A stretch of 64,000 nucleotides of DNA, from positions 66,253-130,252 of the forward strand of contig JBDRFE010000002.1 of NCBI GenBank assembly GCA_043819075.1, given 5' to 3'. Shown one piece after another: positions 1 through 64,000 of this stretch (position 1 is the first letter of the stretch; each line of letters begins with the position of its first letter). This DNA comes from an archaeon (lineage in GTDB: Archaea > Iainarchaeota > Iainarchaeia > Iainarchaeales > 1-14-0-10-31-34). A program made the translations under genes and the position numbers. The notes below the pieces were generated by a model. That model was not told where the DNA came from. It made no database searches and saw only the letters and a list, made by a program, of their open reading frames with translations.

Positions 1-1
1 A

Positions 2-895
2 ACCGCATTCCAGCATCCTTCTCTGGTTAAACCATTTGAATTTTTCATGAATCTTTATTCTCTTCCAAAATACACTGAATTAGACCCCACGTTTCTTGTA
101 TTCATTACTTTTCCATTGTTTTTTGGATTCATGCTTGGAGACGTTGGATATGGAATAGTTACTTTGATTGCATTCTTTTTCTTAAGGGGAAAACTTAAAG
201 GTGAAGGAAAACTTTTAGTTAATTCTTTGATTGTGGCTTCTCTTGCAACAATTTTGTTTGGGTTTGTGTTCGGAGAATTTTTTGGTTTTGAGTTTGTAGA
301 GCACCCCTTGCTTAACAGGGCTCATGACCTGAATTTAATGTTAATGATTTCAATTTTAGTTGGCTTAATCCATATTACTTTCGGCTATATAATTGGCTTT
401 TATAATGTCTTAATCCAGCATGGATTAAAAGAAGCAGTTTATGAAAAAGCAAGCTGGCTTATAATTGAAGCAGGTGCATTGCTTGTTTTAGCTGAAATGA
501 TTTTAGGGTTAATTTCTTTTGGAAACATTTTAGGCGGCATAATGCTTTTTGCAGGAATTGTGTTGTTATTCAAAGGAGAAGGAGTCCAAGGCATAATTGA
601 ACTGCCTGCAATCTTAAGCAATACTTTGTCTTATGCAAGGCTTTTTGCTGTCGGATTGGCGTCAGTTCAGCTGGCATTGATAATCAATAAATTTGCAACA
701 CAGTTCTTCCATCAAGGAGGCATTTTTATTGTTGTTGCAATCCTGATCCTTTTATTAGGGCATTTAATCAATATTTTATTGGGTTTAATCGGGCCTTTCT
801 TGCATTCTTTGAGGCTTCATTACGTTGAATTTTTTGGAAAATTCTATAAAGGTGGAGGAATAAAATACGTTCCGTTTGGGATGGAAAAAAATTAA
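2..895 (+). CDS. atpI: A-type ATP synthase subunit I (membrane a-subunit), C-terminal ~290 aa; the reading frame is open to the window edge, so the gene starts upstream
   Basis: Polytopic membrane protein with the characteristic C-terminal Arg-containing helix region (LSYARLFAVGLAS); sits immediately upstream of the proteolipid gene in the archaeal atpIKECFABD order. Confidence 0.8.
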   Translation, partial: TAFQHPSLVKPFEFFMNLYSLPKYTELDPTFLVFITFPLFFGFMLGDVGYGIVTLIAFFFLRGKLKGEGKLLVNSLIVASLATILFGFVFGEFFGFEFVEHPLLNRAHDLNLMLMISILVGLIHITFGYIIGFYNVLIQHGLKEAVYEKASWLIIEAGALLVLAEMILGLISFGNILGGIMLFAGIVLLFKGEGVQGIIELPAILSNTLSYARLFAVGLASVQLALIINKFATQFFHQGGIFIVVAILILLLGHLINILLGLIGPFLHSLRLHYVEFFGKFYKGGGIKYVPFGMEKN

Positions 896-919
896 TTTTT
901 AATTAAAGGAGGAAAAAAT

Positions 920-1165
920 ATGGTTGAATTAGAATTAGGTTTGATTGCAATTGGAGCAGGAATTGCAATTGCGGGAAGTGCTTTTGCAGCAGCAATAGCA
1001 GAAAAAGAAATTGGAACAGCAGCTGTTGGTGCAATGGCAGAAAAAGAAGAATTATTCGGAAAGGCTTTAATCCTGACAGTAATTCCTGAAACACTAGTCA
1101 TTTTCGGGTTAGTCATTGCAATAATGATTTTAGGCCTGGCTGACAAAATACCTGTAGTGGCATAA
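920..1165 (+). CDS. atpK: A-type ATP synthase proteolipid subunit K (c-subunit)
   Basis: 81-aa, two-helix, Gly/Ala-rich hairpin (GAGIAIAGSAFAAAIAEKEIG ... conserved acidic residue in helix 2); GGAGG RBS upstream. Confidence 0.85.
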   Translation: MVELELGLIAIGAGIAIAGSAFAAAIAEKEIGTAAVGAMAEKEELFGKALILTVIPETLVIFGLVIAIMILGLADKIPVVA

Positions 1166-1182
1166 TCTTTAAGGTTTTTTAA

Positions 1183-1743
1183 ATGTCTTTAGAGAATGTA
1201 ATAAAAGAGATTAATCTCGCAACAGAAAGCAAAGCCAATGGAGTAATCCAGGAAGGAAAGAATTCGGCAAAAGAACTTCTGCAGAAAACAAACGAGAAAA
1301 TACAGAAGTCAAGGGAAAAAACAGTTGTAAAAACAAGTGAAATAATTTCTTCCATGGAAAGAACAGAGATTGCTTCATTAAGGCTTCAGCTGAAAAAAGA
1401 ATTACTGAATGCAAAAAAAGAGATAATTGATTCAGTGTTCGGGCAGGCAAAAAAAGACCTGCAGAATCTTCCGGTAAAAGAAAAAGAAAGAATCCTGAAA
1501 AAGCTTTTGCATAACGGAAAAAAAGAAGTTGAAGCCAGCCATTTTTATTCAAACCAGAAAGACAAGGCACTGGTTTCAAAGCTTTCAGGCCTGAAGTTCA
1601 AGGAAGCAATTGACTGCACAGGCGGTTTTATCCTTGAAAACAATGACAATACAGTCAGTTCAGACCAGACATTTGACTTAATACTGGAAAAAGTTAAGGA
1701 AAAAAGCATTAGCGAGATTTCTTTAAGGGTGTTTAATGAATGA
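1183..1743 (+). CDS. atpE: A-type ATP synthase subunit E (peripheral stalk)
   Basis: 186-aa charged, coiled-coil-like protein in the expected position between K and C. Confidence 0.6.
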   Translation: MSLENVIKEINLATESKANGVIQEGKNSAKELLQKTNEKIQKSREKTVVKTSEIISSMERTEIASLRLQLKKELLNAKKEIIDSVFGQAKKDLQNLPVKEKERILKKLLHNGKKEVEASHFYSNQKDKALVSKLSGLKFKEAIDCTGGFILENNDNTVSSDQTFDLILEKVKEKSISEISLRVFNE

Positions 1744-2645
1744 CTGAAAAAGGTTTTGGGTATTCTTACACTAACACAAGAGTAAGGGTGATGAAATCCA
1801 AGTTAATTGACTCAAACGAGTACCCTAAGCTGTTAAAAATGTCTTTGGACCAGATTGCCCGTTACCTTGGAGAAACAGATTATAAAACAGAAATAGATGA
1901 GTTAGGGGCAACCTATGACAGAGTAAACTTGATTGAATTTGCTTTAAACAAAAACCTTTCAAGCTCTTTCAAGAAAGTCCTGAATTTTTCTTTAAAGGAT
2001 TCAAGGGAGTCAATAAAGCTTTTCCTTGAAAAATATGATTTGCATAATATTAAGACAATTTTAAGGGGAAAACAATCCAAGGAATCAAACAAAGAAATAA
2101 TCTATGACCTGATTCCTGCAGGCGAATTAACTTTTGCATTTCTTTCTGATGCAGTAAAAAAATCCAGTTCAGTTGAAGATGCAATAGAGTTTTTCAGAAA
2201 AACCCCTTATTATGAAACCATGAAAAAAAATTCCTCTAATTTAACTGAAATGGAAGATGAATTGGATATAAATTATTATTCAAAGCTTATTGCGGGAACA
2301 AAAGGAAAAATAAGGTCTTTAATGGTTGAAACAGCTAAATTCACTGATGCATTAAATGAAGCCAGAGCCAAAGAAACAAAAATCCAGTTAAAGACGATTC
2401 TTCCTCAAAAAAAAACTTACAGAAAAAAAATTGAAGTGAAAAGCATTGAGGACTCAAGGATTGAATTCAGGAAAAAAATTGCTTCAGACGGAATAAAACT
2501 GGTTAACAAGTTTCAGAGAAATTCCGCACCGGTAATAGGGTATTTTGTTGCAAAAGAAAACGAGATAACAAACTTAAGGATTATTTCAAGAGGCAAGCAC
2601 TCAGGCCTGCCAATGGAGTTAATTGAAAAACAATTGGTGTATTGA
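1740..2645 (+). CDS. atpC: A-type ATP synthase subunit C (V-type d)
   Basis: N-terminal YSYTNTRVRVMKSKLI matches the A/V-ATPase C/d-subunit signature (Y.Y.NaRvRaMks.LL); 4-nt overlap with atpE. Confidence 0.7.
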   Translation: MTEKGFGYSYTNTRVRVMKSKLIDSNEYPKLLKMSLDQIARYLGETDYKTEIDELGATYDRVNLIEFALNKNLSSSFKKVLNFSLKDSRESIKLFLEKYDLHNIKTILRGKQSKESNKEIIYDLIPAGELTFAFLSDAVKKSSSVEDAIEFFRKTPYYETMKKNSSNLTEMEDELDINYYSKLIAGTKGKIRSLMVETAKFTDALNEARAKETKIQLKTILPQKKTYRKKIEVKSIEDSRIEFRKKIASDGIKLVNKFQRNSAPVIGYFVAKENEITNLRIISRGKHSGLPMELIEKQLVY

Positions 2646-2646
2646 A

Positions 2647-2943
2647 ATGGAAATAGCGGTTGTTGGAACAGATGATTTTGTAACAGGCTTTAGCCTTGCA
2701 GGGGTAAAAAACACTTTTGCAGTGGAAAAAAATTTTGATGAAACAATTTCTTTTGTCCTGGAAAACAAAGAAATTGGAGTCATTGTAGTTGAACAAGAAG
2801 AAATGGATAAAATGAATGTCAAAACAAAAAGAATTTTAGAAAAGCTTATCACTCCGGTTGTAATAACTCTTTCTTCAAAGGGAAAGGAAACGGATTTAAG
2901 GCAATTAATTAAAAGGACGGTTGGTGTGGATTTATGGAAATAG
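2647..2943 (+). CDS. atpF: A-type ATP synthase subunit F
   Basis: [20 protein letters not shown] is the typical subunit-F N-terminus; the ORF-track start at 2623 is probably upstream of the true ATG at 2647. Confidence 0.75.
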
Positions 2944-4677
2944 CAAGAATATACAGAATCTCTGGCCCTGTTGTAATAGCAAAAGGCCTTAATGCAAAAA
3001 TGTTTGATTTAGTCCAAGTAGGCAAAGAAGAATTAATGGGAGAAGTAATCCAGATTGACGGAGACAAAACAACAATACAGGTTTACGAAGAAACATCTGG
3101 CTTAAAGCCCGGAGAACCAGTAAAAAACACCGGCGCACCATTATCAGTTGAATTAGGCCCAGGCATGCTGACCACAATTTATGACGGAATTCAAAGGCCA
3201 TTGCCTGCATTAGTTCAAAAGATGGGCAATTTCATTCAAAGAGGAATAAGTGTTCCAGGCTTAGATAGAAAAAAGAAATGGGATTTCAAGCCAACTGCAA
3301 AAAAAAAATGATTTAGTTGAAGGCGGGGATGTTCTTGGAACAGTTCAGGAAACAAAAAACATTGTTCACAAAATTTTAGTGCCTCCTTTTATTAAAGGAA
3401 AAATAAAAGAAATTAATTCAGGAAACTTTACTGTAACAGACACAATAGCTGTATTAGACAACGGAAAAAAACTTTTTTTAATGCACAAATGGCCTGTCAA
3501 AAAACCCCGTCCATCCAAAGAAAAATTAATGCCTGAAATTCCTTTGGTTACAGGCCAAAGAATTTTAGATTCCTTGTTTCCGATTGCAAAAGGCGGTGCA
3601 GGAAGCATTCCAGGGCCGTTTGGTTCAGGAAAAACTGTTATCCAGCAACAGCTGGCAAAATGGAGTGATGCAGAAATTGTTGTTTACATCGGCTGCGGTG
3701 AAAGAGGAAACGAAATGACTGAAGTTTTAACAGAGTTTCCTGAATTATTGGATGTCAAAACCGGCAGGCCGTTAATGGAGAGAACTGTGTTAATTGCAAA
3801 TACTTCTAACATGCCTGTTGCTGCAAGAGAAGCATCAGTTTACACTGGAATGACAATAGCAGAATATTTTCGAGACCAGGGATTTGATGTAAGCTTAATG
3901 GCTGATTCAACTTCTCGTTGGGCTGAAGCAATGAGAGAAATTTCTTCTAGGTTAGAGGAAATGCCTGGAGAAGAAGGTTATCCTGCTTACCTGGCTGCAA
4001 GATTATCAGAGTTTTATGAAAGAGCAGGCAGAGTAAATGTTTTAGGCCAAAGAAAACAAACTGGTTCTGTTACTGCAATCGGAGCAGTTTCTCCTCCCGG
4101 AGGAGACTTTTCTGAGCCGGTAACACAAAACACTTTAAAAATAACAAAAGTGTTCTGGGCATTGGATGCAAAACTAGCCCAGAGAAGGCATTTTCCTTCA
4201 ATTAACTGGCTTGACTCTTACAGCTTGTATGCAACTCCATTAGAAAACTGGTTTATTGAAAATGTTGCAGAAGACTGGGTTAAAGTCAGAAGGCAGATAA
4301 TGAAAGTTTTGCAGAAAGAAGCTTCTTTACAGGAAATAGTGCAGTTAATTGGTTCTGATGCTTTGCCTGAAAAAGAAAGGCTTACAATGGAAGTTGCAAG
4401 ATTAATTCGAGAAGGCTTTTTACAGCAGAATGCATTTCATGAAGTTGACTCTTATTGTAGTATGAAAAAACAATACGGCATCTTGAAAGGAATTATTTCT
4501 TTTTCAGAGCAGGCTGAAACAGCAGTTGATGTTGGAATTCCAGTTGAAAGTATTATTGGCATGGAATCAAAGTCAAAGCTGACAAAAATTTGTTTAGTTA
4601 AAGAAGAAAATTTTGAAAAAGAAATGAATAAAATAATGAATGAAATGAAGGAGGACTTCAAAAACATTGCAAAATAA
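2934..4677 (+). CDS. atpA: A-type ATP synthase catalytic subunit A, split by a +1 frameshift inside an A10 run (3299-3308); the N-terminal part is 2934-3311, the remainder is in frame +1 from about 3310
   Basis: The N-terminal ORF ([18 protein letters not shown]...) and the downstream ORF ([15 protein letters not shown]...[11 protein letters not shown]-loop...) are contiguous A-subunit sequence; deleting one A restores a single ~580-aa frame. Confidence 0.85.
3299..3308 (+). other. A10 homopolymer at the atpA frameshift site
   Basis: gcaaaaaaaaaatga: the stop at 3309-3311 arises only in the 10-A form; 9 As read through as ...[16 protein letters not shown]. Confidence 0.7.
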
Positions 4678-4709
4678 TTTTGCAATGCTGTCATTTAAGG
4701 GGTGTAGAA

Positions 4710-7700
4710 ATGAAGGAATACAAAACAATTGAAAGAATTGCCGGACCATTAATTTTTGTGAAAAAAACTGACCCAATTGGCTACGGAGAATTAGTTAAAA
4801 TAAAATTATCTGACGGAACAATAAAAAACGGCCAGGTGTTGGATACTTCAGATGACTTAGTTGTAGCACAGGTATTTGAAGGAACATCTTCTATTGACAG
4901 GCAGTCTTCAGTGAAATTCACCGGAGACACAATTAAATTAAAGGTTTCAAAAGACTTGCTTGGAAGAGTTTTATCCGGCTTAGGTGAGCCAATTGATTCT
5001 GGGCCAGAAATTATTCCTGACAAAGAATTAGATGTTGTCGGAGCAGCAATTAATCCTTTTGCAAGAAGCTCTCCAAAAGATTTTGTCCAAACAGGATTAT
5101 CAACAATTGATGCAATGAATACTTTGGTTAAAGGCCAAAAGCTTCCGATTTTTTCCGGTTCAGGTTTGCCTCACAATGACATTGCATTACAGATTGCAAG
5201 GCAGGCAAAAGTTGAAGGAAACTTTGCTGTTGTGTTTGCTGCAATGGGAATAACAAATGAAGAAGCCCAGCAGTTCCAAAGAGACTTTGAAAGAACCGGT
5301 GCACTAGAAAGAACAATAATGTTTTTGAATTTAGCTAACGACCCAGCAATTGAAAGGCTTATTACTCCGAGAATGGCTTTAACTGCAGCAGAATATTTGG
5401 CTTACACTCACGACATGCATGTTCTTGTAATTCTCACAGACATGACAAACTATTGTGTTGAAGGAAAAACTGAAATCTTTCTTAATGACGGGGAAATAAT
5501 CAACATTAAAGACTTTGTTGAATCCCAAACAAAAGGTTCTGATGTTGACATTAGGAGTAAAAATAAGTCTCTTGTTACATGGGATGGCAAAACCCATTCA
5601 ATTAAACAAATTGCAAGAGTGCAAAAACTTCCTTCTACTCAAGAGATGATTGAAGTTATAACCCGTTCAGGAAACAAGTTAACCGCTACCCCAAATCACA
5701 GAATATTATCTGATACGATTTACGGTTTAAGAATGACCAGACTTGATCAACTCAATAAAGGAAGCAAACTATGTTCTGCATCAAAAATCGACGTACAAGA
5801 AAGTGTTCCATCAGTTATAGAACTCATTGATAATAAAACAGCAGTCTTTATGGACAAAAATGTGTTGAACAAAGCCAAGCTCAAGTTAAAGAAAAAATAT
5901 GGTTCACTAATAAAAGCATGCAAAGAATTAGAAATTAATTATTCAAGAGTTACTGATTCAGAGTCTTTCCTGCAAGCAAGTGAACTTAAAAAAATCTCAA
6001 AAGATTTATCAATTGAATTAGTGAGTAGCATTAAAGCTTTATCTAATGTTGGGGGAAAAAGATTTGAAGTTTCTTTTGTTTATCCAAATAAAGAGCTGAT
6101 GTATTGTATGGGATTAGTTGCATCAGACGGTTCAGTAATTCAAAATAAAAAGAAACATATAAGAAGAGTTGATTTTTCAAACAAAAACATTCAGTTAATA
6201 AGCAATTATACTGAAAAAATGAAAAAACTGTTTCCAAACATCAACATAAAAGTATTCAAAAATCAAAACGATGTCAGTATTGCAAGAATTGAAAGCAAAC
6301 CTTTATTTGAAATGGCAAAATCTTTTGGTTTAGCAGAAAAAGATTTCAAACCAATTTTTAAACTTCCTGAAACTCTTATTGCTTCTTTCTTAAAAGGTTA
6401 CTTTGATGGGGACGGAAGCTGTAATATAAATTCAAAACTAATTAAATACACGGCAAAAGAAGAAATAGTTGTTAAAAGACTTAGACAACTTCTAAAAAGA
6501 TTGGGTATTTCTGCCACTACAATAAAACGAAAAAGTGAATCAAGTTACGGAAATTCTTTTGTATGTGATGTTGTTATTAGAGGAAGCACTTTTGTAACAA
6601 AGTTTATTGAAAGAATAGGTTCAGATCATCCTGCTAAAATGAGATTGCTTTCTATTTTAGGGAAAAAGAAAAAAAGAAGAGCTGAATTTGAACACGCTCC
6701 AAGAATATGCGGCAACCTATTAAGATTAATAAGACAGAAATACAAGATAAAACAAACAGAACTAACCAACAGTGGAAGTTTTTCAGAGATTGAAAGAGGT
6801 TTAAAAACTGTAAGTAAAGCCGAAGTTAGAAAGTATATTGCAAAACTTGATAACGTAGTTCCATTAAATGAAGAACTATTAGTTGAATTAAAAAAGCTCA
6901 CTTCAGACAACTTTATCTTAGATCAAATAATTTCAATCAAAAAATTGCCTGCAAACAACCTCTTTGTTTTTGATGTAACGGTTCCGGAAACAGGCAAGTT
7001 TTTAGTTGACACTGGCCTGATAATTTCTAATTGTGAGGCTTTAAGGGAAATTGGTGCTGCAAGAGAAGAAGTTCCTGGAAGAAGAGGTTATCCTGGTTAT
7101 ATGTACACTGACTTGGCTTCAATTTACGAAAGAGCCGGCTTGATTAAAGGAAAAAAGGGTTCAGTAACACAGATTCCAATCCTGACAATGCCAGGCGACG
7201 ATATAACTCACCCAATACCTGATTTAACTGGTTATATTACTGAAGGTCAAATCGTTTTAGGAAGAGAACTGCATATGAAAGGAGTTTATCCTCCGATTGA
7301 TGTTCTTCCATGCCTTTCACGTTTAATGAATGCAGGAATAGGCAAAAAAAACACTAGAGAAGACCATAAAGCTGTTTCAAACCAGTTGTATGCAGCTTAT
7401 GCTGAAGGCCGTTCTTTAAGGGGATTAGTTGCAATTGTAGGAGAAGAAGCCTTAAGCGAAAGAGACAGAAAGTTTTTGAAGTTTGCAGAAGAATTTGAGC
7501 AAAAATTTATTTCACAAGACAAATACGAGAACAGGACAATTTTTGAGTCACTGAATTTAGGCTGGGATTTATTGTCTGCTTTGCCTGCAACAGAATTAAC
7601 AAGAATTGATGATGAGTTAATCGCAAAATACTTGGATAAAAACAAGAGACCAGCGGAAAAAACGCCAGAGGCAAAACTTGACACTTCAAAAGAAATTTCT

Positions 7701-7802
7701 GCTCCAAAAGAAACAAAACTGATTGCAGGAAAAAACAATTCAGGAAACAAGACCAGCAAAAATAATTCAAAAAACGGAAAAAACAAAAAGAAAAAAAAGT
7801 GA
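4710..7802 (+). CDS. atpB: A-type ATP synthase subunit B containing a 526-aa intein; the host protein has an unusual ~60-aa Lys/Asn-rich C-terminal tail
   Basis: Extein sequence is contiguous across the insertion (...[11 protein letters not shown] | [29 protein letters not shown]...); the ATG at 4710 is preceded by an AGGGGTG RBS (the ORF track starts at an upstream TTG at 4680). Confidence 0.9.
5454..7031 (+). mobile_element. Intein with LAGLIDADG homing-endonuclease domain inserted in atpB
   Basis: Begins with Cys ([14 protein letters not shown]), ends ...GLIISN followed by the +1 Cys of the C-extein; LAGLIDADG-like blocks [12 protein letters not shown] and [12 protein letters not shown]; in frame with the host. 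Confidence 0.85.
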
Positions 7803-7810
7803 GCTAAGTT

Positions 7811-8464
7811 ATGCCTGAGATTAAACCTACACGATCTGAATTAATCAAGTTAAACAAGGCAATAAAGTTAGCTACTTCAGGCCATGGTTTGCTGAAAAGA
7901 AAGCGTGACGGCTTAATACAGGAATTCTTTAAAGTCTTGGATGAAGCAAAAAAATCCAAGTCAGAAATGTCAGGCAATTATTCAAAAGCAACCCAAAGCA
8001 TTAACTTAGCCAGAGCAGTTGACGGAACAGTTGCAGTTAAATCCGCTTCACTTGCATTAAAGCATACTGCAAAAATTGAGGTAAAAACAAGGAATGTTAT
8101 GGGGGTAGTTGTTCCAGCAGTAAAATCAGATTATGAGGTAAAGTCTTTTGAAGAAAGAGGTTATGGCTTAATCGGAACATCTTCTTATATTGATGAGGCG
8201 GCAGAACGCTATGAAATTTTATTGAAAAACATTATTGTTGCAGCAGAAATAGAAAACACTTTAAGGAAACTTTTAACTGAAATCGACAAGACAAAAAGAA
8301 GGGTTAATGCATTAGAATTCAAGGTAATTCCCGGAATGAAAAAAAATGCCTCTTTTATCCGCTTGCGTTTAGAGGAAATGGAAAGAGACGACTTATTCAG
8401 GCTAAAAAAAATTAAAGCCAAGTCAAAAAGAAAAGCCGAAGCAAAACAATTAGAAGCAAGCTGA
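7811..8464 (+). CDS. atpD: A-type ATP synthase subunit D (central stalk)
   Basis: MPEIKPTRSELIKLNKAIKLATSGHGLLKRKRDGL is the typical subunit-D N-terminus; last gene of the operon. Confidence 0.85.
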   Translation: MPEIKPTRSELIKLNKAIKLATSGHGLLKRKRDGLIQEFFKVLDEAKKSKSEMSGNYSKATQSINLARAVDGTVAVKSASLALKHTAKIEVKTRNVMGVVVPAVKSDYEVKSFEERGYGLIGTSSYIDEAAERYEILLKNIIVAAEIENTLRKLLTEIDKTKRRVNALEFKVIPGMKKNASFIRLRLEEMERDDLFRLKKIKAKSKRKAEAKQLEAS

Positions 8465-8479
8465 TTTAATCAGTTAAAT

Positions 8480-9313
8480 TTAAATTAATCCTTTCCCTGT
8501 GTTGATTGCCAAGATTCTGGTTTCTTTATTTAACTTAAGCTTAGGCAAAGCTGCAAAAACAGTGGCGGCTGAAGGTTCGCAGTTAATTAACCCTTCAACA
8601 CTTTTCATTGCAGACAAAATTTCTTCGTCTTTTACTTCAATATATTTGTTTCCTTTTTTTAAAGCATCATTAATTTCCTTGGAGTACGGTCTCCAACAAG
8701 TTATCAGTTTGTCTGCAACGCTTTTACTGGAATTCACTCCGACACACACAATCTTAACTTTCATTTTAAGTTTTTTCAGAGCTGAATGGATTCCTAGAAA
8801 CAGTTCTCCGCTTCCCAGAGGGCAAATAATGCAGTCAAGTTTTTTCAGATACTCTTTTTTTAACTCAAAAATAATTTGTTCATTTGCTTTGTGCCATCTG
8901 TTTGTGGCATCCAAAATCTTTTCTTCATTATTTTCTCTTGCAAGTAGCGTGATTTCTTCTGGTTTAAACATTTTTTCAGCCAAATCTGCTTCAATTAATT
9001 TACCGCAGTATTTTTTGAGTTTTTCTTTAATGGAATTTCTGCATTTCTTGTCAACGATTGAAACCACTTTTATGCCTGTTCCTTCCGAGAATTTAGCCAA
9101 AGAATACCCTGAATTTCCGGCAGTAATTAATGCAAGTTTATCTATGTTATTTTCTTTGGCATTTTTGATTATCAGTTCGCTTCTTCTGTCCTTGAATGTC
9201 CCGAAAGGATTTTTGCTTTCATCTTTAATCCACAGATTAGGCAAATTAAATTTTTTGTTTAAGTAAGAAATTTTCAGCAAAGGAGTGTGCCCAACTTCAA
9301 TCATTGTTTTCAC
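8480..9313 (-). CDS. PLP-dependent enzyme, fold type II (threonine synthase/cysteine synthase-like PALP family)
   Basis: HTPLL...KDESKNPFGTFKDRRS matches the TPL...K.E..NPTGSFKDR lysine/PLP motif; ITAGNSGYS glycine loop. Confidence 0.55.
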   Translation of the reverse strand: MKTMIEVGHTPLLKISYLNKKFNLPNLWIKDESKNPFGTFKDRRSELIIKNAKENNIDKLALITAGNSGYSLAKFSEGTGIKVVSIVDKKCRNSIKEKLKKYCGKLIEADLAEKMFKPEEITLLARENNEEKILDATNRWHKANEQIIFELKKEYLKKLDCIICPLGSGELFLGIHSALKKLKMKVKIVCVGVNSSKSVADKLITCWRPYSKEINDALKKGNKYIEVKDEEILSAMKSVEGLINCEPSAATVFAALPKLKLNKETRILAINTGKGLI

Positions 9314-9745
9314 TTATTCCCAAACTTTTTTTCCAAAAGCAGTTTCTTCTTTTCTTTTTTCATCAGGTTTTTTTGGGTTGTAAGCTTTATCCATTACATA
9401 TACAACCAAGGCAGGTTTTTCCCCTAACACTTTGTATCCATGCCATATTCCTGCAGGCACTTTAACTAAAACAGGCTTTTCTTCGCCAAGCAAAAATTCT
9501 TTTATTTCTGTTTTTCCTTTTTTTTCTTCTGCAGTGCAGAATTTTATTTTTCCTTTCACGCAACACACATAGTCTATCTGTTTTTCATGCAGATGCCATG
9601 CTCTTACTACCCCTGAATTGCTTTCAGATACAAGAATCTGCCCGAATTTTCCTTCAAACAATTCATCGTCTTTCCTTAAAAGCTCAAACAAAAAACCTCT
9701 TGCATCCCTGAAAACTTTTAGTTCTTTTGCTTTTTCTTTTCCCAT
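9314..9745 (-). CDS. Cupin-fold sugar nucleotide epimerase/isomerase (RmlC/FdtA-like)
   Basis: 143-aa cupin (RGFLFEL...HLHEKQ...VPAGIWHGY) adjacent to GT2, C-methyltransferase and RmlD-like genes. Confidence 0.5.
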   Translation of the reverse strand: MGKEKAKELKVFRDARGFLFELLRKDDELFEGKFGQILVSESNSGVVRAWHLHEKQIDYVCCVKGKIKFCTAEEKKGKTEIKEFLLGEEKPVLVKVPAGIWHGYKVLGEKPALVVYVMDKAYNPKKPDEKRKEETAFGKKVWE

Positions 9746-9812
9746 AAAAACGCCTTTTATTATTATTTTGCCTTCAAAAACAATTAAATCGCTTTTGTTG
9801 GGTAATTCTTTG

Positions 9813-10769
9813 ATGACCCGCTCGCTATTGTACTCTTTTTTGCTTGGATTAATTATTGCACCGTTTTTTGCCCTGTCAATTGCAGGAATCCTGTTTCATG
9901 CTTTTTTTCCTGATACAAAATTATTTATTCTATCAGTTAATGTTCTTGTCTTTGCCTCGCTTATTTATTTTTTGATTGCAATAGCAATTTTTCTCAGGTT
10001 TTTTGTTTTAATTTCAGTTTTTCCTCTTCCTCCGAGAACAGTCAAATATGACAGCCTTTCAAATAAAAAAATTACTGTCTGCCTGACAGCATACAACGAT
10101 GAAGGCATTATCGGAGACGCAGTAAAAGACTTTAAATCACATAAATTAGTTGACGAAGTAATTGTTGTGGACAACAACTGTTCGGACAACACTGCAGGAG
10201 AAGCAAAAAAAGCTGGTGCAATAATAGTTAAAGAGCCAATCCAAGGCTTTGGTGCTGCTTCAATTCGTGCACTAAAAACCGCTTTACAAAAAGCAAAACC
10301 AAAAAACAATCTGGTTTTGTTTGTTGAAGGCGACCAGACTTTTGTTTCAAAAGACATTGATAAATTTGTTTCGTACATTGATAATGCTGACATGGTTATC
10401 GGAACAAGAACAACAAAAGAATTAGCGACAAAAGACTCTCAGGTTACAAGGCCAATCCAGTACTCTAATTTGTTTCTTGCAAAATTAATTCAGTTAAAAT
10501 ACTGGGGCACTGTTCGTTTAACTGATGTCGGCTGTTCAATGAGATTAATCCGCTGTAATGCATTAGAAAAAACAATTCCGTTGTATTCTGTTACAGGCAG
10601 CGCGTTTTCCCCGCACATGATTGACATGGTTTTAAAAAAAGGCTTCAGGGTAATTGAAATTCCTGTTTACTTCAAAAAAAGAGGCGGTACTTCAAAAGGA
10701 ATTGGCTCTGATTTCATTAAAGGCTTTCCAACCGGCCTGGAAATGATTTGGAATATTTTAACCCAGTGA
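9813..10769 (+). CDS. Family-2 glycosyltransferase (dolichyl-phosphate sugar transferase-like)
   Basis: N-terminal TM helices then VCLTAYNDEG...VVDNNCSDNT...FVEGDQ (DXD-type) motifs; the ORF-track start at 9618 overlaps the divergent cupin gene, so the true ATG is probably at 9813. Confidence 0.75.
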   Translation: MTRSLLYSFLLGLIIAPFFALSIAGILFHAFFPDTKLFILSVNVLVFASLIYFLIAIAIFLRFFVLISVFPLPPRTVKYDSLSNKKITVCLTAYNDEGIIGDAVKDFKSHKLVDEVIVVDNNCSDNTAGEAKKAGAIIVKEPIQGFGAASIRALKTALQKAKPKNNLVLFVEGDQTFVSKDIDKFVSYIDNADMVIGTRTTKELATKDSQVTRPIQYSNLFLAKLIQLKYWGTVRLTDVGCSMRLIRCNALEKTIPLYSVTGSAFSPHMIDMVLKKGFRVIEIPVYFKKRGGTSKGIGSDFIKGFPTGLEMIWNILTQ

Positions 10770-10774
10770 TTTAA

Positions 10775-12031
10775 GTGTTTAAAAAAATTAGTTCTTGCAG
10801 GATATGCAATTCAAAAAACCTTTCAAAATACCTTGACTTAGGTGAAACTCCTTTAGCTAATTCTTTAATCAAGCCTGAAAACAAAAACCAAAAAGAATTG
10901 TTTTTTCCGCTGGAAACGCTTTATTGTTCAGATTGTTCGCTTTCACAGTTAAGCATTGTGGTTGACCCGAAAACAATGTTTTCTGATTACGTTTACCGTT
11001 CAAGTGTTTCAGAAACCTTCAGAAAGCATTGCAGTGAACTTGCAGTTGAACTAAAAAAAAGATTTGAAAAAAATGATTTAAAGGCATTGGATATCGCAAG
11101 CAATGACGGCTGCCTTTTAATGGAATTCAAAAAACACGGATTCAGCGTAATCGGAGTAGAACCTGCAAAAAACATTGCCGTAATAGCAGAAAAAAACAAA
11201 ATTCACACAATAACTGAATTTTGGGGTGAAAAAACAGCAGAAAAAGTCTTAAAAGAATTTAATGGCAAAGCAGATGTAATTACTGCAACAAATGTTTTAG
11301 CCCATGTGGACAAAGTATCAGATTTTGTTTCTGCAATGCATTCAGTTTTAGATGAAAACGGCTTGATTGTAATTGAAGTTCCTAGCGCTGAAAAACTAAT
11401 TGAAGAAAACGAGTTTGACACAATCTATCACGAGCATTTGTCTTATTTTTTGTTAAAGCCTTTAATTGAATTATTTGAAAGGAATTCGTTTAAGGCAGTT
11501 GATGTGGAACAGATTGGAATTCACGGCGGAACAATAAGGTTTTTTGCAGCAAAAAATTCTTCTAAAAGAAAGCCAAATACTAAAGCATTAACTGGTTTTC
11601 TTGAAAAAGAAAACGCCTCGGGATTATATGAATTAAAAACTTATTTGAGGCTTGCAGAAAACACGAAAAAAATCAAGTCAGATTTAACTTCTTTGCTGAA
11701 AAAACTTAAATCAGAAAACAAGTCAGTTGCAGCTTACGGTGCTTCAGCCAAAGGAAGCACTTTGCTTAATTACTGTAACATTGGAACAGATTTCATTGAT
11801 TTTATTGTTGATGACACTCCGGAAAAACAAAACAAGCTTACCCCAGGAAACCATATTTCAGTTTTTCCAAGAACCCGTTTAGAAAAAGAAAAGCCGGATT
11901 TCTTGTTATTGCTTTCATGGAATTTTGCACGAGAGTTCATTAAAAAAACTCCAGAGCACAGGCTGAGAGGCGGAAAATACATTCTTCCAATTCCTGCAGT
12001 TAAAATCATTTCTTCAGAAGATGAGCTTTAA
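10775..12031 (+). CDS. NDP-hexose C-methyltransferase-like SAM methyltransferase (Zn-ribbon N-terminal domain plus class I MTase)
   Basis: N-terminal CRIC...CSDCS zinc-binding domain followed by DIASNDGCLL (SAM motif I) and a C-terminal C-methyltransferase-like domain; architecture of TylCIII-type sugar C-methyltransferases. Confidence 0.6.
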   Translation: MFKKISSCRICNSKNLSKYLDLGETPLANSLIKPENKNQKELFFPLETLYCSDCSLSQLSIVVDPKTMFSDYVYRSSVSETFRKHCSELAVELKKRFEKNDLKALDIASNDGCLLMEFKKHGFSVIGVEPAKNIAVIAEKNKIHTITEFWGEKTAEKVLKEFNGKADVITATNVLAHVDKVSDFVSAMHSVLDENGLIVIEVPSAEKLIEENEFDTIYHEHLSYFLLKPLIELFERNSFKAVDVEQIGIHGGTIRFFAAKNSSKRKPNTKALTGFLEKENASGLYELKTYLRLAENTKKIKSDLTSLLKKLKSENKSVAAYGASAKGSTLLNYCNIGTDFIDFIVDDTPEKQNKLTPGNHISVFPRTRLEKEKPDFLLLLSWNFAREFIKKTPEHRLRGGKYILPIPAVKIISSEDEL

Positions 12032-12891
12032 TGAAAAAAAAAGTTTTAGTAATCGGTGCAAGCGGTTTTCTTGGAACAGCTTTAATGCAAGAGCTTTCAA
12101 AAAAATTCAATGTTATTGGCACTTTTTTTGGGGAAAAAAAGCAGGGCTTGATTGAATTAGACTTAAATAATTCAGTTCAGCTGGATTCAGTCCTGAACTC
12201 TGTTTTCCCTGAATTAATTGTTTTGGCCGCAGCAGAAACAGATGTTGATGCATATGAATTAAAACCTGAAATTTCAAGAAACCAGATTATTTCAGCAAAA
12301 AAAATAGTTGAATACTGTAAAGAAAAAAATTGTTTTCTTGTTTTCATTTCAACTGACGCAGTATTTGACGGAAAAAAAGGAAACTATAATGAAACAGACG
12401 CCCCTAATCCAATCTGTGAATACGGCAGAAACAAATTATCCCTAGAAAAAATAATTTCATCACTGAAAAATTATTTGATTTTAAGAACTTCTGTTCTTTA
12501 TGGTTTGCCTCTTTCTCCTGACAAGTTTATTGGAGGAACAATTCTAAAGCTTTTAAAAAAAGAAAAAGTTTTTGTCGCAGAAGACTGGAAGAGAACTCCA
12601 ACTCTTACAACAGATCTTGCCAAAGCTTTAATTAATTTAACAGAAAAAAACCAAAAAGGATTATTTCATGCTGCAGGAAATTCAAGCCTTTCCTCTTATG
12701 AAACTGCTCTGGCAATAGCAGAGAAATTTAATGTTCCTTCATCTTTAATAGAAAAAATAAAAGGAGATGAATTAAAGCTTCCTGCAAAAAGGCCATTGGA
12801 TTCTTCTCTGAATATTTCCAAGCTTTTGTCTCTTGGAATCAGGATGAGTTCTTTTGAAGAAGGGCTTGAATTCATTCACTCTAATCTTTAG
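12031..12891 (+). CDS. dTDP-4-dehydrorhamnose reductase-like NAD(P)-dependent sugar reductase (RmlD family)
   Basis: [14 protein letters not shown] Rossmann motif, YGRNK catalytic Tyr-x3-Lys, ~286 aa. Confidence 0.65.
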
Positions 12892-15488
12892 TCTTCTATT
12901 CCGTTTTCTGTTACCCTGTAAACTGCTTCTCCGTCTGGAAGTGATGGGCTGTCAACTAATTTTGCAACTCTTTTCTCTGCTTTTGCTTTTCTTAGATACA
13001 ATCTAGTTTTGCTGTTGTGTACTATGAAACCATTTGCAATGTAATTTTCTGTTTCTGGGACACTGATGTCATATAGTGGCAGGTTGTTTTTCTGCTTTTT
13101 AATGCTTGTAACTTTCCCGAAAGAAATTTCTCTGTTCTGAATTGCTTCCATTAATGCTATTTTTTCTTTGTGTTGTTCAGGAATTTCTTTGCTTTTTATT
13201 GTGTTCAAAATCATTTTTAGTTCATGCATACCAATGTATTTGTAGTTTCTAGATTGAATTACCTTGCTTGGATATTTAACTAATTCTTTTAAGAAGCCCC
13301 AAACAACTTTTCTTTCAATTGGAACAGTAACTTTTGCCCTGTTTTCGCTGAATTCTTTTATCCATTTATCAAGTTTTTTTCTTTTATCTGGAGCACTGAC
13401 GCTAATTTCCCTTCCATATTTCACCACATCTTCACTGAATATTTCTAAAGATTGAAATTCTTTTGCTCCGTATTTCAGAATCCTAGATTTTATTCCAAAC
13501 CTTAGCAACAGCATTTGAATTATTTGCAGTATTTCCTTGTCTTTTTGTCCGATACTAATCCTTCTAATGCTTTTGTCAATATGCCCTTCTGCATCAACAA
13601 ATCCTTTAATGAATGCTTTGACAACAGGTTTTGGCGACTGTGTGATTAATGGGATATAATTTTTTTTAATGTAAGAAAACAATTCCCTTATTTCTTTACT
13701 GTTCACACTTAACTGCCAGCAATTTTTGTCTTTAACTTTAGAAAATTTTCCCTCCATATTAAAGACGCTTTTGAACAGTTTTTCATAAGTCTCCAGAACT
13801 TCTTTTCTTGCATCTTTAAACCTTAAACTTCTTTGCTCAAGATTTCCATCACCTAAAAAATAACCAGTCGTTTGTGCAAGTTCTTCAGAGAATGTTTCCG
13901 GAACAGTTAATGGTCTGTGCCTGTAATTTAAAGCAGGTTGTGTTTCTTCTATTATTTCTTCTGCAATTCCTTCATCAAACCCTAAACCAAAAATGCTGTT
14001 CATGTTTTCCATTGAAATTGGTCTGCTTTCATTCAAAGATCTTCTTAAAGACCTTTTATCAAAAGGCATTTCTTCACAAAACTGTTCTCTGGTAAAACCC
14101 CTGTTTTTAATAGTGTTTTTTATTAGTTCAGCGCCTTTCTTGTTGACAATCAAGAATTCTTTTAATTGCATTTTCGGAATTTCTTGTTCACTACTTTCAA
14201 TTTCTATTTTTCCTGCCTGCAACAAGTAGTCATTTTTCTTGATATCTTTTGCTTTTACTTCCCTGACTTCAAATCCATTTAACTTAAAGAATTTGTGGTT
14301 TGGAGAAGCGTTAATTTGATGCCCTGTATCAATTAAATAGCTTTCTTTTATGTCATCTCTTTTTGATTTGCATGAAACAACTGAAACTTTTCCTTTTAAT
14401 TCCTTAAAGTCGGTTGAACAAACAGTTTTTTCTGCGAACTCTTTTATTTTGGTGATCTGCCCATTGCCTGTTTGAATTAATGTATTTGGGTCAAGACAGG
14501 CGTGCCCAACCACATGGCCTCCAATTGGCGCAGTGGGGTCGCCGAATAAAATGTCTGGCCTGGACATTACCTGGTTTGTAACCAGCAAAGCAATGTTGTT
14601 CATTTCAGCTAATTTCATTAAAGTATGCATGTGCTTGTTTAGTTTTTGCTGCCTTCCTGCAAGAGTTCCTCGGCCAATGAATTCTGCCCTGAATTGAGAT
14701 GTTAAGGAATCAACTATTACCAGCTTGATGTTATTGCTTTTAATCATGTCTTCTGCTTTGTCAGCCAAAACCATTTGGTGGTCTGAGTTAAAGGCTCTTG
14801 CAACAAAAATGTTTTTCAAAACTTTTTTTTCATCTAAGCCAAAATGTTTTGCAATGCTTATCACTCTTTCTGGCCTGAAAGAATTCTCTGAATCAATGTA
14901 TAAAACATTTCCATTCAAGCCTCCTTTTTCTTTTGGCAGCTGGGTTGTAACGCATAACTGAAAACACCATTGGGTTTTTCCTGACGCATACTGGCCGTAC
15001 ACTTCTGTAATGCTTTGGGTTTCAATTCCTCCGCCGATTAAGTCATCTAATTCTTTTGAGCCAGTGGTAATTCTTCCGATAATAAGCCTTCTTTCCTGTA
15101 TTTTGTCTGCTGTCTCGTAACCCATTTCAAGTGATTCTCTTGCAGCATTAATTGCTTTTGTTGCAGTTATTTCGCCTAAACCAGCGGCTTCCATTAATTC
15201 TGCTGGAGAAGCAACAGCAATGTTTTCCATTGTCTTGTATCCTGCGCCGATTAATTTTTCAGCTGAAGTTGTTCCAACCCCGGGCAAATCTGAAATGCTT
15301 TTGTATTTTTTTCCTCTGGATTTTTTTTCTTCTGGTTCAGTTGTTTCTTCTTCTGAAGAATCAGTTATTTCTTGTGTTTTGTTTGTTGTTTCTTCAATTG
15401 CTTCTGTTTCTGTTGTGGTTTTGTTTTTCGCCATGATTTCATCTCCTGCATCAAGTTTTTTCAGGCTGTTGTTCTCGGCTGAACTCAC
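12888..15488 (-). CDS. radA: DNA repair and recombination protein RadA, containing a 495-aa intein; acidic/Thr-rich N-terminal extension
   Basis: HhH domain ([18 protein letters not shown]), Walker A (GQYASGKTQ), ...[10 protein letters not shown] | intein | [23 protein letters not shown]...; an alternative start at ATG 15434 (MAKNK...) is possible. Confidence 0.9.
13014..14498 (-). mobile_element. Intein with LAGLIDADG homing endonuclease inserted in radA
   Basis: Starts [13 protein letters not shown], ends ...NGFIVHN followed by the Ser +1 of the C-extein; LAGLIDADG-like blocks [11 protein letters not shown] and [11 protein letters not shown]. Confidence 0.85.
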
Positions 15489-15518
15489 CTATTAACCTGC
15501 GCTGTAAACAATGATTTT

Positions 15519-15557
15519 CCTTTGTTTTTAAATACTTTTCACGCCAGACTGCCGTTG
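15519..15557 (-). promoter_or_regulatory. radA promoter: AACGGCAGTC motif, then TGAAAAG, then TATTTAAAAAC TATA box
   Basis: Reverse complement reads CAACGGCAGTCTGGCGTGAAAAGTATTTAAAAAC; alignable with four other promoters in the window. Confidence 0.55.
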
Positions 15558-15626
15558 ATTTTTAATAGCTTTTTCCCATTTATTCTTTCTTTCACGCACT
15601 AAAAAAGGATTTAATAAGGGGATTAA

Positions 15627-16766
15627 ATGGTGTCAGACAAGTTCAAAGAAATTTCTGCTTCAGAGACTTTAGCCATTAATGCAAAAGCAAATGAGTTAAA
15701 AGAAAAAGGCTTTAATGTAATAAATTTTTCTGTCGGCGAACCGGATTTTAATTCACCTGAAAACGTTAAACAAGCAGGAATTAATGCATTAAAAGAAAAT
15801 TTTACGCGTTATACTGCTGCCGCAGGAATTAAGCCTTTAAAGCAGAAAATAAAAGAAAAGCTTTTGAAAGACAACTCTTTAGATTATTCTCTTGACCAGA
15901 TTGTTGTCTGCAACGGGGCAAAACAAGCCTTATACAATGCTGTAATGGTTTTATGCAATAAAGGAGACGAAGTAATTGTTCCAGCGCCTTATTGGGTGAG
16001 TTATTCTGCAATGGTTTTGCTTGCAGACGCAAAACCTGTTTTTACCTGCAATGAATCATTGAAAATCACGCCGGAAGAATTTGAGAACTCTGTTACAAAA
16101 AAAACCAAAGCACTTTTTTTGAATTCCCCCAGCAACCCGACAGGCTTAATGTACTCTAAAAAAGAATTAGAGGAATTAGCTGAAATTGCAGTCAAAAAAA
16201 AAGTTTTTGTTCTGTCAGATGAAGTGTATGAAAAAATCGTTTTTGATGAAAAACATTATTCTATTGCTTCTTTTAATGACGAAATAAAAGCCTTAACCAT
16301 CACAGTTAACAGCGTTTCAAAATCCCATTCAATGACAGGCTATAGGATTGGCTACACGGCTTCAAACAACGAAATTTCTTCTGCAATGCAAAAAATCCAG
16401 TCGCATTCAACCGGTTCGGCTTGCTCTTTTTCGCAGAAAGCGGCTTTAGCTGCATTTGATTCAGATAAAATAGAGCTGCAAAAACAGGTTCAGGAATTCA
16501 AAAAAAGAAGGGATTTGATTGCAGCACAATTAAAGAACTCAAAAATAAAATTTATTTTGCCGCAAGGAGCATTTTATTTCTTTTTTAATTTAAAGGAAAT
16601 AACAAAAGATGATGTAAAGTTTTGTGCTGATTTGCTTGAAAAAAAGTATGTTGCATTGGTTCCGGGAACGCCTTTCGGCATGAAAGGATACGCAAGAATG
16701 AGTTATGCGTGTTCTTTGGATGAAATAACTGAAGGAATAAAAAGAATAAAGGAATTCGTTCAGTGA
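15627..16766 (+). CDS. Class I pyridoxal-phosphate aminotransferase (aspartate aminotransferase-like)
   Basis: NFSVGEPDF, NSPSNPTG, SKSHSMTGYRIGY (PLP-lysine region). Confidence 0.8.
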   Translation: MVSDKFKEISASETLAINAKANELKEKGFNVINFSVGEPDFNSPENVKQAGINALKENFTRYTAAAGIKPLKQKIKEKLLKDNSLDYSLDQIVVCNGAKQALYNAVMVLCNKGDEVIVPAPYWVSYSAMVLLADAKPVFTCNESLKITPEEFENSVTKKTKALFLNSPSNPTGLMYSKKELEELAEIAVKKKVFVLSDEVYEKIVFDEKHYSIASFNDEIKALTITVNSVSKSHSMTGYRIGYTASNNEISSAMQKIQSHSTGSACSFSQKAALAAFDSDKIELQKQVQEFKKRRDLIAAQLKNSKIKFILPQGAFYFFFNLKEITKDDVKFCADLLEKKYVALVPGTPFGMKGYARMSYACSLDEITEGIKRIKEFVQ

Positions 16767-16820
16767 AGTTTTTCCAAAAAAATAGTTTTTTAATACTATT
16801 TTAATTTATTTGATTATACT

Positions 16821-17120
16821 ATGAAGAAAATTTGCCCTCAATGCGGAATCATTTTTGAAGTTGCTTCAGACCCGGCTTTTTGTTCAGTTAAATGCAAGAA
16901 TCTTTTCCAGCAGCCAGGCTTTTTTGCAGCCAAAGGAAGCGCTGGTTTAAGAGCCAAATCTTTTTGGGAAGACGCCCAGACAGAAGTTTTTAAAGGAAAA
17001 GGAATAAATCCAGTTCAATCTGATTCAAGCCAGCCAAAGTTTGCGAAAACAGAAAAAAAAGAAATTAAAGCACAAGAAACAGAAGACTTTGAAATAATCG
17101 TGGCAAAAAAAAAGAACTAA
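16821..17120 (+). CDS. Small zinc-ribbon protein, function unknown
   Basis: CPQCG...CSVKC four-Cys ribbon, Lys-rich tail. Confidence 0.4.
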   Translation: MKKICPQCGIIFEVASDPAFCSVKCKNLFQQPGFFAAKGSAGLRAKSFWEDAQTEVFKGKGINPVQSDSSQPKFAKTEKKEIKAQETEDFEIIVAKKKN

Positions 17121-17126
17121 AAAAAA

Positions 17127-17789
17127 CTATTTGTTTAATTCAGCCAGAATTGCTTCCCTTAATTTTCCCCAGCTATCCACTTTTTTTCCGTTAACAAAAA
17201 AAGTCGGTGTTCCGCCTACCCCGTCTTTTGTTCCCTGTAAAACCTGTGAATTAATCAAAGAGTCTTTTGTGTTTCCATCCAAGGTTTCAGTGAATTTTTC
17301 TGTATCCAAACCAAGTTCTTCTGCATACTTAATCAAGTCTTCTCTAAGCAAATGATCCTGGTTTTCAAATAACTTGTCATGGTATTCCCAGAATTTTCCC
17401 TGGTCGTTTGCTGCTTCAGCTGCAACAGCTGCCTTAAAAGCAAAAGGATGAATTGAAGTTAAAGGAAAATGCCTGAACTCAAATTTTATCTGGTCACCAA
17501 ATTCATTAATGACATTCTTGCTGTAAGAATAAGCTGCACCGCACGCAGGGCACTGGAAATCAGAGTACTCTATTACAACAACTTTGGCTTCAGGATTGCC
17601 TTTGAATGGCCTTCCGTTATCGGTTATTCCTGTATCTGCATCAGGATGGCCTAATAAATAAAATCCTGTTATTGGTCCGCCAAAAACCAATACCCCTAAA
17701 ACAGCTATAACAAGTATTCCTATAATAATTTTTCCAAAATTATTGTCTTCTTTTTTTGATTCAATTTTTTTTTCTTTCAGTTTACTCAA
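17127..17789 (-). CDS. Membrane-anchored DsbA-like thiol-disulfide oxidoreductase
   Basis: N-terminal TM helix, then a thioredoxin fold with a CPAC active site (DFQCPACG) and the DsbA-like helical insert. Confidence 0.7.
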   Translation of the reverse strand: MSKLKEKKIESKKEDNNFGKIIIGILVIAVLGVLVFGGPITGFYLLGHPDADTGITDNGRPFKGNPEAKVVVIEYSDFQCPACGAAYSYSKNVINEFGDQIKFEFRHFPLTSIHPFAFKAAVAAEAANDQGKFWEYHDKLFENQDHLLREDLIKYAEELGLDTEKFTETLDGNTKDSLINSQVLQGTKDGVGGTPTFFVNGKKVDSWGKLREAILAELNK

Positions 17790-17934
17790 AAAAACACCTT
17801 TTATGTAGACTTTTCCTTTAATATTCTGGCAGGCAAAGATTTAAATTAATAATTTTTTGCTTAGTTTTCGCCCCTTTTTTAATACCATTCTTTTTTATTT
17901 CTTTTTTCATCCAATTTGTACAAGAGTTTTTTTT

Positions 17935-19050
17935 ATGCCTTCAGATAAAATGGTTTTGCCAACAAAACAGATTGCTTTTGCAGTAATAATTATTCTTGCG
18001 CTTTTAGCTGTTTCTTTTTTATGGATTCAGTTTTCTAATTCAGGAAACAACAATTCCGATGACTTGAACACATCAGACAATAATTCTGTTGTTGGCCCGC
18101 ATTTCATTAATTTAACTATTGTAGAAAAAAATGACTGCCTTGAATGCATTTCATTGGATGCATTAGTTACTGCAATAGAAAGCTTTGATGTTAACATTCT
18201 TGGGGTAAAAACAGTTGACGCTGATTCAACTGAAGGAAAAAACTTAATTGCAATGCACAATATTTCAAAGCTTCCCGTGCTTATTGTCAACGGAAGCTTT
18301 CAGGAAACAGACTTACAGCAGGCTTGGTCTGAAATAGGCGATGAATCAAACGGAGTATTAGTATTAAGAAAAGTCTTTCCCCCGTTTTATTCTTTGGAAG
18401 AAAACATGCTTGTAGGAAAAGTAAATTTGCTTGAAATCAAGAACTCTTCTTGTACTGACTGCATTGACTTAAACTTTGTTTTCACTGACTTAAGCCAGTT
18501 AGGCGTATTATTTGAAAGCCACAGAACAATTGAATTTGATTCAGCTGAAGCAAAAGACTTAATTGAATTTTATTTAATTGACAGAATTCCTGTTGTGCTT
18601 TTAGGCGGGGATGTAATTGAATATGATTTCATTACTTCTGTCTGGGACCAGGTCGGAATAATCGATGAAGACGGAACATTTGTTTACAATGAGGCTGTTC
18701 CATACTATGACTTGTTTTCTGGCGAGACAAAAGGATTAGTTGAAGTAACTAAATTAGTTGATGCAAACTGCTCTGATTGCCTTGACGTAAACCTTTTGCT
18801 TCTTCCATTAAACCAGTTTGGGGTAAAAATAACCAAAGAAACAACAATTGATGTTTCTTCTGAAGAAGGCAAAGCTTTAATTGAAAAATATTTAATTCAA
18901 AAAGTGCCTACAATAATTGTTTCAAGCGAGGCAGAAGAATACCTTGCTTTTTTTGTTTCATGGCCTGATCTTGGCTCTCAGGAAGAAGACGGAAAATTTG
19001 TTTTCAGAAACCTGGAAGCAGTCGGCCAGCCGTTCAAGACACTAGAATAA
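17935..19050 (+). CDS. Membrane-anchored protein with three tandem thioredoxin-like CxxC domains
   Basis: N-terminal TM helix, then three ~95-aa repeats each with CxxC (NDCLEC, SSCTDC, ANCSDC) and a downstream cis-Pro-type motif (KLPVLIVNG, RIPVVLLGG, KVPTIIVSS). Confidence 0.6.
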   Translation: MPSDKMVLPTKQIAFAVIIILALLAVSFLWIQFSNSGNNNSDDLNTSDNNSVVGPHFINLTIVEKNDCLECISLDALVTAIESFDVNILGVKTVDADSTEGKNLIAMHNISKLPVLIVNGSFQETDLQQAWSEIGDESNGVLVLRKVFPPFYSLEENMLVGKVNLLEIKNSSCTDCIDLNFVFTDLSQLGVLFESHRTIEFDSAEAKDLIEFYLIDRIPVVLLGGDVIEYDFITSVWDQVGIIDEDGTFVYNEAVPYYDLFSGETKGLVEVTKLVDANCSDCLDVNLLLLPLNQFGVKITKETTIDVSSEEGKALIEKYLIQKVPTIIVSSEAEEYLAFFVSWPDLGSQEEDGKFVFRNLEAVGQPFKTLE

Positions 19051-20295
19051 TTTTTCCAGAACTAATTCTGTTTCCCCTGTAAAAGAATTATTTTTTGTTC
19101 TTGCAAGAAAACTGACTTCTTTTCCCCTGATTTCTTCATTTAATTCTTTTATCAGTTCCTCTATTATTATTTCTTCTGCCCTTGTCTCTATTTCTTTTGT
19201 TGTTTTTCCAATAATTGTTTCAGCTTTTTTTCCGTAAACAATTGCGTTCATTAAAGCGGTTTCATCCTCTAATTCAAATGAAACAACAAGCTTTCTTTCA
19301 GGCTTTAATACCTGCCCGCAGTTTCTGCAGAAAAAACTGTTGTTTTCTTCTTCAAGTTTTTTTCCGCATTCAGGGCACACATTAAATAAAAGCCTGGTTT
19401 TATTCAATCCTTTTATTTTTCCGCTTGCAACAAACTTTTGCCCTGTGCCCGCATTATTCAGTTCGGTTTTTCCGAAAAAATTAATGCATAATTCTTTTAA
19501 TTCTTTTAATGCTGTTTCCTGTAATTCCTTTATTTGAGAGCTTTCAGCTGAATGCAGTTCAATTGCGCCAAAATTTTTTTTTGCGTTAAAGCCTTTTAAT
19601 TCAACGGCTTTCCCTTCAGTTATTTTTTCTTTTGCTTTTTCGTTCCATAAAACCGCATTAATCGCCCCTGTTCCGTCAATTAATTCAATTCTTTTAAGCA
19701 TTCCGTTTTTTCCGTTGGATTCAAATTCTTTTAAAGGGAATTCCTTTAAAACCCTTGCCTGAACTGAAACATTTTTTTCCCATTCCTTTACTTCAGAAAT
19801 ATTTTTTGTTTTTGTTTCAGTTTCTTTTTCATTTATTTTTTCCTTTAATTCCATTACTCCGTTAAACCCTTTCTTTAACTGCAATCTTCCGTTAAATTCA
19901 CCCGCAGAAAACTCTTTTAACTCAATTCTTTTTCCTTCATCTTTTTCGCTTAACATTGTGGTATCATTATTCCATAATACTAGGGTTGCCTCGCCTGTTT
20001 TGTCTTTTATTAAAGCGTTTTTTACTTTGCCTTTTTTTCCTTTTGACTCAAATTCCCTTTCAGGGTAAACTGAAACAATTTCTGCTTTCAGGTTAACTGT
20101 TTCATTGCTTTTTATTTCAGAAATTGTTTTGTATTCCTGTTCTGAGTTAACTCCTGTTTCCCTTGCAATAAGGTATAATGCGGCTTCTTCGTTAAGCATT
20201 CCGGAAAACTTTTTCACTTTTTCCCTTATTTTTTCGTTTAATTCTTTTTCGCTGAGTTTTCCTTTTTCAAGGATTTCTTCCCTTAATTTCTGCAT
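19042..20295 (-). CDS. Replication protein A-like ssDNA-binding protein (multiple OB folds plus C-terminal zinc ribbon)
   Basis: Repeated OB-fold blocks (VNLKAEIVSV..., VSVQARVLKEF...), C4 zinc ribbon (CPECGKK...CRNCGQ). Confidence 0.7.
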   Translation of the reverse strand: MQKLREEILEKGKLSEKELNEKIREKVKKFSGMLNEEAALYLIARETGVNSEQEYKTISEIKSNETVNLKAEIVSVYPEREFESKGKKGKVKNALIKDKTGEATLVLWNNDTTMLSEKDEGKRIELKEFSAGEFNGRLQLKKGFNGVMELKEKINEKETETKTKNISEVKEWEKNVSVQARVLKEFPLKEFESNGKNGMLKRIELIDGTGAINAVLWNEKAKEKITEGKAVELKGFNAKKNFGAIELHSAESSQIKELQETALKELKELCINFFGKTELNNAGTGQKFVASGKIKGLNKTRLLFNVCPECGKKLEEENNSFFCRNCGQVLKPERKLVVSFELEDETALMNAIVYGKKAETIIGKTTKEIETRAEEIIIEELIKELNEEIRGKEVSFLARTKNNSFTGETELVLEKLF

Positions 20296-20332
20296 TACAT
20301 AGTTAACTCCAGAAAACCTTTAATTCCTTTTA

Positions 20333-20992
20333 TTGCCCAGTTATTTAATGCCATTGCTTAATCCAATAAAAAACGTTTTTCTCTTTAAAACAGCCGAATT
20401 TTCCTGTAACTCCTATTTAATCAAAGGAAAACAGAATGTTTTGGTTGATTCAGGTTCTGCTTCCTCAATTCCAGAGCATGTTTTAATGCTCAAAGAACTT
20501 AATTTGAAGCCTTTAGATATTGATTTTGTTTTTCACACTCATGGCCATTACGACCATTTTGAGGCAGACAAAATTTACGGCAATGCAAAAAAGTTCATCA
20601 GCAAAACTGAAGCAGAATTACTTGAAAACAACAGGCAGGAATTTACTAAAAGCAGTTTTTCTTTTGTTCCAGAATTCTCTTTTTTTTCAGAAAACCAATT
20701 GCTTGAATTTTTTCCTTTTGCCTTGAAAGTAATTTTTACCCCGGGCCATTCCAAAGGCTCTGTTTGTTTTTTTGAAGAAAAAAAGAAATGGCTTTTTTCC
20801 GGCGACACTTTGTTCGAAAAAACAATTGGCAGAACTGATTTGCCAAGCTCTTCTTTTGATGAACTAAAAAACTCGATTAAACTGCTTTCAGAACTTGAAA
20901 TAAGTTTTTTGTTTCCAGGCCACGGAAAAATAATTTCCGGAATAAAAGAAAACAAAGAAAACTTTAATTTTATTAATAAAAACTTTTTTTAG
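20333..20992 (+). CDS. Metallo-beta-lactamase fold hydrolase
   Basis: HTHGHYDHF (HxHxDH) motif. Confidence 0.7.
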   Translation: MPSYLMPLLNPIKNVFLFKTAEFSCNSYLIKGKQNVLVDSGSASSIPEHVLMLKELNLKPLDIDFVFHTHGHYDHFEADKIYGNAKKFISKTEAELLENNRQEFTKSSFSFVPEFSFFSENQLLEFFPFALKVIFTPGHSKGSVCFFEEKKKWLFSGDTLFEKTIGRTDLPSSSFDELKNSIKLLSELEISFLFPGHGKIISGIKENKENFNFINKNFF

Positions 20993-20997
20993 CCAGA

Positions 20998-21031
20998 AAC
21001 ACCGGCAGTCAACCATCAAAGCAAATAAAAA
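20998..21031 (+). promoter_or_regulatory. Shared motif AACACCGGCAGTCA plus TATA (AAATAAAAA), 25 nt upstream of the PIN-gene ATG
   Basis: ACACCGGCAGTCAACCATCAAAGCAAATAAAAACAGG. Confidence 0.5.
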
Positions 21032-21053
21032 CAGGCAAAACAAGTTTTTTTCT

Positions 21054-21479
21054 ATGCCTCAAAGAATTTACCTTGACTCAAATGTATTGATTTCTTTGTT
21101 AAGGGATGAAATTGACAAAAGCTTCAGGCTTCTTTCAGCTGAAGCACAGCAGTTTTTTGATTACGCAAGAAAGCATGGCGGCATTCTTGTTTTGTCAGAT
21201 TTGTTTTACAAAGAAATCAAAGACATAATCAAACTGGATAAAAAATCAGTAAATCAGTTTTTCTTTTCAGTTAAAGTATTTTTTGAGGAAACTGAATTCG
21301 CTGAACAAGATTTTAGAGAATCAAAAAAACTAGAATCTTTTGGAGTGCATTATCCTGACTCGCTTCATGCGGCAATTGCAATCAGGACAAAATGTAATTC
21401 TATTGCAACTTTTAATTCAAAAGACTTTAAAGGACTTAGAGAAAAGATTAAGGTTGTTGAACCAAGAGACTTTATTTGA
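21054..21479 (+). CDS. PIN-domain (VapC-like) nuclease
   Basis: IYLDSNVLI N-terminal Asp, conserved acidic positions (DSLHAAIA, FNSKDF); preceded by the shared TCACCGGCAGTC promoter motif. Confidence 0.65.
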   Translation: MPQRIYLDSNVLISLLRDEIDKSFRLLSAEAQQFFDYARKHGGILVLSDLFYKEIKDIIKLDKKSVNQFFFSVKVFFEETEFAEQDFRESKKLESFGVHYPDSLHAAIAIRTKCNSIATFNSKDFKGLREKIKVVEPRDFI

Positions 21480-21762
21480 ATCCTTTTTCTCTCATAAATT
21501 CGTTTGCAATCCTTTCTTTTTCTTTTCTTGGAATTGAAATTGTTTTTCCATCCCAGCCTCTTGATTTAGCTTTTTTTGCCAGTCTTTTTGCAGCAGCCCT
21601 TATGTCGCTTAAATCATCGTTAAGTTTCATTAGTTCAGCTAGCTTTTCCCTTACAGCATCTTTAATGAATTCGCTTCTAGAAGAATACAATTTAGAAGAT
21701 TTAATTACTGTGTCAAGGGTTTTCACATACTCTGAATCCACAGCAACAGTTAATGTTTTCAT
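21472..21762 (-). CDS. Ribbon-helix-helix (CopG-family) DNA-binding protein
   Basis: LTVAVDSEYVKTLD...SRSEFIKDAVREKL is a canonical RHH beta-strand plus helix; convergent with the PIN gene. Confidence 0.55.
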   Translation of the reverse strand: MKTLTVAVDSEYVKTLDTVIKSSKLYSSRSEFIKDAVREKLAELMKLNDDLSDIRAAAKRLAKKAKSRGWDGKTISIPRKEKERIANEFMREKGFK

Positions 21763-21897
21763 ATTACTAACATATGAGTCAAATACTATTTAAATCTTTT
21801 TATTTTGTTTTTTTCCCGCAATGCCTTGTTATTTTAATTTTTTTTCTTTTAAACCATCTTTAAATACTTTTTCCACATAATTTTTGAGTGATTTTTT

Positions 21898-22686
21898 ATG
21901 TTTGAAGAGCATTTTGGCAAAACATTTAAGCGTGTTTTAAAAGAAATTGATGAAAAAAAAGGTTTAGTGTTTTTGGTTATTGACCCTCCTGACCAGTCTC
22001 CTGAAGAAGCAGGAATAATAGCTGAGTTAGCTGAGAAAGCAGGAGTTTCTGCTTTTGCTGTTGGAGGTTCTGTTGGAGCACAAGGCTCTACTTTAGATAA
22101 AACCATTAAAGAAATCAAATCAAATTCTTCTCTGCCTGTCATATTGTTCCCAGGAAATATTGCTACTTTAAGCCCTAAAGCTGATGCAGCTTATTTTATG
22201 TCAATGCTTAATTCAAGGGACCCTTATTTTATTTCCGGGGCGCAGACTGCTTCTTCGCTTCCAATAAAAAAAATGAAGTTAGAGACTATTCCGACTTCTT
22301 ATCTTGTTTTTGAGCCAGGAAAAGCTGTTGGCTGGATTGGCCAGGCTAATTTGATTCCAAGAGATGTTCCATACATTGGGGTGGCAGCTGCTCTGGCAGG
22401 ACAGTTCATGGGCTCTCATTTAGTTATACTTGAATCTGGTTCTGGTGCACCTTCCTGTGTTCCTCCTGAAAACGTTAAAGCAATTGCTTCTGTAATTGAC
22501 ATTCCGATTGTTGTTGCAGGAGGCGTTAAAACCCCTAAACTGGCTTTTGATGCAATTTCTGCCGGAGCATCAATTGTTCATGTCGGTACAGCAATAGATA
22601 ATGTGCATAAAAACAAATCCAAGGCATTAGAGTTAATGAAAGAGTTTGTTGCTTCAGCTGAAAAAGGCGGAAAAAACAGGAACTAG
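21898..22686 (+). CDS. Geranylgeranylglyceryl phosphate synthase (PcrB/GGGPS family)
   Basis: TIM-barrel GGGPS signatures (LVFLVIDPPD, FAVGGS, ILFPGN, VVAGGVKT); archaeal ether-lipid marker. Confidence 0.8.
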   Translation: MFEEHFGKTFKRVLKEIDEKKGLVFLVIDPPDQSPEEAGIIAELAEKAGVSAFAVGGSVGAQGSTLDKTIKEIKSNSSLPVILFPGNIATLSPKADAAYFMSMLNSRDPYFISGAQTASSLPIKKMKLETIPTSYLVFEPGKAVGWIGQANLIPRDVPYIGVAAALAGQFMGSHLVILESGSGAPSCVPPENVKAIASVIDIPIVVAGGVKTPKLAFDAISAGASIVHVGTAIDNVHKNKSKALELMKEFVASAEKGGKNRN

Positions 22687-23567
22687 TTTTTTGCGTTTAA
22701 TTCTTTTATTGTTTCTTTTACTGCGTCTTCAGTTGAATACTTTGCTTTCCATCCCAGTTTATTTATTTTTTCTGTTGAATAATTTCTTTCCCTTACAAGC
22801 CTTTGAATGTATTCATTCCTTAAAATAGAGCTTCCTTTAAAGAAAGCATAAATTCTTGCAAGGAAAACCGGAAGCACTTTAATTTTTTTTTCTATTCCTA
22901 GTTCTTTTTGGATTAAACAATATAAGTTAACAAGTTTTTTTGGCTTTTCTTCTGCCACAATAAATGTCTCGTTTTCTGTTTCAGCTTTCTTTAAACAAAA
23001 AAGTATTGCTGAAACCAAGTCCTTGTAATAGATTACCTGAAAATTATTTTTTCCTTCGCCAATCAACGGAAACCCTTTTTTTATTAATTCAGTTATCTGT
23101 TTCCAGTACTTGTTTGGCCCTAAAACAAGTGCGCTCCGGATTATTGTAATTGGGATTAGCTCCTGGAATTCATTGACTTTTTTTTCTGCTTCAGCTTTTG
23201 TTTTCTCGTATTTTGTTTGTGGATTCAAAGAAGTGTTTTCATCCGCCTGCTTTGTTATGTTTCCCATTACCCCTACTGTACTCAAGTAAATGAATTTTTT
23301 TATTTTGAATTCAACGCATTTCTCTAAAAGCAGTTCAGTTCCTTTTACATTAACTGTATTTAATTCTTCCAGTGTTTTGCTTTCATCAAGGAGTGCTGCT
23401 AAATGAATGACTATTTCAGCTCCCTTTAATGCATCCAAATCTTTTGGGTTCAATAAATTCTGTCCTTTGCTTAAATCAAACTCTATTGTATTATGTTTTT
23501 CTTTTCTCAGCTCTTTTAAAAGCTCTTTTCCGATGAATCCAGCTGAACCAGTTACAAGAATATTCAT
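22683..23567 (-). CDS. NAD-dependent epimerase/dehydratase (extended SDR)
   Basis: MNILVTGSAGFIGKEL Rossmann motif. Confidence 0.7.
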   Translation of the reverse strand: MNILVTGSAGFIGKELLKELRKEKHNTIEFDLSKGQNLLNPKDLDALKGAEIVIHLAALLDESKTLEELNTVNVKGTELLLEKCVEFKIKKFIYLSTVGVMGNITKQADENTSLNPQTKYEKTKAEAEKKVNEFQELIPITIIRSALVLGPNKYWKQITELIKKGFPLIGEGKNNFQVIYYKDLVSAILFCLKKAETENETFIVAEEKPKKLVNLYCLIQKELGIEKKIKVLPVFLARIYAFFKGSSILRNEYIQRLVRERNYSTEKINKLGWKAKYSTEDAVKETIKELNAKN

Positions 23568-23627
23568 TTAATCACTTAAAGTTTAGGTAAAAATCTTATT
23601 ATTAATTTTATTGTATTAAATGCTTTT

Positions 23628-24437
23628 ATGCCTAGGCCTGTGAAGAAAAGAAAGTTAGTTGGTGGAAGAAAACCTTCTTCAAGAACGCCTTTGCTTAGAA
23701 GCCTCCCGGCCAAAAAACCTAAAGCGTATTCACCTCCAACCAAGATGCTTTCTTTGCTTAAAAAAACTCTTTCTGATTGGAGTTCTTTGAAGTTTAGTGA
23801 TTTTAAGTCTTTTTCTTTGCTGTCAGAAAACCAGACTATTTTTTTGTGGGGCAGGCAGCACCCACTAAGAAAAGAGTTTATTTTTGGCAAAGGGCTCGCA
23901 CATCCTTTAGTTTCGCTTTTGGTTGCAAACAAAATTGTTGTTGAAAGAAATAAAACTTTAAAACAAATTGCAATAGAAGCATCTGAAATTCTTTCAAAGC
24001 GCTTTCATAGGCCTTTTAAGTTAAGTGAAAATTTTGTGAATTTAGTTAACAAAATTTTTCGGTTAAGGTCGCGTGAAGAACTGCAAAGAAAAGGAAAATG
24101 GGGCGGGGCAAGAGAAGAATTGTCTGATGCTATGAGAGCATCAATTATTAATGACTTAAAAACTTCTCGCTTGTCAATAAAAAAAATTGCAGAAAAATGT
24201 GGTGTTTCTTGGTTTTCAGTGTATTCACTTGGTGTTAATGAAGAAATCATAAAACCCAAACTAAACGAAAAGAGAGGTGTTAGGGTTCCTTTGGAAAAAG
24301 AAGCTCTTATCAGAAAACTCATTGAACAAGGAGAGCTGAATGATAAGCAGATAGCAGAACAAGCTGGCGTAAGCCATTATACAGTTTATATAAAAAGAAC
24401 AGGAAAAAACTATTACAAGCGCGCATCTTCTGCCTGA
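23628..24437 (+). CDS. Basic protein with two C-terminal helix-turn-helix repeats, function unknown
   Basis: Duplicated IAEKCGVSWFSVYS / IAEQAGVSHYTVYI HTH-like units; basic N-terminus; start uncertain. Confidence 0.4.
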   Translation: MPRPVKKRKLVGGRKPSSRTPLLRSLPAKKPKAYSPPTKMLSLLKKTLSDWSSLKFSDFKSFSLLSENQTIFLWGRQHPLRKEFIFGKGLAHPLVSLLVANKIVVERNKTLKQIAIEASEILSKRFHRPFKLSENFVNLVNKIFRLRSREELQRKGKWGGAREELSDAMRASIINDLKTSRLSIKKIAEKCGVSWFSVYSLGVNEEIIKPKLNEKRGVRVPLEKEALIRKLIEQGELNDKQIAEQAGVSHYTVYIKRTGKNYYKRASSA

Positions 24438-24478
24438 TTAAACATTTATTATTAATTTATTCCTTATAAAGTTAATTC

Positions 24479-25537
24479 ATGCAAAAAGATTTAATTCAGA
24501 TTGACGGCCGCTCTGGCGGGCAATGCCTTAGGACAGCAATTTCTTTGTCTTCTGTGCTGAAAAAGCCTGTTCTAGTATTCAATATTCGTGCAAACAGGCC
24601 TAAGACAGGCTTAGCCCAACAGCATTTAACCGGCTTGAATACTCTGGCAAAAATTTCTCGCGCAAAAGTAAAAGGAAATTTTTTGGGTTCAAAAAAAATT
24701 GTTTTTTACCCAAAAGAACTAAAAGACGGCAATTATTCTGTTAACATCGGCACAGCAGGCTCTATTACTTTATTGTTGCAGTCTTTAACCCTTCCATTGG
24801 TTTTTTCTGAAGCAAAAGCTTCTTTTAAAATTTTAGGCGGAACAGATGTTCCGTTTGCGCCTTCATTTAATTACACAAAAGACGTTTTTTTCCCGTTTAT
24901 TTCTTCTATGGGAGCAAAATTTTCTCTGGATTTGAAGAGAAGAGGTTATTACCCTGAAGGCAAAGGATTTGTTTTTTTCTCTAAGGCTTCATCTAATCTT
25001 CCGTTAAAACCGTTTTATAAAGTTGAACAAGGCAGGCTGAAATTCATTAAAATTATTTCGCATTCAACCGGTCTGCCAAAAGAGGCTTCAGCTAATATGC
25101 TGGCTTCAGCAAAAAAAACCCTTATAGAAAAGCTGTCCCCTGATTTTGAGGAAGTAACTGAATTCAATGAAGCAATAGATGAAAAAGGCGCTGGAATAAC
25201 TTTGATTGCATTTTTTGACGACAAAACAAGAATTGGGGTAAGTGCAGTGCAGGAAAAAAACAAGCGCCCGGGAAAGCTTGCGGCAGAAGAATTAATTAAA
25301 GAAATTGGGTCAAAAAAGCCTGTTGACATGCATTTATCCGACCAGTTAATTCCTTTCATGGCTTTAGCTAAAGGGCATTCAACTCTTGAAACCTCTTGTT
25401 TAACCCATCATACTTTAAACAATATTTCTGTTGCAGAAAAATTCCTTGACATAAAATTTGAGGTAAAAGGAAAAATAAGCGAGCCGGCTGAAATTTCTGT
25501 TGAAGGAATCTCTTTCAGGGGAACAAAAAATGAATAA
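24479..25537 (+). CDS. rtcA: RNA 3'-terminal phosphate cyclase
   Basis: IDGRSGGQCLRTAISLSSVLKKPVLVFNIRANRPKTGL matches the RtcA N-terminal signature. Confidence 0.85.
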   Translation: MQKDLIQIDGRSGGQCLRTAISLSSVLKKPVLVFNIRANRPKTGLAQQHLTGLNTLAKISRAKVKGNFLGSKKIVFYPKELKDGNYSVNIGTAGSITLLLQSLTLPLVFSEAKASFKILGGTDVPFAPSFNYTKDVFFPFISSMGAKFSLDLKRRGYYPEGKGFVFFSKASSNLPLKPFYKVEQGRLKFIKIISHSTGLPKEASANMLASAKKTLIEKLSPDFEEVTEFNEAIDEKGAGITLIAFFDDKTRIGVSAVQEKNKRPGKLAAEELIKEIGSKKPVDMHLSDQLIPFMALAKGHSTLETSCLTHHTLNNISVAEKFLDIKFEVKGKISEPAEISVEGISFRGTKNE

Positions 25538-25703
25538 GCTGTTCACCAAACTAATTGTTTTTCTTTTAATTGCATTGCTTTTGCTTATTTTTTTTCTTTC
25601 AATTTTAGGCTACACTGACATAATTAATTTCTGGATTGCAGCAGTTATTGTGACAGTTTTTGCTTTTGTTGTACTGCCAAAACTAAATAAACAAGTTAAT
25701 TAA
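25500..25703 (+). CDS. Small two-TM membrane protein (hypothetical); a likely ATG start near 25531
   Basis: Hydrophobic 57-67 aa ORF directly after rtcA. Confidence 0.3.
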   Translation: MKESLSGEQKMNKLFTKLIVFLLIALLLLIFFLSILGYTDIINFWIAAVIVTVFAFVVLPKLNKQVN

Positions 25704-26531
25704 TAGTTCAGGGAAAGCAAGGTTAATTAATACTCCTACAAAAATAAATGGCCCGAATTTTGGCAGGTTCCTGTAAACAAATATTTCTTTTATTCCTGCT
25801 TTTTCCAGTTCTTTTTTTTCTTTTTCCCCTAAAATCCCTTTTATCCCTAAATTCAGTTTTTTTATTGTGTTTTTTTCTTCGAATTCAAATGCAATTAATT
25901 CATCTTCTTCCATTTCTTTTAATGGAATTTTTTTGAGGAAAAAATTTTTTTTAATCCCTTTTTCTAATGCAATGAATACAAGTGAAATGCTTAATGGAAT
26001 CATTAAAACAATGATTATTTTTTCCATTCCCATTGAATAAATCAGGAAAAAATAAAACAAAAGCAGTATTCCGATTCCAGCGGCTTTTTTTATTCCTTCA
26101 AGGTTTTCTTTTAATTTAATTCCTTTTCTTGCATACTTTATTGTGTAATATACCCCGTAAAATACAAGTGAGCTTATTCCAGCCCAGATTAATGCGTTTA
26201 ATACAAAAATGTTTAACGGAAATACTCCTGCGTCAAATGGCAGAAGCAGTGCAATCCCGGTAAATAATTTTACGTCTCCTCCGCCGATTTTGCCTAAAAA
26301 ATACATTCCATACCCTAAAACAAAAACCAGTATTCCGACAGAAAAAAGTTCCAAGAACTTTTCAATTGAAATTTCTTTTCCTAACTCAAATAAATTCAAG
26401 AGAATTCCTGCTGCAATCATGGGATAAGTTATTTTGTCAAAAATATATCCTGTCTTGAAATCAGTGTAAGCCCCTAACAGGCTTCCGATTAAAATCACTG
26501 CCTGCCTTAACAATAAAATCATTGTAATCAC
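25683..26531 (-). CDS. Type IV prepilin/preflagellin peptidase (A24 family, PibD/FlaK-like)
   Basis: Polytopic membrane protein with the catalytic-Asp motifs (AYTDFKTGYI and GKIGGGDVKLF = GxGDxKL). Confidence 0.7.
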   Translation of the reverse strand: MITMILLLRQAVILIGSLLGAYTDFKTGYIFDKITYPMIAAGILLNLFELGKEISIEKFLELFSVGILVFVLGYGMYFLGKIGGGDVKLFTGIALLLPFDAGVFPLNIFVLNALIWAGISSLVFYGVYYTIKYARKGIKLKENLEGIKKAAGIGILLLFYFFLIYSMGMEKIIIVLMIPLSISLVFIALEKGIKKNFFLKKIPLKEMEEDELIAFEFEEKNTIKKLNLGIKGILGEKEKKELEKAGIKEIFVYRNLPKFGPFIFVGVLINLAFPELLINLFI

Positions 26532-26800
26532 TTTAAATTAAACAAAGAAAAGGTTAAAAAAGACTGAAACCATTATTTTTTCAGGTAATTAAATGCCTTT
26601 AACAAAAAGAAACATTAAACCGCGTTTTAGGATTGATGAATGGAATTTAAGGAGTTCTGCAGACCAGAGCACCCAAAAGCTTGCAAGAAAGTTCAGTAGC
26701 CAGCCAAGGCATTCGCTGAAAGTGTTCTTGAATATTGCAAGAAGCCATGGCTTTACTGCTTCTGAAGCAATGAAATTGTGGCAAAAAACGCAAAAATAAT

Positions 26801-27331
26801 TTATTCAAAGAATTCTTTGCTTACTATTCCCATTAAAGCCATTAACACAGCCATTTCATTGAATTTTGTGCGGTCAACTTTTCTTTTAGTTAATTCTCCT
26901 ACTGCGCCCTGTTTTTTTCCAATGTCTTTTTCTTTTCCGAATAATTTTGCAAAAGCAGTATTAACATCGTCTTTTCCCTGTAGCAGTAAATAAGTCGCTT
27001 TTTTTGGGTACTTAAATAAAGGGCTTGTTCCGAAAAAAAATTCTTTTCCGTCAAATATTGCTGCAACAGTTATTTCCATGTAATCCAGCCCTGCAGGAAA
27101 ATAATGTATTCCTGATTCAATTCCCACAGAATAATTACAATTGCCTTGCGTGAACGCTTTTTCTGCCCTTGTTTTTGCCCCATTAACTATTTCAATTAAA
27201 TTTAATGGCTGTTCCCTGATTGTAGTTTTAGTTTCAGTTCCTTTTACTTCAACTTTTTTGAAATAGTTTTCAAAAGCATTTTTTACTGCCTTTATTTTTA
27301 CAGGGTTAGCTGAACCAACATTTATTTTCAT
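26801..27331 (-). CDS. Non-canonical purine NTP phosphatase (inosine/xanthosine triphosphatase, YjjX/DUF84 family)
   Basis: MKINVGSANPVKIKAVKNAF N-terminus typical of the ITPase-like DUF84 family. Confidence 0.6.
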   Translation of the reverse strand: MKINVGSANPVKIKAVKNAFENYFKKVEVKGTETKTTIREQPLNLIEIVNGAKTRAEKAFTQGNCNYSVGIESGIHYFPAGLDYMEITVAAIFDGKEFFFGTSPLFKYPKKATYLLLQGKDDVNTAFAKLFGKEKDIGKKQGAVGELTKRKVDRTKFNEMAVLMALMGIVSKEFFE

Positions 27332-27335
27332 TTAA

Positions 27336-28004
27336 TCACCTTTTTTGTTTTTTTTCTATTCTTCTCCTTGTTTCCTGTATTCTTGTTTCTTCTATTTCTT
27401 TTAATCTTTTCCAGACTGTTGCGGTCTGGAGTTTTCTCCTAAAATACTGTAATCCTTTTTTTGTCATTCCGCCTTCAGGTTTTAAATAGCCTTTTTGCAT
27501 CATTTCTTTTTCCCATGCAGGTATTTGTGTTGCAGTTCTTTTTTCTGGAGGAGACGCCCACAACAATAATGTTGCATCTTCTCCGTGGCTTTTGATTAAT
27601 TGTAATGTACTTGCATAACCCTCTTTTTTAGAATCCAAATGTAATGATCTATTAATAGCAGTATCTGCTGTTTCTTCAGGGCTTGCATTTGTGGGTTCAG
27701 TAAAGTTGCTTCTCATTTTCCTGCGTTCCTTTATTTTTTGCTTTTCTATTTTTGGATTTTTCTGGTACCTGTTTCCGTCTGGAAACATTATTAGGTTTTG
27801 GAGGCCGTGCCTTATTTCATGTTCATCTAATTTTTGGTTTCCTGTTAAATGCACTGCGTGACTGGCGGGATCATAGTAACCAAAATAATTTACAAAGTTC
27901 TTGTACTTACGAGGCATCAAATTTTTTACCGGCACCCCTGCTATCTGAGAAAAACGTCTGAAAAGCCTATCAGTGTATGTTTTTCTTCTAACAGGTTTTT
28001 TCAT
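27336..28004 (-). CDS. Hypothetical basic protein with an HExxH motif
   Basis: DEHEIRHG zinc-metalloprotease-like motif; otherwise not recognised. Confidence 0.35.
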   Translation of the reverse strand: MKKPVRRKTYTDRLFRRFSQIAGVPVKNLMPRKYKNFVNYFGYYDPASHAVHLTGNQKLDEHEIRHGLQNLIMFPDGNRYQKNPKIEKQKIKERRKMRSNFTEPTNASPEETADTAINRSLHLDSKKEGYASTLQLIKSHGEDATLLLWASPPEKRTATQIPAWEKEMMQKGYLKPEGGMTKKGLQYFRRKLQTATVWKRLKEIEETRIQETRRRIEKKQKR

Positions 28005-28008
28005 CTTT

Positions 28009-29355
28009 TCACCTGAATTTCACTTTTTTTTGTTTTCCGAATTTTTTCATTAATTTTTCCATTGCACCTTTTTTTTGCAATGCTTCCGGGTCAGACAGTT
28101 TTTTCATCTGCTTGAACATTTTCTTCATTTTCTTGTATTGCTTGATTAATTCTCTTACATCTTCTTCTTTTTTTCCAGAACCTTTTGCTATTCTTAAAAT
28201 CCTTGAATGATTTAATACTTCAGGATCTAATTTTTCTTTTTTTGTCATTGAATCCATTATTTGCTTGAATGAATCCAGTTTTTCTTCACCTAACTGCATT
28301 TGTTCTTTTGGAATCTGCTGGCTTAAGCCCATCATTTCCATTACCTTATTCAATGGACCCATTTTTCTTGCAGCCTTTAATTGCTTGTAAAATACATCTA
28401 AATTGAATTCTTTTTTCATTAATTCTTCTAAGTCAACTTCCTCGAATTCAGTTGCTTCTTTGACTTTTTCCAATAACCCTTGTAAATCGCCGTAACCCAT
28501 GATTCTGCTTAAATACCTTGTTGCATCAAATTCTTCCAAGTCATTCATTTTTTCTCCGGTTCCAATAAAATAAACCGGCGCTTTAGTAATAGAACAGGCA
28601 ATTAATGCTCCTCCTCCTTTGGCTGAACCGTCCATTTTAGTCAAAATTACGCCGTTTACTCCGACGCTTTCATGGAATGCTTTGGTTTGTTTTCCTGCTA
28701 TCTGGCCTATATCTGCTCCCAGTACAAGCAGGGTTAAATCCGGCTTTAAAGCTGAATTAATTTCTTTTATTTCTTTAACTAATTTTTCATCCAAAGAGCT
28801 TCTTCCGGCTGAATCAACGATGATTAAATCAAATTCCCTGAATTTTTTCATTCCTTCTTCTACGACTTTTGCGGCATTTTTTTCTTCTTCTAATCCAAAA
28901 AAAGGCACTTCAATTTTTTCTGACAGCTGTTTTAACTGCTCGAAAGCCGCAGGACGAAAAGTGTCAGCGCAGATTAATCCGACTTTTTTTCCTCTGTTTG
29001 AATAATATTTTGCCAGCTTGCCTGAAGTAGTTGTTTTTCCTGCTCCAAACAATCCAAGCATTAAAATTTTTTCAGGAGTTTTTTCTAATACAGGTTTTTT
29101 TCCGCCTAAAGCTTCTGCTAAAATATCGTAAGTGTTTTTTACAATAAACTCTCTTCTGTTGATTCCTGTTGGAAGGTCTTTGAATGCTGTTTCTTCAATT
29201 CTTTTTGTTAGCTGAAGCACTAATTCTATTTGCACATCAGATGAAATTAATGCTCTCTGAATTTCTTTGCTTACTTCTTTTACTGTATTCTTGTCTAACA
29301 AAGAAGAATTCCTTATTTTTTCCATTGCATTCCTTAACTGTTCGCCTAAACCCAT
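28009..29355 (-). CDS. srp54: Signal recognition particle protein SRP54
   Basis: N domain, G domain (GLFGAGKTTTSGKLA, DTFRPAA), Met-rich M domain (GPLNKVMEMMGL). Confidence 0.9.
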   Translation of the reverse strand: MGLGEQLRNAMEKIRNSSLLDKNTVKEVSKEIQRALISSDVQIELVLQLTKRIEETAFKDLPTGINRREFIVKNTYDILAEALGGKKPVLEKTPEKILMLGLFGAGKTTTSGKLAKYYSNRGKKVGLICADTFRPAAFEQLKQLSEKIEVPFFGLEEEKNAAKVVEEGMKKFREFDLIIVDSAGRSSLDEKLVKEIKEINSALKPDLTLLVLGADIGQIAGKQTKAFHESVGVNGVILTKMDGSAKGGGALIACSITKAPVYFIGTGEKMNDLEEFDATRYLSRIMGYGDLQGLLEKVKEATEFEEVDLEELMKKEFNLDVFYKQLKAARKMGPLNKVMEMMGLSQQIPKEQMQLGEEKLDSFKQIMDSMTKKEKLDPEVLNHSRILRIAKGSGKKEEDVRELIKQYKKMKKMFKQMKKLSDPEALQKKGAMEKLMKKFGKQKKVKFR

Positions 29356-29410
29356 TTAAATCACTTTACAAAATAGTTTCTGAGAGGAAATTAATTAATA
29401 GTTTTGCAAT

Positions 29411-30880
29411 TCATTTAATGATTCTGTCTGTAATGAATTTTGGCGTGAACTCAATTAAATCCTCGTAACCTTGTCCTGTGCCGACAAAAATAACTGGTTT
29501 TTTTAGCTCGCTAACCAAAGAAATTGCTGTTCCGCCTTTTGCGTCAGTATCAATTTTAGTTAAAATAAATCCGTCAAACCCTATTTTTTCGTTGAATTCT
29601 TTTGCCTGCAAAAACAAAGAATTTCCTGCCATTGCCTCGCCTACAAAAATCTTTAAGTCAGGCTTAACTACTTTATCAATTTTTTTGAGTTCATTCATTA
29701 AATTCATGTTAGTGTCCTGTCTTCCTGCAGAGTCAATCAGCACCAAGTCAATGTTTTTTGCTTCAGCTGCTTTTACTGCATCAAATGCTACTGCAGCTGG
29801 ATCGCTTCCATACTGGTGTTTTACTAATCTTACGCCAATTCTTTCAGAGTGCTTTTCAATTTGTTCAATTGAAGCAGCACGAAAAGTGTCTGCTGCCGCA
29901 AGAATAACTGTTGTTCCCTGTTTTTTAAACTTAAATGCAATTTTTGCAATAGAAGTTGTTTTTCCCGCGCCATTTGGCCCTAAAAAAAGTATTACAAAAG
30001 GCTTTTTTGAACTCATTTTTTCTTTGAGGTTAATCTGCGGGGCATCCATTATTCTTTCAAGAATCAATGCAATCTCTTTTTTTAATTCCTCTGAAATGTT
30101 TTTTCCTGAAATCTCTTTTCCGATTAATTCTTTTTTTATTTCTTTCACAATTTTTTCAGCAGTCTGCTGTTCTACATCTGATTCAAGCAAAGCCAGCTCA
30201 AATTCTTCCAAAAAATCTTTTACGTCTTTTTCTTCTATTTTTATTTTTCCTGTGAAAAACTTTTTTATTCCTGAAGTAAGCGAAACTTTTGCCTTTAATT
30301 CTCTTTCCTTCAGCAAATCTGTTTCAGCTTTTTTCTGCGCCCAGGTTTTTTCAAGTTCAGGTTTTCCTGTTCTTTCTTCTGTTTCTTCTTCCTGTTTTTC
30401 CTGAACTTCTCTTCCTGTTTTTTTTTCTTCCAGTTCTTTTTCAATTTCTTCTTCAAATTCTTCTTCAAAAACAGGCTCTGCTTTTTCAGTTAAAGCTTCT
30501 TTTTCAGCTTTTTCTTTTATCTGCCTTTCTTTTTTTTCTTCAAATTCTTTTACTGCTTCTTTTCTTTCCTTTTTTTTCCCAGCATCTTTTTCCAGTTCTT
30601 CTTGTCTTTCTTTTTCCTTTATTTCAGCCAAAACTTCTTTTTCTTCTTCTGTCAAGCCTTCTTCCAGTTCAAGTTCTTCTTCTGCAACAGGAATTTTTTC
30701 TTTTTTTAATTCTTCTTTTAATTCAGTTTCTTTTTCTTCTTTAATCAATTCAATTAATTCTTTTTTTGTTTCTTCAGCAGGCTTGCCTTCTTCTCTTAGA
30801 ACCAGTTCTTCTTTTTTTTCAAGCTTGCTTTTAACTTTTTCTGCAAAAGAATCAATTTTTTTTTTCAGGAAGCCAAACAT
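29411..30880 (-). CDS. ftsY: SRP receptor FtsY with a long acidic/Lys-rich N-terminal domain
   Basis: NG domain (FLGPNGAGKTTSIAKIA, DTFRAAS, TKIDTDAKGG). Confidence 0.9.
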   Translation of the reverse strand: MFGFLKKKIDSFAEKVKSKLEKKEELVLREEGKPAEETKKELIELIKEEKETELKEELKKEKIPVAEEELELEEGLTEEEKEVLAEIKEKERQEELEKDAGKKKERKEAVKEFEEKKERQIKEKAEKEALTEKAEPVFEEEFEEEIEKELEEKKTGREVQEKQEEETEERTGKPELEKTWAQKKAETDLLKERELKAKVSLTSGIKKFFTGKIKIEEKDVKDFLEEFELALLESDVEQQTAEKIVKEIKKELIGKEISGKNISEELKKEIALILERIMDAPQINLKEKMSSKKPFVILFLGPNGAGKTTSIAKIAFKFKKQGTTVILAAADTFRAASIEQIEKHSERIGVRLVKHQYGSDPAAVAFDAVKAAEAKNIDLVLIDSAGRQDTNMNLMNELKKIDKVVKPDLKIFVGEAMAGNSLFLQAKEFNEKIGFDGFILTKIDTDAKGGTAISLVSELKKPVIFVGTGQGYEDLIEFTPKFITDRIIK

Positions 30881-30891
30881 ATTAATCTCAA

Positions 30892-31323
30892 TTATTTTTT
30901 AAATGATTTTTCTGCCTGGGTTATCATCTGGCCTAATGCATTAAGGTTTGCATAGCTTGCTCTCTGCACTTTTTCCAGTTGCTCAAGCTTTTCAATTGTT
31001 TCTTTTTCTCTTTGCTCTATTTCTTCTATTGCCGCAGAGGTTTCTTTTTCTATTATCACGCCTCCGGCCCTGCTTGACTTTACTTTAGTGCTTTTGTCAA
31101 CTAATACATCCAGATAAACTCCTGCACCCAGTGAAACCATTGCTTTTTCGCCTTTCTTTGTTTTTTTTATTGCATTAAGGCTTTCTTTTGCAAACAATAT
31201 TTCTTCCAGAATAGCCTGGACTGAATTAATGCCTCTGTTTGTTTCTTCTAATCTCATTTTTTCCTGTGCAAAAGCAGTCATTATCTGGTTTCCGCTTAAT
31301 ACAACTGATTTTTCTTCTGCCAT
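30892..31323 (-). CDS. pfdA: Prefoldin alpha subunit
   Basis: Coiled-coil / beta-hairpin (VSLGAGVYLDVLV) / coiled-coil architecture; conserved position between rplLX and ftsY. Confidence 0.7.
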   Translation of the reverse strand: MAEEKSVVLSGNQIMTAFAQEKMRLEETNRGINSVQAILEEILFAKESLNAIKKTKKGEKAMVSLGAGVYLDVLVDKSTKVKSSRAGGVIIEKETSAAIEEIEQREKETIEKLEQLEKVQRASYANLNALGQMITQAEKSFKK

Positions 31324-31514
31324 TATTTCACCTTCACTTCTTTTACTTCAATTATTTCAATTAAATTTCTTTTAAGCTTGTTTTTTGAGCCGAACAGGCT
31401 GAAAACCTGTTCTATTGCAGTGTTTTCATTCAATGAATTAACTGTTTTAGAAAAGTTTTTTTCCATTTTCTTGCTTTTTATTTTTCCCTGTACTTCAAAT
31501 AATTTTTTTTCCAT
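31323..31514 (-). CDS. 50S ribosomal protein LX (L18Ae/L20A family)
   Basis: [13 protein letters not shown]...[32 protein letters not shown] resembles the LX family; conserved LX-pfdA-ftsY linkage. Confidence 0.55.
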
Positions 31515-31519
31515 GTTTA
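31493..31519. repeat. 27-bp direct repeat, copy 1 (cttcaaataattttttttccatgttta); identical copy at 31673-31699
   Basis: Exact 27/27 identity, 180 bp apart, flanking element A; includes the rplLX ATG and first 7 codons. Confidence 0.85.
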
Positions 31520-31672
31520 TTCCCCCTCAACCGTCACGCTCGGTTGGTGTGCGTGCACTATCTTCGCTTTTGCTCGATAGAGCTTGCACGGCTTTACACC
31601 GTGCTGTGCTTTTACAGAAGGACTGAGCGCAAGCGAATGTCGTTCTCTGGTGCCAGCTGACAGTGGCAGCTG
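31520..31672 (-). repeat. GC-rich hairpin element (copy A) inserted between a perfect 27-bp direct repeat that duplicates the rplLX start region
   Basis: 153 nt at ~58% GC in a ~30% GC genome; contains GCACGG-TGTAAAG-CCGTGC and CCAACCG-AGCGTGA-CGGTTGG hairpins shared with copies B, C and D. Confidence 0.6.
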
Positions 31673-31699
31673 CTTCAAATAATTTTTTTTCCATGTTTA
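31673..31699. repeat. 27-bp direct repeat, copy 2
   Basis: See copy 1. Confidence 0.85.
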
Positions 31700-32359
31700 A
31701 TCTCTCCTTAAACCTTCATCTATCATGAGCATTTCAGCGTTTGAAGTGTATTCTCCTATTAATACGCCCTTGGAGTTTGCCAGTATGTCGTTTGCCACAA
31801 AAGGGTCACCGTAATTTGCTGTTGAAGGAGCTCCTTTAACTTTAAATATTGATTCGATTTCCTTTAATTCTTTTTCTTTTATTTCAGGATGCACTATAAA
31901 CCCTTTATTGCTTGCAACAATGCATGATCCAACAACTTCACTGTTGGCTATGTTCATTTGCTTTAAATTTACTCCAAGAAAACGCTTTATTTCGCTGAAA
32001 GTTTTTTTTTCAATTAAAGGGCTTGCAATTCCGCCAAAATCGTTCACTGCAACCAGATTCCCTAAAGCAGTTAATCCTTTTACCACTTTTATTTTTATTC
32101 CTTTTTCCTGAAGGAATTCAATTTCTTTTTCCTCTGTTATTTCCGGAACAATAAATCCTTTGCTGTTTCCTTTGACTAAACAGCCAATCAATGAACTGTT
32201 TGCAATGCTTGCCTGCACTACTTCTATTTCAAAAAATTCCTCTATTTTTTCTATTTCTTTTGCGTCAATCTGTACAGGAAACAATCCGATTTTTTCTGTA
32301 ACGCTTGCAAAAATTCCTATGAAAGGGCTCCCTCTCATGGATTTTTTCTGTATATTCAT
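31697..32359 (-). CDS. eif6: Translation initiation factor 6 (aIF6/eIF6)
   Basis: Five-fold pseudo-repeat with recurring IG...N..G..VP units (GSPFIGIFASV, SSLIGCLV, LTALGNLVAVND, SEVVGSCIVASNKG, DPFVANDILANSKG). Confidence 0.85.
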   Translation of the reverse strand: MNIQKKSMRGSPFIGIFASVTEKIGLFPVQIDAKEIEKIEEFFEIEVVQASIANSSLIGCLVKGNSKGFIVPEITEEKEIEFLQEKGIKIKVVKGLTALGNLVAVNDFGGIASPLIEKKTFSEIKRFLGVNLKQMNIANSEVVGSCIVASNKGFIVHPEIKEKELKEIESIFKVKGAPSTANYGDPFVANDILANSKGVLIGEYTSNAEMLMIDEGLRRD

Positions 32360-32365
32360 TTTATT

Positions 32366-32806
32366 TTACTCTTTTTGCTTTCTTTTGAATTCAGCTTTTT
32401 CTGCGTTCAGTTCCTTCTGCCTTTTTTCTTCAAGCTTTCTTATTTTCTCTTTCTCTTTTTCTGCGTCATCTGCTTTTTCTTCTTTTGTTTCCTCTTTTTT
32501 TGTTTCCTTCTTTTTTTCTTTTGCCTGTTTTTCCATTTCCTTTAATTCTTTTCCGCCTTTGAGGAAAACAAACGTTTTTTCGTTTATTTCTTTTAACTGA
32601 ACTTCAATTTTTCTTGGGATTCCAAACATTCCGTTCTCCCAGACTTTTTCGTTTACTTCTTTTGAAATTGAAAACTGGCTTCCCTCCAGCCTTTTATGTT
32701 TTTTAATGAATTTTCTTATTGCATTTATTGCTGCTTTTGCCCTGCCTCTTTTAGGCTTGCTGAACACGCTTTTCAAAGGAATTGTGTAATCTTCTGCCAT
32801 CTGCAA
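32366..32806 (-). CDS. rpl31e: 50S ribosomal protein L31e with a Lys/Glu-rich C-terminal extension
   Basis: YTIPLKSVFSKPKRGRAKAAINAIRKFIKKH matches the L31e core. Confidence 0.75.
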   Translation of the reverse strand: MQMAEDYTIPLKSVFSKPKRGRAKAAINAIRKFIKKHKRLEGSQFSISKEVNEKVWENGMFGIPRKIEVQLKEINEKTFVFLKGGKELKEMEKQAKEKKKETKKEETKEEKADDAEKEKEKIRKLEEKRQKELNAEKAEFKRKQKE

Positions 32807-33013
32807 TCATTTCTCCTTGTTTTTTGATTTTAAATAAAGTTTTCCAAGGTCAACTTGTTTCCAGTGCCTTTTCTGTTTTTTGTTCCAGACTCTTTCCCCT
32901 TTTTTCTGCACAATCCATACAGGTGCATTGGTTAAGCCAGGCCCGATTTTTTTCCTGGCTGAAATCAGGAAATCTTTTTTTTCTTTTTCCTTGTATCTGG
33001 CCATTTTTTTCAC
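32807..33013 (-). CDS. rpl39e: 50S ribosomal protein L39e
   Basis: APVWIVQKKGERVWNKKQKRHWKQ matches the L39e PVW...RHW signature. Confidence 0.7.
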   Translation of the reverse strand: MKKMARYKEKEKKDFLISARKKIGPGLTNAPVWIVQKKGERVWNKKQKRHWKQVDLGKLYLKSKNKEK

Positions 33014-33036
33014 ACCCTTTTTTTTTGAATAATGTT

Positions 33037-33354
33037 TTATTTTCTTTTAATGCTTATTTCTCTTTTTGCTGACAACTGCTCTAACAGTTTTTTGAGTTCT
33101 TTTTCCTGGACTTTTCCCTGCACTTTTCCTGTCTTATAAAGGTAGATAAGGCTTTGTGCTGCCTTCAAATATAATTCCCTGTTAACCAGCCTTACATTTG
33201 ACAGCCTTGCTCTTGCTTCTTCTGCCAGAACAAGCTTCATTGCAGAGTCAATCTGGTTCTCTAATTCAATCTGCCTTTCCTGCTGTTTTATTTCTTCAGA
33301 ATACCTTTCTTTCAGCTCATTTGCTTTTTTTTCCTTTATCTCTTCTGGGTTCAT
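33037..33354 (-). CDS. PDCD5/TFAR19-like double-stranded DNA-binding protein
   Basis: LAEEARARLSNVRLVNRELYLKAAQSLIYL matches the dsDNA-binding-domain family; conserved position between rps19e and rpl39e; the ORF track extends to 33417, a probable ATG is at 33354. Confidence 0.6.
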   Translation of the reverse strand: MNPEEIKEKKANELKERYSEEIKQQERQIELENQIDSAMKLVLAEEARARLSNVRLVNRELYLKAAQSLIYLYKTGKVQGKVQEKELKKLLEQLSAKREISIKRK

Positions 33355-33874
33355 CTTTTTCTTTCCCTTTTTCTTTCTCTTTTGCCGGTTCCTGTGAAAC
33401 AGCTTTTTCTTTTGCAAGAGTCAAATTTTTTTTCTTTTCTGTTTTTGGATGTTCTCTTAAGTAAGCTAAAACGTTTTTAGAGCTCTTATTAAGCAATACA
33501 ATTCCTTTTGTTGTAACAGTTCTTCCTTTTTTTTCTTTTTTTATTAATCCTTCTTTTTCTAGTGCCTGCAGGCAGTTCCTGATTATTTTTCCGCCTGCTT
33601 TAACATGCTTGTGTGGTTTTACTTTCCTGTTTTTTCTTCCGCCATAATAGCTTCTCAAGGATTCTGTTCCCACTGGCCCGTCAAAGTAAATTTTCCTTAA
33701 AATTGAAGCCATTCTGATGTAATACCAGTCTTCTTGTGATGGGCTTCTTTCCCTGTGGGCGCCTGTCTTAACAAAGTCAACATATTCAGGCTGAACTATG
33801 TTCTTGTTTTGCCTTAATTCTTTGGCTATTTCTTGTATTAATTCTGTTCCTGGCACGTCAAATGCTGTGGTCAT
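33317..33874 (-). CDS. rps19e: 30S ribosomal protein S19e with a Lys-rich C-terminal tail
   Basis: VDFVKTGAHRERSPSQEDWYYIRMASILRKIYFDGPVG is the S19e signature. Confidence 0.85.
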   Translation of the reverse strand: MTTAFDVPGTELIQEIAKELRQNKNIVQPEYVDFVKTGAHRERSPSQEDWYYIRMASILRKIYFDGPVGTESLRSYYGGRKNRKVKPHKHVKAGGKIIRNCLQALEKEGLIKKEKKGRTVTTKGIVLLNKSSKNVLAYLREHPKTEKKKNLTLAKEKAVSQEPAKEKEKGKEKDEPRRDKGKKSK

Positions 33875-33979
33875 TAAAATGCCCTCCTCAATAAAAGCAT
33901 AAAAAGCATTAAAATAGCAAATAATAGAGTTAATTTGCTTTATTCTATTACTATTTTATTTAAAAGAATCTTTTTATAC

Positions 33980-34471
33980 TTATTCCTTGCGTTTTTGGGC
34001 TGTTTTTTCAAGCAGTTTTTTTTCAACTGTTTCTGGCACGAACTCTTTTACCCTGCCTTTCAGTGAAACAATTTCTTTTATAAGAGTGGAGTTAATGTAA
34101 AAGTATTTTGGCTCTGTCATTAAAAAAACTGTTTCAATGTTTTCATTCAAGCCTTTATTGACTGTTGACTGCTGGAATTCGTATTCAAAATCGCTTATTG
34201 CCCTTAACCCTCTGATAACAAACCTGTAATTTTTTTGTTTCATGTACTCTGCAAGCAATCCATGCAATACTTCAATTTTAATGTTCTTTTTTTTGCTGAA
34301 CAGCTCTTCAAGCATTTGCTTTCTTTCTTCTAAAGAAAACCAGTTTTTTTTTCTCTTGTTTTCTGCAACCAATACAATTACTTCATCAAACAGTTTTTCT
34401 GCCCTAGAAATTATGTCCATGTGCCCGAATGTAACTGGGTCAAAGCTTCCTGCATAAATCCCTGTTTTCAT
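33980..34471 (-). CDS. coaD: Phosphopantetheine adenylyltransferase, bacterial CoaD type
   Basis: GIYAGSFDPVTFGHMDIISRA closely matches bacterial CoaD ([20 protein letters not shown]). Confidence 0.85.
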   Translation of the reverse strand: MKTGIYAGSFDPVTFGHMDIISRAEKLFDEVIVLVAENKRKKNWFSLEERKQMLEELFSKKKNIKIEVLHGLLAEYMKQKNYRFVIRGLRAISDFEYEFQQSTVNKGLNENIETVFLMTEPKYFYINSTLIKEIVSLKGRVKEFVPETVEKKLLEKTAQKRKE

Positions 34472-35355
34472 TTAATTTCGCCTTTAATTTTATTGCTTAA
34501 ATCATTAATTTTTTCCTGCAATTCCTTTAAAGTTCCATTGTTTTCAACCAAAAAATCGGCTTTCTTTTTTTTCCTTCCTGCAGGCAGCTGGTTTTTTAAT
34601 CTCTTTAAAACCTCTTCTTTTTGCATTCCAAGCTTTTCTTTTCTTTCAATCATTTTATCTTTTTTTGAATAAATCACTAAGATCTTGTCGCATAAATCCT
34701 GCATTCCTGATTCAAACAATAAAGGAATTTCTATTGCAACAAGTTTTTCTCCTCTGGCTTCTTCTTCAAGTTTTTTTCTCACTAAAGGATGAATTAACTC
34801 ATTTAATTCAGCTAATTTTTTCCTGTTATTAAAAACAATTTTTGCGATTTTCTGGAATTCAATTCCATGTTTTGAAACAGCTTCTATTCCAATTATTTCT
34901 TTTAACTCTTCTTTTACTTTCAGCATTTCTTTTTTGGCTATTGTATCTGCATTCAATGCTTTGAAGCCGTTTGATTCAAATTCTTTTAATACAGTGCTTT
35001 TTCCTGTTCCAATGCTTCCAGTAATGCCTAACACAATGCATTCCTTTTTTTTCTCCGGAAAAACTTTTTTTATTTTCCCGCAGTTTTTGCATTTAACCAG
35101 CAAAACCTTGTTTTTTATTCTCACTTCTTTGTCTTTGCTTTCAAGCAATAAAGAAAAACATTTTTTGCAGTAAAGTTTTTTCAGTTCTTTTGGAATTTTT
35201 ACTTTATTCCTCATCCCGATTTTTTTCATTAACTTTAAGTAATCCAAACTTCTTTCAGGATGTTTTTCCCATTCAATTAAAGCAAGGTCCATTAGCCTGT
35301 ACATTCTCTGCAATGCAATGTCTTCAATGAACTTCCTGTTATTTTTTTGCTTCAT
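34468..35355 (-). CDS. Fusion protein: N-terminal RNase P subunit Rpp21/Rpr2 zinc-ribbon domain plus C-terminal dephospho-CoA kinase (bacterial CoaE type)
   Basis: Residues ~1-105: KVKIPKELKKLYCKKCFSLLL...VKCKNCGKI aligns with archaeal Rpp21 ([23 protein letters not shown]...CLECGH); residues ~110-295: VLGITGSIGTGKSTV P-loop and CoaE-like lid; a single uninterrupted 295-aa frame. Confidence 0.7.
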   Translation of the reverse strand: MKQKNNRKFIEDIALQRMYRLMDLALIEWEKHPERSLDYLKLMKKIGMRNKVKIPKELKKLYCKKCFSLLLESKDKEVRIKNKVLLVKCKNCGKIKKVFPEKKKECIVLGITGSIGTGKSTVLKEFESNGFKALNADTIAKKEMLKVKEELKEIIGIEAVSKHGIEFQKIAKIVFNNRKKLAELNELIHPLVRKKLEEEARGEKLVAIEIPLLFESGMQDLCDKILVIYSKKDKMIERKEKLGMQKEEVLKRLKNQLPAGRKKKKADFLVENNGTLKELQEKINDLSNKIKGEIK

Positions 35356-35444
35356 AAAAGAATTAGTGGTTTAATTACTATAAATTAATAACCTATGCAA
35401 AGCATAGGTTGACATTTTTCGGCACTCACGCTCGAAAGCGTGAA

Positions 35445-35515
35445 TGCGCCCACCGGGAATCGAACCCGGACATTGAGCTTGGAAGGCTCACGTCATACCA
35501 CTAGACTATGGACGC
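35445..35515 (-). tRNA. tRNA-Gly (anticodon TCC)
   Basis: GCGTCCATAGTCTAGTGGTATGACGTGAGCCTTCCAAGCTCAATGTCCGGGTTCGATTCCCGGTGGGCGCA: 7-bp acceptor stem, TTCGATT T-loop, anticodon loop CTTCCAA. Confidence 0.9.
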
Positions 35516-35650
35516 AAACGTTTCGCCGTTTGAGCACGAAGCACTATCTTCGCTTTTGGCTCGATAGAGCTTGCACGGCTTTATGCCGTGCTTCGTACCG
35601 CACAGCCGAAACTGTGCCGAGCTTGCTTCGCCAATTGTGCAGACTAATTA
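35516..35650 (-). repeat. GC-rich hairpin element (copy B), immediately 5' of tRNA-Gly(TCC)
   Basis: ~50 nt nearly identical to copy A (AGCACGGCATAAAGCCGTGCAAGCTCTATCGAGCCAAAAGCGAAGATAGTGC); ~58% GC. Confidence 0.6.
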
Positions 35651-35779
35651 CTGTAATAAAAAGTTATTAAACTTTATTTTTTTTGTTTAACACAGAAATA
35701 CTGTTTTAGTCAGCACAAATTAATAACCAATTACAAAGTAATTGGTTGATGTTTTTCGTTTCTCGCGGGCGAAACCGCG

Positions 35780-35925
35780 ATGCGAAGCACATACGGCTTT
35801 ATGCCGCAGCCGTCACGTTCGGCTGGTGTACGCGTACCACGTAAAGTGGTGCTAGCACGGCTTTATGCCGTGCGCCGTCACACTCGCACGGAAGCGAGTC
35901 GGTGCTCGCGCTCGAAGCGCGACGA
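35780..35925 (-). repeat. GC-rich hairpin element (copy C), immediately 3' of tRNA-Gly(GCC)
   Basis: ~95% identical over ~150 nt to the element 3' of tRNA-Arg (copy D), apart from a 56-nt indel. Confidence 0.65.
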
Positions 35926-36145
35926 TGCGACTGCCGGGAATCGAACCCGAGTCCGAAGCTTACTGCACAACTTTTTTAAAAGTTGTATCAAAATGTACGG
36001 CATAAAGCCGTACTGTACTAAAACAATAAGTTTTTGCAAAGCAAAAACCGTTTTTGTTAAACCTTTTTTTGAAAAAGGTTTTTTTGATCAAACTTTTGGA
36101 AAAGTTTGTTGGCAAGCTCCAATTCTACCACTGAACCACAGTCGC
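35926..36145 (-). tRNA. tRNA-Gly (anticodon GCC) interrupted by a ~149-nt intron in the anticodon loop (canonical 37/38 region; intron about 35961-36109)
   Basis: 5' exon GCGACTGTGGTTCAGTGGTAGAATTGGAGCTTGCCA, 3' exon AGCTTCGGACTCGGGTTCGATTCCCGGCAGTCGCA: perfect 7-bp acceptor pairing, GTTC/GAAT D-stem, GGAGC/GCTTC anticodon stem; the intron is AT-rich with palindromic hairpins including GTACGGCATAAAGCCGTAC. Confidence 0.8.
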
Positions 36146-36336
36146 GTAAATAATGATTGAATAGAAATAGTTTTTAAAACTGGGGTTTTTCATCAAATTT
36201 AACCCATTTGTTTTTGCTTGGCTCTAAAGAGATTTTAGAGCATGAAGGGCACTGCCATACTTCAACTTCTTCTTCCCCTCTATGCTCTGTTCTCTGAAGC
36301 AACATTATTGAGCCGCATCTAAGGCATTTCATGCAA

Positions 36337-36594
36337 TCAACTGTTTTTCTGGCATGTCTGCCCTATCTGGCATTTTTCGTGGCATTCAATCCAGTCGCAG
36401 TCTAATTCTCCTGCCTGAATTTGCTGGTCGCAGTTGTTTGCGCATTGCTTTGATATTGCTTTTTGCTTTTGCTGTTCGTCTAAAACTGCTTTTCCTGTTG
36501 TCTGTGCATTGTTTACGCTCCAAAAAACAGCTATGATTAAAACAAAAAACACTACTCCTGCAAAAATCACTGCTCTATACATATTATTCACCAT
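36337..36594 (-). CDS. Small membrane-anchored Cys-rich protein (hypothetical)
   Basis: N-terminal TM helix, 6 Cys in the C-terminal 40 aa (CANNCDQQ...CDWIECHEKCQIGQTC). Confidence 0.35.
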   Translation of the reverse strand: MVNNMYRAVIFAGVVFFVLIIAVFWSVNNAQTTGKAVLDEQQKQKAISKQCANNCDQQIQAGELDCDWIECHEKCQIGQTCQKNS

Positions 36595-36733
36595 TAAACC
36601 CTCCTAAAAGAAAGTAAATAAATAATATTATTCAATGTATTTAATGCTTTTGTTCTGCCTTTTTGAGAAAAAGGCAAGTTGCCAAAAACCATTTTTGCCT
36701 GCGGCAAAAATCAGTTTTACAAAAATTATTTAA

Positions 36734-36805
36734 TTGGGCTCGGGCGGAATCGAACCGCCAGTCTCGACCGTGTAAGGGTCGCATCATACCACTAGACCAC
36801 GAGCC
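36734..36805 (-). tRNA. tRNA-Val (anticodon TAC)
   Basis: GGGCTCGTGGTCTAGTGGTATGATGCGACCCTTACACGGTCGAGACTGGCGGTTCGATTCCGCCCGAGCCCA: perfect acceptor stem, anticodon loop CTTACAC. Confidence 0.85.
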
Positions 36806-36927
36806 CCGCCTTTTCCAAAAGGCAGGTTGCAACTTAATTCCAAAAAGGAATTAAGTGCACACTAAAACCAAAAGTTTTAGTGGTGCCAAAACGCACGGCG
36901 TAAACCCGTGCTGGCACTGTTTTTTAT

Positions 36928-38292
36928 TTACATTACGAGAGTTTTTATTTCTGGTGTTTCCTCTAGTTTTCCTTTTTTTACTCCGACAACATATTTCACT
37001 GAATGGTTTTTTGCTTCATCTAATAGCCTTTTGGTTATTATTCCGTCTAATACAATGGATTCAACTTGTTTTTGTGTTTTTAGCTCTGGAATTAATTCCC
37101 TTATTTTTGTTCTTTTTATTTCACGGCCTTTTTCATCCATTAAAACTGCTTCCATTTTTCCTTTAACTGAATCCATTATTGGATTAAATTTTGTTTTTTC
37201 TTCTTCTGTTGCTGGAAGTGAAAGAATCGGCCTAATTGGATTTTCGTCTGAAAACCTGTTCCTTGGACTGAATGGCCTGATGCTTCTTGAATCAAATGGC
37301 CTTGGCCTTTGTGAATCAAATGTTCTTGGTGAATCAAATTCTCTTGGCCTTTCAAATCCTCTGTTTAATGGTCTTGGAGTTGGGCTAAAGTTATTGCTTC
37401 TCATTTCAGTTCTTGGCCTGAAAGAAGAAGAAAATTTTGGCGGAAAGCTTCTTGGCTTCAAAAAAGTCTGTTTTCTTGCAATGTCTTTTGCCGGAATCCT
37501 TTTCCTTAAAGCCATTGTGATTTCTTTTTTTTGGAGTTCTTCAACTTCTTTTCCGTCCGGAGCTCTTGCAAGAAAATCTATTTTAGCTGAATCCATTAAC
37601 TGTCTTTGGATTAGTTCTCCGCCTCTGTCGCCGTCAGAAAACATTGTGACTGTTTTTCTTTTGCATAATTCTGGAATTGATTCAGGTATTTTTGAGCCAT
37701 TCATTCCTACAACATTTTTTACTCCGTTCCTTAAAAGGTTTAATACGTCTGCTCTTCCTTCAACTAAAATTATTTCTTCTTCTTTTTCTATGTCTGGTCC
37801 TGCGGGAAGCCTTTCAGGTCCCCATGCCTTGATTTCTGATATTCTGGCTGATTCTCTTACTTCTTCTGACATCTCGCCTGAACCAGTGCTTTCCTGCAAA
37901 AATTTTCCTAATAATTCTTTTGCTCTTTTTTTTATTTCTTCTCTTTTGTTTGTCCTAGTGTCCTCTATTTGTTCTACTGCAAACTTTGATTCATATGGGC
38001 CTACTTTTTCAATTGATTCAACTGCTGCTGCAAGAATTGATGTCTGCACCATGTCAAGAGATGAAGGCACAATTAATGAGCCGACGGTTTTTCCGTTTTC
38101 GGGGGACGGAAAAATATCTATTCTGCCGATTTTCCCGTTTTTTTGGAGTTCCCTTAAGTCAAGGTCTTCTCCGATTAAGCCTTCGCTTTGGCCGAATACT
38201 GCACCGATTATGTCGTGTTTGTCTACCAGGCCCTGTATTTCAAATTTTGCTTTGATGTTGTATTTTACTGTGTTAATGTAAGTTTTTCCCAT
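36928..38292 (-). CDS. dnaG: Archaeal DnaG-type primase (TOPRIM) with an internal RPxFDS repeat insert
   Basis: TOPRIM motifs (ILVEGRADVLNLLRNG, TVTMFSDGDRGGELI); low-complexity repeats FERPREFDSPRTFDSQRPRPFDSRSIRPFSPRNRF. Confidence 0.8.
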   Translation of the reverse strand: MGKTYINTVKYNIKAKFEIQGLVDKHDIIGAVFGQSEGLIGEDLDLRELQKNGKIGRIDIFPSPENGKTVGSLIVPSSLDMVQTSILAAAVESIEKVGPYESKFAVEQIEDTRTNKREEIKKRAKELLGKFLQESTGSGEMSEEVRESARISEIKAWGPERLPAGPDIEKEEEIILVEGRADVLNLLRNGVKNVVGMNGSKIPESIPELCKRKTVTMFSDGDRGGELIQRQLMDSAKIDFLARAPDGKEVEELQKKEITMALRKRIPAKDIARKQTFLKPRSFPPKFSSSFRPRTEMRSNNFSPTPRPLNRGFERPREFDSPRTFDSQRPRPFDSRSIRPFSPRNRFSDENPIRPILSLPATEEEKTKFNPIMDSVKGKMEAVLMDEKGREIKRTKIRELIPELKTQKQVESIVLDGIITKRLLDEAKNHSVKYVVGVKKGKLEETPEIKTLVM

Positions 38293-38384
38293 TAAATAAT
38301 CACCTTTTTATAATTTTGTTTTTTTTAATTTCAGTATGGCCTTGTGCCATACTTTTTGTTACACCTTTTGGAAAAGGTGTAGAA

Positions 38385-38657
38385 TCAGAGTTTCTTGTTT
38401 TTTTCTATTAACTTAATGATTTCTTTTCTTGTTTTGTTTTCAATCATTAATTTCTTGTTTTTTGATTTTAGTCCTTGAATTATTTTTACTTCGGTTTCAA
38501 GAATTTTTTTTAATTCTTTTTCCAACTCTTTGTTTGCTTTGCCTTGAATAGGTTTTTCTTTTGTTTTTATTTCAAGGATGTTATTCCATTCATTGAAACC
38601 CAGGACTTCAAATTTTTTTGAGCCAGGCTTTACATGAACGTCAATTATTTCTTTCAT
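38385..38657 (-). CDS. DUF167/YggU-family protein
   Basis: IDVHVKPGSKKFEVLGFNEW...KEKPIQGKANKEL matches the UPF0235 pattern. Confidence 0.6.
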   Translation of the reverse strand: MKEIIDVHVKPGSKKFEVLGFNEWNNILEIKTKEKPIQGKANKELEKELKKILETEVKIIQGLKSKNKKLMIENKTRKEIIKLIEKNKKL

Positions 38658-38790
38658 TTAAAACTTTTAATTTTAATAATGAATTAAATTTTAATTAAAA
38701 AACTCTAATTCTGTTAAAGATTTAATAAAACAAACGCATATAAATTATTATGTTTAAATCCGCTTTTTGCGGAAAGAACAGGGTTTTTTT

Positions 38791-39195
38791 ATGGCTCACT
38801 ACAATAAAGGCGCTAACGCTGAAAGAGAATTGCTCAGAATAATCTATAATAATGGTTTTGGGTGTGTGAGGATTGCTGGTTCTGGTGCAACAATTTTGCC
38901 TGCCCCTGATATTGTTGCTTTGAGCCCTGAAAAAAAGCTTTCTTTTGAGTGCAAGGCATGGAATTCCAACTACTTGAATGTTTCTATTGAGCAAATGACT
39001 GAATTGATTAAATGGGGTGAGATTTCCGGCACAGAAGTTTTTGTTGCCTGGAAGATTCCCCAAAAAGGCTGGTTTTTTTTGAAGCCAGATGATTTTGCAA
39101 AAAAACCAAAATCTTATGCTATTTCAAAAAAAGATGCTTTTAGGAAATCACAAAACCTTAATGTAATTCTTGGAAAACAGGCCGTATTAAAATAA
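38791..39195 (+). CDS. hjc: Holliday junction resolvase Hjc
   Basis: KGANAERELLRIIYNNGFGCVRIAGSG...PDIVAL...ECK matches the archaeal Hjc catalytic core; the ORF track starts at TTG 38767, the likely ATG is at 38791. Confidence 0.75.
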   Translation: MAHYNKGANAERELLRIIYNNGFGCVRIAGSGATILPAPDIVALSPEKKLSFECKAWNSNYLNVSIEQMTELIKWGEISGTEVFVAWKIPQKGWFFLKPDDFAKKPKSYAISKKDAFRKSQNLNVILGKQAVLK

Positions 39196-39250
39196 ACTTT
39201 TTTTTAGATAGAATTAAATACATCCAATACAACTAATATTTGGGGTAGTT

Positions 39251-39745
39251 ATGCCAGCATTGAAAATCGTTAAAAAAATTGGTACTAACTTAAAAGCAGC
39301 TGTAAGAAGATCTGGTAGAAGCCGCAGAAAACGCAGAGTTGTAAAAGCACGTAAATTTGCATTAAAGTCTAATGCAGATTGGTTATCGTGGGCCTGCGAT
39401 CCTGAAAATCGTAGTTGGTTTTTTAAAGAAGTTAATGATGTGTTGTCTGCTTTTAGAACAATAGAAAAAACAGCAAGGAAACCGCTTTCACAGACTTCTC
39501 ATGTAAGACCATTAAGAAGAAGATTGCTTCCGAAAGTAATTACTGAAATCGACCGTTTTAGCAAGGCTTTTGATTCATTGGCTCTGAAAAAAGCAACTCC
39601 AGATTTAGAAGATTTAGAAGATTTTCCATATGGCATGGGGTCAGCTTCTCTTAAGGAAGGGGCAAAAGCGCTTCTGAAAATAGTTCAGGCTATTGACCAG
39701 AAAAAAGCAGCAGAGTACAAAACACATGCTATTTTTAGGAAATAA
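39251..39745 (+). CDS. Hypothetical basic protein (atypical codon usage)
   Basis: Arg/Lys-rich N-terminus (RRSGRSRRKRRVVKARK); uses CGT/CGC Arg codons, unlike neighbouring genes (AGA/AGG). Confidence 0.45.
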   Translation: MPALKIVKKIGTNLKAAVRRSGRSRRKRRVVKARKFALKSNADWLSWACDPENRSWFFKEVNDVLSAFRTIEKTARKPLSQTSHVRPLRRRLLPKVITEIDRFSKAFDSLALKKATPDLEDLEDFPYGMGSASLKEGAKALLKIVQAIDQKKAAEYKTHAIFRK

Positions 39746-39891
39746 ATTCCCTTGCTTTTAGTTGAATTTTTAACCAACTTTTTTTAGGGTTCTGTCAAGA
39801 ACTCAGTTGATTTCTTGGTTTTTGGTATTTTTGTTAAGTGGCAGTTGATTTTGCAAAGTTTTATAAATAATAAATTCACATTATTTATTTA

Positions 39892-40302
39892 ATGACAAGA
39901 AAAAATAGTTTTAACAGATTTTCTTCGGGCACGAGAAAACACTTGCGTCGTATTAAAGCAACTCCAACTCAACGTGCAAAGGCTCGTGAGCAAGAGTTAA
40001 GAAAACGATTTTTAAAAGTGGTGCAAAACGGCCAAGTTCGTTTTAAAGATGTGGAACAAGTAATCAAACTTAAGCTTAATGGTGTGAAAAGCCCTGCTTT
40101 TAAACGAAAAATTTTAACGCAACTTTTTATGGAATATACCAAATACATGTATAAATTAGGGCGAGATGTAGCTAAGGCAAAAAGAGCATTGGATGCTGGC
40201 AATGGAACACTTGGTAATCTTCAAACATTAGCTGGGTTAGAGATTGCCGCCAGAAAAGCAAAAAATAAAATTGGGCAAAGAATAGATTATTTAAAGAAAT
40301 GA
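39892..40302 (+). CDS. Hypothetical basic protein (atypical codon usage)
   Basis: 136 aa, pI clearly basic, CGT-type Arg codons; not recognised. Confidence 0.45.
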   Translation: MTRKNSFNRFSSGTRKHLRRIKATPTQRAKAREQELRKRFLKVVQNGQVRFKDVEQVIKLKLNGVKSPAFKRKILTQLFMEYTKYMYKLGRDVAKAKRALDAGNGTLGNLQTLAGLEIAARKAKNKIGQRIDYLKK

Positions 40303-40797
40303 TAAAAGAACAAGTTTCAACTCATTGCTTTTTCTGCAACAGCTTTTTTTATTAAGCTTATTCATTTGTTTTTTCCTAACTCTAATTTTATTCCTGTTTT
40401 TTGGGATGGAGTTAGCCATAAGGCTTGGTTTGGGTGGATGAAATTATGTTATGTGCGGTAATCTCTTGTGTGTTTTAAGGATATTGAAAGAATTTTAGCA
40501 TAAAAACACTTTGTTTTTTTAGTTGAATCTTTGCTTTTTTTTCCTGAAAAGCATTGATTTAAAAGCACTTTTTTACCTAATTTTTAGTGCTGTTTTGCGA
40601 ATGAATGTGATTTTTTTAAAGTGGTTTGAATGCAGGTTTTAATGGAAGAATTAATCAGTAAAATTGACTTTTTGTCAAGCAAAGAAAAAGGCATTCGAAA
40701 CAAGATTTTATTGGAAAAAGCTAAAACTAACCTGCAGGAATACAATAAAACAAAAAACCAGATACTGGAATAGTTTTTTTTGTTTACTTTTTTTTTT

Positions 40798-41490
40798 TTA
40801 AGTCTTTGACGCCATGAATAACAGCGCCAGAGCAACCATTATCATTCCAAAAAATATTCCTACTGTCCCTAAATCTGTTACCCCATAAGAGACATTAGAA
40901 AAAGCAAAGTATACTGCCAGAAAACCGAATATTACCCCTGAACCAATCAAAGTAAACCTTAATAACTGTAATTTTTTTGCTGTTCCTTTTAACCTTAATT
41001 CAGTTAAATCCAATTGAGCCATGTCAACTTTTTCATCTATCTGTACAGTTGAATCCTTTATTTTTTGTAGTACTCCGGTTAAAGCCATTATGTTTGAGTT
41101 AACTTTTGTCTGAAAAATGTTTATTTTGCTTAAAAGCATGTCTTTGAATCCTTCTACTTCTTTGTTTGTTTTCTGCTTGTATGAATCCAAGTCATTGCTC
41201 ATTTCCCTCATTAAGTCCTGTGAAATCTTTTTTTCCTCTATTTCGCTTTGAGTTTTAATGTATTTTTTAATCCAAGGCTCTTCTGCCAGCAAATCCTGTC
41301 TTACAATTTTTTTTATTTCTGCTTTAAGCAAGTCAAATGTGTCTGCTTCTGCCAGCAATAAAAGCCTTTTGGCTTGTTCTTCGCTTATCCCTAGTACTTT
41401 TAATTCAGAGACTATTTTTTTTTCGCTTTTGCCTTCTCTGACCATTTTAGAGATTGTTTCTATAATGCTTGCTTCTCTTTGTTCTGGCAT
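40798..41490 (-). CDS. Hypothetical protein: conserved N-terminal ~60-aa domain plus coiled coil plus C-terminal TM helices
   Basis: N-terminal domain ~55% identical to the adjacent gene (IIETISKMVREGKSEKKIVSELKVLGISEEQAKRLLLLAEADTFDLLKAEIKKIV). Confidence 0.5.
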   Translation of the reverse strand: MPEQREASIIETISKMVREGKSEKKIVSELKVLGISEEQAKRLLLLAEADTFDLLKAEIKKIVRQDLLAEEPWIKKYIKTQSEIEEKKISQDLMREMSNDLDSYKQKTNKEVEGFKDMLLSKINIFQTKVNSNIMALTGVLQKIKDSTVQIDEKVDMAQLDLTELRLKGTAKKLQLLRFTLIGSGVIFGFLAVYFAFSNVSYGVTDLGTVGIFFGMIMVALALLFMASKT

Positions 41491-41498
41491 TATTCCAC

Positions 41499-41984
41499 CT
41501 ATAATTTTACCTCTTTAATGTGGCTTTTCTTTTTTTCTTTTTTTATCTGCTCTGATTCAAAATCATATCTTATTCCGTGAGTTGTTTCTGGGTTGCTTAA
41601 TAATTTCATTAATTCCTGCATTTTTTCTTTCTTTTTTTCGGTTTTTTCTTCGTCTTTCATTTTTCCTTCAATTACTTCCCTTAACTCGATTATTTTTTTT
41701 GAAAAAGAATCCTCTACTTTTTTTTCTTCTTCTCTTACAATTTCCACTATGAGTTTCCTGAACAAGTCTTCTTCTTTCTGCATGTCTTCTTTCACTATTT
41801 TCCTGATTTCGTTTTTTAGCAGGGCAAAAGTGTCTGCTTCACCTAATAAAAGCAGTTTTCTTGCCTGGTCTTCTTTTATTCCCAAAGACTTTAATTCGGT
41901 CAGTATTTCTTTTTGCGGCCTGCCTTCTTTGACCATTTTCTCTATTATTTCTATAATGCTTTTTTCTGTTCCCTTTAATTTCAT
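41499..41984 (-). CDS. Hypothetical protein, paralog of 40798-41490 (same N-terminal domain, no TM helices)
   Basis: IIEIIEKMVKEGRPQKEILTELKSLGIKEDQARKLLLLGEADTFALLKNEIRKIV. Confidence 0.5.
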   Translation of the reverse strand: MKLKGTEKSIIEIIEKMVKEGRPQKEILTELKSLGIKEDQARKLLLLGEADTFALLKNEIRKIVKEDMQKEEDLFRKLIVEIVREEEKKVEDSFSKKIIELREVIEGKMKDEEKTEKKKEKMQELMKLLSNPETTHGIRYDFESEQIKKEKKKSHIKEVKL

Positions 41985-42059
41985 TTTCTCACGAATATAA
42001 AAGTGCTTTTATATTAATAAATATTGGTGCCTTTAAAAAAATCAAGGAAAGTTCCTGCT

Positions 42060-42716
42060 TTATGGTTCAGCAGGAACAATGTCTTCGTCAAAAATTTTTT
42101 CTTGCGGAATCACAAAAACCGAGTCATTCACTGAATTCACTTTAATGTTCTTTAATTCCATTGAAATTTTCCCTGCATCTGTTGTGCTTTCGAGTTTCAC
42201 AGGAATGCCGTATTCATCTGAAATCCATGCTTTTGTCTGCAATGGGGTTGAGCCTTCTTCAGAGTAACTGAATTCAATTATTGTTGCCTGTAATCCGTTT
42301 ATTTCTTCTTTTCCTAGTTCTTTCATTGAAACATCTTTTAGTGCCTGTTCAGCTATTGCCTTGAAATCTATTGCACTTGTGTCTGTCGTGGTTTCAGTTT
42401 TATAATAAATGTCTTCTTCTTGGCTGTAATTAAAAGAGTTTGTTCCGTCAAAAATTATTTCAGATTTAAAGCCCATATACTCTGAACTCATTTTGTATTT
42501 ATTGCCTTTCTGCCATACCTGAATTGTTGCAGGCAGTTCTGTTCCGTCCAATGAAAACATTACAGTGTATTCAATGTTGTTGATGTTTTTTGCTTTTGCA
42601 AGAATTTCCTGAATTGTTTGAGCTGAAACTTTTCCTTTTGTTTCAGGCTGCTGAATGCATCCTGCTAAAACAGCCAGTAAAAAAATAACCAGAATTAAAG
42701 CAAGTGTTTTTTTCAT
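42060..42716 (-). CDS. Secreted lipoprotein (hypothetical)
   Basis: Signal peptide with lipobox LAGC, then a beta-rich domain. Confidence 0.55.
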   Translation of the reverse strand: MKKTLALILVIFLLAVLAGCIQQPETKGKVSAQTIQEILAKAKNINNIEYTVMFSLDGTELPATIQVWQKGNKYKMSSEYMGFKSEIIFDGTNSFNYSQEEDIYYKTETTTDTSAIDFKAIAEQALKDVSMKELGKEEINGLQATIIEFSYSEEGSTPLQTKAWISDEYGIPVKLESTTDAGKISMELKNIKVNSVNDSVFVIPQEKIFDEDIVPAEP

Positions 42717-42765
42717 TTAATGCCTCCTTTAACTTCTTAATTAAAGCCCTGATTTCCTTAAAAAA

Positions 42766-43515
42766 TCATGCCCGTATTTTTCCTTTCTGCCAGTCCAGCA
42801 ATAACTGTTTTGATACAGCGTTTAAGTCAGGAATTCCTCCTTTCATTAAGCGTTTTTTCTTTAATGCAATTTCTTCAAGAATTTTTTCCGAGTCATTTAA
42901 TTCTTTTGCCCCAAGCCTTAACAGTTCTTTCGGGTTTTTTTCTTTCAAAAACTCAATTAATTTTATTGCAGCATCTTCCGGATACTCCAATTTTGACGGG
43001 TTTTTTGCTCCAATCAAAACCAGTTCATTTTCGTTTCTTTCCTCAAACGGAATTATTCCAGGTGAATCAATTAACTTGAATTTTCCTGCATTGACTATCT
43101 GCTGGCCTCTGGTTAATCCTGCTGTAATTGAAACCCTCATTTTTTTCCTGCTTAAAGCATTTATTACACTGCTTTTCCCTGTGTTCGGATACCCTATTAC
43201 GCCGACAACATTTCCCTTGTTTTTTGTTTTAATCAGGACAAGCTTTTTTAATTTCATTATCCCTTTTTTTTGCGTTGAAGAAATGAATGCACAGGGAAAT
43301 TCTTTTGAAAGCTCTTTTTTTGTTTTTAATGCATTGTTTTTTGAAACCAAATCGCTTTTATTTAATGCAACAATTAATTGTTTTCCTTTTGCTTTCACCT
43401 GTTTTTCTATTATTTTGTTCCTTGTTTTTTCCGGAAACCTTGCATCCACTACTTCAATTAATACATCAGAATTATCTATTATCCAGTAAACCCTGTCAAA
43501 AAAGCCTTTTTTCAT
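42766..43515 (-). CDS. Circularly permuted GTPase (YlqF/RbgA-like ribosome biogenesis GTPase)
   Basis: G4 (ALNKSDL) precedes G1 (GYPNTGKSS) and G3 (DSPGI): cpGTPase order. Confidence 0.75.
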   Translation of the reverse strand: MKKGFFDRVYWIIDNSDVLIEVVDARFPEKTRNKIIEKQVKAKGKQLIVALNKSDLVSKNNALKTKKELSKEFPCAFISSTQKKGIMKLKKLVLIKTKNKGNVVGVIGYPNTGKSSVINALSRKKMRVSITAGLTRGQQIVNAGKFKLIDSPGIIPFEERNENELVLIGAKNPSKLEYPEDAAIKLIEFLKEKNPKELLRLGAKELNDSEKILEEIALKKKRLMKGGIPDLNAVSKQLLLDWQKGKIRA

Positions 43516-43597
43516 TTAAACCAAAAATACTCTATCTGAATGTAATTAAATAACTTTTATTAACTTTTAACTCTTATTTTCTGTATTAAGTGGTTTT

Positions 43598-43915
43598 ATG
43601 GTTGTGCCAAGAACTTCAAGAACAAGGCCTTTAATCCGCAAGTTTCCAAAAGGAAGCCCAAGATTCAGGGGAAAACAGAATGCTGGCAGTTTATCAAAAA
43701 AACTGTTCACAAAAAAATTTGGTCCTTTAGCTGAAGTAAATCCTGCTATCTTAAGCACTTTAACAGATCTTGCGCAGAGAAATCAAAGGCTGAAAAGGCA
43801 AGGGTTTGATTTGCATTTCAGTGTTTTGCGGGGCAGGCCAATCAACAGACGCGCTTTGAACAGGCTGTGGAAAACCTATCTTTTTTTGAGAAAAAACGGG
43901 TTGAAAACAAAATAA
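43598..43915 (+). CDS. Hypothetical basic protein (low confidence; lies in a 400-bp gap between two minus-strand genes)
   Basis: 105-aa Arg/Lys-rich ORF; no recognised family. Confidence 0.3.
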   Translation: MVVPRTSRTRPLIRKFPKGSPRFRGKQNAGSLSKKLFTKKFGPLAEVNPAILSTLTDLAQRNQRLKRQGFDLHFSVLRGRPINRRALNRLWKTYLFLRKNGLKTK

Positions 43916-43930
43916 GTTTTTTTATAAAAA

Positions 43931-44281
43931 TTAAAGCAGTTTAAGTTTTCCGGTGAACTTATCTAAAATGTTTTCCGGCGCAGGGCCTAATCCGATACAG
44001 GTAATGCTTCCGGGTTCTATTTGAGTCCTTCCTGCATCTTTTATCAGCGCGGCAGGAACTTCTTTTTTTGCTTTCTCAAATAATTCAAGCAATTCTTTTT
44101 CTGATTCAACTTTTAATACAACTTTTTGTGTTCCTGTTTCCCTCCAGTTTTCAACCCATTCAGGAAACTTTGTTCTTGTTTTTTCTAATGCTTCAACAGA
44201 GGCATGAGAGCATTGCGCAGCGGTTTTCCCTTTGCCCATCTTTAAATCAGTTCTAACTATTATTGCCTGCTTGAATTCCAT
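43931..44281 (-). CDS. pth2: Peptidyl-tRNA hydrolase, archaeal Pth2 type
   Basis: KQAIIVRTDLKMGKGKTAAQCSHAS...ITCIGLGP matches Pth2. Confidence 0.85.
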   Translation of the reverse strand: MEFKQAIIVRTDLKMGKGKTAAQCSHASVEALEKTRTKFPEWVENWRETGTQKVVLKVESEKELLELFEKAKKEVPAALIKDAGRTQIEPGSITCIGLGPAPENILDKFTGKLKLL

Positions 44282-44338
44282 GAAAAGAATTAAGCCTTAA
44301 AAGAAATTAAAAACAGATGCCTTGGCTTTTTTTTAAAA

Positions 44339-44428
44339 CTATTTTTTCTTTTTTTTCTTTACCGTTTTTTTTGCCTTAGTTTTTGTTTCTGGCTCGCAAC
44401 AGCATTCACATTCACAATCTGAACCCAT
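44339..44428 (-). CDS. 29-aa Cys-rich peptide (MGSDCECECCCEPETKTKAKKTVKKKKKK), hypothetical
   Basis: ATG-initiated small ORF 10 nt downstream of the 109-aa gene on the same strand; 6 Cys in 7 residues. Confidence 0.3.
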   Translation of the reverse strand: MGSDCECECCCEPETKTKAKKTVKKKKKK

Positions 44429-44438
44429 TTTTATCACC

Positions 44439-44768
44439 TTATGCAACCAATGACTTTAAAGTCAGTTTTTTTGTTACCCCGTTGTTTCCCCATAGTTCTG
44501 CAAAACTCTCTGATTCATCTTTTGCAATCCAAATCTGCCTGTTGGTTGGATGAACATGGCCTTTGTTAGTGTAAGTTATATCGTATTCCACTAAAATCCT
44601 GTCTTTTCCTATCTGAACCAGCTTAAAAACATTTTTTCCGTTGCCGTTTGATTCAAATAAAGCTCCTTCTTCTATTTCAAGCTCTCTTGTCTCGGTTTTT
44701 TTTTGGAAAGGGGGATTCCAGTCTTGTTTTAGTTCTTTTACTTCAATTAATGCCTTCATTTTTACCAC
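44439..44768 (-). CDS. Hypothetical protein
   Basis: 109-aa ORF, not recognised. Confidence 0.45.
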   Translation of the reverse strand: MVKMKALIEVKELKQDWNPPFQKKTETRELEIEEGALFESNGNGKNVFKLVQIGKDRILVEYDITYTNKGHVHPTNRQIWIAKDESESFAELWGNNGVTKKLTLKSLVA

Positions 44769-44827
44769 AAAAAAGAGTATGCGCGTTTAATTAATAATCC
44801 TTTCTCTTTTTGAATTCACGGAAGAAT

Positions 44828-45802
44828 TTAAAAATACTTGATTTTAAGTATTTCAGAGTAAAGGATGAAATCATAGTCTTTGATTATTTCAGAAAATTTT
44901 TCTTTCATTTCTTTTATTATTCCCGTGAACTCTTTGTGAGAGGAAGCAACTAATTCTATTTCAAAGTCTGCAAATCCGATGCTCTGGTCAACATAAATTA
45001 TTCTTTCATGTTCTAATGCAAAGTCAACAAGTTTATTGTATTTTTTCATGTCCTTTAAGTTAAAGTTAACTTTATAGTAATTCAATCCAAATAAGTCAAA
45101 ATTGAATTTTATTCTGAAGCCCTGGATTAAACCCTGTTTTTTCATTTTGTCCAAGGCATATTTTGCCTGAATCGGGGTAATATTGAGTTTTTTTGCGATT
45201 TCGATTGACGGAATCCTTGCATCAGCTGAAATGATTCTCAGGATTTCCCTTTCTTTTTCTGAAATCTTGATTCTTTCTTTTTTTCCTGAAACAATTTTTA
45301 TTCTTTTCTTGTTTTCATGGTTAAGGAAAGCAAGGTTGAACTGGGTTAATTCAGTGTAAACTGAAACATTCATTTTCTGGAACAAATTCCTGTAATTTAG
45401 CATGAATTTTTTCCAGAATTCATTGAATTCAAAAGAATTTTTTGCCCAGATTACAAAACACAAATCGAATTCGCCGCCAATTTTTCCAAGCCACCAGATC
45501 ATTTTGTTTTCGTGCAGGTAATTCATTAATTCGTTTTCCTGTTCAGGGTTAATGTACTGGTACTTTAAATAAACTCTGAACTGTTCAAAGCCAAGCAAAG
45601 AAGTGTCAATTGCAGTGTAATACCCTAAAATGATTTTTTTTTCTTCAAGTTTTTTTATCCTGTAATTCACTGTTCCTGGCTTCAGCCTTGCTTTTTTTGC
45701 CAGCTTGTTAACAGAAATCCTTGAATTCAGGTCAAGCTCAAACAAAATTTCTCTGTCCTTTGAATCCAAGCCGAGTTTAATGAAAACATCATCCAATGCC
45801 AT
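44828..45802 (-). CDS. Tandem Lrp/AsnC-family transcriptional regulator (two HTH_AsnC plus RAM units)
   Basis: Two repeats of an HTH (DREILFELDLNSRISVNKLAKKARL / EREILRIISADARIPSIEIAKKLNI) each followed by a RAM-like domain. Confidence 0.65.
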   Translation of the reverse strand: MALDDVFIKLGLDSKDREILFELDLNSRISVNKLAKKARLKPGTVNYRIKKLEEKKIILGYYTAIDTSLLGFEQFRVYLKYQYINPEQENELMNYLHENKMIWWLGKIGGEFDLCFVIWAKNSFEFNEFWKKFMLNYRNLFQKMNVSVYTELTQFNLAFLNHENKKRIKIVSGKKERIKISEKEREILRIISADARIPSIEIAKKLNITPIQAKYALDKMKKQGLIQGFRIKFNFDLFGLNYYKVNFNLKDMKKYNKLVDFALEHERIIYVDQSIGFADFEIELVASSHKEFTGIIKEMKEKFSEIIKDYDFILYSEILKIKYF

Positions 45803-45891
45803 GTTTAATCAAAACAATAAAAACAATTAAAATATTATCTTTTTGATTAAAAATCTGTTAAAAACTTTTAATAGGCTGATAATGTTAAGTT

Positions 45892-46668
45892 ATGTATATG
45901 ACTGGATTTAATTCTGTTGATTTTGTCTGGGATACTTGTATTGAGTTCCTTTACGACAAGGAACTTTATGCTGAGTCCATTTCCGAATTGCTTAAGGAAC
46001 AGGGTGCAAAAAAAATCCTTGACTGTTCCTGCGGGACAGGGTTTCCGTCAATCCAGCTTGCCAAAAGAGGATTTAATGTAACTGCCTCTGATGCAAGCTC
46101 CAGAATGCTTTCAAGGTTCAGAAAAAACATGGAAAAAGAAAAGCTTTCAATCCCTTTTTTTAAGTTAAAATGGAATAAGCTTGACTCTTTTTTTGATTCA
46201 GGCTTTGATGCAGTGTTGTGCAGGGGAAACTCTCTTCCTTATGCTGTTTCGTGGGAGAAAAATTCAGTTGACCTTGAAAAAGCAAGAAAAGAAATTTTTG
46301 TTTCACTCAAAAACATGTTTAACCTGCTGAAAGAAAACGGTTTTTTGTATGTTGACCTTTCTCCAAGAGAATCTTTTTCCCCTTTAAACACTGTTTTTAT
46401 CCACAAATTCAGGCCAAAAGAAATTGACGGAAAAACTGTTTTAATTGACTGGAAGATAACCCACTTTTTGGATAAAGGAAAGAGAATCTGGAATGCAAAC
46501 CTTCTGGTTAAAGAAACTAAAAAAAATTTTTCTCTGCGTTTTGAAGGCTATCATTTAAGGCACGCTGAACTGCTTTCAATTCTAAAAGAAGTTGGTTTTA
46601 AGAGAATATTTCCTTATGTTGATATTGAAGGGGAAAAAACTTATGATGTTTTTCTTGCATTCAAGTGA
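45892..46668 (+). CDS. Class I SAM-dependent methyltransferase
   Basis: ILDCSCGTGF motif I, DAVLC motif. Confidence 0.65.
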   Translation: MYMTGFNSVDFVWDTCIEFLYDKELYAESISELLKEQGAKKILDCSCGTGFPSIQLAKRGFNVTASDASSRMLSRFRKNMEKEKLSIPFFKLKWNKLDSFFDSGFDAVLCRGNSLPYAVSWEKNSVDLEKARKEIFVSLKNMFNLLKENGFLYVDLSPRESFSPLNTVFIHKFRPKEIDGKTVLIDWKITHFLDKGKRIWNANLLVKETKKNFSLRFEGYHLRHAELLSILKEVGFKRIFPYVDIEGEKTYDVFLAFK

Positions 46669-46674
46669 TGTTTT

Positions 46675-47016
46675 ATGAAATGCTTTCTTAAATCAAAAAT
46701 CCACAGGGCAACAGTAACTGAAGCAAACTTAAATTACATTGGAAGCATTTCAATTGACTCTGCTTTAATGCAGAAAGCAGGAATAGAGGAATTTGAAAAA
46801 GTTTTAGTTTGCAATATAAACAACGGGGAAAGAATTGAAACTTATGCAGTAAAGGCTGAAGCGGATTCAGGGACAATCTGCCTGAACGGGGCAGCAGCAA
46901 GAAAATTCCTTGCAGGGGATTTGGTGATAATCCTTGCATTTGAATATTCAGACAAGCCAGTCAAGCCAAAAATAGTTTTAGTGAATGAAAAAAACGCGTT
47001 TGCTGAATTCCTGTGA
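46675..47016 (+). CDS. panD: Aspartate 1-decarboxylase, pyruvoyl-dependent bacterial PanD type
   Basis: SKIHRATVTEANLNYIGSISID (Gly-Ser self-cleavage site), ICLNGAAAR, GDLVII: close match to bacterial PanD. Confidence 0.85.
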   Translation: MKCFLKSKIHRATVTEANLNYIGSISIDSALMQKAGIEEFEKVLVCNINNGERIETYAVKAEADSGTICLNGAAARKFLAGDLVIILAFEYSDKPVKPKIVLVNEKNAFAEFL

Positions 47017-47018
47017 AA

Positions 47019-47055
47019 ATCACCGGAAACCTGCCCTGAAAACATTTTTAAATTA
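47019..47055 (+). promoter_or_regulatory. Shared motif ATCACCGGAAAC, then CTGAAAA, then TATA (TTTTTAAATT), ~24 nt upstream of the nurA ATG
   Basis: ATCACCGGAAACCTGCCCTGAAAACATTTTTAAATTAAC. Confidence 0.5.
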
Positions 47056-47073
47056 ACAGAACTTGAATCTATT

Positions 47074-48174
47074 ATGAATGTTAATTCCCTGATATCTGAT
47101 GCAGTTACAAGAATAAAAGGCACTGAAAGCAAAAAAAAGCTTACCGCAAAAAAATTAACTGAATTAAAAAAACAAAAATTAACTGCATTCAGTTCCCCTG
47201 AACTGCTTGAAGAAAACTTTTTTTATGAAGTTTCTCCGACAGAATTAAACCATAAAATTGCAGGAACTGACTCTGGTTTTGTCGGCAAAAGAATGCATTC
47301 AGTTGACATAATCTTAATCAAAACTGTTTCAGCAATTTTTTCCTACAAAAAAAACAAGTTAATGAAAACAGAATACTTTCCTTCACCTACAAGTTTTCCG
47401 AAACCATTTATTTCTTCCAATACATTAGAAAACGATGAGTTTTTATGCAACCAGTCTTTGCTGAGGCTGCAGGAAGAAATTTCTTGTTCAAAAAAAGTAA
47501 TCGAAGAATTCAAGCCGGATTACTGTTTTATTGACGGAAGCATTATTCCCCAGTATGCCGACAAGGCAAGAAAAGGCTCTGCATTAAACTCTGATTATTC
47601 TTCTTTAATCAAATTGTTTGAATCATTGTATGAAACAGCTGAAAAAAATTCCTGCAGTTTAATTGCAACAGTAGAAGATTCAAGGGGCTCTAGATTCCGG
47701 AGTATTTTGCAGAAAGAAATACTGGAAAAAAACAATCTGCTTGCATCAAATGAATTAGATTGTTTTTTTGATTCAAGCCTGCTTGATTATTTGCTGTCAA
47801 AAAACCAGAGAAGCTTTTGCTTTAATTACACTTCTTCAATTAAAGAGCATCCTGTGTTAAACGATTTCAGCGAAAAATGGGCTTCAAAGATTAAAGCATT
47901 TTATTTGAAGCCTTCAATGCTTGACAGGCCGTTGAGAATAGAGTTTTTGCATAACGGAAAAAACCTTTCAGGGTACTGCAATGAAATTGCTTCAATTGTT
48001 TTGCCGCTTTCTTCTCTGCACAAAGAATACGCTTATCCAAGTGTTTTGATTGAAGCAGACTTGAGGGCAAGATTAAAGCAGAATGAAGTTGAAATTCTTT
48101 TCAATAAAATCCAGGACAAGCTTGGAAGAGAAAACGCTTTTCTTGCATTAAGAAGGAATTCAAGGCCTTTTTAA
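47074..48174 (+). CDS. nurA: NurA 5'-3' nuclease
   Basis: NurA-domain motifs (IAGTDSGF, CFIDGSI, ATVEDSRGS); sits near herA. Confidence 0.7.
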   Translation: MNVNSLISDAVTRIKGTESKKKLTAKKLTELKKQKLTAFSSPELLEENFFYEVSPTELNHKIAGTDSGFVGKRMHSVDIILIKTVSAIFSYKKNKLMKTEYFPSPTSFPKPFISSNTLENDEFLCNQSLLRLQEEISCSKKVIEEFKPDYCFIDGSIIPQYADKARKGSALNSDYSSLIKLFESLYETAEKNSCSLIATVEDSRGSRFRSILQKEILEKNNLLASNELDCFFDSSLLDYLLSKNQRSFCFNYTSSIKEHPVLNDFSEKWASKIKAFYLKPSMLDRPLRIEFLHNGKNLSGYCNEIASIVLPLSSLHKEYAYPSVLIEADLRARLKQNEVEILFNKIQDKLGRENAFLALRRNSRPF

Positions 48175-48449
48175 TGAAAACAAAACTGTTTTATATAGTT
48201 TGTTATATATTTGCTATAGTGAATTATGTGCCTGAGGTAACTACTATCCAATTAGAAAAAAATGTCGTGGAAAAACTGAAAAAATCAAAAAGGTATTCTA
48301 GGCAGACTTACTCTGAGTTAATCAGCAATATGCTTAAAGCTTATAATTTTCACAGAAACCAGTATGACGAGTTTCTCCACAAAATCCAGCAGGAGAAAAT
48401 GAAAGAATTATGGGACAATGATGAAGATGAGGAATGGGAAAAAGCTTGA
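48174..48449 (+). CDS. Ribbon-helix-helix antitoxin-like protein
   Basis: TTIQLEKNVVEKLKKSKRYSRQTYSELISNML is an RHH beta-strand plus helix; overlaps the downstream MazF-like gene. Confidence 0.45.
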   Translation: MKTKLFYIVCYIFAIVNYVPEVTTIQLEKNVVEKLKKSKRYSRQTYSELISNMLKAYNFHRNQYDEFLHKIQQEKMKELWDNDEDEEWEKA

Positions 48450-48756
48450 AGCCGGAGAAGTAGTTTTAACTCAAATTCAATTTGCAGATTCTTTTGAGAC
48501 AAAAAAAAGGCCTGTGGTTGTTTTGTTTGAAGAATTCACCAATGTTATTGTCGCAGGGATTACAAGCAACCTTGAAATGAAGGGAATTCCTTTGAGCAAA
48601 AAGGAAGGTGCAATAAAAGACAGCGTCATTAAAACAAATTATATTTTTACGACATCTGAAAAAGCGATATTAAAGAAATTGTTTAAATTAAGTAAAGAAA
48701 AAAGAATTATTTTATACAATGAACTAAATCAAAAATTTGAAAAACTAAAAACCTAA
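48418..48756 (+). CDS. PemK/MazF-family endoribonuclease toxin-like protein
   Basis: GEVVLTQIQFADSFETKKRPVVVL...VIVAGITSN matches the MazF/PemK pattern (GDIV.V.F..S.G.E.KRPAVV...VAPITS). Confidence 0.6.
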   Translation: MMKMRNGKKLEAGEVVLTQIQFADSFETKKRPVVVLFEEFTNVIVAGITSNLEMKGIPLSKKEGAIKDSVIKTNYIFTTSEKAILKKLFKLSKEKRIILYNELNQKFEKLKT

Positions 48757-48799
48757 TCAATTAAATTGTTTTCCCATATTATTTTTTTATTGATTTTAA

Positions 48800-49477
48800 A
48801 TGAACAAAAAATTAAAAGTAAAAGCAGTTTTTTTTGATTTATGGAATACTATTGCTTTCACTGACTCAAAAAAAGAGGTTTTCAGGGAAATGCAGATCCG
48901 CTTAGGATTGAATGAATTAACTCATTCACAGTTTTTGCAGGAATGCGAGAACGCAATAATGACAGAAGAATTTGAGTCAATTGACCACTTGAATGCAAGG
49001 CTGTTAAATCATTTTAATGTTCCGACAGGAGAAATTTTGCTTGGAGATCTGGATTTTATGTGGAATCATGCCTTAAAAAACAATAAATTGTTTCCTGAAA
49101 CAATTAAAGCCCTTGAAAAAACTAAAAAGCATTTTAAGACTGCATTAATTTCTAACTGCGAAAACTTTGGCGTTAAATCACTTTCAAAAGATTTTTCTTT
49201 AAGCAATTATTTTGATGAAGTTGTTTTGTCATGTGAAACAGGCTTGTTAAAGCCTAACCCAAAAATTTTTTTGCTTCCCTTGAAAAAACTTAAAATAAAG
49301 CCCCAGGATGCAGTAATGATTGGAGATTCAATGAGAACTGATATGGGCGGGGCAAAAAGGGCTGGGATGAAAACAATTTTAATTGACAGGAAAGGAAAAG
49401 CAAAAGGAAAAAACCTTTCAGTGGATGCAGTAATTAATTCTTTGAATGAACTGCCTGAAATAATCAGCTTCAAATAG
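48800..49477 (+). CDS. HAD-superfamily hydrolase
   Basis: FFDLWNT (motif I DxxxT), SNCEN (motif II), GDSMRTDMGGA (motif IV). Confidence 0.65.
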   Translation: MNKKLKVKAVFFDLWNTIAFTDSKKEVFREMQIRLGLNELTHSQFLQECENAIMTEEFESIDHLNARLLNHFNVPTGEILLGDLDFMWNHALKNNKLFPETIKALEKTKKHFKTALISNCENFGVKSLSKDFSLSNYFDEVVLSCETGLLKPNPKIFLLPLKKLKIKPQDAVMIGDSMRTDMGGAKRAGMKTILIDRKGKAKGKNLSVDAVINSLNELPEIISFK

Positions 49478-49486
49478 TTTTGGTGT

Positions 49487-49521
49487 TTCACCGGCATTGC
49501 ACACTGAAAGCCTTTAAATAA
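49487..49521 (+). promoter_or_regulatory. Shared motif TTCACCGGCATTG, then CTGAAAG, then TATA (TTTAAATAA), ~25 nt upstream of the herA ATG
   Basis: TTCACCGGCATTGCACACTGAAAGCCTTTAAATAACC. Confidence 0.5.
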
Positions 49522-49541
49522 CCTCTAATCATTTTTTGGTT

Positions 49542-51086
49542 ATGGAAGAAAAACAGGAAATCGGCACAGTTATTTCTACAATGGATTCTCCTAGCCCATC
49601 CAAGCTAAGTTTTGTAGTTGACTCAGACAAGCCTGTTCACCGAGGCCAGTTTGTTGAACTGGATTACTCTGAAGGAACATTAATTGCTTTAGTGAACAAC
49701 GTAGTGAAAACAAACCGTTATTTTGAGAGAGCTGATTCAGTAAAAGAATTTGAATCAAATGGTTTAAGCCTCAAAGAACAGTTTCCTACCACTGAATGGG
49801 AATTTTTGATTGCAGAAACAAGACCTTTAGGTGTTTTCACTGAAAGCCTAACCAAGCGCTCTACTTTTCCTCCTTCTCCTGGCATTAAAGTCAGGGTTGC
49901 TTCGGATAAAAACCTGAAAAAATTTTTTGGTTTTGATGAAAAAAACGGATTAAGTCTTGGAAAAGTCGAATACCATGACACTGAAGTAAAAATTAATTTA
50001 ACTAAATTAATGCAAAAGCATGTTGCTGTTCTTGCAATGAGTGGTGCAGGGAAATCATATTTTGTCGGCGTCTTATTGGAGGAACTGCTTGAAAGAAAAA
50101 AAGAGCAGGGAAGGATTGCAACAATAGTGTTAGATGTTCACGGCGAATACGGTTCTTTTTGCGAGCCAACAACAGACAAAAAATTCAAAGACTATTCTTC
50201 TAAAACAAAATTAGTTAATGCAAGAAACATCCGCATCGGCGTATCAAAGCTTTCAGCAGGATTGTTTTCTTCAATTCTTCCGGGTTTAAGCGCTCCCCAG
50301 AAAAGGGATTTAGGAAGAATTATTTTTAAATTACAGCAGAAAATGAAGGAAGGTCTTGGACCGTATTCTTTGAATGACATTAAAAGAGAATTATCCAAAG
50401 ACGAGGAAGTAAAAGATGTAACAGAAAAAGCCTTGAATTCGTGGTTTGCTGAATTAGAGGAACTGAATTTGTTTTCTGAAACAGATTCTCCTTCTTTAGA
50501 GGATTTGGTTGAGCCAGGCAAAATGACTGTAGTTGATTTTTCTGATATAATTCATTTAAAGAAAAAACAGATTATAGTGAATTATTTTGCAAACAAATTG
50601 TTTGCCTTGAGAAGAAAAAAACAGATTCCGCCTTTTTTCCTTGTTCTCGAGGAAGCTCACCAGTTTATTCCAGAGCGAATGTCAAAAGAAGGCGCGATTG
50701 CAAGAAGCATTTTAGAGACAATTGCAAGAGAAGGACGAAAATTTGGTGCGGCTTTATGTTTGATTTCCCAGAGGCCAATTCAGTTAAGCACTACAGTTTT
50801 ATCTCAATGCAATACTCACATCATTTTGCGCATTACAAATCCTTATGACTTAAAGCATATCGGAGAAAGCTCTGAAGGACTAGATTCCCGTTCACTTGAA
50901 ATGATTACTGTTTTAAGAGTCGGAGAAGCATTAATCTTGGGGGAAGCAACAGGCTTTCCATTGTTTTTTAAGGTAAGGAAAAGGCTTTCAGCTGAATCAA
51001 GGCACGAGAAATCAATTGAACAAAGTGCAATAGACTTTGAGGATTCAGCAGATGAAAGAGAAAACGAGGCAAGACAGTTTCTTTAG
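49542..51086 (+). CDS. herA: HerA (FtsK/HerA-superfamily helicase)
   Basis: HVAVLAMSGAGKSYFVGV Walker A, VLEEAHQFIP Walker B; the ORF track starts at TTG 49536, and ATG 49542 lies ~25 nt after the TATA box. Confidence 0.8.
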   Translation: MEEKQEIGTVISTMDSPSPSKLSFVVDSDKPVHRGQFVELDYSEGTLIALVNNVVKTNRYFERADSVKEFESNGLSLKEQFPTTEWEFLIAETRPLGVFTESLTKRSTFPPSPGIKVRVASDKNLKKFFGFDEKNGLSLGKVEYHDTEVKINLTKLMQKHVAVLAMSGAGKSYFVGVLLEELLERKKEQGRIATIVLDVHGEYGSFCEPTTDKKFKDYSSKTKLVNARNIRIGVSKLSAGLFSSILPGLSAPQKRDLGRIIFKLQQKMKEGLGPYSLNDIKRELSKDEEVKDVTEKALNSWFAELEELNLFSETDSPSLEDLVEPGKMTVVDFSDIIHLKKKQIIVNYFANKLFALRRKKQIPPFFLVLEEAHQFIPERMSKEGAIARSILETIAREGRKFGAALCLISQRPIQLSTTVLSQCNTHIILRITNPYDLKHIGESSEGLDSRSLEMITVLRVGEALILGEATGFPLFFKVRKRLSAESRHEKSIEQSAIDFEDSADERENEARQFL

Positions 51087-52060
51087 TGATGTTTTGGTTT
51101 TCTTTTAAGAGTAAGAATGCCTGATTTTTTTTTGCCTCTGCGCCCTGTTTTGTATCTGAATCCAAGCTGGTCAAATACTGCCCTGTGCATTCTGAATCCT
51201 GCTGTTGCAATTCTTTGTTTTTCTCTTGCAATAATACTGTTTTCTTCAGGAGTTCTTTTTTTTGGATCAACCAGCCTTATTTTTCCAATGCTTTTTTTAT
51301 TTTTGGGCATTCCTTTTAATAGTTTTTTATTTTCTACCAGCCTGTTCATTACAACATTTTCAGACGGCGTCATGTATGGAAGAGTTCTCGGGTTTCTTGC
51401 TTCAACTTTTATGTTGTCTGAAGCTGCTGAAACAAGAGTTTCTGCCATGAATCTGAATGCAGATGTCGCTTTTTTGCGCAAACCTAGTTTTGTCAGTGTT
51501 TTGGAAAATTCTTCTATTTCTTTTCTATTAATGCTTCCCTGAAAGTTTCCTATCACTAAAACAGGTTTTCCGTTTTTTGTAAACCTGAACCCTAAATTAA
51601 GTCTGGCTATCGGAAACTTTTCAGTTCCTTCTATTAGGTTTATTGCCAGCATGTTTCCGTCTTCGACACTCTGGCCTAAAGCAAACCTGAATTTTCCTAT
51701 TGTTTTTCCTGAAATTTTTCCCAAGGTTTCTGCAAAATTTTTTAGGACAAACCGCATGTTTGCTTTGTTTGCGCTTGCATCATCTTCATATGTTCTTTTA
51801 TATTGGCGCATAGAAGGAGAATCTGTTATAATCTGTAAACTGTGCCTGATTATTGTTCGAACAACTTCAAGGCTGCTTTTTTTGACTGAATTTAAAATTA
51901 GTTCTGAATCGTTTCTTGAAATTAATTTTGTTTTGTCATGGTAAGTTAAACTATAAAAAACATGTTCAGCAAATTTTTTTGCTTCCTGCCTTGGAATTCC
52001 TGTTTTGTTTAATTCTCCTTCGAATTCTCTTTGGGAAACAAATAATTGTGATTTTGCCAT
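51083..52060 (-). CDS. Hypothetical 325-aa protein with a basic C-terminus, cotranscribed with an upstream RHH gene
   Basis: Long ORF in an AT-rich genome; no recognised motifs. Confidence 0.5.
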   Translation of the reverse strand: MAKSQLFVSQREFEGELNKTGIPRQEAKKFAEHVFYSLTYHDKTKLISRNDSELILNSVKKSSLEVVRTIIRHSLQIITDSPSMRQYKRTYEDDASANKANMRFVLKNFAETLGKISGKTIGKFRFALGQSVEDGNMLAINLIEGTEKFPIARLNLGFRFTKNGKPVLVIGNFQGSINRKEIEEFSKTLTKLGLRKKATSAFRFMAETLVSAASDNIKVEARNPRTLPYMTPSENVVMNRLVENKKLLKGMPKNKKSIGKIRLVDPKKRTPEENSIIAREKQRIATAGFRMHRAVFDQLGFRYKTGRRGKKKSGILTLKRKPKHH

Positions 52061-52100
52061 AAAACAATTGTTTATTTTAAGTTAATAATGCTTCCTTTAA

Positions 52101-52352
52101 TCAAAGCCCTAATTTTTTCAGCCTTGTAATCGGGTCGTCGTTAATGTATTCTTCTAATGCTTTCTCCAATTCATCGTCTTTTTCGTAAGCCAAGCCTGAT
52201 TTTTTTTTCCCGCTCATGTCTTCAATTCTCAGCCTGACGGAATCCCTTACTGCTTCAGTCCGAGAAGCATAAAACCCTTTTTTGACAAGTTTATCAATTT
52301 CCTCTATATCTTTTTTTGAAAAATTAATTAACACAGAAATCCTTGAAGCCAA
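52101..52352 (-). CDS. Ribbon-helix-helix (CopG-family) protein
   Basis: ISVLINFSKKDIEEIDKLVKKGFYASRTEAVRDSVR. Confidence 0.6.
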   Translation of the reverse strand: MASRISVLINFSKKDIEEIDKLVKKGFYASRTEAVRDSVRLRIEDMSGKKKSGLAYEKDDELEKALEEYINDDPITRLKKLGL

Positions 52353-52452
52353 TCAAACCACCAGTAAAACAGAACGCAATCAGAATTAATAAATATATAC
52401 TTTAATACAATCTTTATATATTTTTTATATATTAAGCTGTTTTTTTCAGATT

Positions 52453-52490
52453 TTCACCGGCAGTCATGTGTCTGCTTTTGTTTTTAAACC
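52453..52490 (+). promoter_or_regulatory. Shared motif TTCACCGGCAGTCA plus TATA (TTTTTAAACC), ~25 nt upstream of ATG 52510 of the 495-aa hypothetical
   Basis: TTCACCGGCAGTCATGTGTCTGCTTTTGTTTTTAAACC. Confidence 0.5.
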
Positions 52491-52509
52491 AAAAAAATTT
52501 TCTTTTATC

Positions 52510-53997
52510 ATGCCTTTGCCCAATGCCTTTTATTTATCCAATGCGGAATATGTTGAAGAAAAAAAACGCGTGTGCGTTGAATTTTCTTCTTTGAATGAAA
52601 CCAGACGAATTTCTTTCCCTTTTATTCCATGCATTTTAGTGCATCAAACTCTTTTGGATGAATCACTTAATTCTTTTCTTTCTGATTCAGGAAAAAAAAT
52701 AAGAACAGAAAAAATTGCAAACGGCTTAAAGATTTTTTCTTCTGATTTTTCTCTTTTAAATGAAATTAATTTTCTTTCAGGAAAAAAATGCATTCTGCTT
52801 TCTCCTGAAAGGCAGTTTTTGCTTGAAAAAAACTGGAGTTTTTTTGATGAATTTGAGTTAGGCGGAGAAATAACAAAAAAAGAACTTGAAAAGCTTCCTG
52901 AAATAAAGCTTGATTTTGCTTCTGGCTCTTTAAAGGATTTTGTTTCTGAACTGCTTTCTGTTTCAGACCTTCCTGCAAAAAGCTTTCTTAACAAATTAGT
53001 TCTTTCAAATATTTTGTGTGTTAAGCCTGAACTGCTTTCTGTTTCCAAGCCTGCTTTAACAGATTTTTTCATTGAATCGGTTTTGTTCAAAAACAGTTTT
53101 GCTTTTGTGAAAAAAAACCCTAAATTTGATTCAGGTTTTTCAGGGAAAACTTCTTTTTCTAAACTAAAAGAAGTTGATTTTTCTTTTGTCTGGCCTGTGC
53201 TTTTTTCTTTTCCTTTCCATAATCTTGGTTTTGAATCAATTAATTGTTCCTGCTGCAGGCCTGAAAACCCTGCTGAAAGAAATGTCCTTCCATCATCTCT
53301 TATTGAAGTCAGGTTCATTCAGGATGGAATATACTTTGAATCAACAAACAACGAATGGGGTTCTTTTGTGCATGAAAATTCTTCTGGAAAACAAAAAAGA
53401 GTCAAGAAAATGATTGAATGGAATCTTAGAAGCATTCCTTTGGGCCCTTTTTTCAGAAACGATGTTTTGAGGGTTCCGTTAACTGATGCAGCCAAATTAA
53501 GAGATGAAGGAAAAGTTGTTTTTTTGTCTTCTCATGACCTGCACTGGGCTTGCACTAAAAAAGAGTCTTTTCTGTCTGAAAAATTAAGTGAATTAAACAA
53601 AAAAATTGTTTTTTTTGAAAGAAGGATTAATGAGCTTGAACTGAATTCGGTTAAAGAGAACGGAATTGCTTTTTCTTTGTTTCTTGACGAAGACACTGAA
53701 TTCATTTTTCTTTCAGAGTATAAAAAGGCTTTGAGGCAGCTTTTTTCTTCTGTTCCATTCCAGCTGGCTTCTTTTTCTTCTGCTTTTTTTGATTTTTCTC
53801 TTTCAAATTCAATTAAATGTGTTTTTGCATCTGTTTTAAGCAGGTTCAGGGAGTTTTCTTTGCTGAATTCAAGCGCTTCTTTTGCCCAAAAAAACACTGT
53901 TTTAATTGATTCAGATAATGCCTTGGATTTGCTGTTGGAGTTTTCCAAGTCTGAGGGAATCCCGGTTCCAGAATTAGGGCTTGCGGTAAAGCCATGA
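52510..53997 (+). CDS. Hypothetical ~495-aa protein carrying the repair-type promoter motif
   Basis: The ORF track starts at GTG 52468; ATG 52510 lies ~25 nt after the TATA box; contains a Cys cluster (CSCCRPENPAE); not recognised. Confidence 0.5.
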   Translation: MPLPNAFYLSNAEYVEEKKRVCVEFSSLNETRRISFPFIPCILVHQTLLDESLNSFLSDSGKKIRTEKIANGLKIFSSDFSLLNEINFLSGKKCILLSPERQFLLEKNWSFFDEFELGGEITKKELEKLPEIKLDFASGSLKDFVSELLSVSDLPAKSFLNKLVLSNILCVKPELLSVSKPALTDFFIESVLFKNSFAFVKKNPKFDSGFSGKTSFSKLKEVDFSFVWPVLFSFPFHNLGFESINCSCCRPENPAERNVLPSSLIEVRFIQDGIYFESTNNEWGSFVHENSSGKQKRVKKMIEWNLRSIPLGPFFRNDVLRVPLTDAAKLRDEGKVVFLSSHDLHWACTKKESFLSEKLSELNKKIVFFERRINELELNSVKENGIAFSLFLDEDTEFIFLSEYKKALRQLFSSVPFQLASFSSAFFDFSLSNSIKCVFASVLSRFREFSLLNSSASFAQKNTVLIDSDNALDLLLEFSKSEGIPVPELGLAVKP

Positions 53998-54103
53998 AAC
54001 CTTGCTTTTAACAGCCCTGAAACTGCTTCTTTTTTATTTGTTTTCTTGTACTCTTATTATTGCTATTAACCGCTTTTTTTTATGGCTTTTAATTGTTGTT
54101 TGA

Positions 54104-54316
54104 GTGATTTTTTTGAGTGAATTAACAAGATTTGAAAAAACAAGATTAATCAGTGCAAGGTCTTTTCAGCTGGCTTTAGGCGCACCGCCTATGGTGAAAG
54201 CAGACAAAGACGAGTCAATGATTGATGTTGCAAGAAAAGAGCTTGAAGAAAAAAAGATTCCTTTGGCTGTTGTAAGGTTGTTTCCTTCAGGCGAAAAAGT
54301 TAGAGTTGAACCTTAA
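54104..54316 (+). CDS. rpoK: DNA-directed RNA polymerase subunit K (Rpo6/omega)
   Basis: SELTRFEKTRLISARSFQLALGAPPMV matches [22 protein letters not shown]. Confidence 0.75.
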   Translation: MIFLSELTRFEKTRLISARSFQLALGAPPMVKADKDESMIDVARKELEEKKIPLAVVRLFPSGEKVRVEP

Positions 54317-54325
54317 GGTGATTTA

Positions 54326-54511
54326 ATGGGAAAATCTGTTCCAAAAGGAGTTAAAGTCAAGGCAGAAATCCTGCTGAAAGAAAGCAATGAATTTTCAACT
54401 GATTTTGATAAAAACAAGGAAGTAATTGATTCAATGAAATTAGGGCTTTCAAAAAAAATAAGAAACCTTATTGCCGGATTTATTGTAAGAAAAAAATCAG
54501 TGAAAGACTAG
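54326..54511 (+). CDS. rps17e: 30S ribosomal protein S17e
   Basis: MGK...VKVKAEILLKE...FSTDFDKNKEVIDSM...SKKIRNLIAGFI matches S17e ([27 protein letters not shown]). Confidence 0.75.
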   Translation: MGKSVPKGVKVKAEILLKESNEFSTDFDKNKEVIDSMKLGLSKKIRNLIAGFIVRKKSVKD

Positions 54512-56892
54512 TTAATTGAATTCTTTTTCGGGATAGAGCTTCCTTCGTTTTCTTTGTCTCTTTCTATTTCATAGCAGTCTCCTGAAGCGGCTTTCTCCAT
54601 TTCAGGGTCATGGGTTATTAAAAAAATCTGGTCAACCAACGAAGGTAAATGTTCTTTCATCATTGCACTCAGCTTTATTACCGCATTTTTGTCAAGATTG
54701 TGTGTCGGCTCATCCAGTATAAGCCAGCTTAAATTTTGTGTCAATACAAGGGAAAAAGCTGTCCTGATGCAGATTGCTGCGGCACTTCTTTCTCCTCCTG
54801 AAAGAATTCCTTCAACTCTGGTCCATTTACCGTTTTTTTCTTTTACTTTTATTTCATAATTTCCTTCTTCTATTTCCATTTTAGCTGAAGTAAAGTCTCC
54901 GTAAGGGTAAACCCTATTCCAGACGTCATCCATTGCGTCGTTTATTGTGTCAATCATTTCTTTTCTTAACTCTGACTGGGTTTCATTTAATGCGTTATTG
55001 AATAAAGCCATTCCTGAAACCATTTTTTCCTGTTTTTCCACTTCTTCAATTAATTCTTTTATTTTCTTTTTTTCTTTTTCAATTCTTTCAATGTTTGATT
55101 TAATGCTTTCAATTAATTCGTTTTTGGTTTTAATTTCTTTTTCAATGAATTCAACTGAAGATTTTTTTGCAGAAACAGCCTCTTTTTTTTCGCTGAAAGA
55201 GTTTTCCCTGTAATCAAGCAGGCTTTTTTCTTCTGAGGTTTTTTCAAGTTCTTTTTTCCACTGAATGTATCTGGCTAATTCGTTGAGCAGTTCAATTGTT
55301 TCCTCTGTTTTTTTTATTTTTTCTTCAAGTTCTTCTGGTTTTTTTCCGCTGAATCCGGTTTCAAGTTTTTTTTTCAGTGAATCCTTTTCGCTTATTTTTT
55401 TAATGCATTTTTCTTCTTCTTTTTCTGTTTCTTCAATTTCACTTATTTTTTCCTTTAATGAATCAACAGTGTTTTTTTCTTCACCAAGTTTTTTTATTTC
55501 AGTTTCTTTTTCTTTTGCTGTGTCTTTTTTTGTTTTTACCTCGAAAGCTATTTTTTTTTCGTCTTCTGAAAGCCCTTTGTTTATTATCCTGATTCTTGCC
55601 TGCTCTTTTTCATATGAGTTGATTACTTCAAGCTTTTTTTCCTTGCTTAATTTTGTCGAGCACACAGGGCAGTCTGCTCCTGGTTTGCTTAATTTCCTTA
55701 TATTTTCTTCGAGTTCATCAATTTTTTTTGCGTTAACCGAAAAACCGTTTCCCATTTCATTTAATTCTTTTTCTTTTGCCTCTGCTTCTTCTTTAGCCTG
55801 TTTTAATGCTTCAGAAAGCTTTTTTTCCCTGTTTTCCATTTCAGATATTTTTTCCATTATTTTTTCTGCTGAATCAATTCCTTTTAAAGAATCTTTTTTC
55901 CTGTTTTTTTCTTTTTCAAGGAATTCAAGTTTTTCTTTTTCTGCTTTTATTCCTGCTTCAAGCACGGAAATTTCTTTTGAAATTTTTTCTAACTCTGTTT
56001 TTTGTTTTTTTAACTCCTTCAGCCTTTCTTTTTCTTCTTCCGTGCCTGTTTTTTCCAGTTCGCTTTTCTTTTGCCCGAGCTTTTTTTCTGCTTCAGAGAG
56101 TTTTGATTTTAATTCGATTTCTTTTTCCTTTAATTTAGTGAATTTTTTTTCTTTTCCTTCAAGGGATAAAAGCTCTTTTAATGCTTTTTCCAGCTCTTCT
56201 TTTTCTTCACTGTTTTTTTCCCTGAGGTTGCTTATTTCTTTTTCTTTTTCTTTTTTGATTTCTTCAAGTTCTTTGAGCATGTTTTCATCAATTAATTCAG
56301 AGTTTTTTTTGATTAAGTCTTTTCTGTCTTCAGCCATTCTTTTAATCCTGTTTATTGCTGAAACACTGGTTTTTCTTGCTTTTTCATACCTGTCTAATCC
56401 AAGGATTTCATCAAACTTGTTTTTTCTCTGCATCGGGCTTAATTTAAGGAAGAAATCTATCTGGTTCTGTTCAGAGTAAACTGCTCTTGAGAAAAGGTCA
56501 TAGTTTATTTCAAGTATTTCCTCTATTTTTTCGTTTACATCGCTTGGTTTTGGCCCTGCAATCAGTTTTCCGTCTTCCAATAGTTTTGCCTGATTTGCGT
56601 TTTTTCCCAAAAAAACAGTTCTTTTTACTAAATAGTTTTTGCTGTTGTAATCGAATTCAAGCTCTACTTTTGATTCATCCATCTGATTCGGCTTGTTCAT
56701 TATTATTTCGTTTAAGCTCACTGACTTGGAGTTTAATGCTGGATATGTTCCGAATAATGCAAAACACATTGCCTCGATTACAGTGCTTTTTCCTGCGCCA
56801 ATAATTCCGGTTAAGACATTGGTTCCTTTGCTGAATTCAAGTTCAGAGTTCCTGTGGCTTTTCCAGTTGTAAAGCCGTATTTTTTTTATCAT
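54508..56892 (-). CDS. rad50: Rad50 ATPase (SMC-like, zinc hook)
   Basis: N-terminal Walker A (LTGIIGAGKSTV), long coiled coil with central CPVC hook, C-terminal signature/Walker B/D-loop (LSGGERSAAAI, LILDEPTHNLD). Confidence 0.85.
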   Translation of the reverse strand: MIKKIRLYNWKSHRNSELEFSKGTNVLTGIIGAGKSTVIEAMCFALFGTYPALNSKSVSLNEIIMNKPNQMDESKVELEFDYNSKNYLVKRTVFLGKNANQAKLLEDGKLIAGPKPSDVNEKIEEILEINYDLFSRAVYSEQNQIDFFLKLSPMQRKNKFDEILGLDRYEKARKTSVSAINRIKRMAEDRKDLIKKNSELIDENMLKELEEIKKEKEKEISNLREKNSEEKEELEKALKELLSLEGKEKKFTKLKEKEIELKSKLSEAEKKLGQKKSELEKTGTEEEKERLKELKKQKTELEKISKEISVLEAGIKAEKEKLEFLEKEKNRKKDSLKGIDSAEKIMEKISEMENREKKLSEALKQAKEEAEAKEKELNEMGNGFSVNAKKIDELEENIRKLSKPGADCPVCSTKLSKEKKLEVINSYEKEQARIRIINKGLSEDEKKIAFEVKTKKDTAKEKETEIKKLGEEKNTVDSLKEKISEIEETEKEEEKCIKKISEKDSLKKKLETGFSGKKPEELEEKIKKTEETIELLNELARYIQWKKELEKTSEEKSLLDYRENSFSEKKEAVSAKKSSVEFIEKEIKTKNELIESIKSNIERIEKEKKKIKELIEEVEKQEKMVSGMALFNNALNETQSELRKEMIDTINDAMDDVWNRVYPYGDFTSAKMEIEEGNYEIKVKEKNGKWTRVEGILSGGERSAAAICIRTAFSLVLTQNLSWLILDEPTHNLDKNAVIKLSAMMKEHLPSLVDQIFLITHDPEMEKAASGDCYEIERDKENEGSSIPKKNSIN

Positions 56893-57041
56893 TTAATTTT
56901 ATTTGTGGCTGGAGGTTTTTAAAAAAAGAATTAGTTATGTATAAACAACTTTTAAGAAAAGGTGCAACTCAAAATTTTGTTGTTGTAACAAAATGCAGGG
57001 CATGTGTTTCACTCAGTCCAACTGCCTTTTAAGAAAAGCCC

Positions 57042-57302
57042 TTAGAGTAGGTTCATTCCAATGTTTTCAACAGAGCTTACACCTTTTATTGCGTTTAATG
57101 CCTGCTCTATTTTTTCGGTTATTCCTTCTGTTCCTTTTGCTTCAGTCACTATGGCTATTTTTATTGCTTCCAAGCCGAATGCAATTGGCTCTCTTTTCAT
57201 GTCCCTGAGTTCGCCTAATCTATTTACTTTGTCTTTTATTTCATTTTCTATTCTTTTGATTTCTTCCATGTCTTCTGGTGCAATCCTGTAAATTAAAACC
57301 AT
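57042..57302 (-). CDS. Translation elongation factor 1-beta (aEF-1beta)
   Basis: MVLIYRIAPED...KREPIAFGLEAIKIAIVTEAKGTEGITEKIEQALNAIKGVSSVE matches aEF-1beta; the ORF track extends the start to 57341. Confidence 0.75.
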   Translation of the reverse strand: MVLIYRIAPEDMEEIKRIENEIKDKVNRLGELRDMKREPIAFGLEAIKIAIVTEAKGTEGITEKIEQALNAIKGVSSVENIGMNLL

Positions 57303-57319
57303 TTTTCCCATGCTTTCAC

Positions 57320-57475
57320 CTATGGGCCGACAAAACTGCATTCAATGCATTTGTATTCTTTTGATGTTGACTTACAGTGGTCGCACCTAATTATTTTTGC
57401 GTTCCCGCACTTTGGGCACGGGAATTCAGTGAAATCAAAATTCACTTCTTTATTGCATGAACTGCATAACTTCAT
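57320..57475 (-). CDS. Small zinc-ribbon protein (the aEF-1beta-linked COG2888-like family); not in the ORF track (under 60 aa)
   Basis: MKLCSSCNKEVNFDFTEFPCPKCGNAKIIRCDHCKSTSKEYKCIECSFVGP: two C-x2-C pairs twice, immediately upstream of EF-1beta. Confidence 0.55.
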   Translation of the reverse strand: MKLCSSCNKEVNFDFTEFPCPKCGNAKIIRCDHCKSTSKEYKCIECSFVGP

Positions 57476-57565
57476 TTTAAATACCTCTGAAATTTAGCTG
57501 ACTTTAAGTTTAAATAATCAGTATTACTCAATTATTTCTGTAGTATTATCTTTAAAAAGCTTTTA

Positions 57566-57639
57566 GGACTCGTGGCGCAACCGGACAGCGCAATCCGCTT
57601 CGGACGGATAGGTTGGGGGTTCGAATCCCCTCGAGTTCA
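57566..57639 (+). tRNA. tRNA-Arg (anticodon TCG)
   Basis: GGACTCGTGGCGCAACCGGACAGCGCAATCCGCTTCGGACGGATAGGTTGGGGGTTCGAATCCCCTCGAGTTCA: cloverleaf with TTCGAAT T-loop, anticodon loop CTTCGGA. Confidence 0.9.
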
Positions 57640-57890
57640 TTCGCGCTTTCGAGCGCGAGCACCGACTCGCTTCCGTGCGAGTGTGACGGCGCACGGCTTT
57701 CAGCCGAGCATGCTTCGCTTTCGCGGTTCCGTCCGCGAGCAACGGAGCACGGCATAAAGCCGTGCTAGCACCACTTTACGTGGTGCGCGTACACCAGCCG
57801 AACGTGACGGCTGCGGCATAAAGCCGTATGTGCTTCGCTTTCGTGATTTCGCTTGCGGGTGTAGAGCGATATATCAAGTTATTTCGTTTC
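57640..57890 (+). repeat. GC-rich hairpin element (copy D) immediately 3' of tRNA-Arg
   Basis: ~250 nt at ~58% GC; homologous to copy C (3' of tRNA-Gly-GCC) with a 56-nt indel flanked by a GCACGGC direct repeat; hairpins GCGC-TTTCGA-GCGC, GCACGGC-ATAAA-GCCGTGC, CAGCCG-AACGTGA-CGGCTG. Confidence 0.65.
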
Positions 57891-57917
57891 ACTCAATAAC
57901 TCATTAATATTTTTTTA

Positions 57918-59297
57918 TTATTTCCTTTTAAGGTATTTTGAAAAAAACTCTTTTGCCTCGCCTTTATAGATTTTCTTTAATTTTTTTCCAGAGTAAACTG
58001 AAAATTTTTCTTTGAGCTGTCTTACAAGGAATTTTTTTGGGTTAACCTTGATTTGTTTTTCAATGAATTCTTTTACTGCAGTTTCTGCTTTAATATGCTT
58101 TCTTTTCACTTTTGCATGCAAATGCCCTTTGATTTCTTTTACTTTGTGTCTGCCGTGTTTTTCCCTGAATTTGCTTGCGTGCTCTTTCATTTCACTCGGC
58201 GGGCCTTTAACCATTTTTTCTTTTCCCAGCTGTTTTTCTTTCACTTCAACTAATAAAAGCATTTTTTCTTTCTGGTCTGTCCAGAGCTTTTCATTTAAGA
58301 CAGTGAAATCGTTTTCCTCTAATTCTTTTCTCAGCTTCCTTAAAAACTGCCTTAGCTGGCCGAATGCAACGTCTTCATGGATTTTTTTATAGCCTGTTTC
58401 AATTACTAAAATGTTTTTTCCTGAAATTTTTTTATTGAATTCTTTTTGGGAAAAAATTTTAACTGGTTTTGGAAAAAAGAAATGCATTGAAGGTTTTCTT
58501 AAAAACTCTTTTGCTTTTTCCCTGAATCTTTCATAAACTTCAGGCGAAACTGCTGCTGCAACATTCCTTTTTTCGTCTGTCGGGTCAATGAACACTAAAG
58601 GAAAAGAAAATTTTTTCGCAAGCTCTGCTTCTTTTTTTTTGTTCAGTTTTTCTGTCAGGGAAATGATTTTTTGTGGTTTCCAAGACCAAGCTTTTTTTAG
58701 AGTGTTTTCAAATGACTTGTATTTGATTACAAGCAATTCAGTTAAATAGCCTGAAAACCCCTGTGTTTTTAGTTCTGCTCCATAGCATTCAGTTCCTTTA
58801 AGGAATTTTTTCAGCAGCCGAATTTCGTTTCTGTGTGTTTCTTTTATTTTTTCCTGCACAAAACTTGTATGGAATGGAGTCCTGTCAACTGAAGACAGCA
58901 GTTCTTTTGTACTGCTTATTTTGTATGCAGGAATTAATTCAATTTTGTGGCCTTCTATTTCTGTTTTCACATAAGGGTGCTCGCCAAAATCTATTTCCCA
59001 GTTTTTGCCTGAAATCTTTTTTGCAATCCTTAATCCTTCTTTAATAAATTCTTTTCTTTCAAGTTTTTTGTCAAATAAAATGAATATGTCAATGTCTTTG
59101 TCGCCTTTTAGGTGAGTGTTCCTTGAAAGCGAGCCTGCAAGTATTGCTTCCAGATGCTTTCCCTTGCATTTATTTATTTTTTCCAGTATTTTTTCCGATA
59201 TTTCTTTTTCTTTTCTTATTTCTTCTTCTGATGGGATTACCTTTTCAAGGACCTTTTTTTTTATTTCAGCCATTTTTTGTTTTTTCACAGAAACCAT
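57918..59297 (-). CDS. cca: CCA-adding tRNA nucleotidyltransferase (archaeal class I)
   Basis: GSLSRNTHLKGDKDIDIFILF nucleotidyltransferase motif (GS...DxD), ~450 aa. Confidence 0.8.
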   Translation of the reverse strand: MVSVKKQKMAEIKKKVLEKVIPSEEEIRKEKEISEKILEKINKCKGKHLEAILAGSLSRNTHLKGDKDIDIFILFDKKLERKEFIKEGLRIAKKISGKNWEIDFGEHPYVKTEIEGHKIELIPAYKISSTKELLSSVDRTPFHTSFVQEKIKETHRNEIRLLKKFLKGTECYGAELKTQGFSGYLTELLVIKYKSFENTLKKAWSWKPQKIISLTEKLNKKKEAELAKKFSFPLVFIDPTDEKRNVAAAVSPEVYERFREKAKEFLRKPSMHFFFPKPVKIFSQKEFNKKISGKNILVIETGYKKIHEDVAFGQLRQFLRKLRKELEENDFTVLNEKLWTDQKEKMLLLVEVKEKQLGKEKMVKGPPSEMKEHASKFREKHGRHKVKEIKGHLHAKVKRKHIKAETAVKEFIEKQIKVNPKKFLVRQLKEKFSVYSGKKLKKIYKGEAKEFFSKYLKRK

Positions 59298-59351
59298 TAA
59301 ATATTGTGTTAATTTATTTAATATAGTTGTTGTTAAACAAGGTGTTTTTTT

Positions 59352-60962
59352 TTGGCTAAACTGGAAGAACTTAATTTCAATAAAATAATCAAAACAGAGC
59401 AGGACACTGCAATTGTTCCCATGAAAAAAGAGCTTAACCTGATTGACTCTTATGACTTGATTGAAATCTTTGAGGATTACCCTTCTTATTATTATTTTAT
59501 TAAAAAGCCTCTTCTTTCTGACAGGGAAAAACTTTTTGGTTCGGTGCTTGAAAACATTATTTTAAAAAAAGCTTCAATTCCAGACCTTTCCTCCAAGCTT
59601 GGTTTGTCAAAGGATTTTTTGAATGAACTGAATGACAGCGTAATTCATGAAATTGAGTCACAAAATTTGTTGCATGTTCTTCCAGATGATGAATCGTTTA
59701 ATGTAATAAAAGAATCTTTTTTGTCGCTTGCAAAAAAGCATTTGGATTTCATTGTCCATCCAAGTGAATTAACTGACCTTGTTTTGGGCAGGACAATTGG
59801 TTATGGTTTTTTGTCTAACATGGTGCATGATGACTGGCTTGAAGAAATAATGGTTAATGGCTATGACAAACCTGTTTTTATTTTTCACAGAAAATACGGC
59901 ATGTGTGAAACAAATGTTTTGATTAAAAAAGACGGTTTTATTCAGAGACTGCTTTACAGGATTGCTTCTACGGTAAGCAGGGAATTAACTGATTCAAGGC
60001 CTTTGCTTGATGCAAGGCTTCCTGATGGTTCCAGGGCTAATGCCACTTCGCCTTATGCGACTCCTTTTGGGCCCACACTTACAATCAGGAAGTTTTCTAA
60101 GACTCCTTTAAGCATTATTGATTTAATTAATACTGGGACAATGAATGCAGAGATTGCGGCTTTTTTGTGGGTTATGGTTGAAGGCTTTGGCATTGAGCCA
60201 ATGAACATTATTATTACCGGCGGAAGCGGTACAGGAAAAACTTCTACTTTAAATGCATTATCTGTTTTTGTAAGAAAAGAGGACAGGATTATTACAATTG
60301 AAGACACTTTAGAGCTTCATTTAGGCGAAAGGCAGAACTGGATTCAGATGGAGGCAAGGCCAGAGATTTCTGGAACACAGGAACTGTCAATGGATGACTT
60401 GCTTAAAAATGCTTTGAGAATGCGCCCTGACAGGATTATTTTAGGAGAGGTAAGAGGCCCTGAAGCACAAACCCTGTTTACTGCAATGGATATAGGTCAC
60501 AGCGGATGCATGGGGACAGTGCATTCAAATAACGGAAGGGAATTGATTACCAGATTAAAAAGTGCTCCGATGAATGTTCCTGACATAATGCTGCCTTTGC
60601 TTGACTTGATTGTAGTGCAATACAGGATGCATGCCCCTGGAAAAGGAGTTATAAGAAGAATAACCCAGATATGCGAGGTAAGTAGGATGGATGAACAGAC
60701 TTTGCTTGGAGAACTGTTTGTCTGGAGAAAAGAAGAAGACACAATAAAACAGACTTCAACTCCAGCTCATATTCTTGAAAAGATTGCTGACAGGGCAGCC
60801 AAGACAAAAAAAGATGTGATGAAAGAAATTAAAATCAGGCAGAGAATCCTTGAATGGATGACTTTGAATGGAATTCACTTGAATGCAGATGTACAGAATA
60901 TTATCCAAAAATATTATTATAATTCAACTGAACTGCTTGAACAGGTTTCAGAAGAACTTTAA
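59352..60962 (+). CDS. Type II/IV secretion-family ATPase (archaeal FlaI/PilB-like)
   Basis: Walker A IIITGGSGTGKTS, Asp box, Walker B (RIILGEVRG), His box (GHSGCMGTVH). Confidence 0.8.
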   Translation: MAKLEELNFNKIIKTEQDTAIVPMKKELNLIDSYDLIEIFEDYPSYYYFIKKPLLSDREKLFGSVLENIILKKASIPDLSSKLGLSKDFLNELNDSVIHEIESQNLLHVLPDDESFNVIKESFLSLAKKHLDFIVHPSELTDLVLGRTIGYGFLSNMVHDDWLEEIMVNGYDKPVFIFHRKYGMCETNVLIKKDGFIQRLLYRIASTVSRELTDSRPLLDARLPDGSRANATSPYATPFGPTLTIRKFSKTPLSIIDLINTGTMNAEIAAFLWVMVEGFGIEPMNIIITGGSGTGKTSTLNALSVFVRKEDRIITIEDTLELHLGERQNWIQMEARPEISGTQELSMDDLLKNALRMRPDRIILGEVRGPEAQTLFTAMDIGHSGCMGTVHSNNGRELITRLKSAPMNVPDIMLPLLDLIVVQYRMHAPGKGVIRRITQICEVSRMDEQTLLGELFVWRKEEDTIKQTSTPAHILEKIADRAAKTKKDVMKEIKIRQRILEWMTLNGIHLNADVQNIIQKYYYNSTELLEQVSEEL

Positions 60963-61522
60963 TCATTCAGGCTGAAAGAAAAATTTTTTTTGTAGTCAGG
61001 CCCTTCTGGAAGCAATACTGATTCCATTAAATCAAATTCTTTTGCCTCAATTTTTTCCTCAAAATGAATTTTTTTTAATTTTTCAGCCAGTTCCCTGAAT
61101 TGCATTGAATTCATTTTTTTGTTTCTTGCAATAGTTATATGGGAATTAAACCTGTTGTCTGTAATTTCAAGTTTTGTGCAGATTTTTTCGTGCAGTGCGC
61201 TAATTTCTTTTTCCCCTTCTTTTATTTCAAGGAAAAGCACTCTTGAATTAAAGCTGTTTATTCCTGAAATTACTGCATGAAATTTTTCCTGCTTTATTTC
61301 ATTTATTTTTTCCTTTAATTCATTTATTTTTTCTTCAGGAAAATATCCTAAAAAAAGCAGTGTGATGTGAATGTTTTGTTCTTTTACTGCATTAACTCCT
61401 TGAGGGAATTTTTTGCAGTAGGTTTCAAATATTTTTTTCCTTGTTTTTTCGGGCAGGTTTATTGCAAAAAAAACTTTTTTCAAAGTTTTATCAAAACGCT
61501 TCGCAGAAATTCTTTTGTTCAT
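60959..61522 (-). CDS. RNA 2',3'-cyclic phosphodiesterase / 2'-5' RNA ligase (2H family, LigT/ThpR)
   Basis: Two H-x-T-x motifs (HITLLFLG and HITIAR). Confidence 0.75.
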   Translation of the reverse strand: MNKRISAKRFDKTLKKVFFAINLPEKTRKKIFETYCKKFPQGVNAVKEQNIHITLLFLGYFPEEKINELKEKINEIKQEKFHAVISGINSFNSRVLFLEIKEGEKEISALHEKICTKLEITDNRFNSHITIARNKKMNSMQFRELAEKLKKIHFEEKIEAKEFDLMESVLLPEGPDYKKNFSFSLND

Positions 61523-61572
61523 GCATTCACTTTAATTTTTTTCCCTGTTTTTCAAATTCTTTTGGCTGCAAT

Positions 61573-62172
61573 TCACTTTAATTTTTTCCTTGCGGTTTTT
61601 TCGAATTCCTTGAACTGAAAGTAATTTTTTTCAAGTTTTTTGTTTGCTTTTTCAAGCGCTTTTTCAAGGAATTTTTTTTCTGTAATTATTTCTCCTTTTA
61701 TTTTCACCGGAAAGGCAATTGATTGTGTGCCGATTAATTCTGTAATGAATTTTCCTTCAACTGCAACCATTATTCCTGCTCTCCTTATTCCGGCTGTTTT
61801 TGCGGCTTCAAGGACTTTTTTTGCGTTTTCAAGGCTGTCGGTTCCTAAATGCAGGATAAAAGGGTCTAATTTGAACCATAATTCTTCTTCTGAATTTTGT
61901 TTGTTTATTTCTTTCATTAATTCTTTGAAAGAAATTTTTCTGTGCCATTTTGCGTGAAAAGCTGCTTCTTTTTTGTTTCCTTCTTTGTCAATGTCAAGCA
62001 AAACTATTCTTCCTGCGCAGCTGCTTGAAGTGAAAAAGTTTTTTGTTTTGGAAATAAACCTGCAGAAAGGAATTATCTGGCTGTCTGCTTTCCCTTGTTT
62101 TACTGCATCAAAAAAAGTTTTTTTGTGCCTTTCTTTTACCATTTCAAATCTTGTTTCTTCTTTGGTTTTCAT
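61573..62172 (-). CDS. taw3: tRNA wybutosine-pathway methyltransferase Taw3/TYW3-like
   Basis: SSCAGRI motif (the TYW3 S-x-C-S-G-R-I signature). Confidence 0.65.
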   Translation of the reverse strand: MKTKEETRFEMVKERHKKTFFDAVKQGKADSQIIPFCRFISKTKNFFTSSSCAGRIVLLDIDKEGNKKEAAFHAKWHRKISFKELMKEINKQNSEEELWFKLDPFILHLGTDSLENAKKVLEAAKTAGIRRAGIMVAVEGKFITELIGTQSIAFPVKIKGEIITEKKFLEKALEKANKKLEKNYFQFKEFEKTARKKLK

Positions 62173-62816
62173 ATTTTCATAAACTCCGTTTTTTTTGTTT
62201 TTGTATCAATTAAAGCCGCTCTGTTTTCTTTTACTGCACCAGGATTAATGCAGGTTGTTTTGCCTATTTTTTCTTTTCCAAATGATTCATGGCAGTGGCC
62301 TGAAACACTGAATTCAGGCTCAAACTCTGTAATTATTTTCCTTATCGCATCTGAGCCAATGTGTTTTCCTGAAACATTTTTGTCCAGCAGTGAATTTTTC
62401 GGCGGTGAATGGGTTATCAGAAACACTTTTTCTTTTCCTGTTTCCTGCATTAATTCTTTGAGGCTTTCATATAATTCTTTTTCAGTGAAAATTATTTCGC
62501 CCATGCAGTCTGTTGCCCCGCCAAAACCGATGAAAGTGAATTCATTGTATTTTTCTTTTTTTGAGTGAATGGAAATTCCTTCTTTTTCAAGGAATAAAAT
62601 GCTTTCTTTTGTGTCAAGGTTTCCCGGAATGGCAAAAATTTTTTTGTTAAGCTTTTTTATTTTTTCAATGATTTTTTCTGTTTCTGCCTGTCCGCCGAAA
62701 TTAGTCAGGTCGCCTGCAGCAATCACCAGGTCAATTTCTTTTTTTCCTGCTTCTGACAGCAGTTTTTCAAGGCTTTCTTTTCTTGAATGAATATCGCTTA
62801 AAACCAGTATTTTCAT
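62169..62816 (-). CDS. Calcineurin-like metallophosphoesterase (YfcE/MJ0936 family)
   Basis: ILVLSDIHS, AAGDLT, GNLD, THSPP, GHCHE motifs. Confidence 0.75.
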   Translation of the reverse strand: MKILVLSDIHSRKESLEKLLSEAGKKEIDLVIAAGDLTNFGGQAETEKIIEKIKKLNKKIFAIPGNLDTKESILFLEKEGISIHSKKEKYNEFTFIGFGGATDCMGEIIFTEKELYESLKELMQETGKEKVFLITHSPPKNSLLDKNVSGKHIGSDAIRKIITEFEPEFSVSGHCHESFGKEKIGKTTCINPGAVKENRAALIDTKTKKTEFMKI

Positions 62817-62866
62817 GAATAAACCTTTTTATTTGCTTTGTAAGCAGAATATATTTAGGGAAAAAT

Positions 62867-63661
62867 ATGTTTAATAAGTTTTTTTCGGTTGTTCTGGCAG
62901 TGCTTTTCCTTGTTTCTTTTGCTTCTGGGTTAAAAATCGTTTTTCCTGTTGAAGCAGAAGTTTTAGGGGGTTCTCCAGTTGAATTAGGCAGTGTTTCCCC
63001 TGGGCAGACTTTTGAGCTGATTGTTTTTGATGAAAGATTTGATTCAATTGAATTGCAGGGCAAATTCAGTGACTGGCCGCATGAAACAGAATTTTATGAA
63101 AAAAACACTGCAATAAGGATTACTGTTCCGAAAGAAATTTCTCTTGGAACAAAAAGCATTTCTTTTAAGGCATTTGATTCAAAGAATGAATCTTTAGAAC
63201 AATCTTTTAATGCAGTGCTTAATGTCAGGAAAGACTTATGGTCTGTTAATGTATCTGATTTGGTTCAGGAAACAAGAGTTGATGTTCCGGCAAAGTTTGA
63301 CCTTACTTTTTCTAATGAATCAATTGCAGGGCAAAAAATAATTGTTTTTTCAAGCCTTCCTGTTTTCTGGCTGAACCAGAAAACTTTTGTGCTTGAGCCA
63401 AAATCTGTTTCAAAACAGTTAGTTGTGGTTAATCCAAGGCATTACGGCCAAAGAGAATTTGATTTTGTTTTTGACGCACCTGATTCCAGTGAACAAAAAA
63501 AGTTCAGGGCAAGGCTTTTAATTGAATCAAGCCTTTCAAGCAAGTATTCTTCTCCCGCTTTTGGTTTTCCTTTTTTTACCCCCAGCTTGTATTCTTTTTA
63601 CCTGTTTTCTTCTGGAATTGCGGTTTCCATGCAGTCGCTTCTTGAATTTGTTTCAAAATAA
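62867..63661 (+). CDS. Secreted/surface protein with signal peptide and C-terminal hydrophobic anchor (hypothetical)
   Basis: N-terminal signal sequence, beta-rich body, C-terminal GFPFFTPSLYSFYLFSSGIAVS anchor. Confidence 0.5.
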   Translation: MFNKFFSVVLAVLFLVSFASGLKIVFPVEAEVLGGSPVELGSVSPGQTFELIVFDERFDSIELQGKFSDWPHETEFYEKNTAIRITVPKEISLGTKSISFKAFDSKNESLEQSFNAVLNVRKDLWSVNVSDLVQETRVDVPAKFDLTFSNESIAGQKIIVFSSLPVFWLNQKTFVLEPKSVSKQLVVVNPRHYGQREFDFVFDAPDSSEQKKFRARLLIESSLSSKYSSPAFGFPFFTPSLYSFYLFSSGIAVSMQSLLEFVSK

Positions 63662-63675
63662 TTTCCGTATTTATT

Positions 63676-64000
63676 ATGAGCTTAAAGGATTATTCAAGGG
63701 AAATAATTGAACTTATTTTGTCAGGCAAAATCTCTTCCAAAGAAGAGCTTGATAAAATTAAATTAAAGACTGCGAGAAAGCATTTTTTAGAGGTTTTTCC
63801 ATCCAACCCAGACATTATTTGTTTTGCTTCAGCGAAAGAAAGGCAGAACAAAAAACTGGACTTGCTTTCAATTAAGCCTATCCGTTCATTAAGCGGAATT
63901 GTTTCTGTTGCAATAATGCCAAAGCCTTTGCCTTGCCCTGGCAAATGCATTTACTGTCCTTCAAGCCTTTTGCCTGATGTAATCACCCCAAAAAGTTATA
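63676..64000 (+). CDS. elp3: Elp3-family radical-SAM tRNA modification enzyme, N-terminal fragment (continues past the window; absent from the ORF track because no stop is reached)
   Basis: MSLKDYSREIIELILSG...KPIRSLSGIVSVAIMPKPLPCPGKCIYCPSS matches the Elp3 N-terminus with the CPxGKCxYCP iron-sulfur motif. Confidence 0.6.
   Translation, partial: MSLKDYSREIIELILSGKISSKEELDKIKLKTARKHFLEVFPSNPDIICFASAKERQNKKLDLLSIKPIRSLSGIVSVAIMPKPLPCPGKCIYCPSSLLPDVITPKSY

Follow-up and report, generated by a model that had tools for sequence, protein, structure and literature searches.

LAGLIDADG inteins at conserved sites of the atpB and radA genes in an archaeal contig

In a 64,000-nucleotide stretch of DNA from an uncultured DPANN archaeon (hereafter the window, meaning the whole stretch analysed), long in-frame segments interrupt the genes for the B subunit of the ATP synthase (atpB) and for the RadA recombinase (radA). 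This raises the question of whether these segments are inteins or native domains, and whether, as inteins, they still splice and move between alleles. With a probability of about 0.92, both are class-1 inteins with a nested double-motif LAGLIDADG endonuclease, located in frame at highly conserved spots of essential ATPase-fold proteins. Both are members of intein families that are already represented in public data; the find is real but ordinary. Coordinates are collected in Table 1, and an arrow (↓) marks a splice junction or insertion point throughout.

Table 1. Positions of the two interrupted genes, their inteins and the motifs within them (window coordinates)
Feature	Position	Strand	Basis or remark
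atpB, A/V-type ATP synthase non-catalytic B subunit precursor	4710..7802	+	translation, Pfam, PDB 2c61
atpB N-extein	4710..5453	+	aligns with M. mazei AtpB residues 11-262
atpB intein, 526 aa, class-1 type, Cys1 ... Ser-Asn, then Cys+1	5454..7031	+	sequence, Pfam, AF2 model
LAGLIDADG homing-endonuclease domain, atpB intein, ~residues 206-400	6069..6653	+	Pfam LAGLIDADG_3
Motif 1 GLVASDGS, atpB intein (Asp225)	within 6102-6134	+	read from sequence
Motif 2 GYFDGDGS, atpB intein (Asp320)	within 6390-6419	+	read from sequence
Blocks F and G, atpB intein	6960..7031	+	Gly-Lys replaces His-Asn in block F; penultimate residue Ser
atpB C-extein	7032..7802	+	aligns with 2c61 residues 262-465
radA recombinase precursor, 866 aa from GTG	12888..15488	-	translation, Pfam, PDB 1pzn
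radA N-extein	14499..15488	-	aligns with P. furiosus RadA 18-309
radA intein, 495 aa, Cys1 ... His-Asn, then Ser+1	13014..14498	-	sequence, Pfam, homologues
Block B SPNH, radA intein	14295-14306	-	read from sequence
LAGLIDADG motif GYFLGDGN, radA intein	13842-13865	-	read from sequence
LAGLIDADG motif GFVDAEGH, radA intein	13581-13604	-	read from sequence
radA C-extein	12888..13013	-	aligns with 1pzn residues 306-349

The coordinates, lengths and junctions of both inteins, as proposed in a first-pass annotation of this DNA, were recomputed and agree exactly. The atpB ORF spans 4680..7802 on the plus strand (1040 aa counted from a TTG at 4680); the true start is likely the ATG at 4710, which gives a precursor of 1030 aa, and radA has a possible alternative ATG start at 15434. 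The earlier warning that ORF lengths of 1040 and 866 aa are misleading was justified, as the spliced exteins comprise 514 aa in AtpB (504 aa if counted from the ATG) and 371 aa in RadA. Within the AtpB precursor, Pfam recognises ATP-synt_ab_N, ATP-synt_ab (in two pieces) and ATP-synt_VA_C, and PDB 2c61 likewise matches in two pieces (E = 1.7e-213). The RadA precursor, which is identical to NCBI MFH1663296.1, contains HHH_5 and a Rad51 domain split into two pieces, as is its match to PDB 1pzn (E = 2.3e-111). The protein collection contains the RadA and AtpD products of this contig but not its AtpB product. The atpB intein is inserted just after the strand equivalent to Walker B (...TDMTNY↓intein↓CEALRE...), whereas the radA insertion point reads ...GGHVVGHA↓intein↓SKTRLYLRK. 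A Lys-rich low-complexity tail ends the atpB C-extein and is also present in the relatives P0154-P0157.

In orthologues lacking these segments, the flanking sequences simply join. M. mazei AtpB (2c61) and P. furiosus RadA (1pzn) are contiguous across the atpB and radA junctions, respectively, and the intein-free close relatives L001, L002, L003 and L038 are contiguous as well, with no gap across the junctions. The intein-free atpB site of L001-L003 reads ...GATATGACAAATTAT↓TGTGAAGCATTAAGAGAAATTGG..., and the radA site is uninterrupted in L001 and L002, the latter reading GGNVVAHASKTRIYLRK. Since intein-free orthologues are gapless at both junctions, the atpB and radA segments are insertions. 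The notion that they are native, immobile domains of the lineage is almost certainly wrong: the solved orthologues and AtpB relatives with as much as 91-93% aa identity to the window protein (P0154-P0157) are contiguous at the exact junction residues, the segments show intein and LAGLIDADG signatures, and the model of the atpB segment matches an intein fold. The extein alignments thus refute the native-domain reading and uphold the insertion points of the first-pass annotation. It could also be argued that the inserts are assembly chimeras, in which a foreign intein was joined to each gene at a conserved stretch. Conserved extein sequence beside inteins can indeed mislead assemblers, and the two proteins P0023 and P0024, in which different exteins precede one and the same intein start, may be such chimeras. 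Nonetheless, chimerism is exceedingly improbable in the window: the junctions are precise and each insert keeps the reading frame exactly, two independent contigs of 146,652 and 106,019 bp encode the same RadA product, and both inteins recur in the same arrangement, at 83-85% aa identity, on a metagenomic contig that is independent of the window (L033/L037, and likewise L036). Two long AtpB matches, P0153 and P0159, were rejected as intein candidates and represent tandem-duplication assembly artefacts.

The identity of the insertions as inteins is supported by both profiles and motifs. The Pfam comparison recommended in the first-pass annotation placed Intein_splicing (PF14890, cut-off 35.8 bits) and LAGLIDADG_3 (PF14528, cut-off 22.5 bits) above the cut-off in both: 44.8 and 64.8 bits, respectively, for the atpB intein, and 86.6 and 73.8 bits (the latter in two stretches) for the radA intein. 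The two LAGLIDADG blocks claimed for each intein could be read directly, and the splice junctions are canonical, as had been stated: Cys1...ISN↓C in atpB (C-terminal end LIISN↓C, block B TPNH) and Cys1...VHN↓S in radA (end FIVHN↓S). An AF2 model of the atpB intein (pLDDT 91.8, pTM 0.92) retrieved the TliVMA intein (7qss), PI-PkoII (2cw7) and PI-PfuI (1dq3) as its top Foldseek matches, with 7qst, PI-SceI and I-DmoI among the other structural matches; the predicted structure matches the fold of an endonuclease-bearing intein, including an I-DmoI-like endonuclease domain. In this domain, residues G220, G226, D318, G319, D320 and G321 are invariant across 23 relatives, 90% or more of which also keep D225. 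The 64-kb window yielded no third intein, either when every six-frame ORF of 80 aa or more was searched by phmmer with the two inteins as queries or when the ten longest remaining ORFs were run against Pfam.

The most unusual feature of the atpB intein is its C-terminal end, which lacks both the penultimate His (replaced by Ser) and the F-block His. These two residues usually help Asn cyclisation; thus, the C-terminal step in the atpB intein may be slow or rely on other residues. The first-pass annotation had pointed to the Ser-Asn end, which proved to be conserved across the whole family of inteins at this site. A junction-pattern scan of 185,579 species genomes identified homologous inteins at the same atpB site in 28 (16 archaea and 12 bacteria), and the proteins P0002 and P0003 carry homologous inteins at exactly this position. 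All of these end in Ser-Asn↓Cys, and the absence of the penultimate His is therefore a family trait and not a sign of decay. The window intein shares 27-52% BLASTP identity with the other members, and at complete loci the alignment covers the entire intein. The family includes two mini-inteins of 180 aa (L016 and L028), NCBI HKW04444.1 (Nitrososphaerales, 'V-type ATP synthase subunit B') and a locus from a Methanopyri MAG (L006); InBase listed a 'Mka VatB' intein of Methanopyrus kandleri. No description of an AtpB/VatB-site intein family was found in the literature searched. The F-block substitution is found in a sub-lineage comprising the window, L027, L033 and L034, in which the consensus THNF has become TGKF and the ETGKF...ISN variant is shared. 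A penultimate Ser also occurs in 19 of 22 relatives of the atpB intein located in other host genes, and the same clade, with its Ser-Asn↓Cys end, is present in NuoB, PFOR, AOR, a nitroreductase-family protein and Cbf5/TruB, a distribution suggestive of movement between host genes. One might go further and regard the AtpB-site inteins as a cross-domain allelic family whose window sub-lineage cyclises Asn without either His, as a distinct catalytic solution under strong purifying selection; this is a speculative proposal that we consider rather doubtful. It is plausible, as the first-pass annotation held, that inteins are rarer in the B subunit than in the A subunit: the B-subunit site is occupied in 28 of the 185,579 species genomes, and the tables of Novikova 2016 consulted include subunit A and not subunit B.

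The radA intein belongs to a larger and more uniform group. At least 120 RadA proteins carry an intein at the same site, and all those with names are from DPANN archaea. Among the best 120 homologues, the insertion falls in the same alignment columns (GGH..(G/A)H(A/N)↓S.TR.YLRK) in every case, HN↓S is kept in 116, block B has the form SxxH in 120, and the acidic D and E of the LAGLIDADG motifs are kept in 119 and 118, respectively. Identity to the family is mostly 38-48% and rises to 85-90% for a few proteins, two of which have Micrarchaeota names. Judging from its position, its length and the Nanoarchaeota-named homologues, the window intein is very probably at the published 'RadA-e' site.

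Whether these elements still move is best judged from syntenic relatives, which hold between zero and three inteins over four sites (atpA P-loop, atpB, radA P-loop and radA-e) in approx. 20 kb. The closest relative (L033/L036/L037) has both the atpB and radA-e inteins, and its atpA also holds a vma-b intein; L003 RadA carries a c1 intein (GKFASGK↓C...FLHN↓TQW). In the window, the atpA P-loop is uninterrupted and the c1 (P-loop) site of radA is empty. The atpB exteins of L033 are 86-89% nucleotide-identical to those of the intein-free L002/L003, compared with 84-86% to those of the window; intein-bearing alleles are thus not grouped by extein similarity, which requires repeated gain or loss. 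Moreover, metagenome 3300025150 contains both intein-bearing and intein-free atpB alleles. Intein turnover in the lineage is therefore supported, and to this extent the earlier claim of 'ongoing intein traffic' stands; it is carried by site polymorphism among the syntenic relatives, not by the count of two inteins. As both inteins are present in the closest relative, with dS values (near saturation) of 0.5-0.65, only somewhat below the 0.7-1.0 of the exteins, the window copies are not recent arrivals. A search for a co-conversion footprint around the insertion point in atpB showed a flat level of nucleotide identity (approx. 85%) between the window and its intein-free relatives along the gene, and the three private synonymous differences within 15 bp of the junction are too few to interpret. 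The identical intein starts on the diverged exteins of P0023 and P0024 were rejected as evidence of recent transfer, because the two sequences are partial, have no contig record and may be chimeric (their source is given as 'SRC', and one is labelled with a read-run accession).

Both inteins, including their endonuclease domains, are under purifying selection. Pairwise Nei-Gojobori estimates, for which dS is near saturation, gave dN/dS values of 0.15 for the atpB intein against L033 (0.16 for its endonuclease domain and 0.04 for the F/G-block segment) and of 0.09-0.16 for the radA intein against three relatives (0.08-0.14 for its endonuclease domain). The exteins of the two intein-bearing alleles have a dN/dS of 0.06-0.07, which means that the host proteins are still selected and is indirect evidence that splicing works.

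In light of these values, two further explanations have to be considered, both of which grant that the segments are inteins. According to one of them, the inteins splice, whereas their endonucleases are dead, and they persist as vertical passengers because an essential gene would not survive their imprecise loss. Vertical descent is compatible with intein divergence that roughly equals extein divergence from the nearest relative, which shares both inteins. In addition, no close copy was found among the viral contigs scanned: for the atpB intein, the search for a vector returned only distant LAGLIDADG inteins (22-30%), many in GVMAG contigs (giant-virus MAGs), and for the radA intein it returned nothing. 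However, endonuclease domains with a dN/dS of 0.08-0.16 are not drifting, both LAGLIDADG motifs retain their catalytic acidic residues in the window and in nearly all family members, and the scatter of intein-bearing atpB alleles among intein-free ones, both across the relatives (L033 being closer to L002/L003) and within a single metagenome, is at odds with simple inheritance. Dead endonucleases are thus the less probable state, although this option deserves serious attention. The other explanation is that a decaying atpB intein lies in a decaying operon of an organism that is losing its ATP synthase, as occurs in some DPANN archaea. The gene immediately upstream, atpA, is indeed frameshifted by one extra nucleotide in an A-run (10 A) within the stretch 3290-3320. 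A genuine frameshift could point to decay of the ATP-synthase operon, and the missing F-block and penultimate His of the atpB intein would fit such a scenario. Nonetheless, general decay is very unlikely. A single extra base in a homopolymer is most simply explained as an error of the metagenome assembly, relatives have an intact atpA of 580 aa, and the remaining operon genes of the window are all intact, with the atpB exteins under the strong constraint described above. The supposed defects of the intein are shared features as well, given that the Ser-Asn↓Cys end occurs in every family member seen and the ETGKF variant is common to four independent sequences, in a segment with a dN/dS of 0.04.

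We infer that both inteins would splice and that their endonucleases would cleave DNA. It is reasonable to assume that each precursor would be translated whole, after which Cys1 would undergo an N-S acyl shift and the N-extein would pass to the +1 residue, a nucleophilic Cys in AtpB and Ser in RadA. Cyclisation of the terminal Asn would then free the intein, and a final acyl shift would restore a normal peptide bond, yielding an AtpB of ~504 aa and a RadA of ~353-371 aa. The endonuclease of the freed intein could cut the uninterrupted site of an intein-free allele, and repair from the intein-bearing copy would spread the element (homing).

Although the two inteins of the window do not overturn the current understanding of inteins, they have some practical consequences. 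Here and in related DPANN genomes, atpB and radA gene lengths and automated annotation mislead unless inteins are removed. The syntenic relatives form a compact natural data set on how homing inteins are gained, fixed and lost, as a cycle, in uncultured archaea. Furthermore, the AtpB-site family is a natural series of inteins, including mini-inteins, without the penultimate His, and could interest protein engineers.

Comparison with known systems indicates where the two inteins belong. RadA-e is the closest counterpart of the radA intein: Topilina et al. (2015, NAR, PMC4513877) described a RadA 'e' intein of 497 aa at residues 278-774 of the protein from Nanoarchaeota archaeon SCGC AAA011-L22 (WP_018203495). 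Host protein and DPANN source are the same, the size is near (497 vs. 495 aa), and the position agrees once the N-terminal extension of window RadA (~53 aa) is subtracted (331 vs. 278). The RadA-c1 inteins of Pho and Tko (PDB 4e2t and 2lqm) share the host protein and class-1 chemistry with the radA intein, but they occupy the P-loop, whereas the window intein follows the GGH..GHA loop. The atpB intein may be compared with the VMA inteins of the A subunit (PI-SceI at vma-a; TliVMA and PhoVMA at vma-b, 7qss and 7qst), which reside in the same complex and ATPase fold and combine Hint and LAGLIDADG modules. Structurally, the atpB intein model matches TliVMA best, with a TM of 0.78 over the target. 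However, the VMA inteins share only ~15-18% sequence identity with the atpB intein and differ from it in subunit and in position within the fold: vma-b interrupts the P-loop between K240 and T241, and vma-a lies between G260 and C261 (Swithers 2009). A paralogous relationship between the atpB site and a known A-subunit site was considered and rejected, as vma-a and vma-b lie elsewhere; the atpB position corresponds to DSTSR↓WAEA of subunit A. With the public AtpB-site inteins, the window intein shares the insertion point (TDMTNY↓C...SN↓CEALRE), the LAGLIDADG architecture, the penultimate Ser and the +1 Cys, and its sub-lineage differs from them in the replacement of the F-block His. Inteins that splice without a penultimate His were reportedly described by Chen, Benner and Perler in 2000 in J Biol Chem. 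Compared with these, the AtpB-site substitution covers every family member seen, and the window sub-lineage joins the penultimate Ser with loss of the F-block His.

The inserts in atpB and radA, for which the first-pass annotation had proposed LAGLIDADG inteins, keep the same coordinates and junction strings on translation and recomputation. In each host protein, Intein_splicing and LAGLIDADG_3 domains, all above the curated Pfam cut-offs, sit between two halves of the host domain, and both LAGLIDADG-type blocks can be read directly, as had been claimed (GLVASDGS and GYFDGDGS in the atpB intein, GYFLGDGN and GFVDAEGH in the radA intein). Block B reads TPNH and SPNH, and the C-terminal ends read LIISN/CEALR and FIVHN/SKTRL, respectively (/ marks the junction); the atpB intein thus indeed ends Ser-Asn without a penultimate His. 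Spliced AtpB is 514 aa long (504 aa from the ATG at 4710) and spliced RadA 371 aa. No third intein was detectable anywhere in the 64-kb window, in which two other DNA-repair ATPase genes, Rad50 and a HerA-like helicase, are both without an intein.

The reading of the inserts as native domains, by which the first pass could have been refuted, is rejected because known proteins are uninterrupted at the junctions. Residues 11-262 and 262-465 of M. mazei AtpB (PDB 2c61, 469 aa) match precursor residues 1-249 and 775-978; the numbering runs on across the junction, and this AtpB is therefore contiguous at the insertion point. Chain residues 18-309 and 306-349 of P. furiosus RadA (1pzn) likewise align on either side of the radA intein. 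Spliced AtpB as query retrieved the intein-free orthologues P0154-P0157 (503-527 aa, 91-93% identity, one named Candidatus Micrarchaeota), which are unbroken at the junction, some reading ILTDITNYAEALREIG. Two long AtpB entries, P0153 (704 aa) and P0159 (588 aa), were rejected as intein carriers; they are assembly artefacts with internal tandem duplications on short contigs. A break also occurs in atpA, which a single additional A within 10 consecutive A (GCAAAAAAAAAATGA) splits into 125-aa and 432-aa ORFs. Past the break, normal AtpA sequence continues in the +1 frame, and relatives have an intact 580-aa atpA that reads GTAAAAAAAGGAGAT at this point; the simplest reading is probably a homopolymer assembly error. 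Alternatively, the frameshift might be real, in which case slippage during transcription or translation may or may not correct it, and the case for a functional ATP synthase operon would be weaker.

The A/V-type ATP synthase operon was identified at the window start by ORF translation and Pfam (G+C of the window approx. 34%). RadA and AtpD are fully identical to MFH1663296.1 and MFH1663290.1 (146,652-bp contig), and the same proteins occur on a second contig of 106,019 bp; in the protein collection searched, the atpB product is absent and products of neighbouring genes are present. Since one of the nearest AtpB relatives and one of the nearest RadA relatives bear the name Candidatus Micrarchaeota, and the AtpB matches that follow (approx. 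81% identity) the name Diapherotrites, the host would be a DPANN archaeon, going by the names of related MAGs. A Lys/Asn/Ser-rich AtpB tail (approx. 50 aa) and a Thr/Glu-rich RadA extension (approx. 60 aa) both occur in the closest relatives and are thus lineage features rather than artefacts. Between atpD and radA lie approx. 4.4 kb of extra ORFs, one of which was scanned and encodes a C-methyltransferase. This is a variable gene block, because it is missing in the related loci L001-L003 and resembles one in L036/L037 that has methyltransferase, epimerase, and glycosyltransferase genes.

Coordinates of window features
Feature	Position	Strand	Basis
atpE	1183-1743		ORF + Pfam
atpC	1740-2645		ORF + Pfam
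atpF	2623-2943		ORF + Pfam
atpA, catalytic A subunit	2934-4677		ORF + Pfam; broken frame at 3299-3311
atpB	4680/4710-7802	+	ORF + Pfam; intein inside
atpB intein, 526 aa	5454-7031	+	translation, coordinates recomputed
AtpB C-terminal tail	7640-7802		
atpD	7811-8464		ORF + Pfam
extra ORFs	8480-12891		
C-methyltransferase ORF	10775-12031		Pfam
radA	15488-12888	-	translation; intein inside
radA intein, 495 aa	14498-13014	-	translation, coordinates recomputed
RadA N-terminal extension	15300-15488		
HerA-like helicase	49536-51086	+	
Rad50	54508-56892	-	

A protein search with the atpB intein alone gave just 28 matches, among which P0002 (Nitrososphaerales, HKW04444.1; full-length cluster mate P0152) and P0003 are same-site AtpB inteins. 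The remainder, among them P0001 and P0004-P0021, are 25-35% identical inteins in unrelated host proteins; by source name and Pfam domain, NuoB, AOR, PFOR, Cbf5/TruB, and a nitroreductase-family protein are among these hosts. Where P0001 and P0004-P0021 carry a name, which few do, it is Aenigmarchaeota. The C-terminal consensus of the 23-sequence alignment is VYDxTVxxTHNF...xSN/C; before the terminal Asn, the 22 relatives have Ser (19) or Lys (three) and never His, and +1 is Cys throughout. These hosts suggest that the clade, with Ser/Lys before the terminal Asn and Cys at +1, moves between host genes.

Same-site members were counted by scanning one genome per species for a C-junction pattern beginning N-x-EALR, which intein-free atpB cannot match and which makes the count independent of intein sequence. 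This strict pattern gave, as a lower bound, 28 matches among 185,579 species. All 28 are inteins at the AtpB site, homologous to that of the window (27-52% identity), and all end Ser-Asn/Cys, which makes the missing penultimate His a family trait. Sixteen are archaeal (Methanopyri, Methanobacteriota, Thermoplasmata, Nitrososphaerales, Methanophagales, Methanosarcinales, Desulfurococcales, Thermoproteota, Micrarchaeia, and Iainarchaeum) and 12 bacterial (Acetothermia, Rubrobacteraceae, Armatimonadetes, Firmicutes, Sysuimicrobiota, ANGP1, and others); L016 and L028 carry 180-aa mini-inteins. Where the family reads THNF, the window's intein reads TGKF, in common with L027, L033, and L034; the segment has a dN/dS of 0.04, and the variant is tolerated and conserved. 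InBase presumably holds an entry for such an intein, 'Mka VatB' of Methanopyrus kandleri, and a same-site intein is present in the Methanopyri MAG L006. No paper describing the AtpB-site family was found in the literature searched. As for the earlier statement that subunit B inteins are rarer than those of subunit A, the count of 28 covers the subunit B site only; in the text and tables of Novikova 2016, V-ATPase subunit A is listed among the archaeal hosts, with 12 inteins, and subunit B was not found. The family to which the atpB intein belongs is the rarer one; its members have been sequenced before, and some of them annotated.

The radA intein as query gave 226 significant matches, the best 120 of which are all RadA proteins or fragments. 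Among these 120 matches listed, named sources are DPANN (Micr-, Nano-, Pace-, and Aenigmarchaeota, Diapherotrites) or else just 'archaeon'; most are 38-48% identical to the query, and three reach 85-90%. In a joint alignment, the intein occupies the same columns in all 120, with an N-junction GHA/C or a near variant; block B SxxH is likewise universal, the C-junction is HN/S in 116, and the LAGLIDADG acidic residues are retained (D in 119/120, E in 118/120). Five RadA/RecA insertion points have been tabulated, of which site 'e' holds a 497-aa intein at residues 278-774 in Nanoarchaeota archaeon SCGC AAA011-L22 (Topilina et al. 2015, PMC4513877). The window RadA has an N-terminal extension of approx. 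53 aa, so that residue 331 here corresponds to approx. 278 there; judged by residue position, the intein very probably lies at the published RadA-e site and is a further member of a family very common in DPANN archaea.

Four sites were compared across loci that are syntenic with the window in its nearest relatives (approx. 85% nucleotide identity in atpB).

Intein presence in the window and related loci
Locus	atpA vma-b	atpB	radA c1	radA-e
Window	absent	present	absent	present
L033/L037 (Ga0066639), L036 (ENA)	present	present (83% aa)	absent	present (85% aa)
L038 (GCA_043820085.1)	atpA not on DNA	absent (Ala at +1)	absent	present (90% aa)
L003/L004 (JGI 3300025150)	absent	absent	present	absent
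L001 (GCA_964608675.1)	absent	absent	absent	absent
L002 (GCA_024277355.1)	absent	absent	absent	absent
L034 (contig fragment, JGI 3300025150)	atpA not on DNA	present (90% over 133 aa)	radA not on DNA	radA not on DNA

L034, with the intein in atpB, and the intein-free allele L004 come from one metagenome. The atpB exteins of L033 are 86-89% identical in nucleotides to intein-free L002/L003 versus 84-86% to the window; intein-bearing alleles are thus not grouped by extein similarity, and several gains or losses are needed. Both window inteins also occur in the nearest relative (L033/L036/L037). Measured from the window to L033/L036, dS amounts to 0.61 for the atpB intein and 0.49 for the radA intein, below the 0.72-1.04 of the exteins, and both inteins are therefore no more than somewhat younger than the split between the species. 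The ongoing intein traffic proposed in the first-pass annotation is accordingly supported for the lineage, given the site matrix and ungrouped alleles; for these two copies, dS points to an older history.

Several of these loci have further features. The atpA of L033 (3-3236, contig Ga0066639_10000387, upstream of atpB) encodes at least 1078 aa, with an intein at the P-loop site vma-b (GPFGSGK/CVSGETT...MLLHN/TVTQQQLAKW) that is empty in the window. In L003/L004, radA (12766-15354, minus strand) has a c1 P-loop intein (GKFASGK/CVSKDT...VFLHN/TQWCFQL) and an empty e site, the reverse of the window. The intein-free atpB of L038 (7039-9117) lies at a contig end without a called gene; this end is probably chimeric, since upstream of approx. 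residue 70 the frame dissolves into unrelated sequence.

Pairwise Nei-Gojobori dN/dS, only approximate at such high dS, is 0.06-0.07 for the atpB exteins and 0.15 for the whole atpB intein (Hint parts, 0.04-0.09; endonuclease domain, 0.16; linker, 0.32); the radA intein gives 0.09-0.16 against three relatives (endonuclease domain, 0.08-0.14). Because the exteins of intein-bearing alleles are under selection, the host proteins should be produced, which would require working splicing; for the endonuclease domains, selection speaks for function and against drift. Following established intein chemistry, splicing would begin with an N-S acyl shift at Cys1; trans(thio)esterification would move the N-extein onto Cys+1 (AtpB) or Ser+1 (RadA), cyclisation of the terminal Asn would release the intein, and an acyl shift would restore the peptide bond. 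The LAGLIDADG domain would cleave intein-free alleles, into which recombinational repair would copy the intein. Almost all close AtpB orthologues without an intein have Cys as their native +1 residue, and RadA of two intein-free relatives has Ser; both target sites are thus ready-made.

Inteins in atpB and radA are of kinds already known. Mildly new are the Ser-Asn/Cys end common to all AtpB-site members seen from both Archaea and Bacteria, the finding that the window's sub-lineage has also lost the F-block His, and the presence/absence matrix of four sites across close relatives. Sequence-only PDB matches of the atpB intein are weak (PI-PkoII, E = 4e-6). An AlphaFold2 model from the 23-sequence alignment (pLDDT 91.8, pTM 0.92) has as its best Foldseek match the endonuclease-bearing TliVMA intein 7qss (E = 1.4e-21, TM 0.78 over the target); PI-PkoII 2cw7, PI-PfuI 1dq3, PhoVMA 7qst, and PI-SceI are other top matches, and the endonuclease core matches I-DmoI. 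Inteins of subunit A lie at the P-loop (vma-b, K240/T241) and at vma-a (G260/C261) (Swithers 2009), whereas the AtpB site corresponds to DSTSR/WAEA of subunit A, directly past the Walker-B strand; within the fold common to subunits A and B, this makes a third position distinct from the other two.

What the first reader, a model, noticed from the sequence alone, without database searches (positions are those of the whole stretch)
15519..15557. Shared upstream motif (TCACCGGCAGTC, CTGAAA, TATA) links radA, nurA, herA, a PIN nuclease and a 495-aa hypothetical into a candidate repair regulon
Five promoters share the same architecture. A conserved GC-rich box ([T/A]CACCGG[C/A]A[G/T]T[C/G]) is followed 6-10 nt later by (C)TGAAA[A/G]. 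An A/T-rich TATA-like box follows, and a start codon lies 24-26 nt after the TATA centre, which points to leaderless mRNAs. The sites are radA (15519-15557, minus strand), the PIN gene (20998-21031), nurA (47019-47055), herA (49487-49521) and the 52510-53997 hypothetical (52453-52490). A specific 10-mer with 7 G/C is expected about 0.01 times in 128 kb of 30% GC sequence. Four to five occurrences, all positioned identically relative to a TATA and a start codon, is therefore highly non-random. Three of the genes are core homologous-recombination and end-resection factors. This looks like a binding site for a transcription factor upstream of BRE/TATA that controls a DNA-damage or recombination regulon. 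By association it implicates the PIN-domain protein and the unknown 495-aa protein in DNA repair. rad50 and hjc do not carry the motif.
Basis: seen in the sequence. Interest (0 to 1): 0.75.

Follow-up and report, generated by a model that had tools for sequence, protein, structure and literature searches.

The report
Shared promoter box of archaeal recombination genes
A conserved 11-12 bp DNA box sits at a fixed place upstream of the promoters of five DNA-break-repair genes in a tiny DPANN archaeon and its relatives. This points to a previously undescribed recombination regulon, which also contains a miniature DNA-polymerase-like protein.

Summary
The window comes from an Iainarchaeota/Diapherotrites (DPANN) archaeon with 34.5% GC.

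**The box.** An asymmetric box, consensus TCACCGGCA(G/T)T, lies 25-30 nt upstream of the TATA box and always in gene orientation. It precedes radA, nurA, herA, a PIN-nuclease gene and the 495-aa ORF.

**Statistics.** A matrix trained only on other genomes ranks four of the five sites as the top four of 128,000 window positions. Box plus TATA at the right spacing occurs 5 times against 0.04 expected.

**Conservation.** The box is kept in orthologous promoters of at least 12 related genomes (32 sites) while the flanking sequence diverges. In about 416 kb of related DNA it precedes no unrelated gene.

- CTGAAA plus TATA is the organism's generic BRE/TATA, not part of the specific signal.
- radA is not leaderless. 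It has a conserved, structured leader of about 70 nt.
- The radA and nurA boxes deviate from the stated consensus.

**Best reading.** The box is the site of an unidentified transcription factor, probably an activator, that co-regulates recombination genes. The factor and the inducing signal are unknown.

The parts
15547..15558 (-). radA box TCAACGGCAGTC (lineage-conserved variant with A at position 4)
   Evidence: AAATCAACGGCA is invariant in 5 genomes. The AR10-like L143 has GCACCGGAA at the same offset.
15525..15541 (-). radA BRE-like TGAAAAG plus TATA TATTTAAAAA
   Evidence: AAAGTATTTAAAA is invariant in 5 genomes.
15435..15505 (-). conserved structured 5' leader of radA, about 70 nt of transcript up to ATG 15434 (the ATG lies 95 nt after the TATA centre). 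Three nested helices; the 3' strand abuts the GGAG Shine-Dalgarno.
   Evidence: 91% of cells paired, 9 of 18 pairs with compensatory changes, 0/500 shuffles reach the observed covariation. No Rfam match.
12888..15434 (-). radA (848 aa, with a LAGLIDADG intein after about residue 326)
20999..21010 (+). PIN-gene box ACACCGGCAGTC
   Evidence: The orthologue in L021/L022 has TCACAGGCAGTG at the same offset.
21018..21031 (+). PIN-gene BRE-like AAAGC plus TATA-like AAATAAAAA; ATG at 21054 (leaderless spacing)
21054..21479 (+). PIN-domain nuclease gene (141 aa). Its 3' end overlaps a convergent RHH gene, 21472-21762 (-).
47020..47031 (+). nurA box TCACCGGAAACC (weakest match in the window)
   Evidence: Positional orthologues: TCACCTGCA (L001, L003), TCACTGGCG (L002), TCACAGGCA (L013), CGACCGGCA (L017), CGACCGGAA (L006), GCACCGGAA (L007).
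47036..47054 (+). nurA BRE CTGAAAAC plus TATA TTTTTAAATT; ATG at 47074
47074..48174 (+). nurA
49488..49499 (+). herA box TCACCGGCATTG
   Evidence: conserved in L001, L002, L003 and L005
49504..49521 (+). herA BRE CTGAAAGC plus TATA TTTAAATAA; ATG at 49542
49542..51086 (+). herA
52454..52465 (+). box TCACCGGCAGTC of the 495-aa gene (perfect consensus)
   Evidence: conserved in L001, L002, L003, L005, L013, L014 and L017
52481..52488 (+). TATA TTTTTAAA of the 495-aa gene; ATG at 52510
52510..53997 (+). 495-aa protein with a compact family-B DNA-polymerase fold. The motif A Asp is kept; motifs B and C are decayed.

Best explanation
The box TCACCGGCA(G/T)T is a cis-regulatory element: the binding site of a sequence-specific transcription factor that is still unidentified.

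**Position.** It occupies about -57 to -46 relative to the transcription start. That places it 8-12 bp upstream of BRE and 25-30 nt upstream of TATA. It has one orientation only.

**Target genes.** In Iainarchaeota (DPANN archaea) it precedes the double-strand-break resection and recombination genes nurA, herA and radA. It also precedes a conserved gene for a family-B-polymerase-fold protein next to herA, and an accessory PIN nuclease.

**Likely mechanism.** The site lies upstream of BRE/TATA rather than over it or over the start site. It is also asymmetric with fixed polarity and phasing. The factor therefore most likely binds as a monomer or pseudo-dimer and activates transcription by helping TBP/TFB assemble. 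This is how other archaeal upstream-site activators work. The result would be co-regulation of these genes, with DNA damage or the cell cycle as the plausible signal.

**Shown here:**
- The box exists.
- It is non-random.
- Its position and orientation are fixed.
- It is conserved across the phylum.
- It is restricted to these gene families in the DNA examined.
- The target proteins are identified.

**Inferred:** protein binding, activation rather than repression, and the signal.
For: **Non-randomness and independent recovery.** The PWM from other genomes gives the top 4 of 128,000 positions. Box plus TATA occurs 5 times against 0.043 expected. CACCGGCA occurs 3 times against 0.28.

**Phylogenetic footprints.** In alignments of the herA, 495-aa gene, nurA and radA promoters, the box and TATA are the conserved islands.

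**Geometry.** 32 sites from at least 12 genomes have a box-to-TATA offset of 25-30. G7 is invariant; A3, G6 and A9 are nearly so. More distant lineages with 37-49% GC keep a CCGG[CA]A core at nurA, the 495-aa gene and radA.

**Specificity.** 15 of 16 strict matches in 416 kb are at these five gene families. Other boxed promoters found elsewhere also precede DNA-metabolism genes:
- a TIGR03916 'DNA modification/repair radical SAM' gene in L026
- rad50 in L017

**Functional coherence.**
- RadA, NurA and HerA are confirmed by Pfam.
- The 495-aa protein has a PolB fold.
- That gene is syntenic between herA and rad50.
- A PIN homologue sits next to herA in L013.

**Generic core promoter.** BRE/TATA are generic, so the box is the only regulon-specific element.
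Against: - No protein has been shown to bind, and no candidate regulator could be tied to the box. The tandem Lrp/AsnC gene at 44828-45802 is syntenic only in the closest relatives. The RHH next to PIN is not linked to the box.
- There are no expression data, so neither the direction of regulation nor damage-inducibility is known.
- Only 64 kb of this genome plus about 350 kb of relatives could be scanned, and those loci were chosen through the target genes. Other regulon members or unrelated targets elsewhere in the genome cannot be excluded.
- rad50, hjc, RPA and DnaG in the window lack the box. It is therefore not a general repair or replication signal.
- The window's nurA site is weak under the other-genome PWM: it is not among the top 25 hits.
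- The metagenome-wide census was dominated by chance hits.
Confidence: 0.62

Rival explanations
1. The box is an operator for a repressor. This would be a LexA-like logic, in which a factor keeps recombination genes low until a signal removes it.
For: The conservation and specificity evidence is the same as for the activator model. Bacterial repair regulons are repressor-based. Some archaeal factors act as both activator and repressor, for example Sulfolobus Orc1-2 (PMC6061795).
Against: The box ends 13-18 bp upstream of TATA and about 8-12 bp upstream of BRE in all 32 sites. From established knowledge of archaeal regulation, repressors normally overlap BRE/TATA or the start site. The box has no dyad symmetry, which is not what a dimeric operator would show (sequence inspection).
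Confidence: 0.18
2. The box is read by an Orc1/Cdc6-family damage-response regulator, as in Sulfolobales. That would make it the DPANN counterpart of the Orc1-2/DDRE system.
For: - Orc1/Cdc6 proteins bind asymmetric sites with fixed polarity as monomers (established knowledge).
- Orc1-2 is the only characterised archaeal global damage regulator, and its motif lies -23 to -55 from the ATG (PMC6061795).
- PolB2 neighbourhoods are enriched in orc1/cdc6 (PMC11791011).
- L006 appears to carry an Orc1/Cdc6-like P-loop gene about 1.8 kb from nurA. This rests on reading the sequence and was not verified.
Against: - The box (TCACCGGCA) bears no resemblance to ANTTTC.
- The Sulfolobus regulon (ups, ced, tfb3, dpo2) does not include radA, herA or nurA.
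- None of the ORFs annotated in the window is an orc1/cdc6 gene. A few ORFs, mainly the ATP-synthase operon at 1-9300, were not scanned.
Confidence: 0.1
3. The similarity is a chance or compositional coincidence, or a remnant of promoter duplication, with no regulatory role.
For: - The 12-mer with up to 3 mismatches is not enriched: 23 against 13.
- One good match, 43956 (-), lies inside the PTH2 coding sequence.
- PWM hits scoring at least 14 are only modestly above shuffles: 4 against 1.2.
Against: - The box is conserved at five gene families across at least 12 genomes, through GC contents of 27-49%, while the surrounding intergenic sequence is unalignable.
- Offset and orientation are fixed.
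- Sequence outside box/BRE/TATA is not shared between the five promoters, so duplication is excluded.
Confidence: 0.04

Closest known systems
Sulfolobales DNA-damage-responsive element (DDRE, 5'-ANTTTC-3') bound by Orc1-2 (PMC6061795)
   Same: Both are short promoter-proximal motifs shared by a set of DNA-damage-related genes in an archaeon, within about 60 nt of the start codon. In both cases the regulon includes a non-canonical family-B polymerase (Dpo2/PolB2 in Sulfolobus).
   Different: - The sequences are unrelated.
- This box lies strictly upstream of BRE at a fixed offset.
- The target set here is the core recombination machinery (radA, herA, nurA), which is not in the Sulfolobus DDR regulon.
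- The lineage is DPANN, not TACK.
- The binding protein is unknown.
Archaeal upstream activating sites (e.g. Ptr2 of Methanocaldococcus, TFB-RF1 of Pyrococcus, GvpE UAS of Halobacterium). Cited from established knowledge; the papers were not read here.
   Same: The site lies immediately upstream of BRE/TATA and its function depends on position, consistent with helping TBP/TFB recruitment.
   Different: Those sites are usually dyad-symmetric or tandem, and they control metabolic or gas-vesicle genes. This box is a single asymmetric 9-12 bp element in front of DNA-repair genes.
Bacterial SOS box / LexA regulon
   Same: The logic is the same: one shared cis-element in front of the recombinase gene plus nuclease and polymerase genes. 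The TIGR03916 radical-SAM repair gene, boxed in L026, is described as SOS-associated in bacteria. That statement rests on my own knowledge, not on a tool result.
   Different: The SOS box is a palindromic operator overlapping the promoter and bound by a dimeric repressor. This box is asymmetric and lies upstream of an archaeal BRE/TATA promoter.
Archaeal PolB2 (Dpo2) and other 'inactivated' family-B polymerases (PMC11791011, PMC4104785), as comparators for the 495-aa protein
   Same: PolB fold, a decayed exonuclease domain, loss of the canonical DxD in motif C, small size, and association with damage-response genes.
   Different: - No sequence-level match to any PolB Pfam model, even at E<=10, nor to PDB sequences.
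- Neither Asp of DxD is conserved, and motif B is lost.
- There are no iRadA or PPB2 neighbours. Instead the gene has a fixed slot between herA and rad50.
- The family is small and self-contained: 190 clusters among 1.84 billion representatives, all about 500 aa.

Membership tests
Transcription-factor binding site defining a regulon | Motif over-represented relative to chance | tested here: met
Transcription-factor binding site defining a regulon | Fixed position and orientation relative to core promoter elements | tested here: met
   box-to-TATA offset 25-30 nt in 32 of 32 sites, always gene-oriented
Transcription-factor binding site defining a regulon | Conservation in orthologous promoters while flanks diverge | tested here: met
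Transcription-factor binding site defining a regulon | Functionally coherent downstream genes and absence from unrelated promoters | tested here: met
   Limited to about 416 kb of sequence, not whole genomes.
Transcription-factor binding site defining a regulon | Specific binding by a protein, and an effect on transcription | not testable with these tools
   needs EMSA/DAP-seq and in vitro transcription
Orc1-2 / DDRE system of Sulfolobales | Motif 5'-ANTTTC-3' in the promoter | tested here: not met
   the conserved element is TCACCGGCA; DDRE as defined in PMC6061795
Orc1-2 / DDRE system of Sulfolobales | Presence of an Orc1-2-clade regulator | not tested
   no orc1/cdc6 gene among the window ORFs that were scanned; the rest of the genome is not available
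LexA/SOS operator | Palindromic operator overlapping the promoter | tested here: not met
   no dyad symmetry; the site lies upstream of BRE
Family B DNA polymerase (for the 495-aa protein) | PolB fold (N-terminal, exonuclease, palm, fingers and thumb domains) | tested here: met
Family B DNA polymerase (for the 495-aa protein) | Catalytic motifs A (DxxSLYPS), B (KxxxNSxYG) and C (DTD), and Exo I (DxE) | tested here: not met
   - Motif A-like (I/V)DFSxVW is present, with the Asp in 26 of 30.
- Motif B is lost.
- The motif C aspartates are present in only 10 of 30 and 7 of 30.
- The Exo I Asp is invariant but the Glu is absent.

Motif assignment is by sequence pattern and predicted secondary structure, not by a residue-level structural alignment.
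Family B DNA polymerase (for the 495-aa protein) | Sequence match to the PolB family models | tested here: not met
   no Pfam hit at E<=10 for any of 30 members; no NCBIfam hit; no PDB sequence hit
PolB2 mutasome (PolB2 + iRadA + PPB2) | Operon with iRadA and PPB2 | tested here: not met
   the neighbours are herA upstream and Rpb6, S17e and rad50 downstream
Type II toxin-antitoxin VapBC (for the PIN gene) | PIN-domain toxin | tested here: met
   Pfam PIN, E 4.3e-7; homologues carry PIN/PIN_3
Type II toxin-antitoxin VapBC (for the PIN gene) | Antitoxin gene co-directional and upstream in one operon | tested here: not met
   the only partner-like gene is a convergent gene overlapping the PIN 3' end. 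It is an RHH gene in the window and L021/L022, a weakly similar 99-aa gene in L013, and an unassigned 97-aa gene in L147

The most novel reading that the evidence does not exclude
The box is the operator or UAS of a phylum-wide, signal-responsive (SOS-like or cell-cycle) recombination regulon in DPANN archaea. That would be the first archaeal regulon to include the recombinase and the HerA-NurA resection machine. Its conserved member, the catalytically decayed mini-PolB, would be a structural partner of HerA/NurA/Rad50, occupying the slot where mre11 sits in the herA-mre11-rad50-nurA clusters known from other archaea (gene order recalled from the literature, not tested here). In addition, radA would be controlled at a second, post-transcriptional level by a novel structured leader.
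Probability: 0.15. Interest if true: 0.85.

Novelty: new member of a known kind. Interest (0 to 1): 0.6.

Why it matters
**An open question.** Outside Sulfolobales, whether archaea co-ordinate DNA-repair gene expression at all is unresolved. No archaeal regulon containing radA, herA and nurA was found in the literature held here.

**What the box offers.** A short, well-defined, phylogenetically conserved box in front of exactly these genes is a concrete handle. DPANN genomes are small and encode few regulators, so the box can be used as bait to fish the factor out of a short list.

**Two further leads from the same analysis:**
- It assigns a fold and a functional neighbourhood to a previously blank protein family. 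This is a roughly 500-aa PolB-like protein placed between herA and rad50 in a lineage where no mre11 lies beside rad50.
- It reveals a covarying RNA structure in the radA leader.

Both are testable leads on how reduced-genome archaea organise recombination.

Tried and rejected
- **Metagenome-wide census.** I scanned with TTCACCGGCAGT-N13-19-TTTAAA. Three looked like real promoters:
  - L026, in front of a TIGR03916 repair radical-SAM gene
  - L088, in front of a 33-aa ORF
  - L069, with no downstream ORF
- **Sixth site in the window, 43956 (-), TCACCGGAAAAC plus TATA-like.** It encodes the C-terminus (FTGKL) of PTH2. It has no downstream gene or Rfam RNA on that strand and was not seen in relatives. 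I rejected it as chance.
- **RPA promoter, GCAATGGCATT (9 of 11 to the radA box).** The orthologues conserve a different element (GGATTAAnnAAAGGCATAA), and the box-to-TATA spacing is off. Rejected.
- **Dyad or direct-repeat structure of the box.** Partial inverted repeats lie upstream of the nurA and herA boxes, but their spacings are inconsistent (5 against 3 nt) and they are absent elsewhere. Rejected.
- **Candidate regulators by neighbourhood.**
  - The tandem Lrp/AsnC protein (44828-45802) is syntenic only in L001 and L002.
  - The 106-aa protein (44439-44759) is conserved near nurA in L014 but has no DNA-binding signature.
  - An ArsR/HTH_5 gene lies next to nurA in L014 and L017. It heads the adjacent cysteine-desulfurase/NifU gene run and so probably belongs with it (inferred from gene order).
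  - None is convincing.
- **Sequence-based annotation of the 495-aa protein.** Pfam, NCBIfam and the PDB profile search all gave nothing. Only structure prediction resolved it.
- **Foldseek against afdb50** was unavailable.
- **The look-up of encoding contigs with the window's 495-aa protein** found nothing, although an identical NCBI protein exists (P0001).

Full report
**Source and genes.**

The window has 34.5% GC. It belongs to an Iainarchaeota/Diapherotrites (DPANN) archaeon. Its HerA is 83-86% identical to proteins of MAGs named Candidatus Iainarchaeum or Diapherotrites. Identical proteins are on record as 'MAG: archaeon', on a 146,652-bp contig.

- 12888-15434 (-) is RadA, with an intein.
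- 21054-21479 is a PIN-domain protein.
- 47074-48174 is NurA.
- 49542-51086 is HerA.
- 52510-53997 has no family hit.

Other DNA-metabolism genes in the window:
- rad50, 54508-56892 (-)
- RPA, 19042-20295 (-)
- hjc, 38791-39195 (+)
- a DnaG-type primase, 36928-38292 (-)

**The observation.**

All five sites are present at the stated coordinates. radA has TCAACGG. nurA has GGAAACC after the CCGG core.

| Test | Observed | Expected |
|---|---|---|
| Core CACCGGCA | 3 | 0.28 |
| Loose 12-mer, up to 3 mismatches | 23 | 13 |
| [AT]CA[AC]CGG[AC]A, then TATA 14-21 nt later | 5 (exactly the five sites) | 0.043 (max 2 in 1000 shuffles) |

The loose 12-mer search is uninformative. The composite pattern was defined post hoc. 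I therefore also built a weight matrix only from sites in other genomes and scanned the window. The 495-aa, herA, radA and PIN sites were ranks 1-4 of 128,000 strand-positions. All four are intergenic and gene-oriented. Three of the four box starts lie 55-57 nt before the ATG. The window's nurA site is weak under this matrix.

**What is specific and what is generic.**

The '(C)TGAAA[A/G]' and 'TATA' parts are the ordinary core promoter of this organism. Promoters without a box also show an A-rich stretch directly upstream of a TTTAAA-type TATA. Examples:
- CCAGAAAACC-TTTAAT in front of the metallo-beta-lactamase gene
- GAAAACTTTA-TTTAAA
- GAAAAGCCAC-ATTAAA

This fits the archaeal BRE (established knowledge). 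The 495-aa promoter does not even have CTGAAA. The regulon-specific element is therefore the GC-rich box alone.

**Leaders.**

For PIN, nurA, herA and the 495-aa gene the ATG lies 24-27 nt after the TATA centre, with no Shine-Dalgarno sequence. This is consistent with leaderless mRNAs.

For radA the claim is wrong. The conserved start is ATG 15434, and ATGGCGGAAAAA is conserved in relatives. It lies 95 nt after the TATA centre.

**Phylogenetic footprinting.**

I fetched syntenic loci from related genomes. In every alignment the box and BRE/TATA are the conserved islands, while the flanks and the spacer between them diverge.

| Promoter | Box sequence in relatives |
|---|---|
| herA | TCACCGGCA in L001, L003, L005; TCACTGGCG in L002; TCAGGGGCA in L004 |
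| 495-aa gene | TCACCGGCA in L001, L002, L005; TCATCGGCA in L003; TCACGGGAG in L013; ACGCCGGAA in L014; TGACCGGCA in L017 |
| nurA | TCACCTGCA, TCACTGGCG, TCACAGGCA, CGACCGGCA, CGACCGGAA, GCACCGGAA |
| radA | AAATCAACGGCA invariant in five genomes; GCACCGGAA in the AR10-like lineage |
| PIN | TCACAGGCAGTG in L021/L022 |

I compiled 32 sites from at least 12 genomes with 27-49% GC:
- The box-to-TATA offset is always 25-30 nt.
- The orientation is always that of the gene.
- G7 is invariant. A3, G6, A9 and C2 are nearly invariant.

One genome (contig CAZSOZ010000001) carries the box at herA, nurA, the 495-aa gene (locus L003) and radA (locus L019).

**Specificity.**

In about 416 kb of Iainarchaeota DNA the strict box+TATA pattern matches 16 places. 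Fifteen are promoters of the five gene families. The sixteenth, at 43956 (-), lies in the PTH2 coding sequence and is taken as chance.

rad50, hjc, RPA and DnaG in the window have no box. rad50 in L017 has a box-like element at the correct offset.

A metagenome-wide pattern scan was mostly noise. It did give one informative hit. In L026 a perfect box and TATA precede a gene that passes the NCBIfam cut-off for TIGR03916, 'putative DNA modification/repair radical SAM protein'.

**The 495-aa protein.**

It belongs to a small family of about 500-aa proteins: 40 hits, and 190 clusters among 1.84 billion representatives. No Pfam, NCBIfam or PDB sequence match was found.

An AlphaFold2 model built from 30 homologues is confident, with pLDDT 89.8 and pTM 0.88.
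- The 50 Foldseek matches listed, of 149 with E<=0.001, are all family-B DNA polymerases.

Catalytic motifs:
- A motif-A-like (I/V)DFSxVW is present, with the Asp in 26 of 30 members.
- Motif B is lost.
- The two motif-C aspartates are present in only 10 of 30 and 7 of 30.
- Exo I keeps its Asp but not its Glu.

The protein is therefore a compact PolB-fold protein that is probably catalytically decayed. It is reminiscent of PolB2 (PMC11791011). It lacks the iRadA and PPB2 partners and has its own fixed position: nurA-HAD-herA-[495-aa gene]-...-rad50 (convergent) in all relatives examined.

No mre11 lies next to rad50 in these loci. From my own knowledge, in many other archaea mre11 sits in the herA-mre11-rad50-nurA cluster.

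**The PIN gene.**

It forms a conserved pair with a convergent gene that overlaps its 3' end. This is not the usual co-directional antitoxin-toxin arrangement. The partner is:
- an RHH gene in the window and L021/L022
- a weakly similar 99-aa gene in L013
- an unassigned 97-aa gene in L147

In L013 a homologue (32% identity, E 7e-14) sits directly after herA. It has a weak box-like element, TCAAGGGAA, at the right offset. In L147 (47% identity) no box is visible, and the pair is absent from the CAZSOZ01 genome. PIN is therefore an accessory member of the regulon.

**Mechanism.**

The box is asymmetric, with no consistent dyad or repeat. It has fixed polarity and lies upstream of BRE rather than over BRE/TATA or the start site.

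From established knowledge of archaeal regulation, upstream sites usually act positively by stabilising TBP/TFB. Repressors overlap the core promoter. I therefore favour an activator that binds as a monomer or pseudo-dimer.

The factor could not be identified from gene neighbourhoods. Whether the signal is DNA damage, the cell cycle or something else is open.

**Comparison with known systems.**

The closest characterised system is the Sulfolobus Orc1-2/DDRE system. It uses an unrelated motif (ANTTTC) and a different gene set (PMC6061795). Searches of the held literature found no description of this box or of a recombination regulon in DPANN archaea.

**Side finding: the radA leader.**

The radA leader, about 15505-15435 (-), folds into the same three nested helices in five genomes. 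On the alignment:
- 91% of cells are paired.
- 9 of 18 pairs show compensatory changes.
- No shuffle out of 500 reaches the observed covariation.
- Slid controls collapse to 27-47% pairing.

The 3' strand abuts the GGAG Shine-Dalgarno. No Rfam family matches. Only five sequences were available, so this is a lead and not a proof.

**Verdict.**

The corrections are as follows:
- BRE/TATA are generic.
- radA is not leaderless.
- The stated consensus is too narrow.

It is a new member of a known kind, a promoter-proximal regulatory site defining a regulon. Its interest is above average because of three things: the gene set, the lineage and the PolB-like member.

Noticed in passing
window 15435-15505 (-): radA has a conserved leader of about 70 nt (the ATG lies 95 nt after the TATA centre). 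It forms three nested helices supported by compensatory changes in five genomes, and the 3' strand abuts the GGAG ribosome-binding site. There is no Rfam match. It may be a new cis-regulatory RNA.
   Followed up: partly
window 12888-15434 (-); L021 442-2988 (-): RadA carries a LAGLIDADG intein of about 480 aa after residue ~326. The same 848-aa form occurs in L021. L018, L019 and L020 have intein-free radA of 334-351 aa.
   Followed up: partly
window 48800-49477 (+); L001-L005, L013, L014, L017: A HAD-family hydrolase gene lies between nurA and herA in every relative examined. In L017 it is contiguous with both, apparently as one operon under the nurA box. It may be a DNA-end-processing phosphatase. 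This was not tested.
   Followed up: partly
window 48174-48756 (+): A small RHH-like (DUF7557/DUF6364) gene plus a PemK/MazF toxin gene are inserted between nurA and the HAD gene. L013 has an unannotated 78-aa gene plus a PIN gene in the same slot, so toxin-antitoxin-like modules recur inside this cluster.
   Followed up: no
window 54508-57475 and 62169-62816 (-): No mre11 lies next to rad50. The upstream genes match the aS21 and EF-1-beta positions seen in relatives. The only metallophosphoesterase seen in the window is a 215-aa protein 5 kb away, with no box.
   Followed up: no
window 35868-35913 (-) and 57651-57696 (+), with surrounding 35560-35950 and 57640-57870: GC-rich hairpin arrays, with ACGGCATAAAGCCGT-type stems, follow tRNA genes in this 34% GC genome. 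The two loci share an exact 46-nt repeat. A tRNA-like 3' end at 35925-35949 (-) is not called by ARAGORN or Rfam. A similar hairpin follows the boxed small ORF in L088.
   Followed up: partly
window 52400-52445 (+); L001, L002, L003, L005 upstream of the 495-aa gene box: A conserved AT-rich block with repeated TATATAT units (AATATATAC...TATATATTATTTATATA) lies just upstream of the box of the 495-aa gene in the close relatives. Its function is unknown. It may be a divergent promoter.
   Followed up: no
window ~56930-56950 (-); L001, L002 rad50 upstream: The rad50 promoters share a different conserved element, CTACATAACTAATT. A similar ATACATAACT occurs upstream of the tandem-Lrp gene at about 45880.
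   Followed up: no
window 20296-20345 (-); L019, L021 RPA upstream: The RPA promoters conserve GGATTAAnnAAAGGCATAA, which is distinct from the box. In L021 a TTCACCGGAT precedes it, in front of a 160-aa ORF upstream of RPA, but the spacing to TATA is off.
   Followed up: partly
L017 15627-16746 (+): A good box (TCACCGGCA) plus TATA precedes a free-standing LAGLIDADG-type ORF with an N-terminal stretch that looks HTH-like (judged by eye). It is either a homing endonuclease riding the regulon or a chance match.
   Followed up: no
window 21054-21762; L021 10001-10709; L013 7288-7950; L147 10001-10691: The PIN gene and a small gene of about 96-99 aa form a conserved convergent pair with overlapping 3' ends. 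The partner is an RHH gene in the window and L021, weakly similar in L013, and unassigned in L147. This layout is unusual for a toxin-antitoxin pair.
   Followed up: partly

Follow-up and report, generated by a model that had tools for sequence, protein, structure and literature searches.

GC-rich hairpin repeats are well known in mitochondria, whose genomes are compact and AT-rich, and in bacteria as the REP/BIME elements. The latter are intergenic, imperfect GC-rich palindromes arranged in mosaic clusters and mobilised by RAYT transposases; they are often intercistronic in operons, where they act as mRNA-stabilising hairpins. To our knowledge, REP insertion gives no long target duplications, and Cas1-type integration (CRISPR spacers, casposons) is the only well-known prokaryotic chemistry that duplicates approximately 14-37 bp. 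The tRNA-flanking palindromes of Neurospora are likewise GC-rich sequences in an AT-rich genome and reportedly contain double restriction-site (PstI) palindromes. The yeast mitochondrial GC clusters include GC42 of Saccharomyces and the 'byps' of Magnusiomyces (PMC4478555, PMC8811140). For their mobilisation, routes through DNA, through RNA and through recombination have all been proposed (PMC4478555, PMC8811140). In the literature searched, no description of GC-rich hairpin repeats in DPANN archaea was found. The locus considered here lies in a 64-kb stretch of DNA from such an archaeon, referred to below in its entirety as the window.

The repeat pair and the insert between eIF6 and LX

The genes of translation initiation factor eIF6 and ribosomal protein LX are adjacent in the window, and the junction between them contains the following features:

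31323-31514, minus strand: ribosomal protein LX (L18Ae) gene, 63 aa, PF01775, continuing from the proximal repeat copy
31493-31519, minus strand: proximal 27-bp repeat, with the duplicated TAA-AC, the functional LX start and the first codons
31520-31672, minus strand: GC-rich hairpin array (element E), 153 nt, inserted between the repeats
31527-31694, minus strand: decoy ORF of 55 codons, opened by the distal ATG
31673-31699, minus strand: distal 27-bp repeat, with the real eIF6 stop (TAA), AC as spacer and a decoy start for LX
31697-32359, minus strand: translation initiation factor eIF6 gene, 220 aa

An exact search gives two perfect copies of the 27-mer CTTCAAATAATTTTTTTTCCATGTTTA, at 31493-31519 and 31673-31699, with 0 mismatches and 180 bp apart, as the preliminary description had reported for a repeat pair around a GC-rich element of 153 nt. 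There is no third copy in the 64-kb window, even when 3 mismatches are allowed, and by chance no recurrence of the 27-mer is expected (100 dinucleotide shuffles). The 153 nt enclosed by the repeats have a GC content of about 50-55%, compared with 34.5% for the window. On the minus (gene) strand the repeat reads TAA AC ATG GAA AAA AAA TTA TTT GAA G and runs from the stop codon of eIF6 over two spacer nucleotides to the ATG of LX with six further codons and one nucleotide. The earlier statements that the repeat carries the LX start with its first codons, and that the proximal copy runs into the LX ORF of 63 aa, are correct. The distal copy opens a frame through the element as claimed, but the length of this frame is 55 codons (31527-31694) and not 57, and its stop codon (TGA) is located 14 nt ahead of the LX ATG. 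The decoy ORF is not conserved: in the sister species it comprises only 18 codons, and the frame fused to LX there is another one. The possibility of a protein-coding insert was rejected: there are two open frames in the window and neither is kept in the sister species. In annotation, the insert accounts for a spurious ORF call of 55 aa and for a "fused LX" call of 101 aa in public data.

Base for base, the same repeat-insert-repeat arrangement occurs in NCBI GCA_043824355.1, in a MEGAHIT contig (k127) of ERZ928008 and across two overlapping Logan contigs of SRR26275509, and the insert is fixed and identical in two strains. The window itself seems to belong to yet another assembly, 99% related. 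Both junctions are thus the same in independent assemblies, a second close strain among them, and the duplication that had called for a check against assembly error is real.

In nine related DPANN (Iainarchaeota-like) genomes (L007-L010, L014, L016 and L024-L026) the site is empty: the motif is present once, and the eIF6 stop and the LX ATG are 0-5 nt apart. The distal 27-mer corresponds to the sole copy at the position seen in these empty-site relatives. Judged by this comparison, the 153-nt block is a true insertion relative to the ancestral state. The preliminary description had proposed an insertion with target duplication and had pointed to the eIF6-LX junction of related genomes, where an empty site would carry one copy of the motif; both the proposal and the prediction are borne out by the nine genomes. 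A metagenome scan with an eIF6 profile yielded at least one locus among the matches listed. In all relatives LX starts 0-5 nt past the eIF6 stop or overlaps it, and because of this spacing LX is, as far as gene order tells, an internal and translationally coupled cistron of the operon. The "native LX promoter" that had been assumed at first finds no support in these relatives.

The insert is absent only from more distant species. The sister species, represented by two independent samples, has an orthologous insert at the same junction with an identical junction sequence, in which the ends are conserved, the middle is remodelled and the flanking repeats are diverged. It shares with the window species 83% identity in eIF6 and 72% in PfdA, for which the empty-site genomes show 49-63%. 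Between the window and the sister species, coding DNA is 77-84% identical and third codon positions 68-76%, the 3' terminal stretch of approximately 39 nt in the insert is about 92% identical, and the 5' terminal 26 nt (31647-31672) are 100% identical. The complete conservation of these 26 nt suggests a specific function. Because the sister species shares the insert with diverged repeats, the insertion is, by the same comparison, old and not fresh. Such a duplicated arrangement with divergent copies in relatives had been named in advance as evidence against an insertion; it refutes the recency of the event and leaves the insertion itself in place. That the two 27-mers are perfectly identical is a poor sign of youth, because four species share the 22-mer ATGGAAAAAAAATTATTTGAAG without a single difference in their DNA. 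For a full explanation, repeats that are perfect here and diverged in the sister species would need constraint on the decoy copy, gene conversion or a low mutability of A/T-rich sequence.

A hairpin family at tRNA genes

Within the insert, the following modules were distinguished:

31520-31527, minus strand: Shine-Dalgarno-like G-run AGGGGGAA, 7 nt upstream of the functional LX ATG
31528-31546, minus strand: 3' terminal hairpin H3/HR, CAACCG-AGCGUGA-CGGUUG
31558-31580, minus strand: hairpin H2' (CUAUCG...CGAAGAUAG), inside a 52-nt stretch 94% identical to the tRNA-Gly(TCC) leader copy
31586-31604, minus strand: hairpin H1, GCACGGU-GUAAA-GCCGUGC (gene-sense RNA)
31647-31672, minus strand: 5' terminal module CAGCTGCCACTGTCAGCTGGCACCAG, an inverted hairpin of the HR type (CAGCTG-N7-CAGCTG)

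The LX insert is bounded at its two ends by hairpins of the HR type in inverted orientation, and 12 of their 19 nt are alike. The 5' terminal module matches the reverse complement of the module abutting tRNA-Val (L029) in 25 of 26 nt. The homologue of H3/HR in tRNA leaders ends exactly at tRNA position +1, and H2' is homologous to the tRNA-Gly(TCC) leader hairpin of the sister species. The innermost pair of H1 is a G.U wobble on the gene-sense strand, which would be a C.A mismatch if the opposite strand were the one that folds. The G-run AGGGGGAA is probably the diverged part of a duplicated eIF6 3' end, considering that the 16 nt upstream of the proximal 27-mer are at an edit distance of 3-5 from eIF6 3' ends, with a null median of approximately 8; convergence on a Shine-Dalgarno sequence, instead of duplication, could also produce this likeness. 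An exceptional thermodynamic stability of the insert was not found, its global folding energy being ordinary on both strands (z ~ -1).

Alignment with the flanks of tRNA genes has shown the insert to be an ectopic member of a modular GC-rich hairpin family that is specific to the lineage. A unit of this family consists of H1-TA-H2-spacer-HR, at times with an HL hairpin in front, and the usual place of the family in these AT-rich DPANN archaea is in the 5' leaders and 3' trailers of tRNA genes, where the HR hairpin directly abuts the tRNA 5' end and ends exactly there. The hairpins contain approximately 55-60% GC, the host genomes 27-34%. BLAST and covariance-model matches of the family were located in tRNA flanks only, in a search space of 64 kb of genome and a few kb from relatives. 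The copies in the window are:

35517-35650, minus strand: family copy G1, a GC-rich array in the 5' leader of tRNA-Gly(TCC)
35748-35925, minus strand: family copy T1, the 3' trailer array of the intron-containing tRNA-Gly(GCC), with two H0-type hairpins flanking it
57640-57870, plus strand: family copy T2, the 3' trailer array of tRNA-Arg(TCG)

The insert is 94% identical over 52 nt to positions 35541-35592, in the tRNA-Gly(TCC) leader copy, and this match confirms the kinship with tRNA-flanking GC islands that had been noticed at first sight; identity to 35804-35873 and 57714-57816 is 66-68%. The L015 insert and the reverse complement of the L029 tRNA-Val leader are 88% identical over 67 nt (E = 1e-15), and G1 is 93% identical to the same leader despite the different tRNA downstream. 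In alignment A7 all units are collinear and end at tRNA +1, which corresponds to the two termini of the insert. T2 is 88-93% identical to T1 and has one additional module of 56 nt. The orthologous L029 trailer of tRNA-Gly(GCC) lacks the T1 array. The family has spread in this lineage, in agreement with the earlier suggestion that it is or was mobile. Both empty and filled sites exist, and the swapping of modules is seen between copies and between species. Flanking repeats are found elsewhere as well, with a length of approximately 27-30 nt (diverged) around T1, 12-13 nt around the extra T2 module and approximately 10-15 nt at an LX-pfdA insert of L007. An H1-like hairpin is located within the intron of tRNA-Gly(GCC).

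The stems are conserved as structures. In the orthologous and paralogous copies 94% of the cells are paired and 8 of the 20 pairs show compensatory changes, whereas none of 500 shuffles reaches the score and only 15-44% of the cells are paired in slid controls; an independent set of alignments gives 95.7% paired and compensatory changes in 4 of 20 pairs. Across species the modules are more conserved in sequence than coding DNA is, and this conservation together with the strong covariation argues for a real role at the level of RNA or of single-stranded DNA. A conserved TATA-like box lies upstream of the arrays, which are therefore probably transcribed.

Among the Rfam models, three tRNAs alone reach the gathering threshold in the window, and at E <= 10 nothing credible appears in the insert or in the tRNA flanks. 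C/D-box and H/ACA readings were rejected by eye, as there is no RUGAUGA/CUGA pair and no internal pocket. A pseudo-peptide profile run against 5.8 billion proteins revealed no more family copies by way of spurious ORF calls, and a GC-rich hairpin at L009 6181-6200 was discarded as a chance match inside the SRP54 coding sequence.

Origin of the insert and alternative explanations

We consider it likely that the insert, an ectopic array of the tRNA-flanking family, was acquired once and long ago by recombination or template switching, and that its hairpins have since been retained. A single event placed the array into the 0-5-nt junction between eIF6 and LX and, on grounds of parsimony, is dated to the last ancestor shared by the window species and its sister. 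The target was duplicated over at least 27 bp, and probably over about 43 bp, with the part comprising the eIF6 3' end and the Shine-Dalgarno sequence now diverged. Because of this duplication, eIF6 kept its stop codon; LX kept a Shine-Dalgarno-like G-run, the start codon and an intact N-terminus, and the upstream copy turned into a decoy start. The array most probably arrived not through a classical transposase but by copy-and-paste, through illegitimate recombination or replication template-switching between hairpin arrays where a junction was staggered or had slipped. The arrays are visibly remodelled by these same processes, namely by unequal recombination, by gene conversion and by the shuffling of modules. 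In its present state the array is probably co-transcribed in the operon mRNA, where it would form a stable hairpin stack between two formerly coupled cistrons, with LX translated from its own Shine-Dalgarno-like site. Selection on structure would retain the hairpins, whether these form a repeat that is selfish or neutral or a general module of RNA processing or stability. A tightly coupled operon junction can in this way outlive an insertion, since stop codon, Shine-Dalgarno-like site and start codon are all supplied anew by the duplication.

An exapted role as a cis-acting RNA useful to the operon is compatible with this account of the origin, and we regard it as possible though not probable. 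The array could serve as an endonucleolytic processing site, as a stability element, or as a translational uncoupler that sets the ratio of LX/PfdA/FtsY to eIF6, and the same modules would serve pre-tRNA maturation at their usual place. On the one hand, the insert was kept through the split of the species with its ends more conserved than synonymous sites, its hairpins are maintained by compensatory changes and its modules are conserved beyond coding DNA, the G.U pair of H1 is possible only on the gene-sense strand, and a Shine-Dalgarno-like G-run has been preserved at a suitable spacing from the LX ATG. On the other hand, nine relatives live without the insert, its middle is freely remodelled, the decoy ORF is not conserved, the folding energy is unexceptional (z ~ -1) and there is no match to a known RNA family.

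A more far-reaching proposal, which we hold to be unlikely, is an undescribed and still functional DPANN system in which GC-rich modules of four hairpins, conserved in sequence and placed against tRNA 5' and 3' ends, would be recognised by a dedicated nuclease or integrase, or by RNase P together with a reverse transcriptase, and would be copied and pasted with unusually long duplications of approximately 27 bp. If this were true, the eIF6-LX insert would be an off-target integration by that tRNA-end hairpin-module system, and the system would be the first equivalent of mitochondrial GC clusters in archaea, and one whose integration chemistry can be defined.

Two mechanisms of mobility appear rather improbable to us. 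According to the first, the insert is a non-autonomous, MITE-like transposon, active or recent, and the target-site duplication was made by transposase cuts staggered by approximately 27 bp. The direct repeat of target sequence around the insert, the inverted HR-type hairpins at both termini with 12 of 19 nt alike, the second array T1, likewise flanked by a duplicated hairpin of approximately 27-30 nt, and the expansion of the family in the lineage all agree with such an element. However, the insert is old and common to the sister species, where the repeats have diverged; the copies G1, T1, T2 and the tRNA-Val leaders differ in terminal modules and in length; and instead of a fixed short duplication there are repeats of 27 (possibly approximately 43), approximately 27-30, 12-13 and approximately 10-15 nt. 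We know of no transposase whose duplications reach 27 bp or more, and no nearly identical full-length copy of the insert is present in the 64-kb window. The fresh transposase insertion considered in the preliminary description is not sustained, given the age of the insert and the lack of common termini and of a fixed short duplication.

The second mechanism is RNA-mediated: a pre-tRNA 5' leader released by RNase P would have been reverse-transcribed and integrated at a staggered nick in a TPRT-like manner, possibly after the palindromic H1-TA-H2 core had primed synthesis by snapping back, and with a long, variable target duplication. Spread through RNA has been proposed for yeast mitochondrial GC clusters (PMC4478555). 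The termini of the insert match leader ends at tRNA +1, which is the RNase P site, the arrays, with the TATA-like box upstream, are probably transcribed, the duplication is long, and two HR ends placed head-to-head around a palindromic core are the expected product of self-primed second-strand synthesis. The two arms, however, are only about 50-63% alike, too little for snap-back to have happened recently, an A-tail and other marks of retroposition are missing, and the same architecture is explained by recombination between inverted arrays at the DNA level.

Site-specific integration of the att type, in which the 27-mers would be the attL and attR cores of a remnant, is very unlikely. Perfect direct repeats around foreign-looking DNA and family copies near tRNA genes, the usual targets of integration, speak for this reading, but the repeat is plain target sequence, present once in each of the nine empty sites, and an integrating element would already have needed the eIF6 stop and LX start. 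In addition, the insert of 153 nt holds no gene or element body, the tRNA-linked copies leave the tRNA 3' ends unduplicated, and no similar sequence was found in phage or viral collections, BLAST giving no match in phages. Three IMG/VR matches to the H1 19-mer were put down to chance, as they are located in unrelated GC-rich DNA.

An mRNA intron of 180 nt (the insert and one repeat), excised by the archaeal splicing endonuclease at a BHB motif, is more doubtful still. An H1-like hairpin does occur inside the tRNA-Gly(GCC) intron, and owing to the direct repeats any in-register excision of 180 nt restores the ancestral sequence; yet a strict BHB scan, which likewise failed to detect the relaxed motif in the control tRNA intron and is therefore a weak test, gave no cleavage sites 180 nt apart. 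In-register excision needs a self-complementary 4-mer (CATG or AATT) with an inner helix, which is absent, and splicing is unneeded, since a Shine-Dalgarno-like site and an ATG are present at the proximal copy itself. A false tandem duplication by assembly can be dismissed: the Logan assembly is broken 30 nt into the insert, perhaps owing to another copy of the HR module in the genome, but different assemblers, one of them with k = 127 and hence longer than the repeat of 27, yield identical junctions, and a diverged orthologue of the sister species is present in two further samples.

Comparison with known hairpin repeats

The closest analogues of the family are mitochondrial GC clusters, the tRNA-flanking palindromes of Neurospora and bacterial REP/BIME. 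Cas1-type integration resembles it superficially, in that the H0 hairpins around T1 look like a repeat-insert-repeat arrangement, but inserts of 104-153 nt are not spacer-sized, neither cas genes nor a CRISPR array were noticed, and the segment duplicated at LX is not palindromic. In comparison with REP/BIME, the family here is low in copy number within the window and is tied to tRNA genes, and by eye neither GTAG nor CGTC, the REP/BIME tag, is evident at the hairpin ends. The Neurospora palindromes resemble the CAGCTG-N7-CAGCTG hairpin found at tRNA-Val (L029 and L030) and at the 5' end of the insert; they belong to a different domain of hosts and have no sequence relationship to this family.

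The resemblance to mitochondrial GC clusters, one of analogy and not of homology, extends over several characteristics. Both are short GC-rich hairpin repeats in a very AT-rich, compact genome, with a structurally constrained hairpin and with 'merger and shuffling' of units, and both are sporadic among relatives and often transcribed (PMC4478555, PMC8811140). Like the insert at LX, the mitochondrial clusters land in or beside genes without destroying them, and their direct-repeat flanks are taken as target duplications (PMC4478555, PMC8811140). The flanks of the mitochondrial clusters are 2-3 nt long (AG, ACT, TAG), whereas those of the family here range from 12 to at least 27 nt, and units of 30-50 nt stand against multi-hairpin arrays of approximately 95-230 nt. 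Moreover, the host is an archaeon and not an organelle, there is a strong tie to tRNA 5' and 3' ends, and the module sequences are conserved across species. The case is useful in two further respects. First, the family has a clear "home" in tRNA leaders and trailers, with one hairpin placed against the RNase P site; second, datable ectopic insertions with long target duplications limit the mechanisms by which such hairpin repeats could spread.

Insertion at the eIF6-LX junction

The 27-mer CTTCAAATAATTTTTTTTCCATGTTTA occurs exactly twice in the window with 0 mismatches, confirming the perfect direct repeat of the preliminary description; no third copy is present in the 64 kb with up to 3 mismatches allowed, and none would be expected by chance in shuffled sequence. 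All genes of the region lie on the minus strand (in the order L39e, L31e, eIF6, insert, LX, prefoldin alpha, FtsY), where the repeat reads TAA-AC-ATG-GAA-AAA-AAA-TTA-TTT-GAA-G and comprises the stop codon of eIF6, two spacer nucleotides and 7⅓ codons from the start of LX.

31697-32359, minus strand: eIF6
31673-31699: distal copy of the 27-mer
31520-31672: insert of 153 nt, ~50-55% GC (window, 34.5%)
31493-31519: proximal copy, running into the real LX ORF
31323-31514, minus strand: LX, 63 aa, PF01775

Assembly artefact is ruled out by identical junctions in three independent assemblies and by a second close strain. Exact eIF6 and LX proteins were recovered on NCBI GCA_043824355.1, an ERZ928008 MEGAHIT k127 contig and SRR26275509 Logan contigs, and the 461 nt spanning both junctions are base-identical across all three. 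The window's Rpr2-CoaE protein is 100% identical on the 146.6-kb NCBI contig and 99% identical in GCA_043824355.1, and the window thus stands for a further, second close strain that shares the insert arrangement. The two Logan contigs (end of L003, start of L006) break in the insert, where they share exactly 30 nt, CACGCACACCAACCGAGCGTGACGGTTGAG. This stretch is the spacer plus the hairpin module HR, and a graph branch here would fit a second identical copy of the module, at another place in the genome or in a strain that co-occurs.

The relatives compared are DPANN archaea (labelled Candidatus Iainarchaeum, Micrarchaeota and Diapherotrites in their records). An empty site is found in nine related genomes (L007-L010, L014, L016 with six more contigs of the same species, L024, L025 and L026), with eIF6 70-77% identical where the full gene is available. 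In each, the motif of the 27-mer is present in a single copy and the distance from eIF6 stop to LX ATG is 0-5 nt, or the two overlap (TAATG). The 153-nt block is therefore an insertion that duplicated its target, as had been proposed from the sequence. This single-motif junction also indicates that the ancestral eIF6 and LX genes were translationally coupled, the ancestral LX Shine-Dalgarno (SD) sequence sitting within the last eIF6 codons (AGGAGAGAT / AGAGGGGAT).

Age of the insertion and extent of the duplication

A related insert is present at the same junction in L015 and in the independent JGI contig L027 of the same species. On the eIF6 side the sequence is eIF6…GGGGAA-TAA-AAAA-ATGGAAAAATTATTTGAAG up to the boundary; the insert follows as CAGCTGCCACTGTCAGCTGGCACCAG-[H1]-TA-[H2]-ACGCACACCAACCAAGCATGACGGTTGAAGGGGGAA, where H1 and H2 are hairpin modules, and then the LX side as TGAAA-ATGGAAGAAAAATTATTTGAAG-TACAGGG. 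This species is the closest relative of the window among the genomes compared (eIF6 83% and PfdA 72% identical; PfdA 49-63% in all empty-site genomes), and parsimony favours one insertion in their common ancestor.

The insertion is old. The flanking repeats of the sister species differ from each other by a 3-nt indel and several substitutions, and its insert measures ~104 nt against 153 nt. A recent event, implicit in the preliminary description, is thus not borne out; the same description held that diverged repeats in a relative would speak against an insertion altogether, and they do speak against recency, whereas the insertion itself stands on the nine empty sites. That the two 27-mers of the window match perfectly says little for a young insertion: the 22-mer ATGGAAAAAAAATTATTTGAAG is identical DNA in four species. 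Between window and sister, coding DNA is 77-84% identical (third codon positions, 68-76%), the first 26 nt of the insert 100% and its last ~39 nt ~92%; the ends are thus under constraint or have undergone homogenisation, and the middle was remodelled.

The original duplication was probably ~43 bp, its eIF6-3'/SD part having since diverged, because the 16 nt that precede the proximal 27-mer, GACGGTTGAGGGGGAA, are similar to eIF6 3' ends, e.g. GAAGGTTTGAGGGGAGAA in L009. Edit distances are 3-5 (null median ~8), with P ~0.01 for the window's own eIF6 end and ~1e-4 to 3e-3 for L009 and L025. This likeness may also reflect convergence on an SD sequence.

AGGGGGAA stands 7 nt before the functional LX ATG in window and sister species alike. 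The ORF opened by the distal ATG, previously given as 57 codons, was counted here as 55, and has 18 in the sister species; relay translation is therefore not conserved. Public gene calls have been misled by the insert in both species: the ENA contig carries a 55-aa ORF annotation that spans it (L002 3666-3833), and the sister LX is called as a 101-aa protein starting inside it (L015 575-880; L027 4472-4777), the database "LX" P0002 of 101 aa being a call that runs through the related insert.

The tRNA-flanking hairpin family

In the 64-kb window, perfect GC-rich hairpins (stem 6 bp or longer) occur almost exclusively in the insert and at tRNA loci: in the flanks of tRNA-Gly(TCC), in the intron and flanks of tRNA-Gly(GCC), upstream of tRNA-Val and in the tRNA-Arg trailer. 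A covariance model of H1-H2-H3 matches only the insert and these places in the window. Decisive for the identity of the insert were the orthologous tRNA loci of L029 and L030, the two most distant genomes compared, where the gap from the DnaG stop to tRNA-Val is a four-hairpin array, [GCACAG-TTYCGG-CTGTGC]-RGTACGAG-[H1: GCACGAC-ATAAA-GTCGTGC]-TA-[H2]-spacer-[HR: CAGCTG-N7-CAGCTG], with tRNA-Val position +1 being the last G of HR. Against the reverse complement of the L029 leader, the sister LX insert matches at 88% over 67 nt (E = 1e-15) and the 5' 26 nt of the window insert at 25/26. The 3' half is collinear with the sister tRNA-Gly(TCC) leader, …CCATCGAGCGCAAGCGAAGATGG-TGCACGCGTGT-AAACTG-AGCGTGA-CAGTTT followed by the tRNA.

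Alignment A7 combined the leaders of tRNA-Val and of tRNA-Gly(TCC), one trailer unit and the right (gene sense) and left (antisense) halves of the insert. All units are collinear and share their final column, tRNA +1 for the leaders and the outer terminus for the insert; the LX insert is therefore a pseudo-palindrome, with core hairpins and on each side a spacer plus tRNA-abutting hairpin in inverted orientation. These collinear modules and the cross-species matches place the insert in the tRNA-flank family, as initially suspected.

The insert hairpins are conserved. In a set of two orthologous tRNA-Val leaders, the sister LX insert and two trailers, 94% of cells are paired and 8 of 20 pairs carry compensatory double changes, a covariation reached by 0 of 500 shuffles; sliding the partners by 1-3 columns lowers pairing to 15-44%. 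In a second set, to which the window insert and G1 (the array in the tRNA-Gly(TCC) leader) belong, 95.7% of cells are paired and 4/20 pairs are compensatory. H1 of the window insert is GCACGGU-GUAAA-GCCGUGC, with an innermost G.U wobble on the gene-sense strand only, a hint that the structure under selection is that of the RNA. A conserved TATA-like box, TTTATTAAATTTTT, precedes tRNA-Gly(TCC) by 75-135 nt in four genomes, and its position suggests that the arrays lie inside the transcribed leader.

Several features of the tRNA loci were observed alongside.

35920-36145, minus strand: tRNA-Gly(GCC) with intron, missed by ARAGORN and Rfam
~36110-36145, minus strand: its 5' half (GCGACTGTGGTTCAGTGGTAGAATTGGAGCTTGCCAA)
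~35925-35962, minus strand: its 3' half
35995-36013: one H1-like GC hairpin in its intron
35426-35443, 35906-35922, 57641-57658; L028 181-205: H0 hairpins
35392-35420, 35727-35757; L028 205-245; L029 ~4440-4470, ~4690-4735: end modules
36807-36925 (tRNA-Val leader), 35962-36110 (tRNA-Gly(GCC) intron); L007 insert 3846-3862: AT-rich hairpins
34468-35355, minus strand: Rpr2-CoaE, 295 aa

The tRNA-Gly(GCC) intron (~150 nt) is AT-rich and hairpin-filled, and orthologues with a similar intron occur in L029 (~4262-4416) and L030 (~3521-3677). H0 directly follows the discriminator base in three of four window tRNA genes (Arg, Gly-GCC and Gly-TCC, not Val) and Gly(TCC) in L028, in the variants YCRCGC-TTTCGA-GCGYGA and TCGCGG-TTTCGY-CCGCGA, then GNNMCGA. 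A hairpin also adjoins most tRNA 5' ends examined (tRNA-Gly(TCC) and tRNA-Val, several genomes), and the pre-tRNAs are thus bracketed by hairpins stacking on the acceptor stem. The tRNA transcription units end in a conserved module, CGAAAAAYRTCAACC-[hairpin]-GGTTATTAATTT, whose inner stem varies (AATTAC/GTAATT vs TATGC/GCATA) while its ends and TTTG loop are kept; it looks like a terminator or processing hairpin. The second, AT-rich hairpin family has 6-10-bp stems and YCAAAA-type loops (e.g. GCCTTTTCCAAAAGGC, CTTAATTCCAAAAAGGAATTAAG, CAAACTTTTCCAAAAGTTTG). Just downstream of the tRNA-Gly genes, a single ORF joins Rpr2 (PF04032), the protein subunit of RNase P, to the dephospho-CoA kinase CoaE (PF01121), a fusion kept across the whole clade (P0017-P0032).

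Mobility, mechanism and known systems

In the window the tRNA-Gly(GCC) trailer contains an array of ~140-165 nt, T1; the orthologous site of L029 lacks one. T1 lies between two H0-type hairpins (~27-30 nt, ~70% alike), where other trailers have one; the pair makes T1 the second array with a long duplication at its flanks. The array behind tRNA-Arg, T2, shares 88-93% identity with T1 and has an extra 56-nt module flanked by RACGGMGCACGGC. G1 precedes tRNA-Gly(TCC) in the window, yet is 93% identical to the L029 tRNA-Val leader. In the window insert the G1 hairpin has taken the place of H2, and the 94% identity of the two copies over 52 nt suggests gene conversion. Modules have thus been shuffled between arrays of the family, and the presence of T1 and its absence from L029 shows that the family has spread in this lineage, in line with the earlier suggestion that it is or was mobile.

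L007 carries a different insert of ~85 nt (3845-3925, corresponding to L029 ~9081-9169) between LX and pfdA, which overlap (TAATG) in other species. Its parts are the AT-rich hairpin ACTTTTTCAAAAAAAGT, the TATA-like stretch TTTATTAAAT and a GC hairpin, TCGCGA-GCGAAA-TCGCGA, with the SD/stop segment AAGGAAGTGA duplicated on both sides; this is the operon's second insertion to have duplicated its target.

Neither the transposase-type nor the att-type integration proposed earlier is demonstrable. We infer that the event was not classical transposition, as the family copies have no shared termini, the flanking repeats are long and of variable length, and there is no element body. The favoured route would be copy-and-paste at the DNA level, with hairpin arrays as the partners in template switching or illegitimate recombination; selection would keep only products that re-create stop codon, SD and start codon. 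An RNA-mediated route is attractive, as the termini of the insert coincide with RNase P sites, but no enzyme supports it. The array today is most likely a co-transcribed structured spacer, with LX translation presumably starting at its own SD-like G-run.

The main interest of the case is the tRNA-flank hairpin family to which the insert led. It matches no Rfam family. For the insert, a strict scan that also missed the control tRNA intron found no BHB motif in register; an intron of the BHB type is unlikely. An earlier description was not found in the literature searched, which is not proof of absence. Among the closest analogues are the GC clusters of yeast mitochondria, for which hairpin constraint, unit merger and shuffling, putative target duplications and an unresolved mechanism are described (PMC4478555; PMC8811140), all four being common to the archaeal family. 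Bacterial REP/BIME elements also belong here, as do the GC-rich palindromes that Neurospora mitochondria have beside their tRNA genes (Yin et al. 1981, cited by PMC8811140). The archaeal family differs from these analogues in its host, its multi-hairpin arrays, its precise abutment on tRNA ends, the conservation of module sequences across species and its long target duplications.
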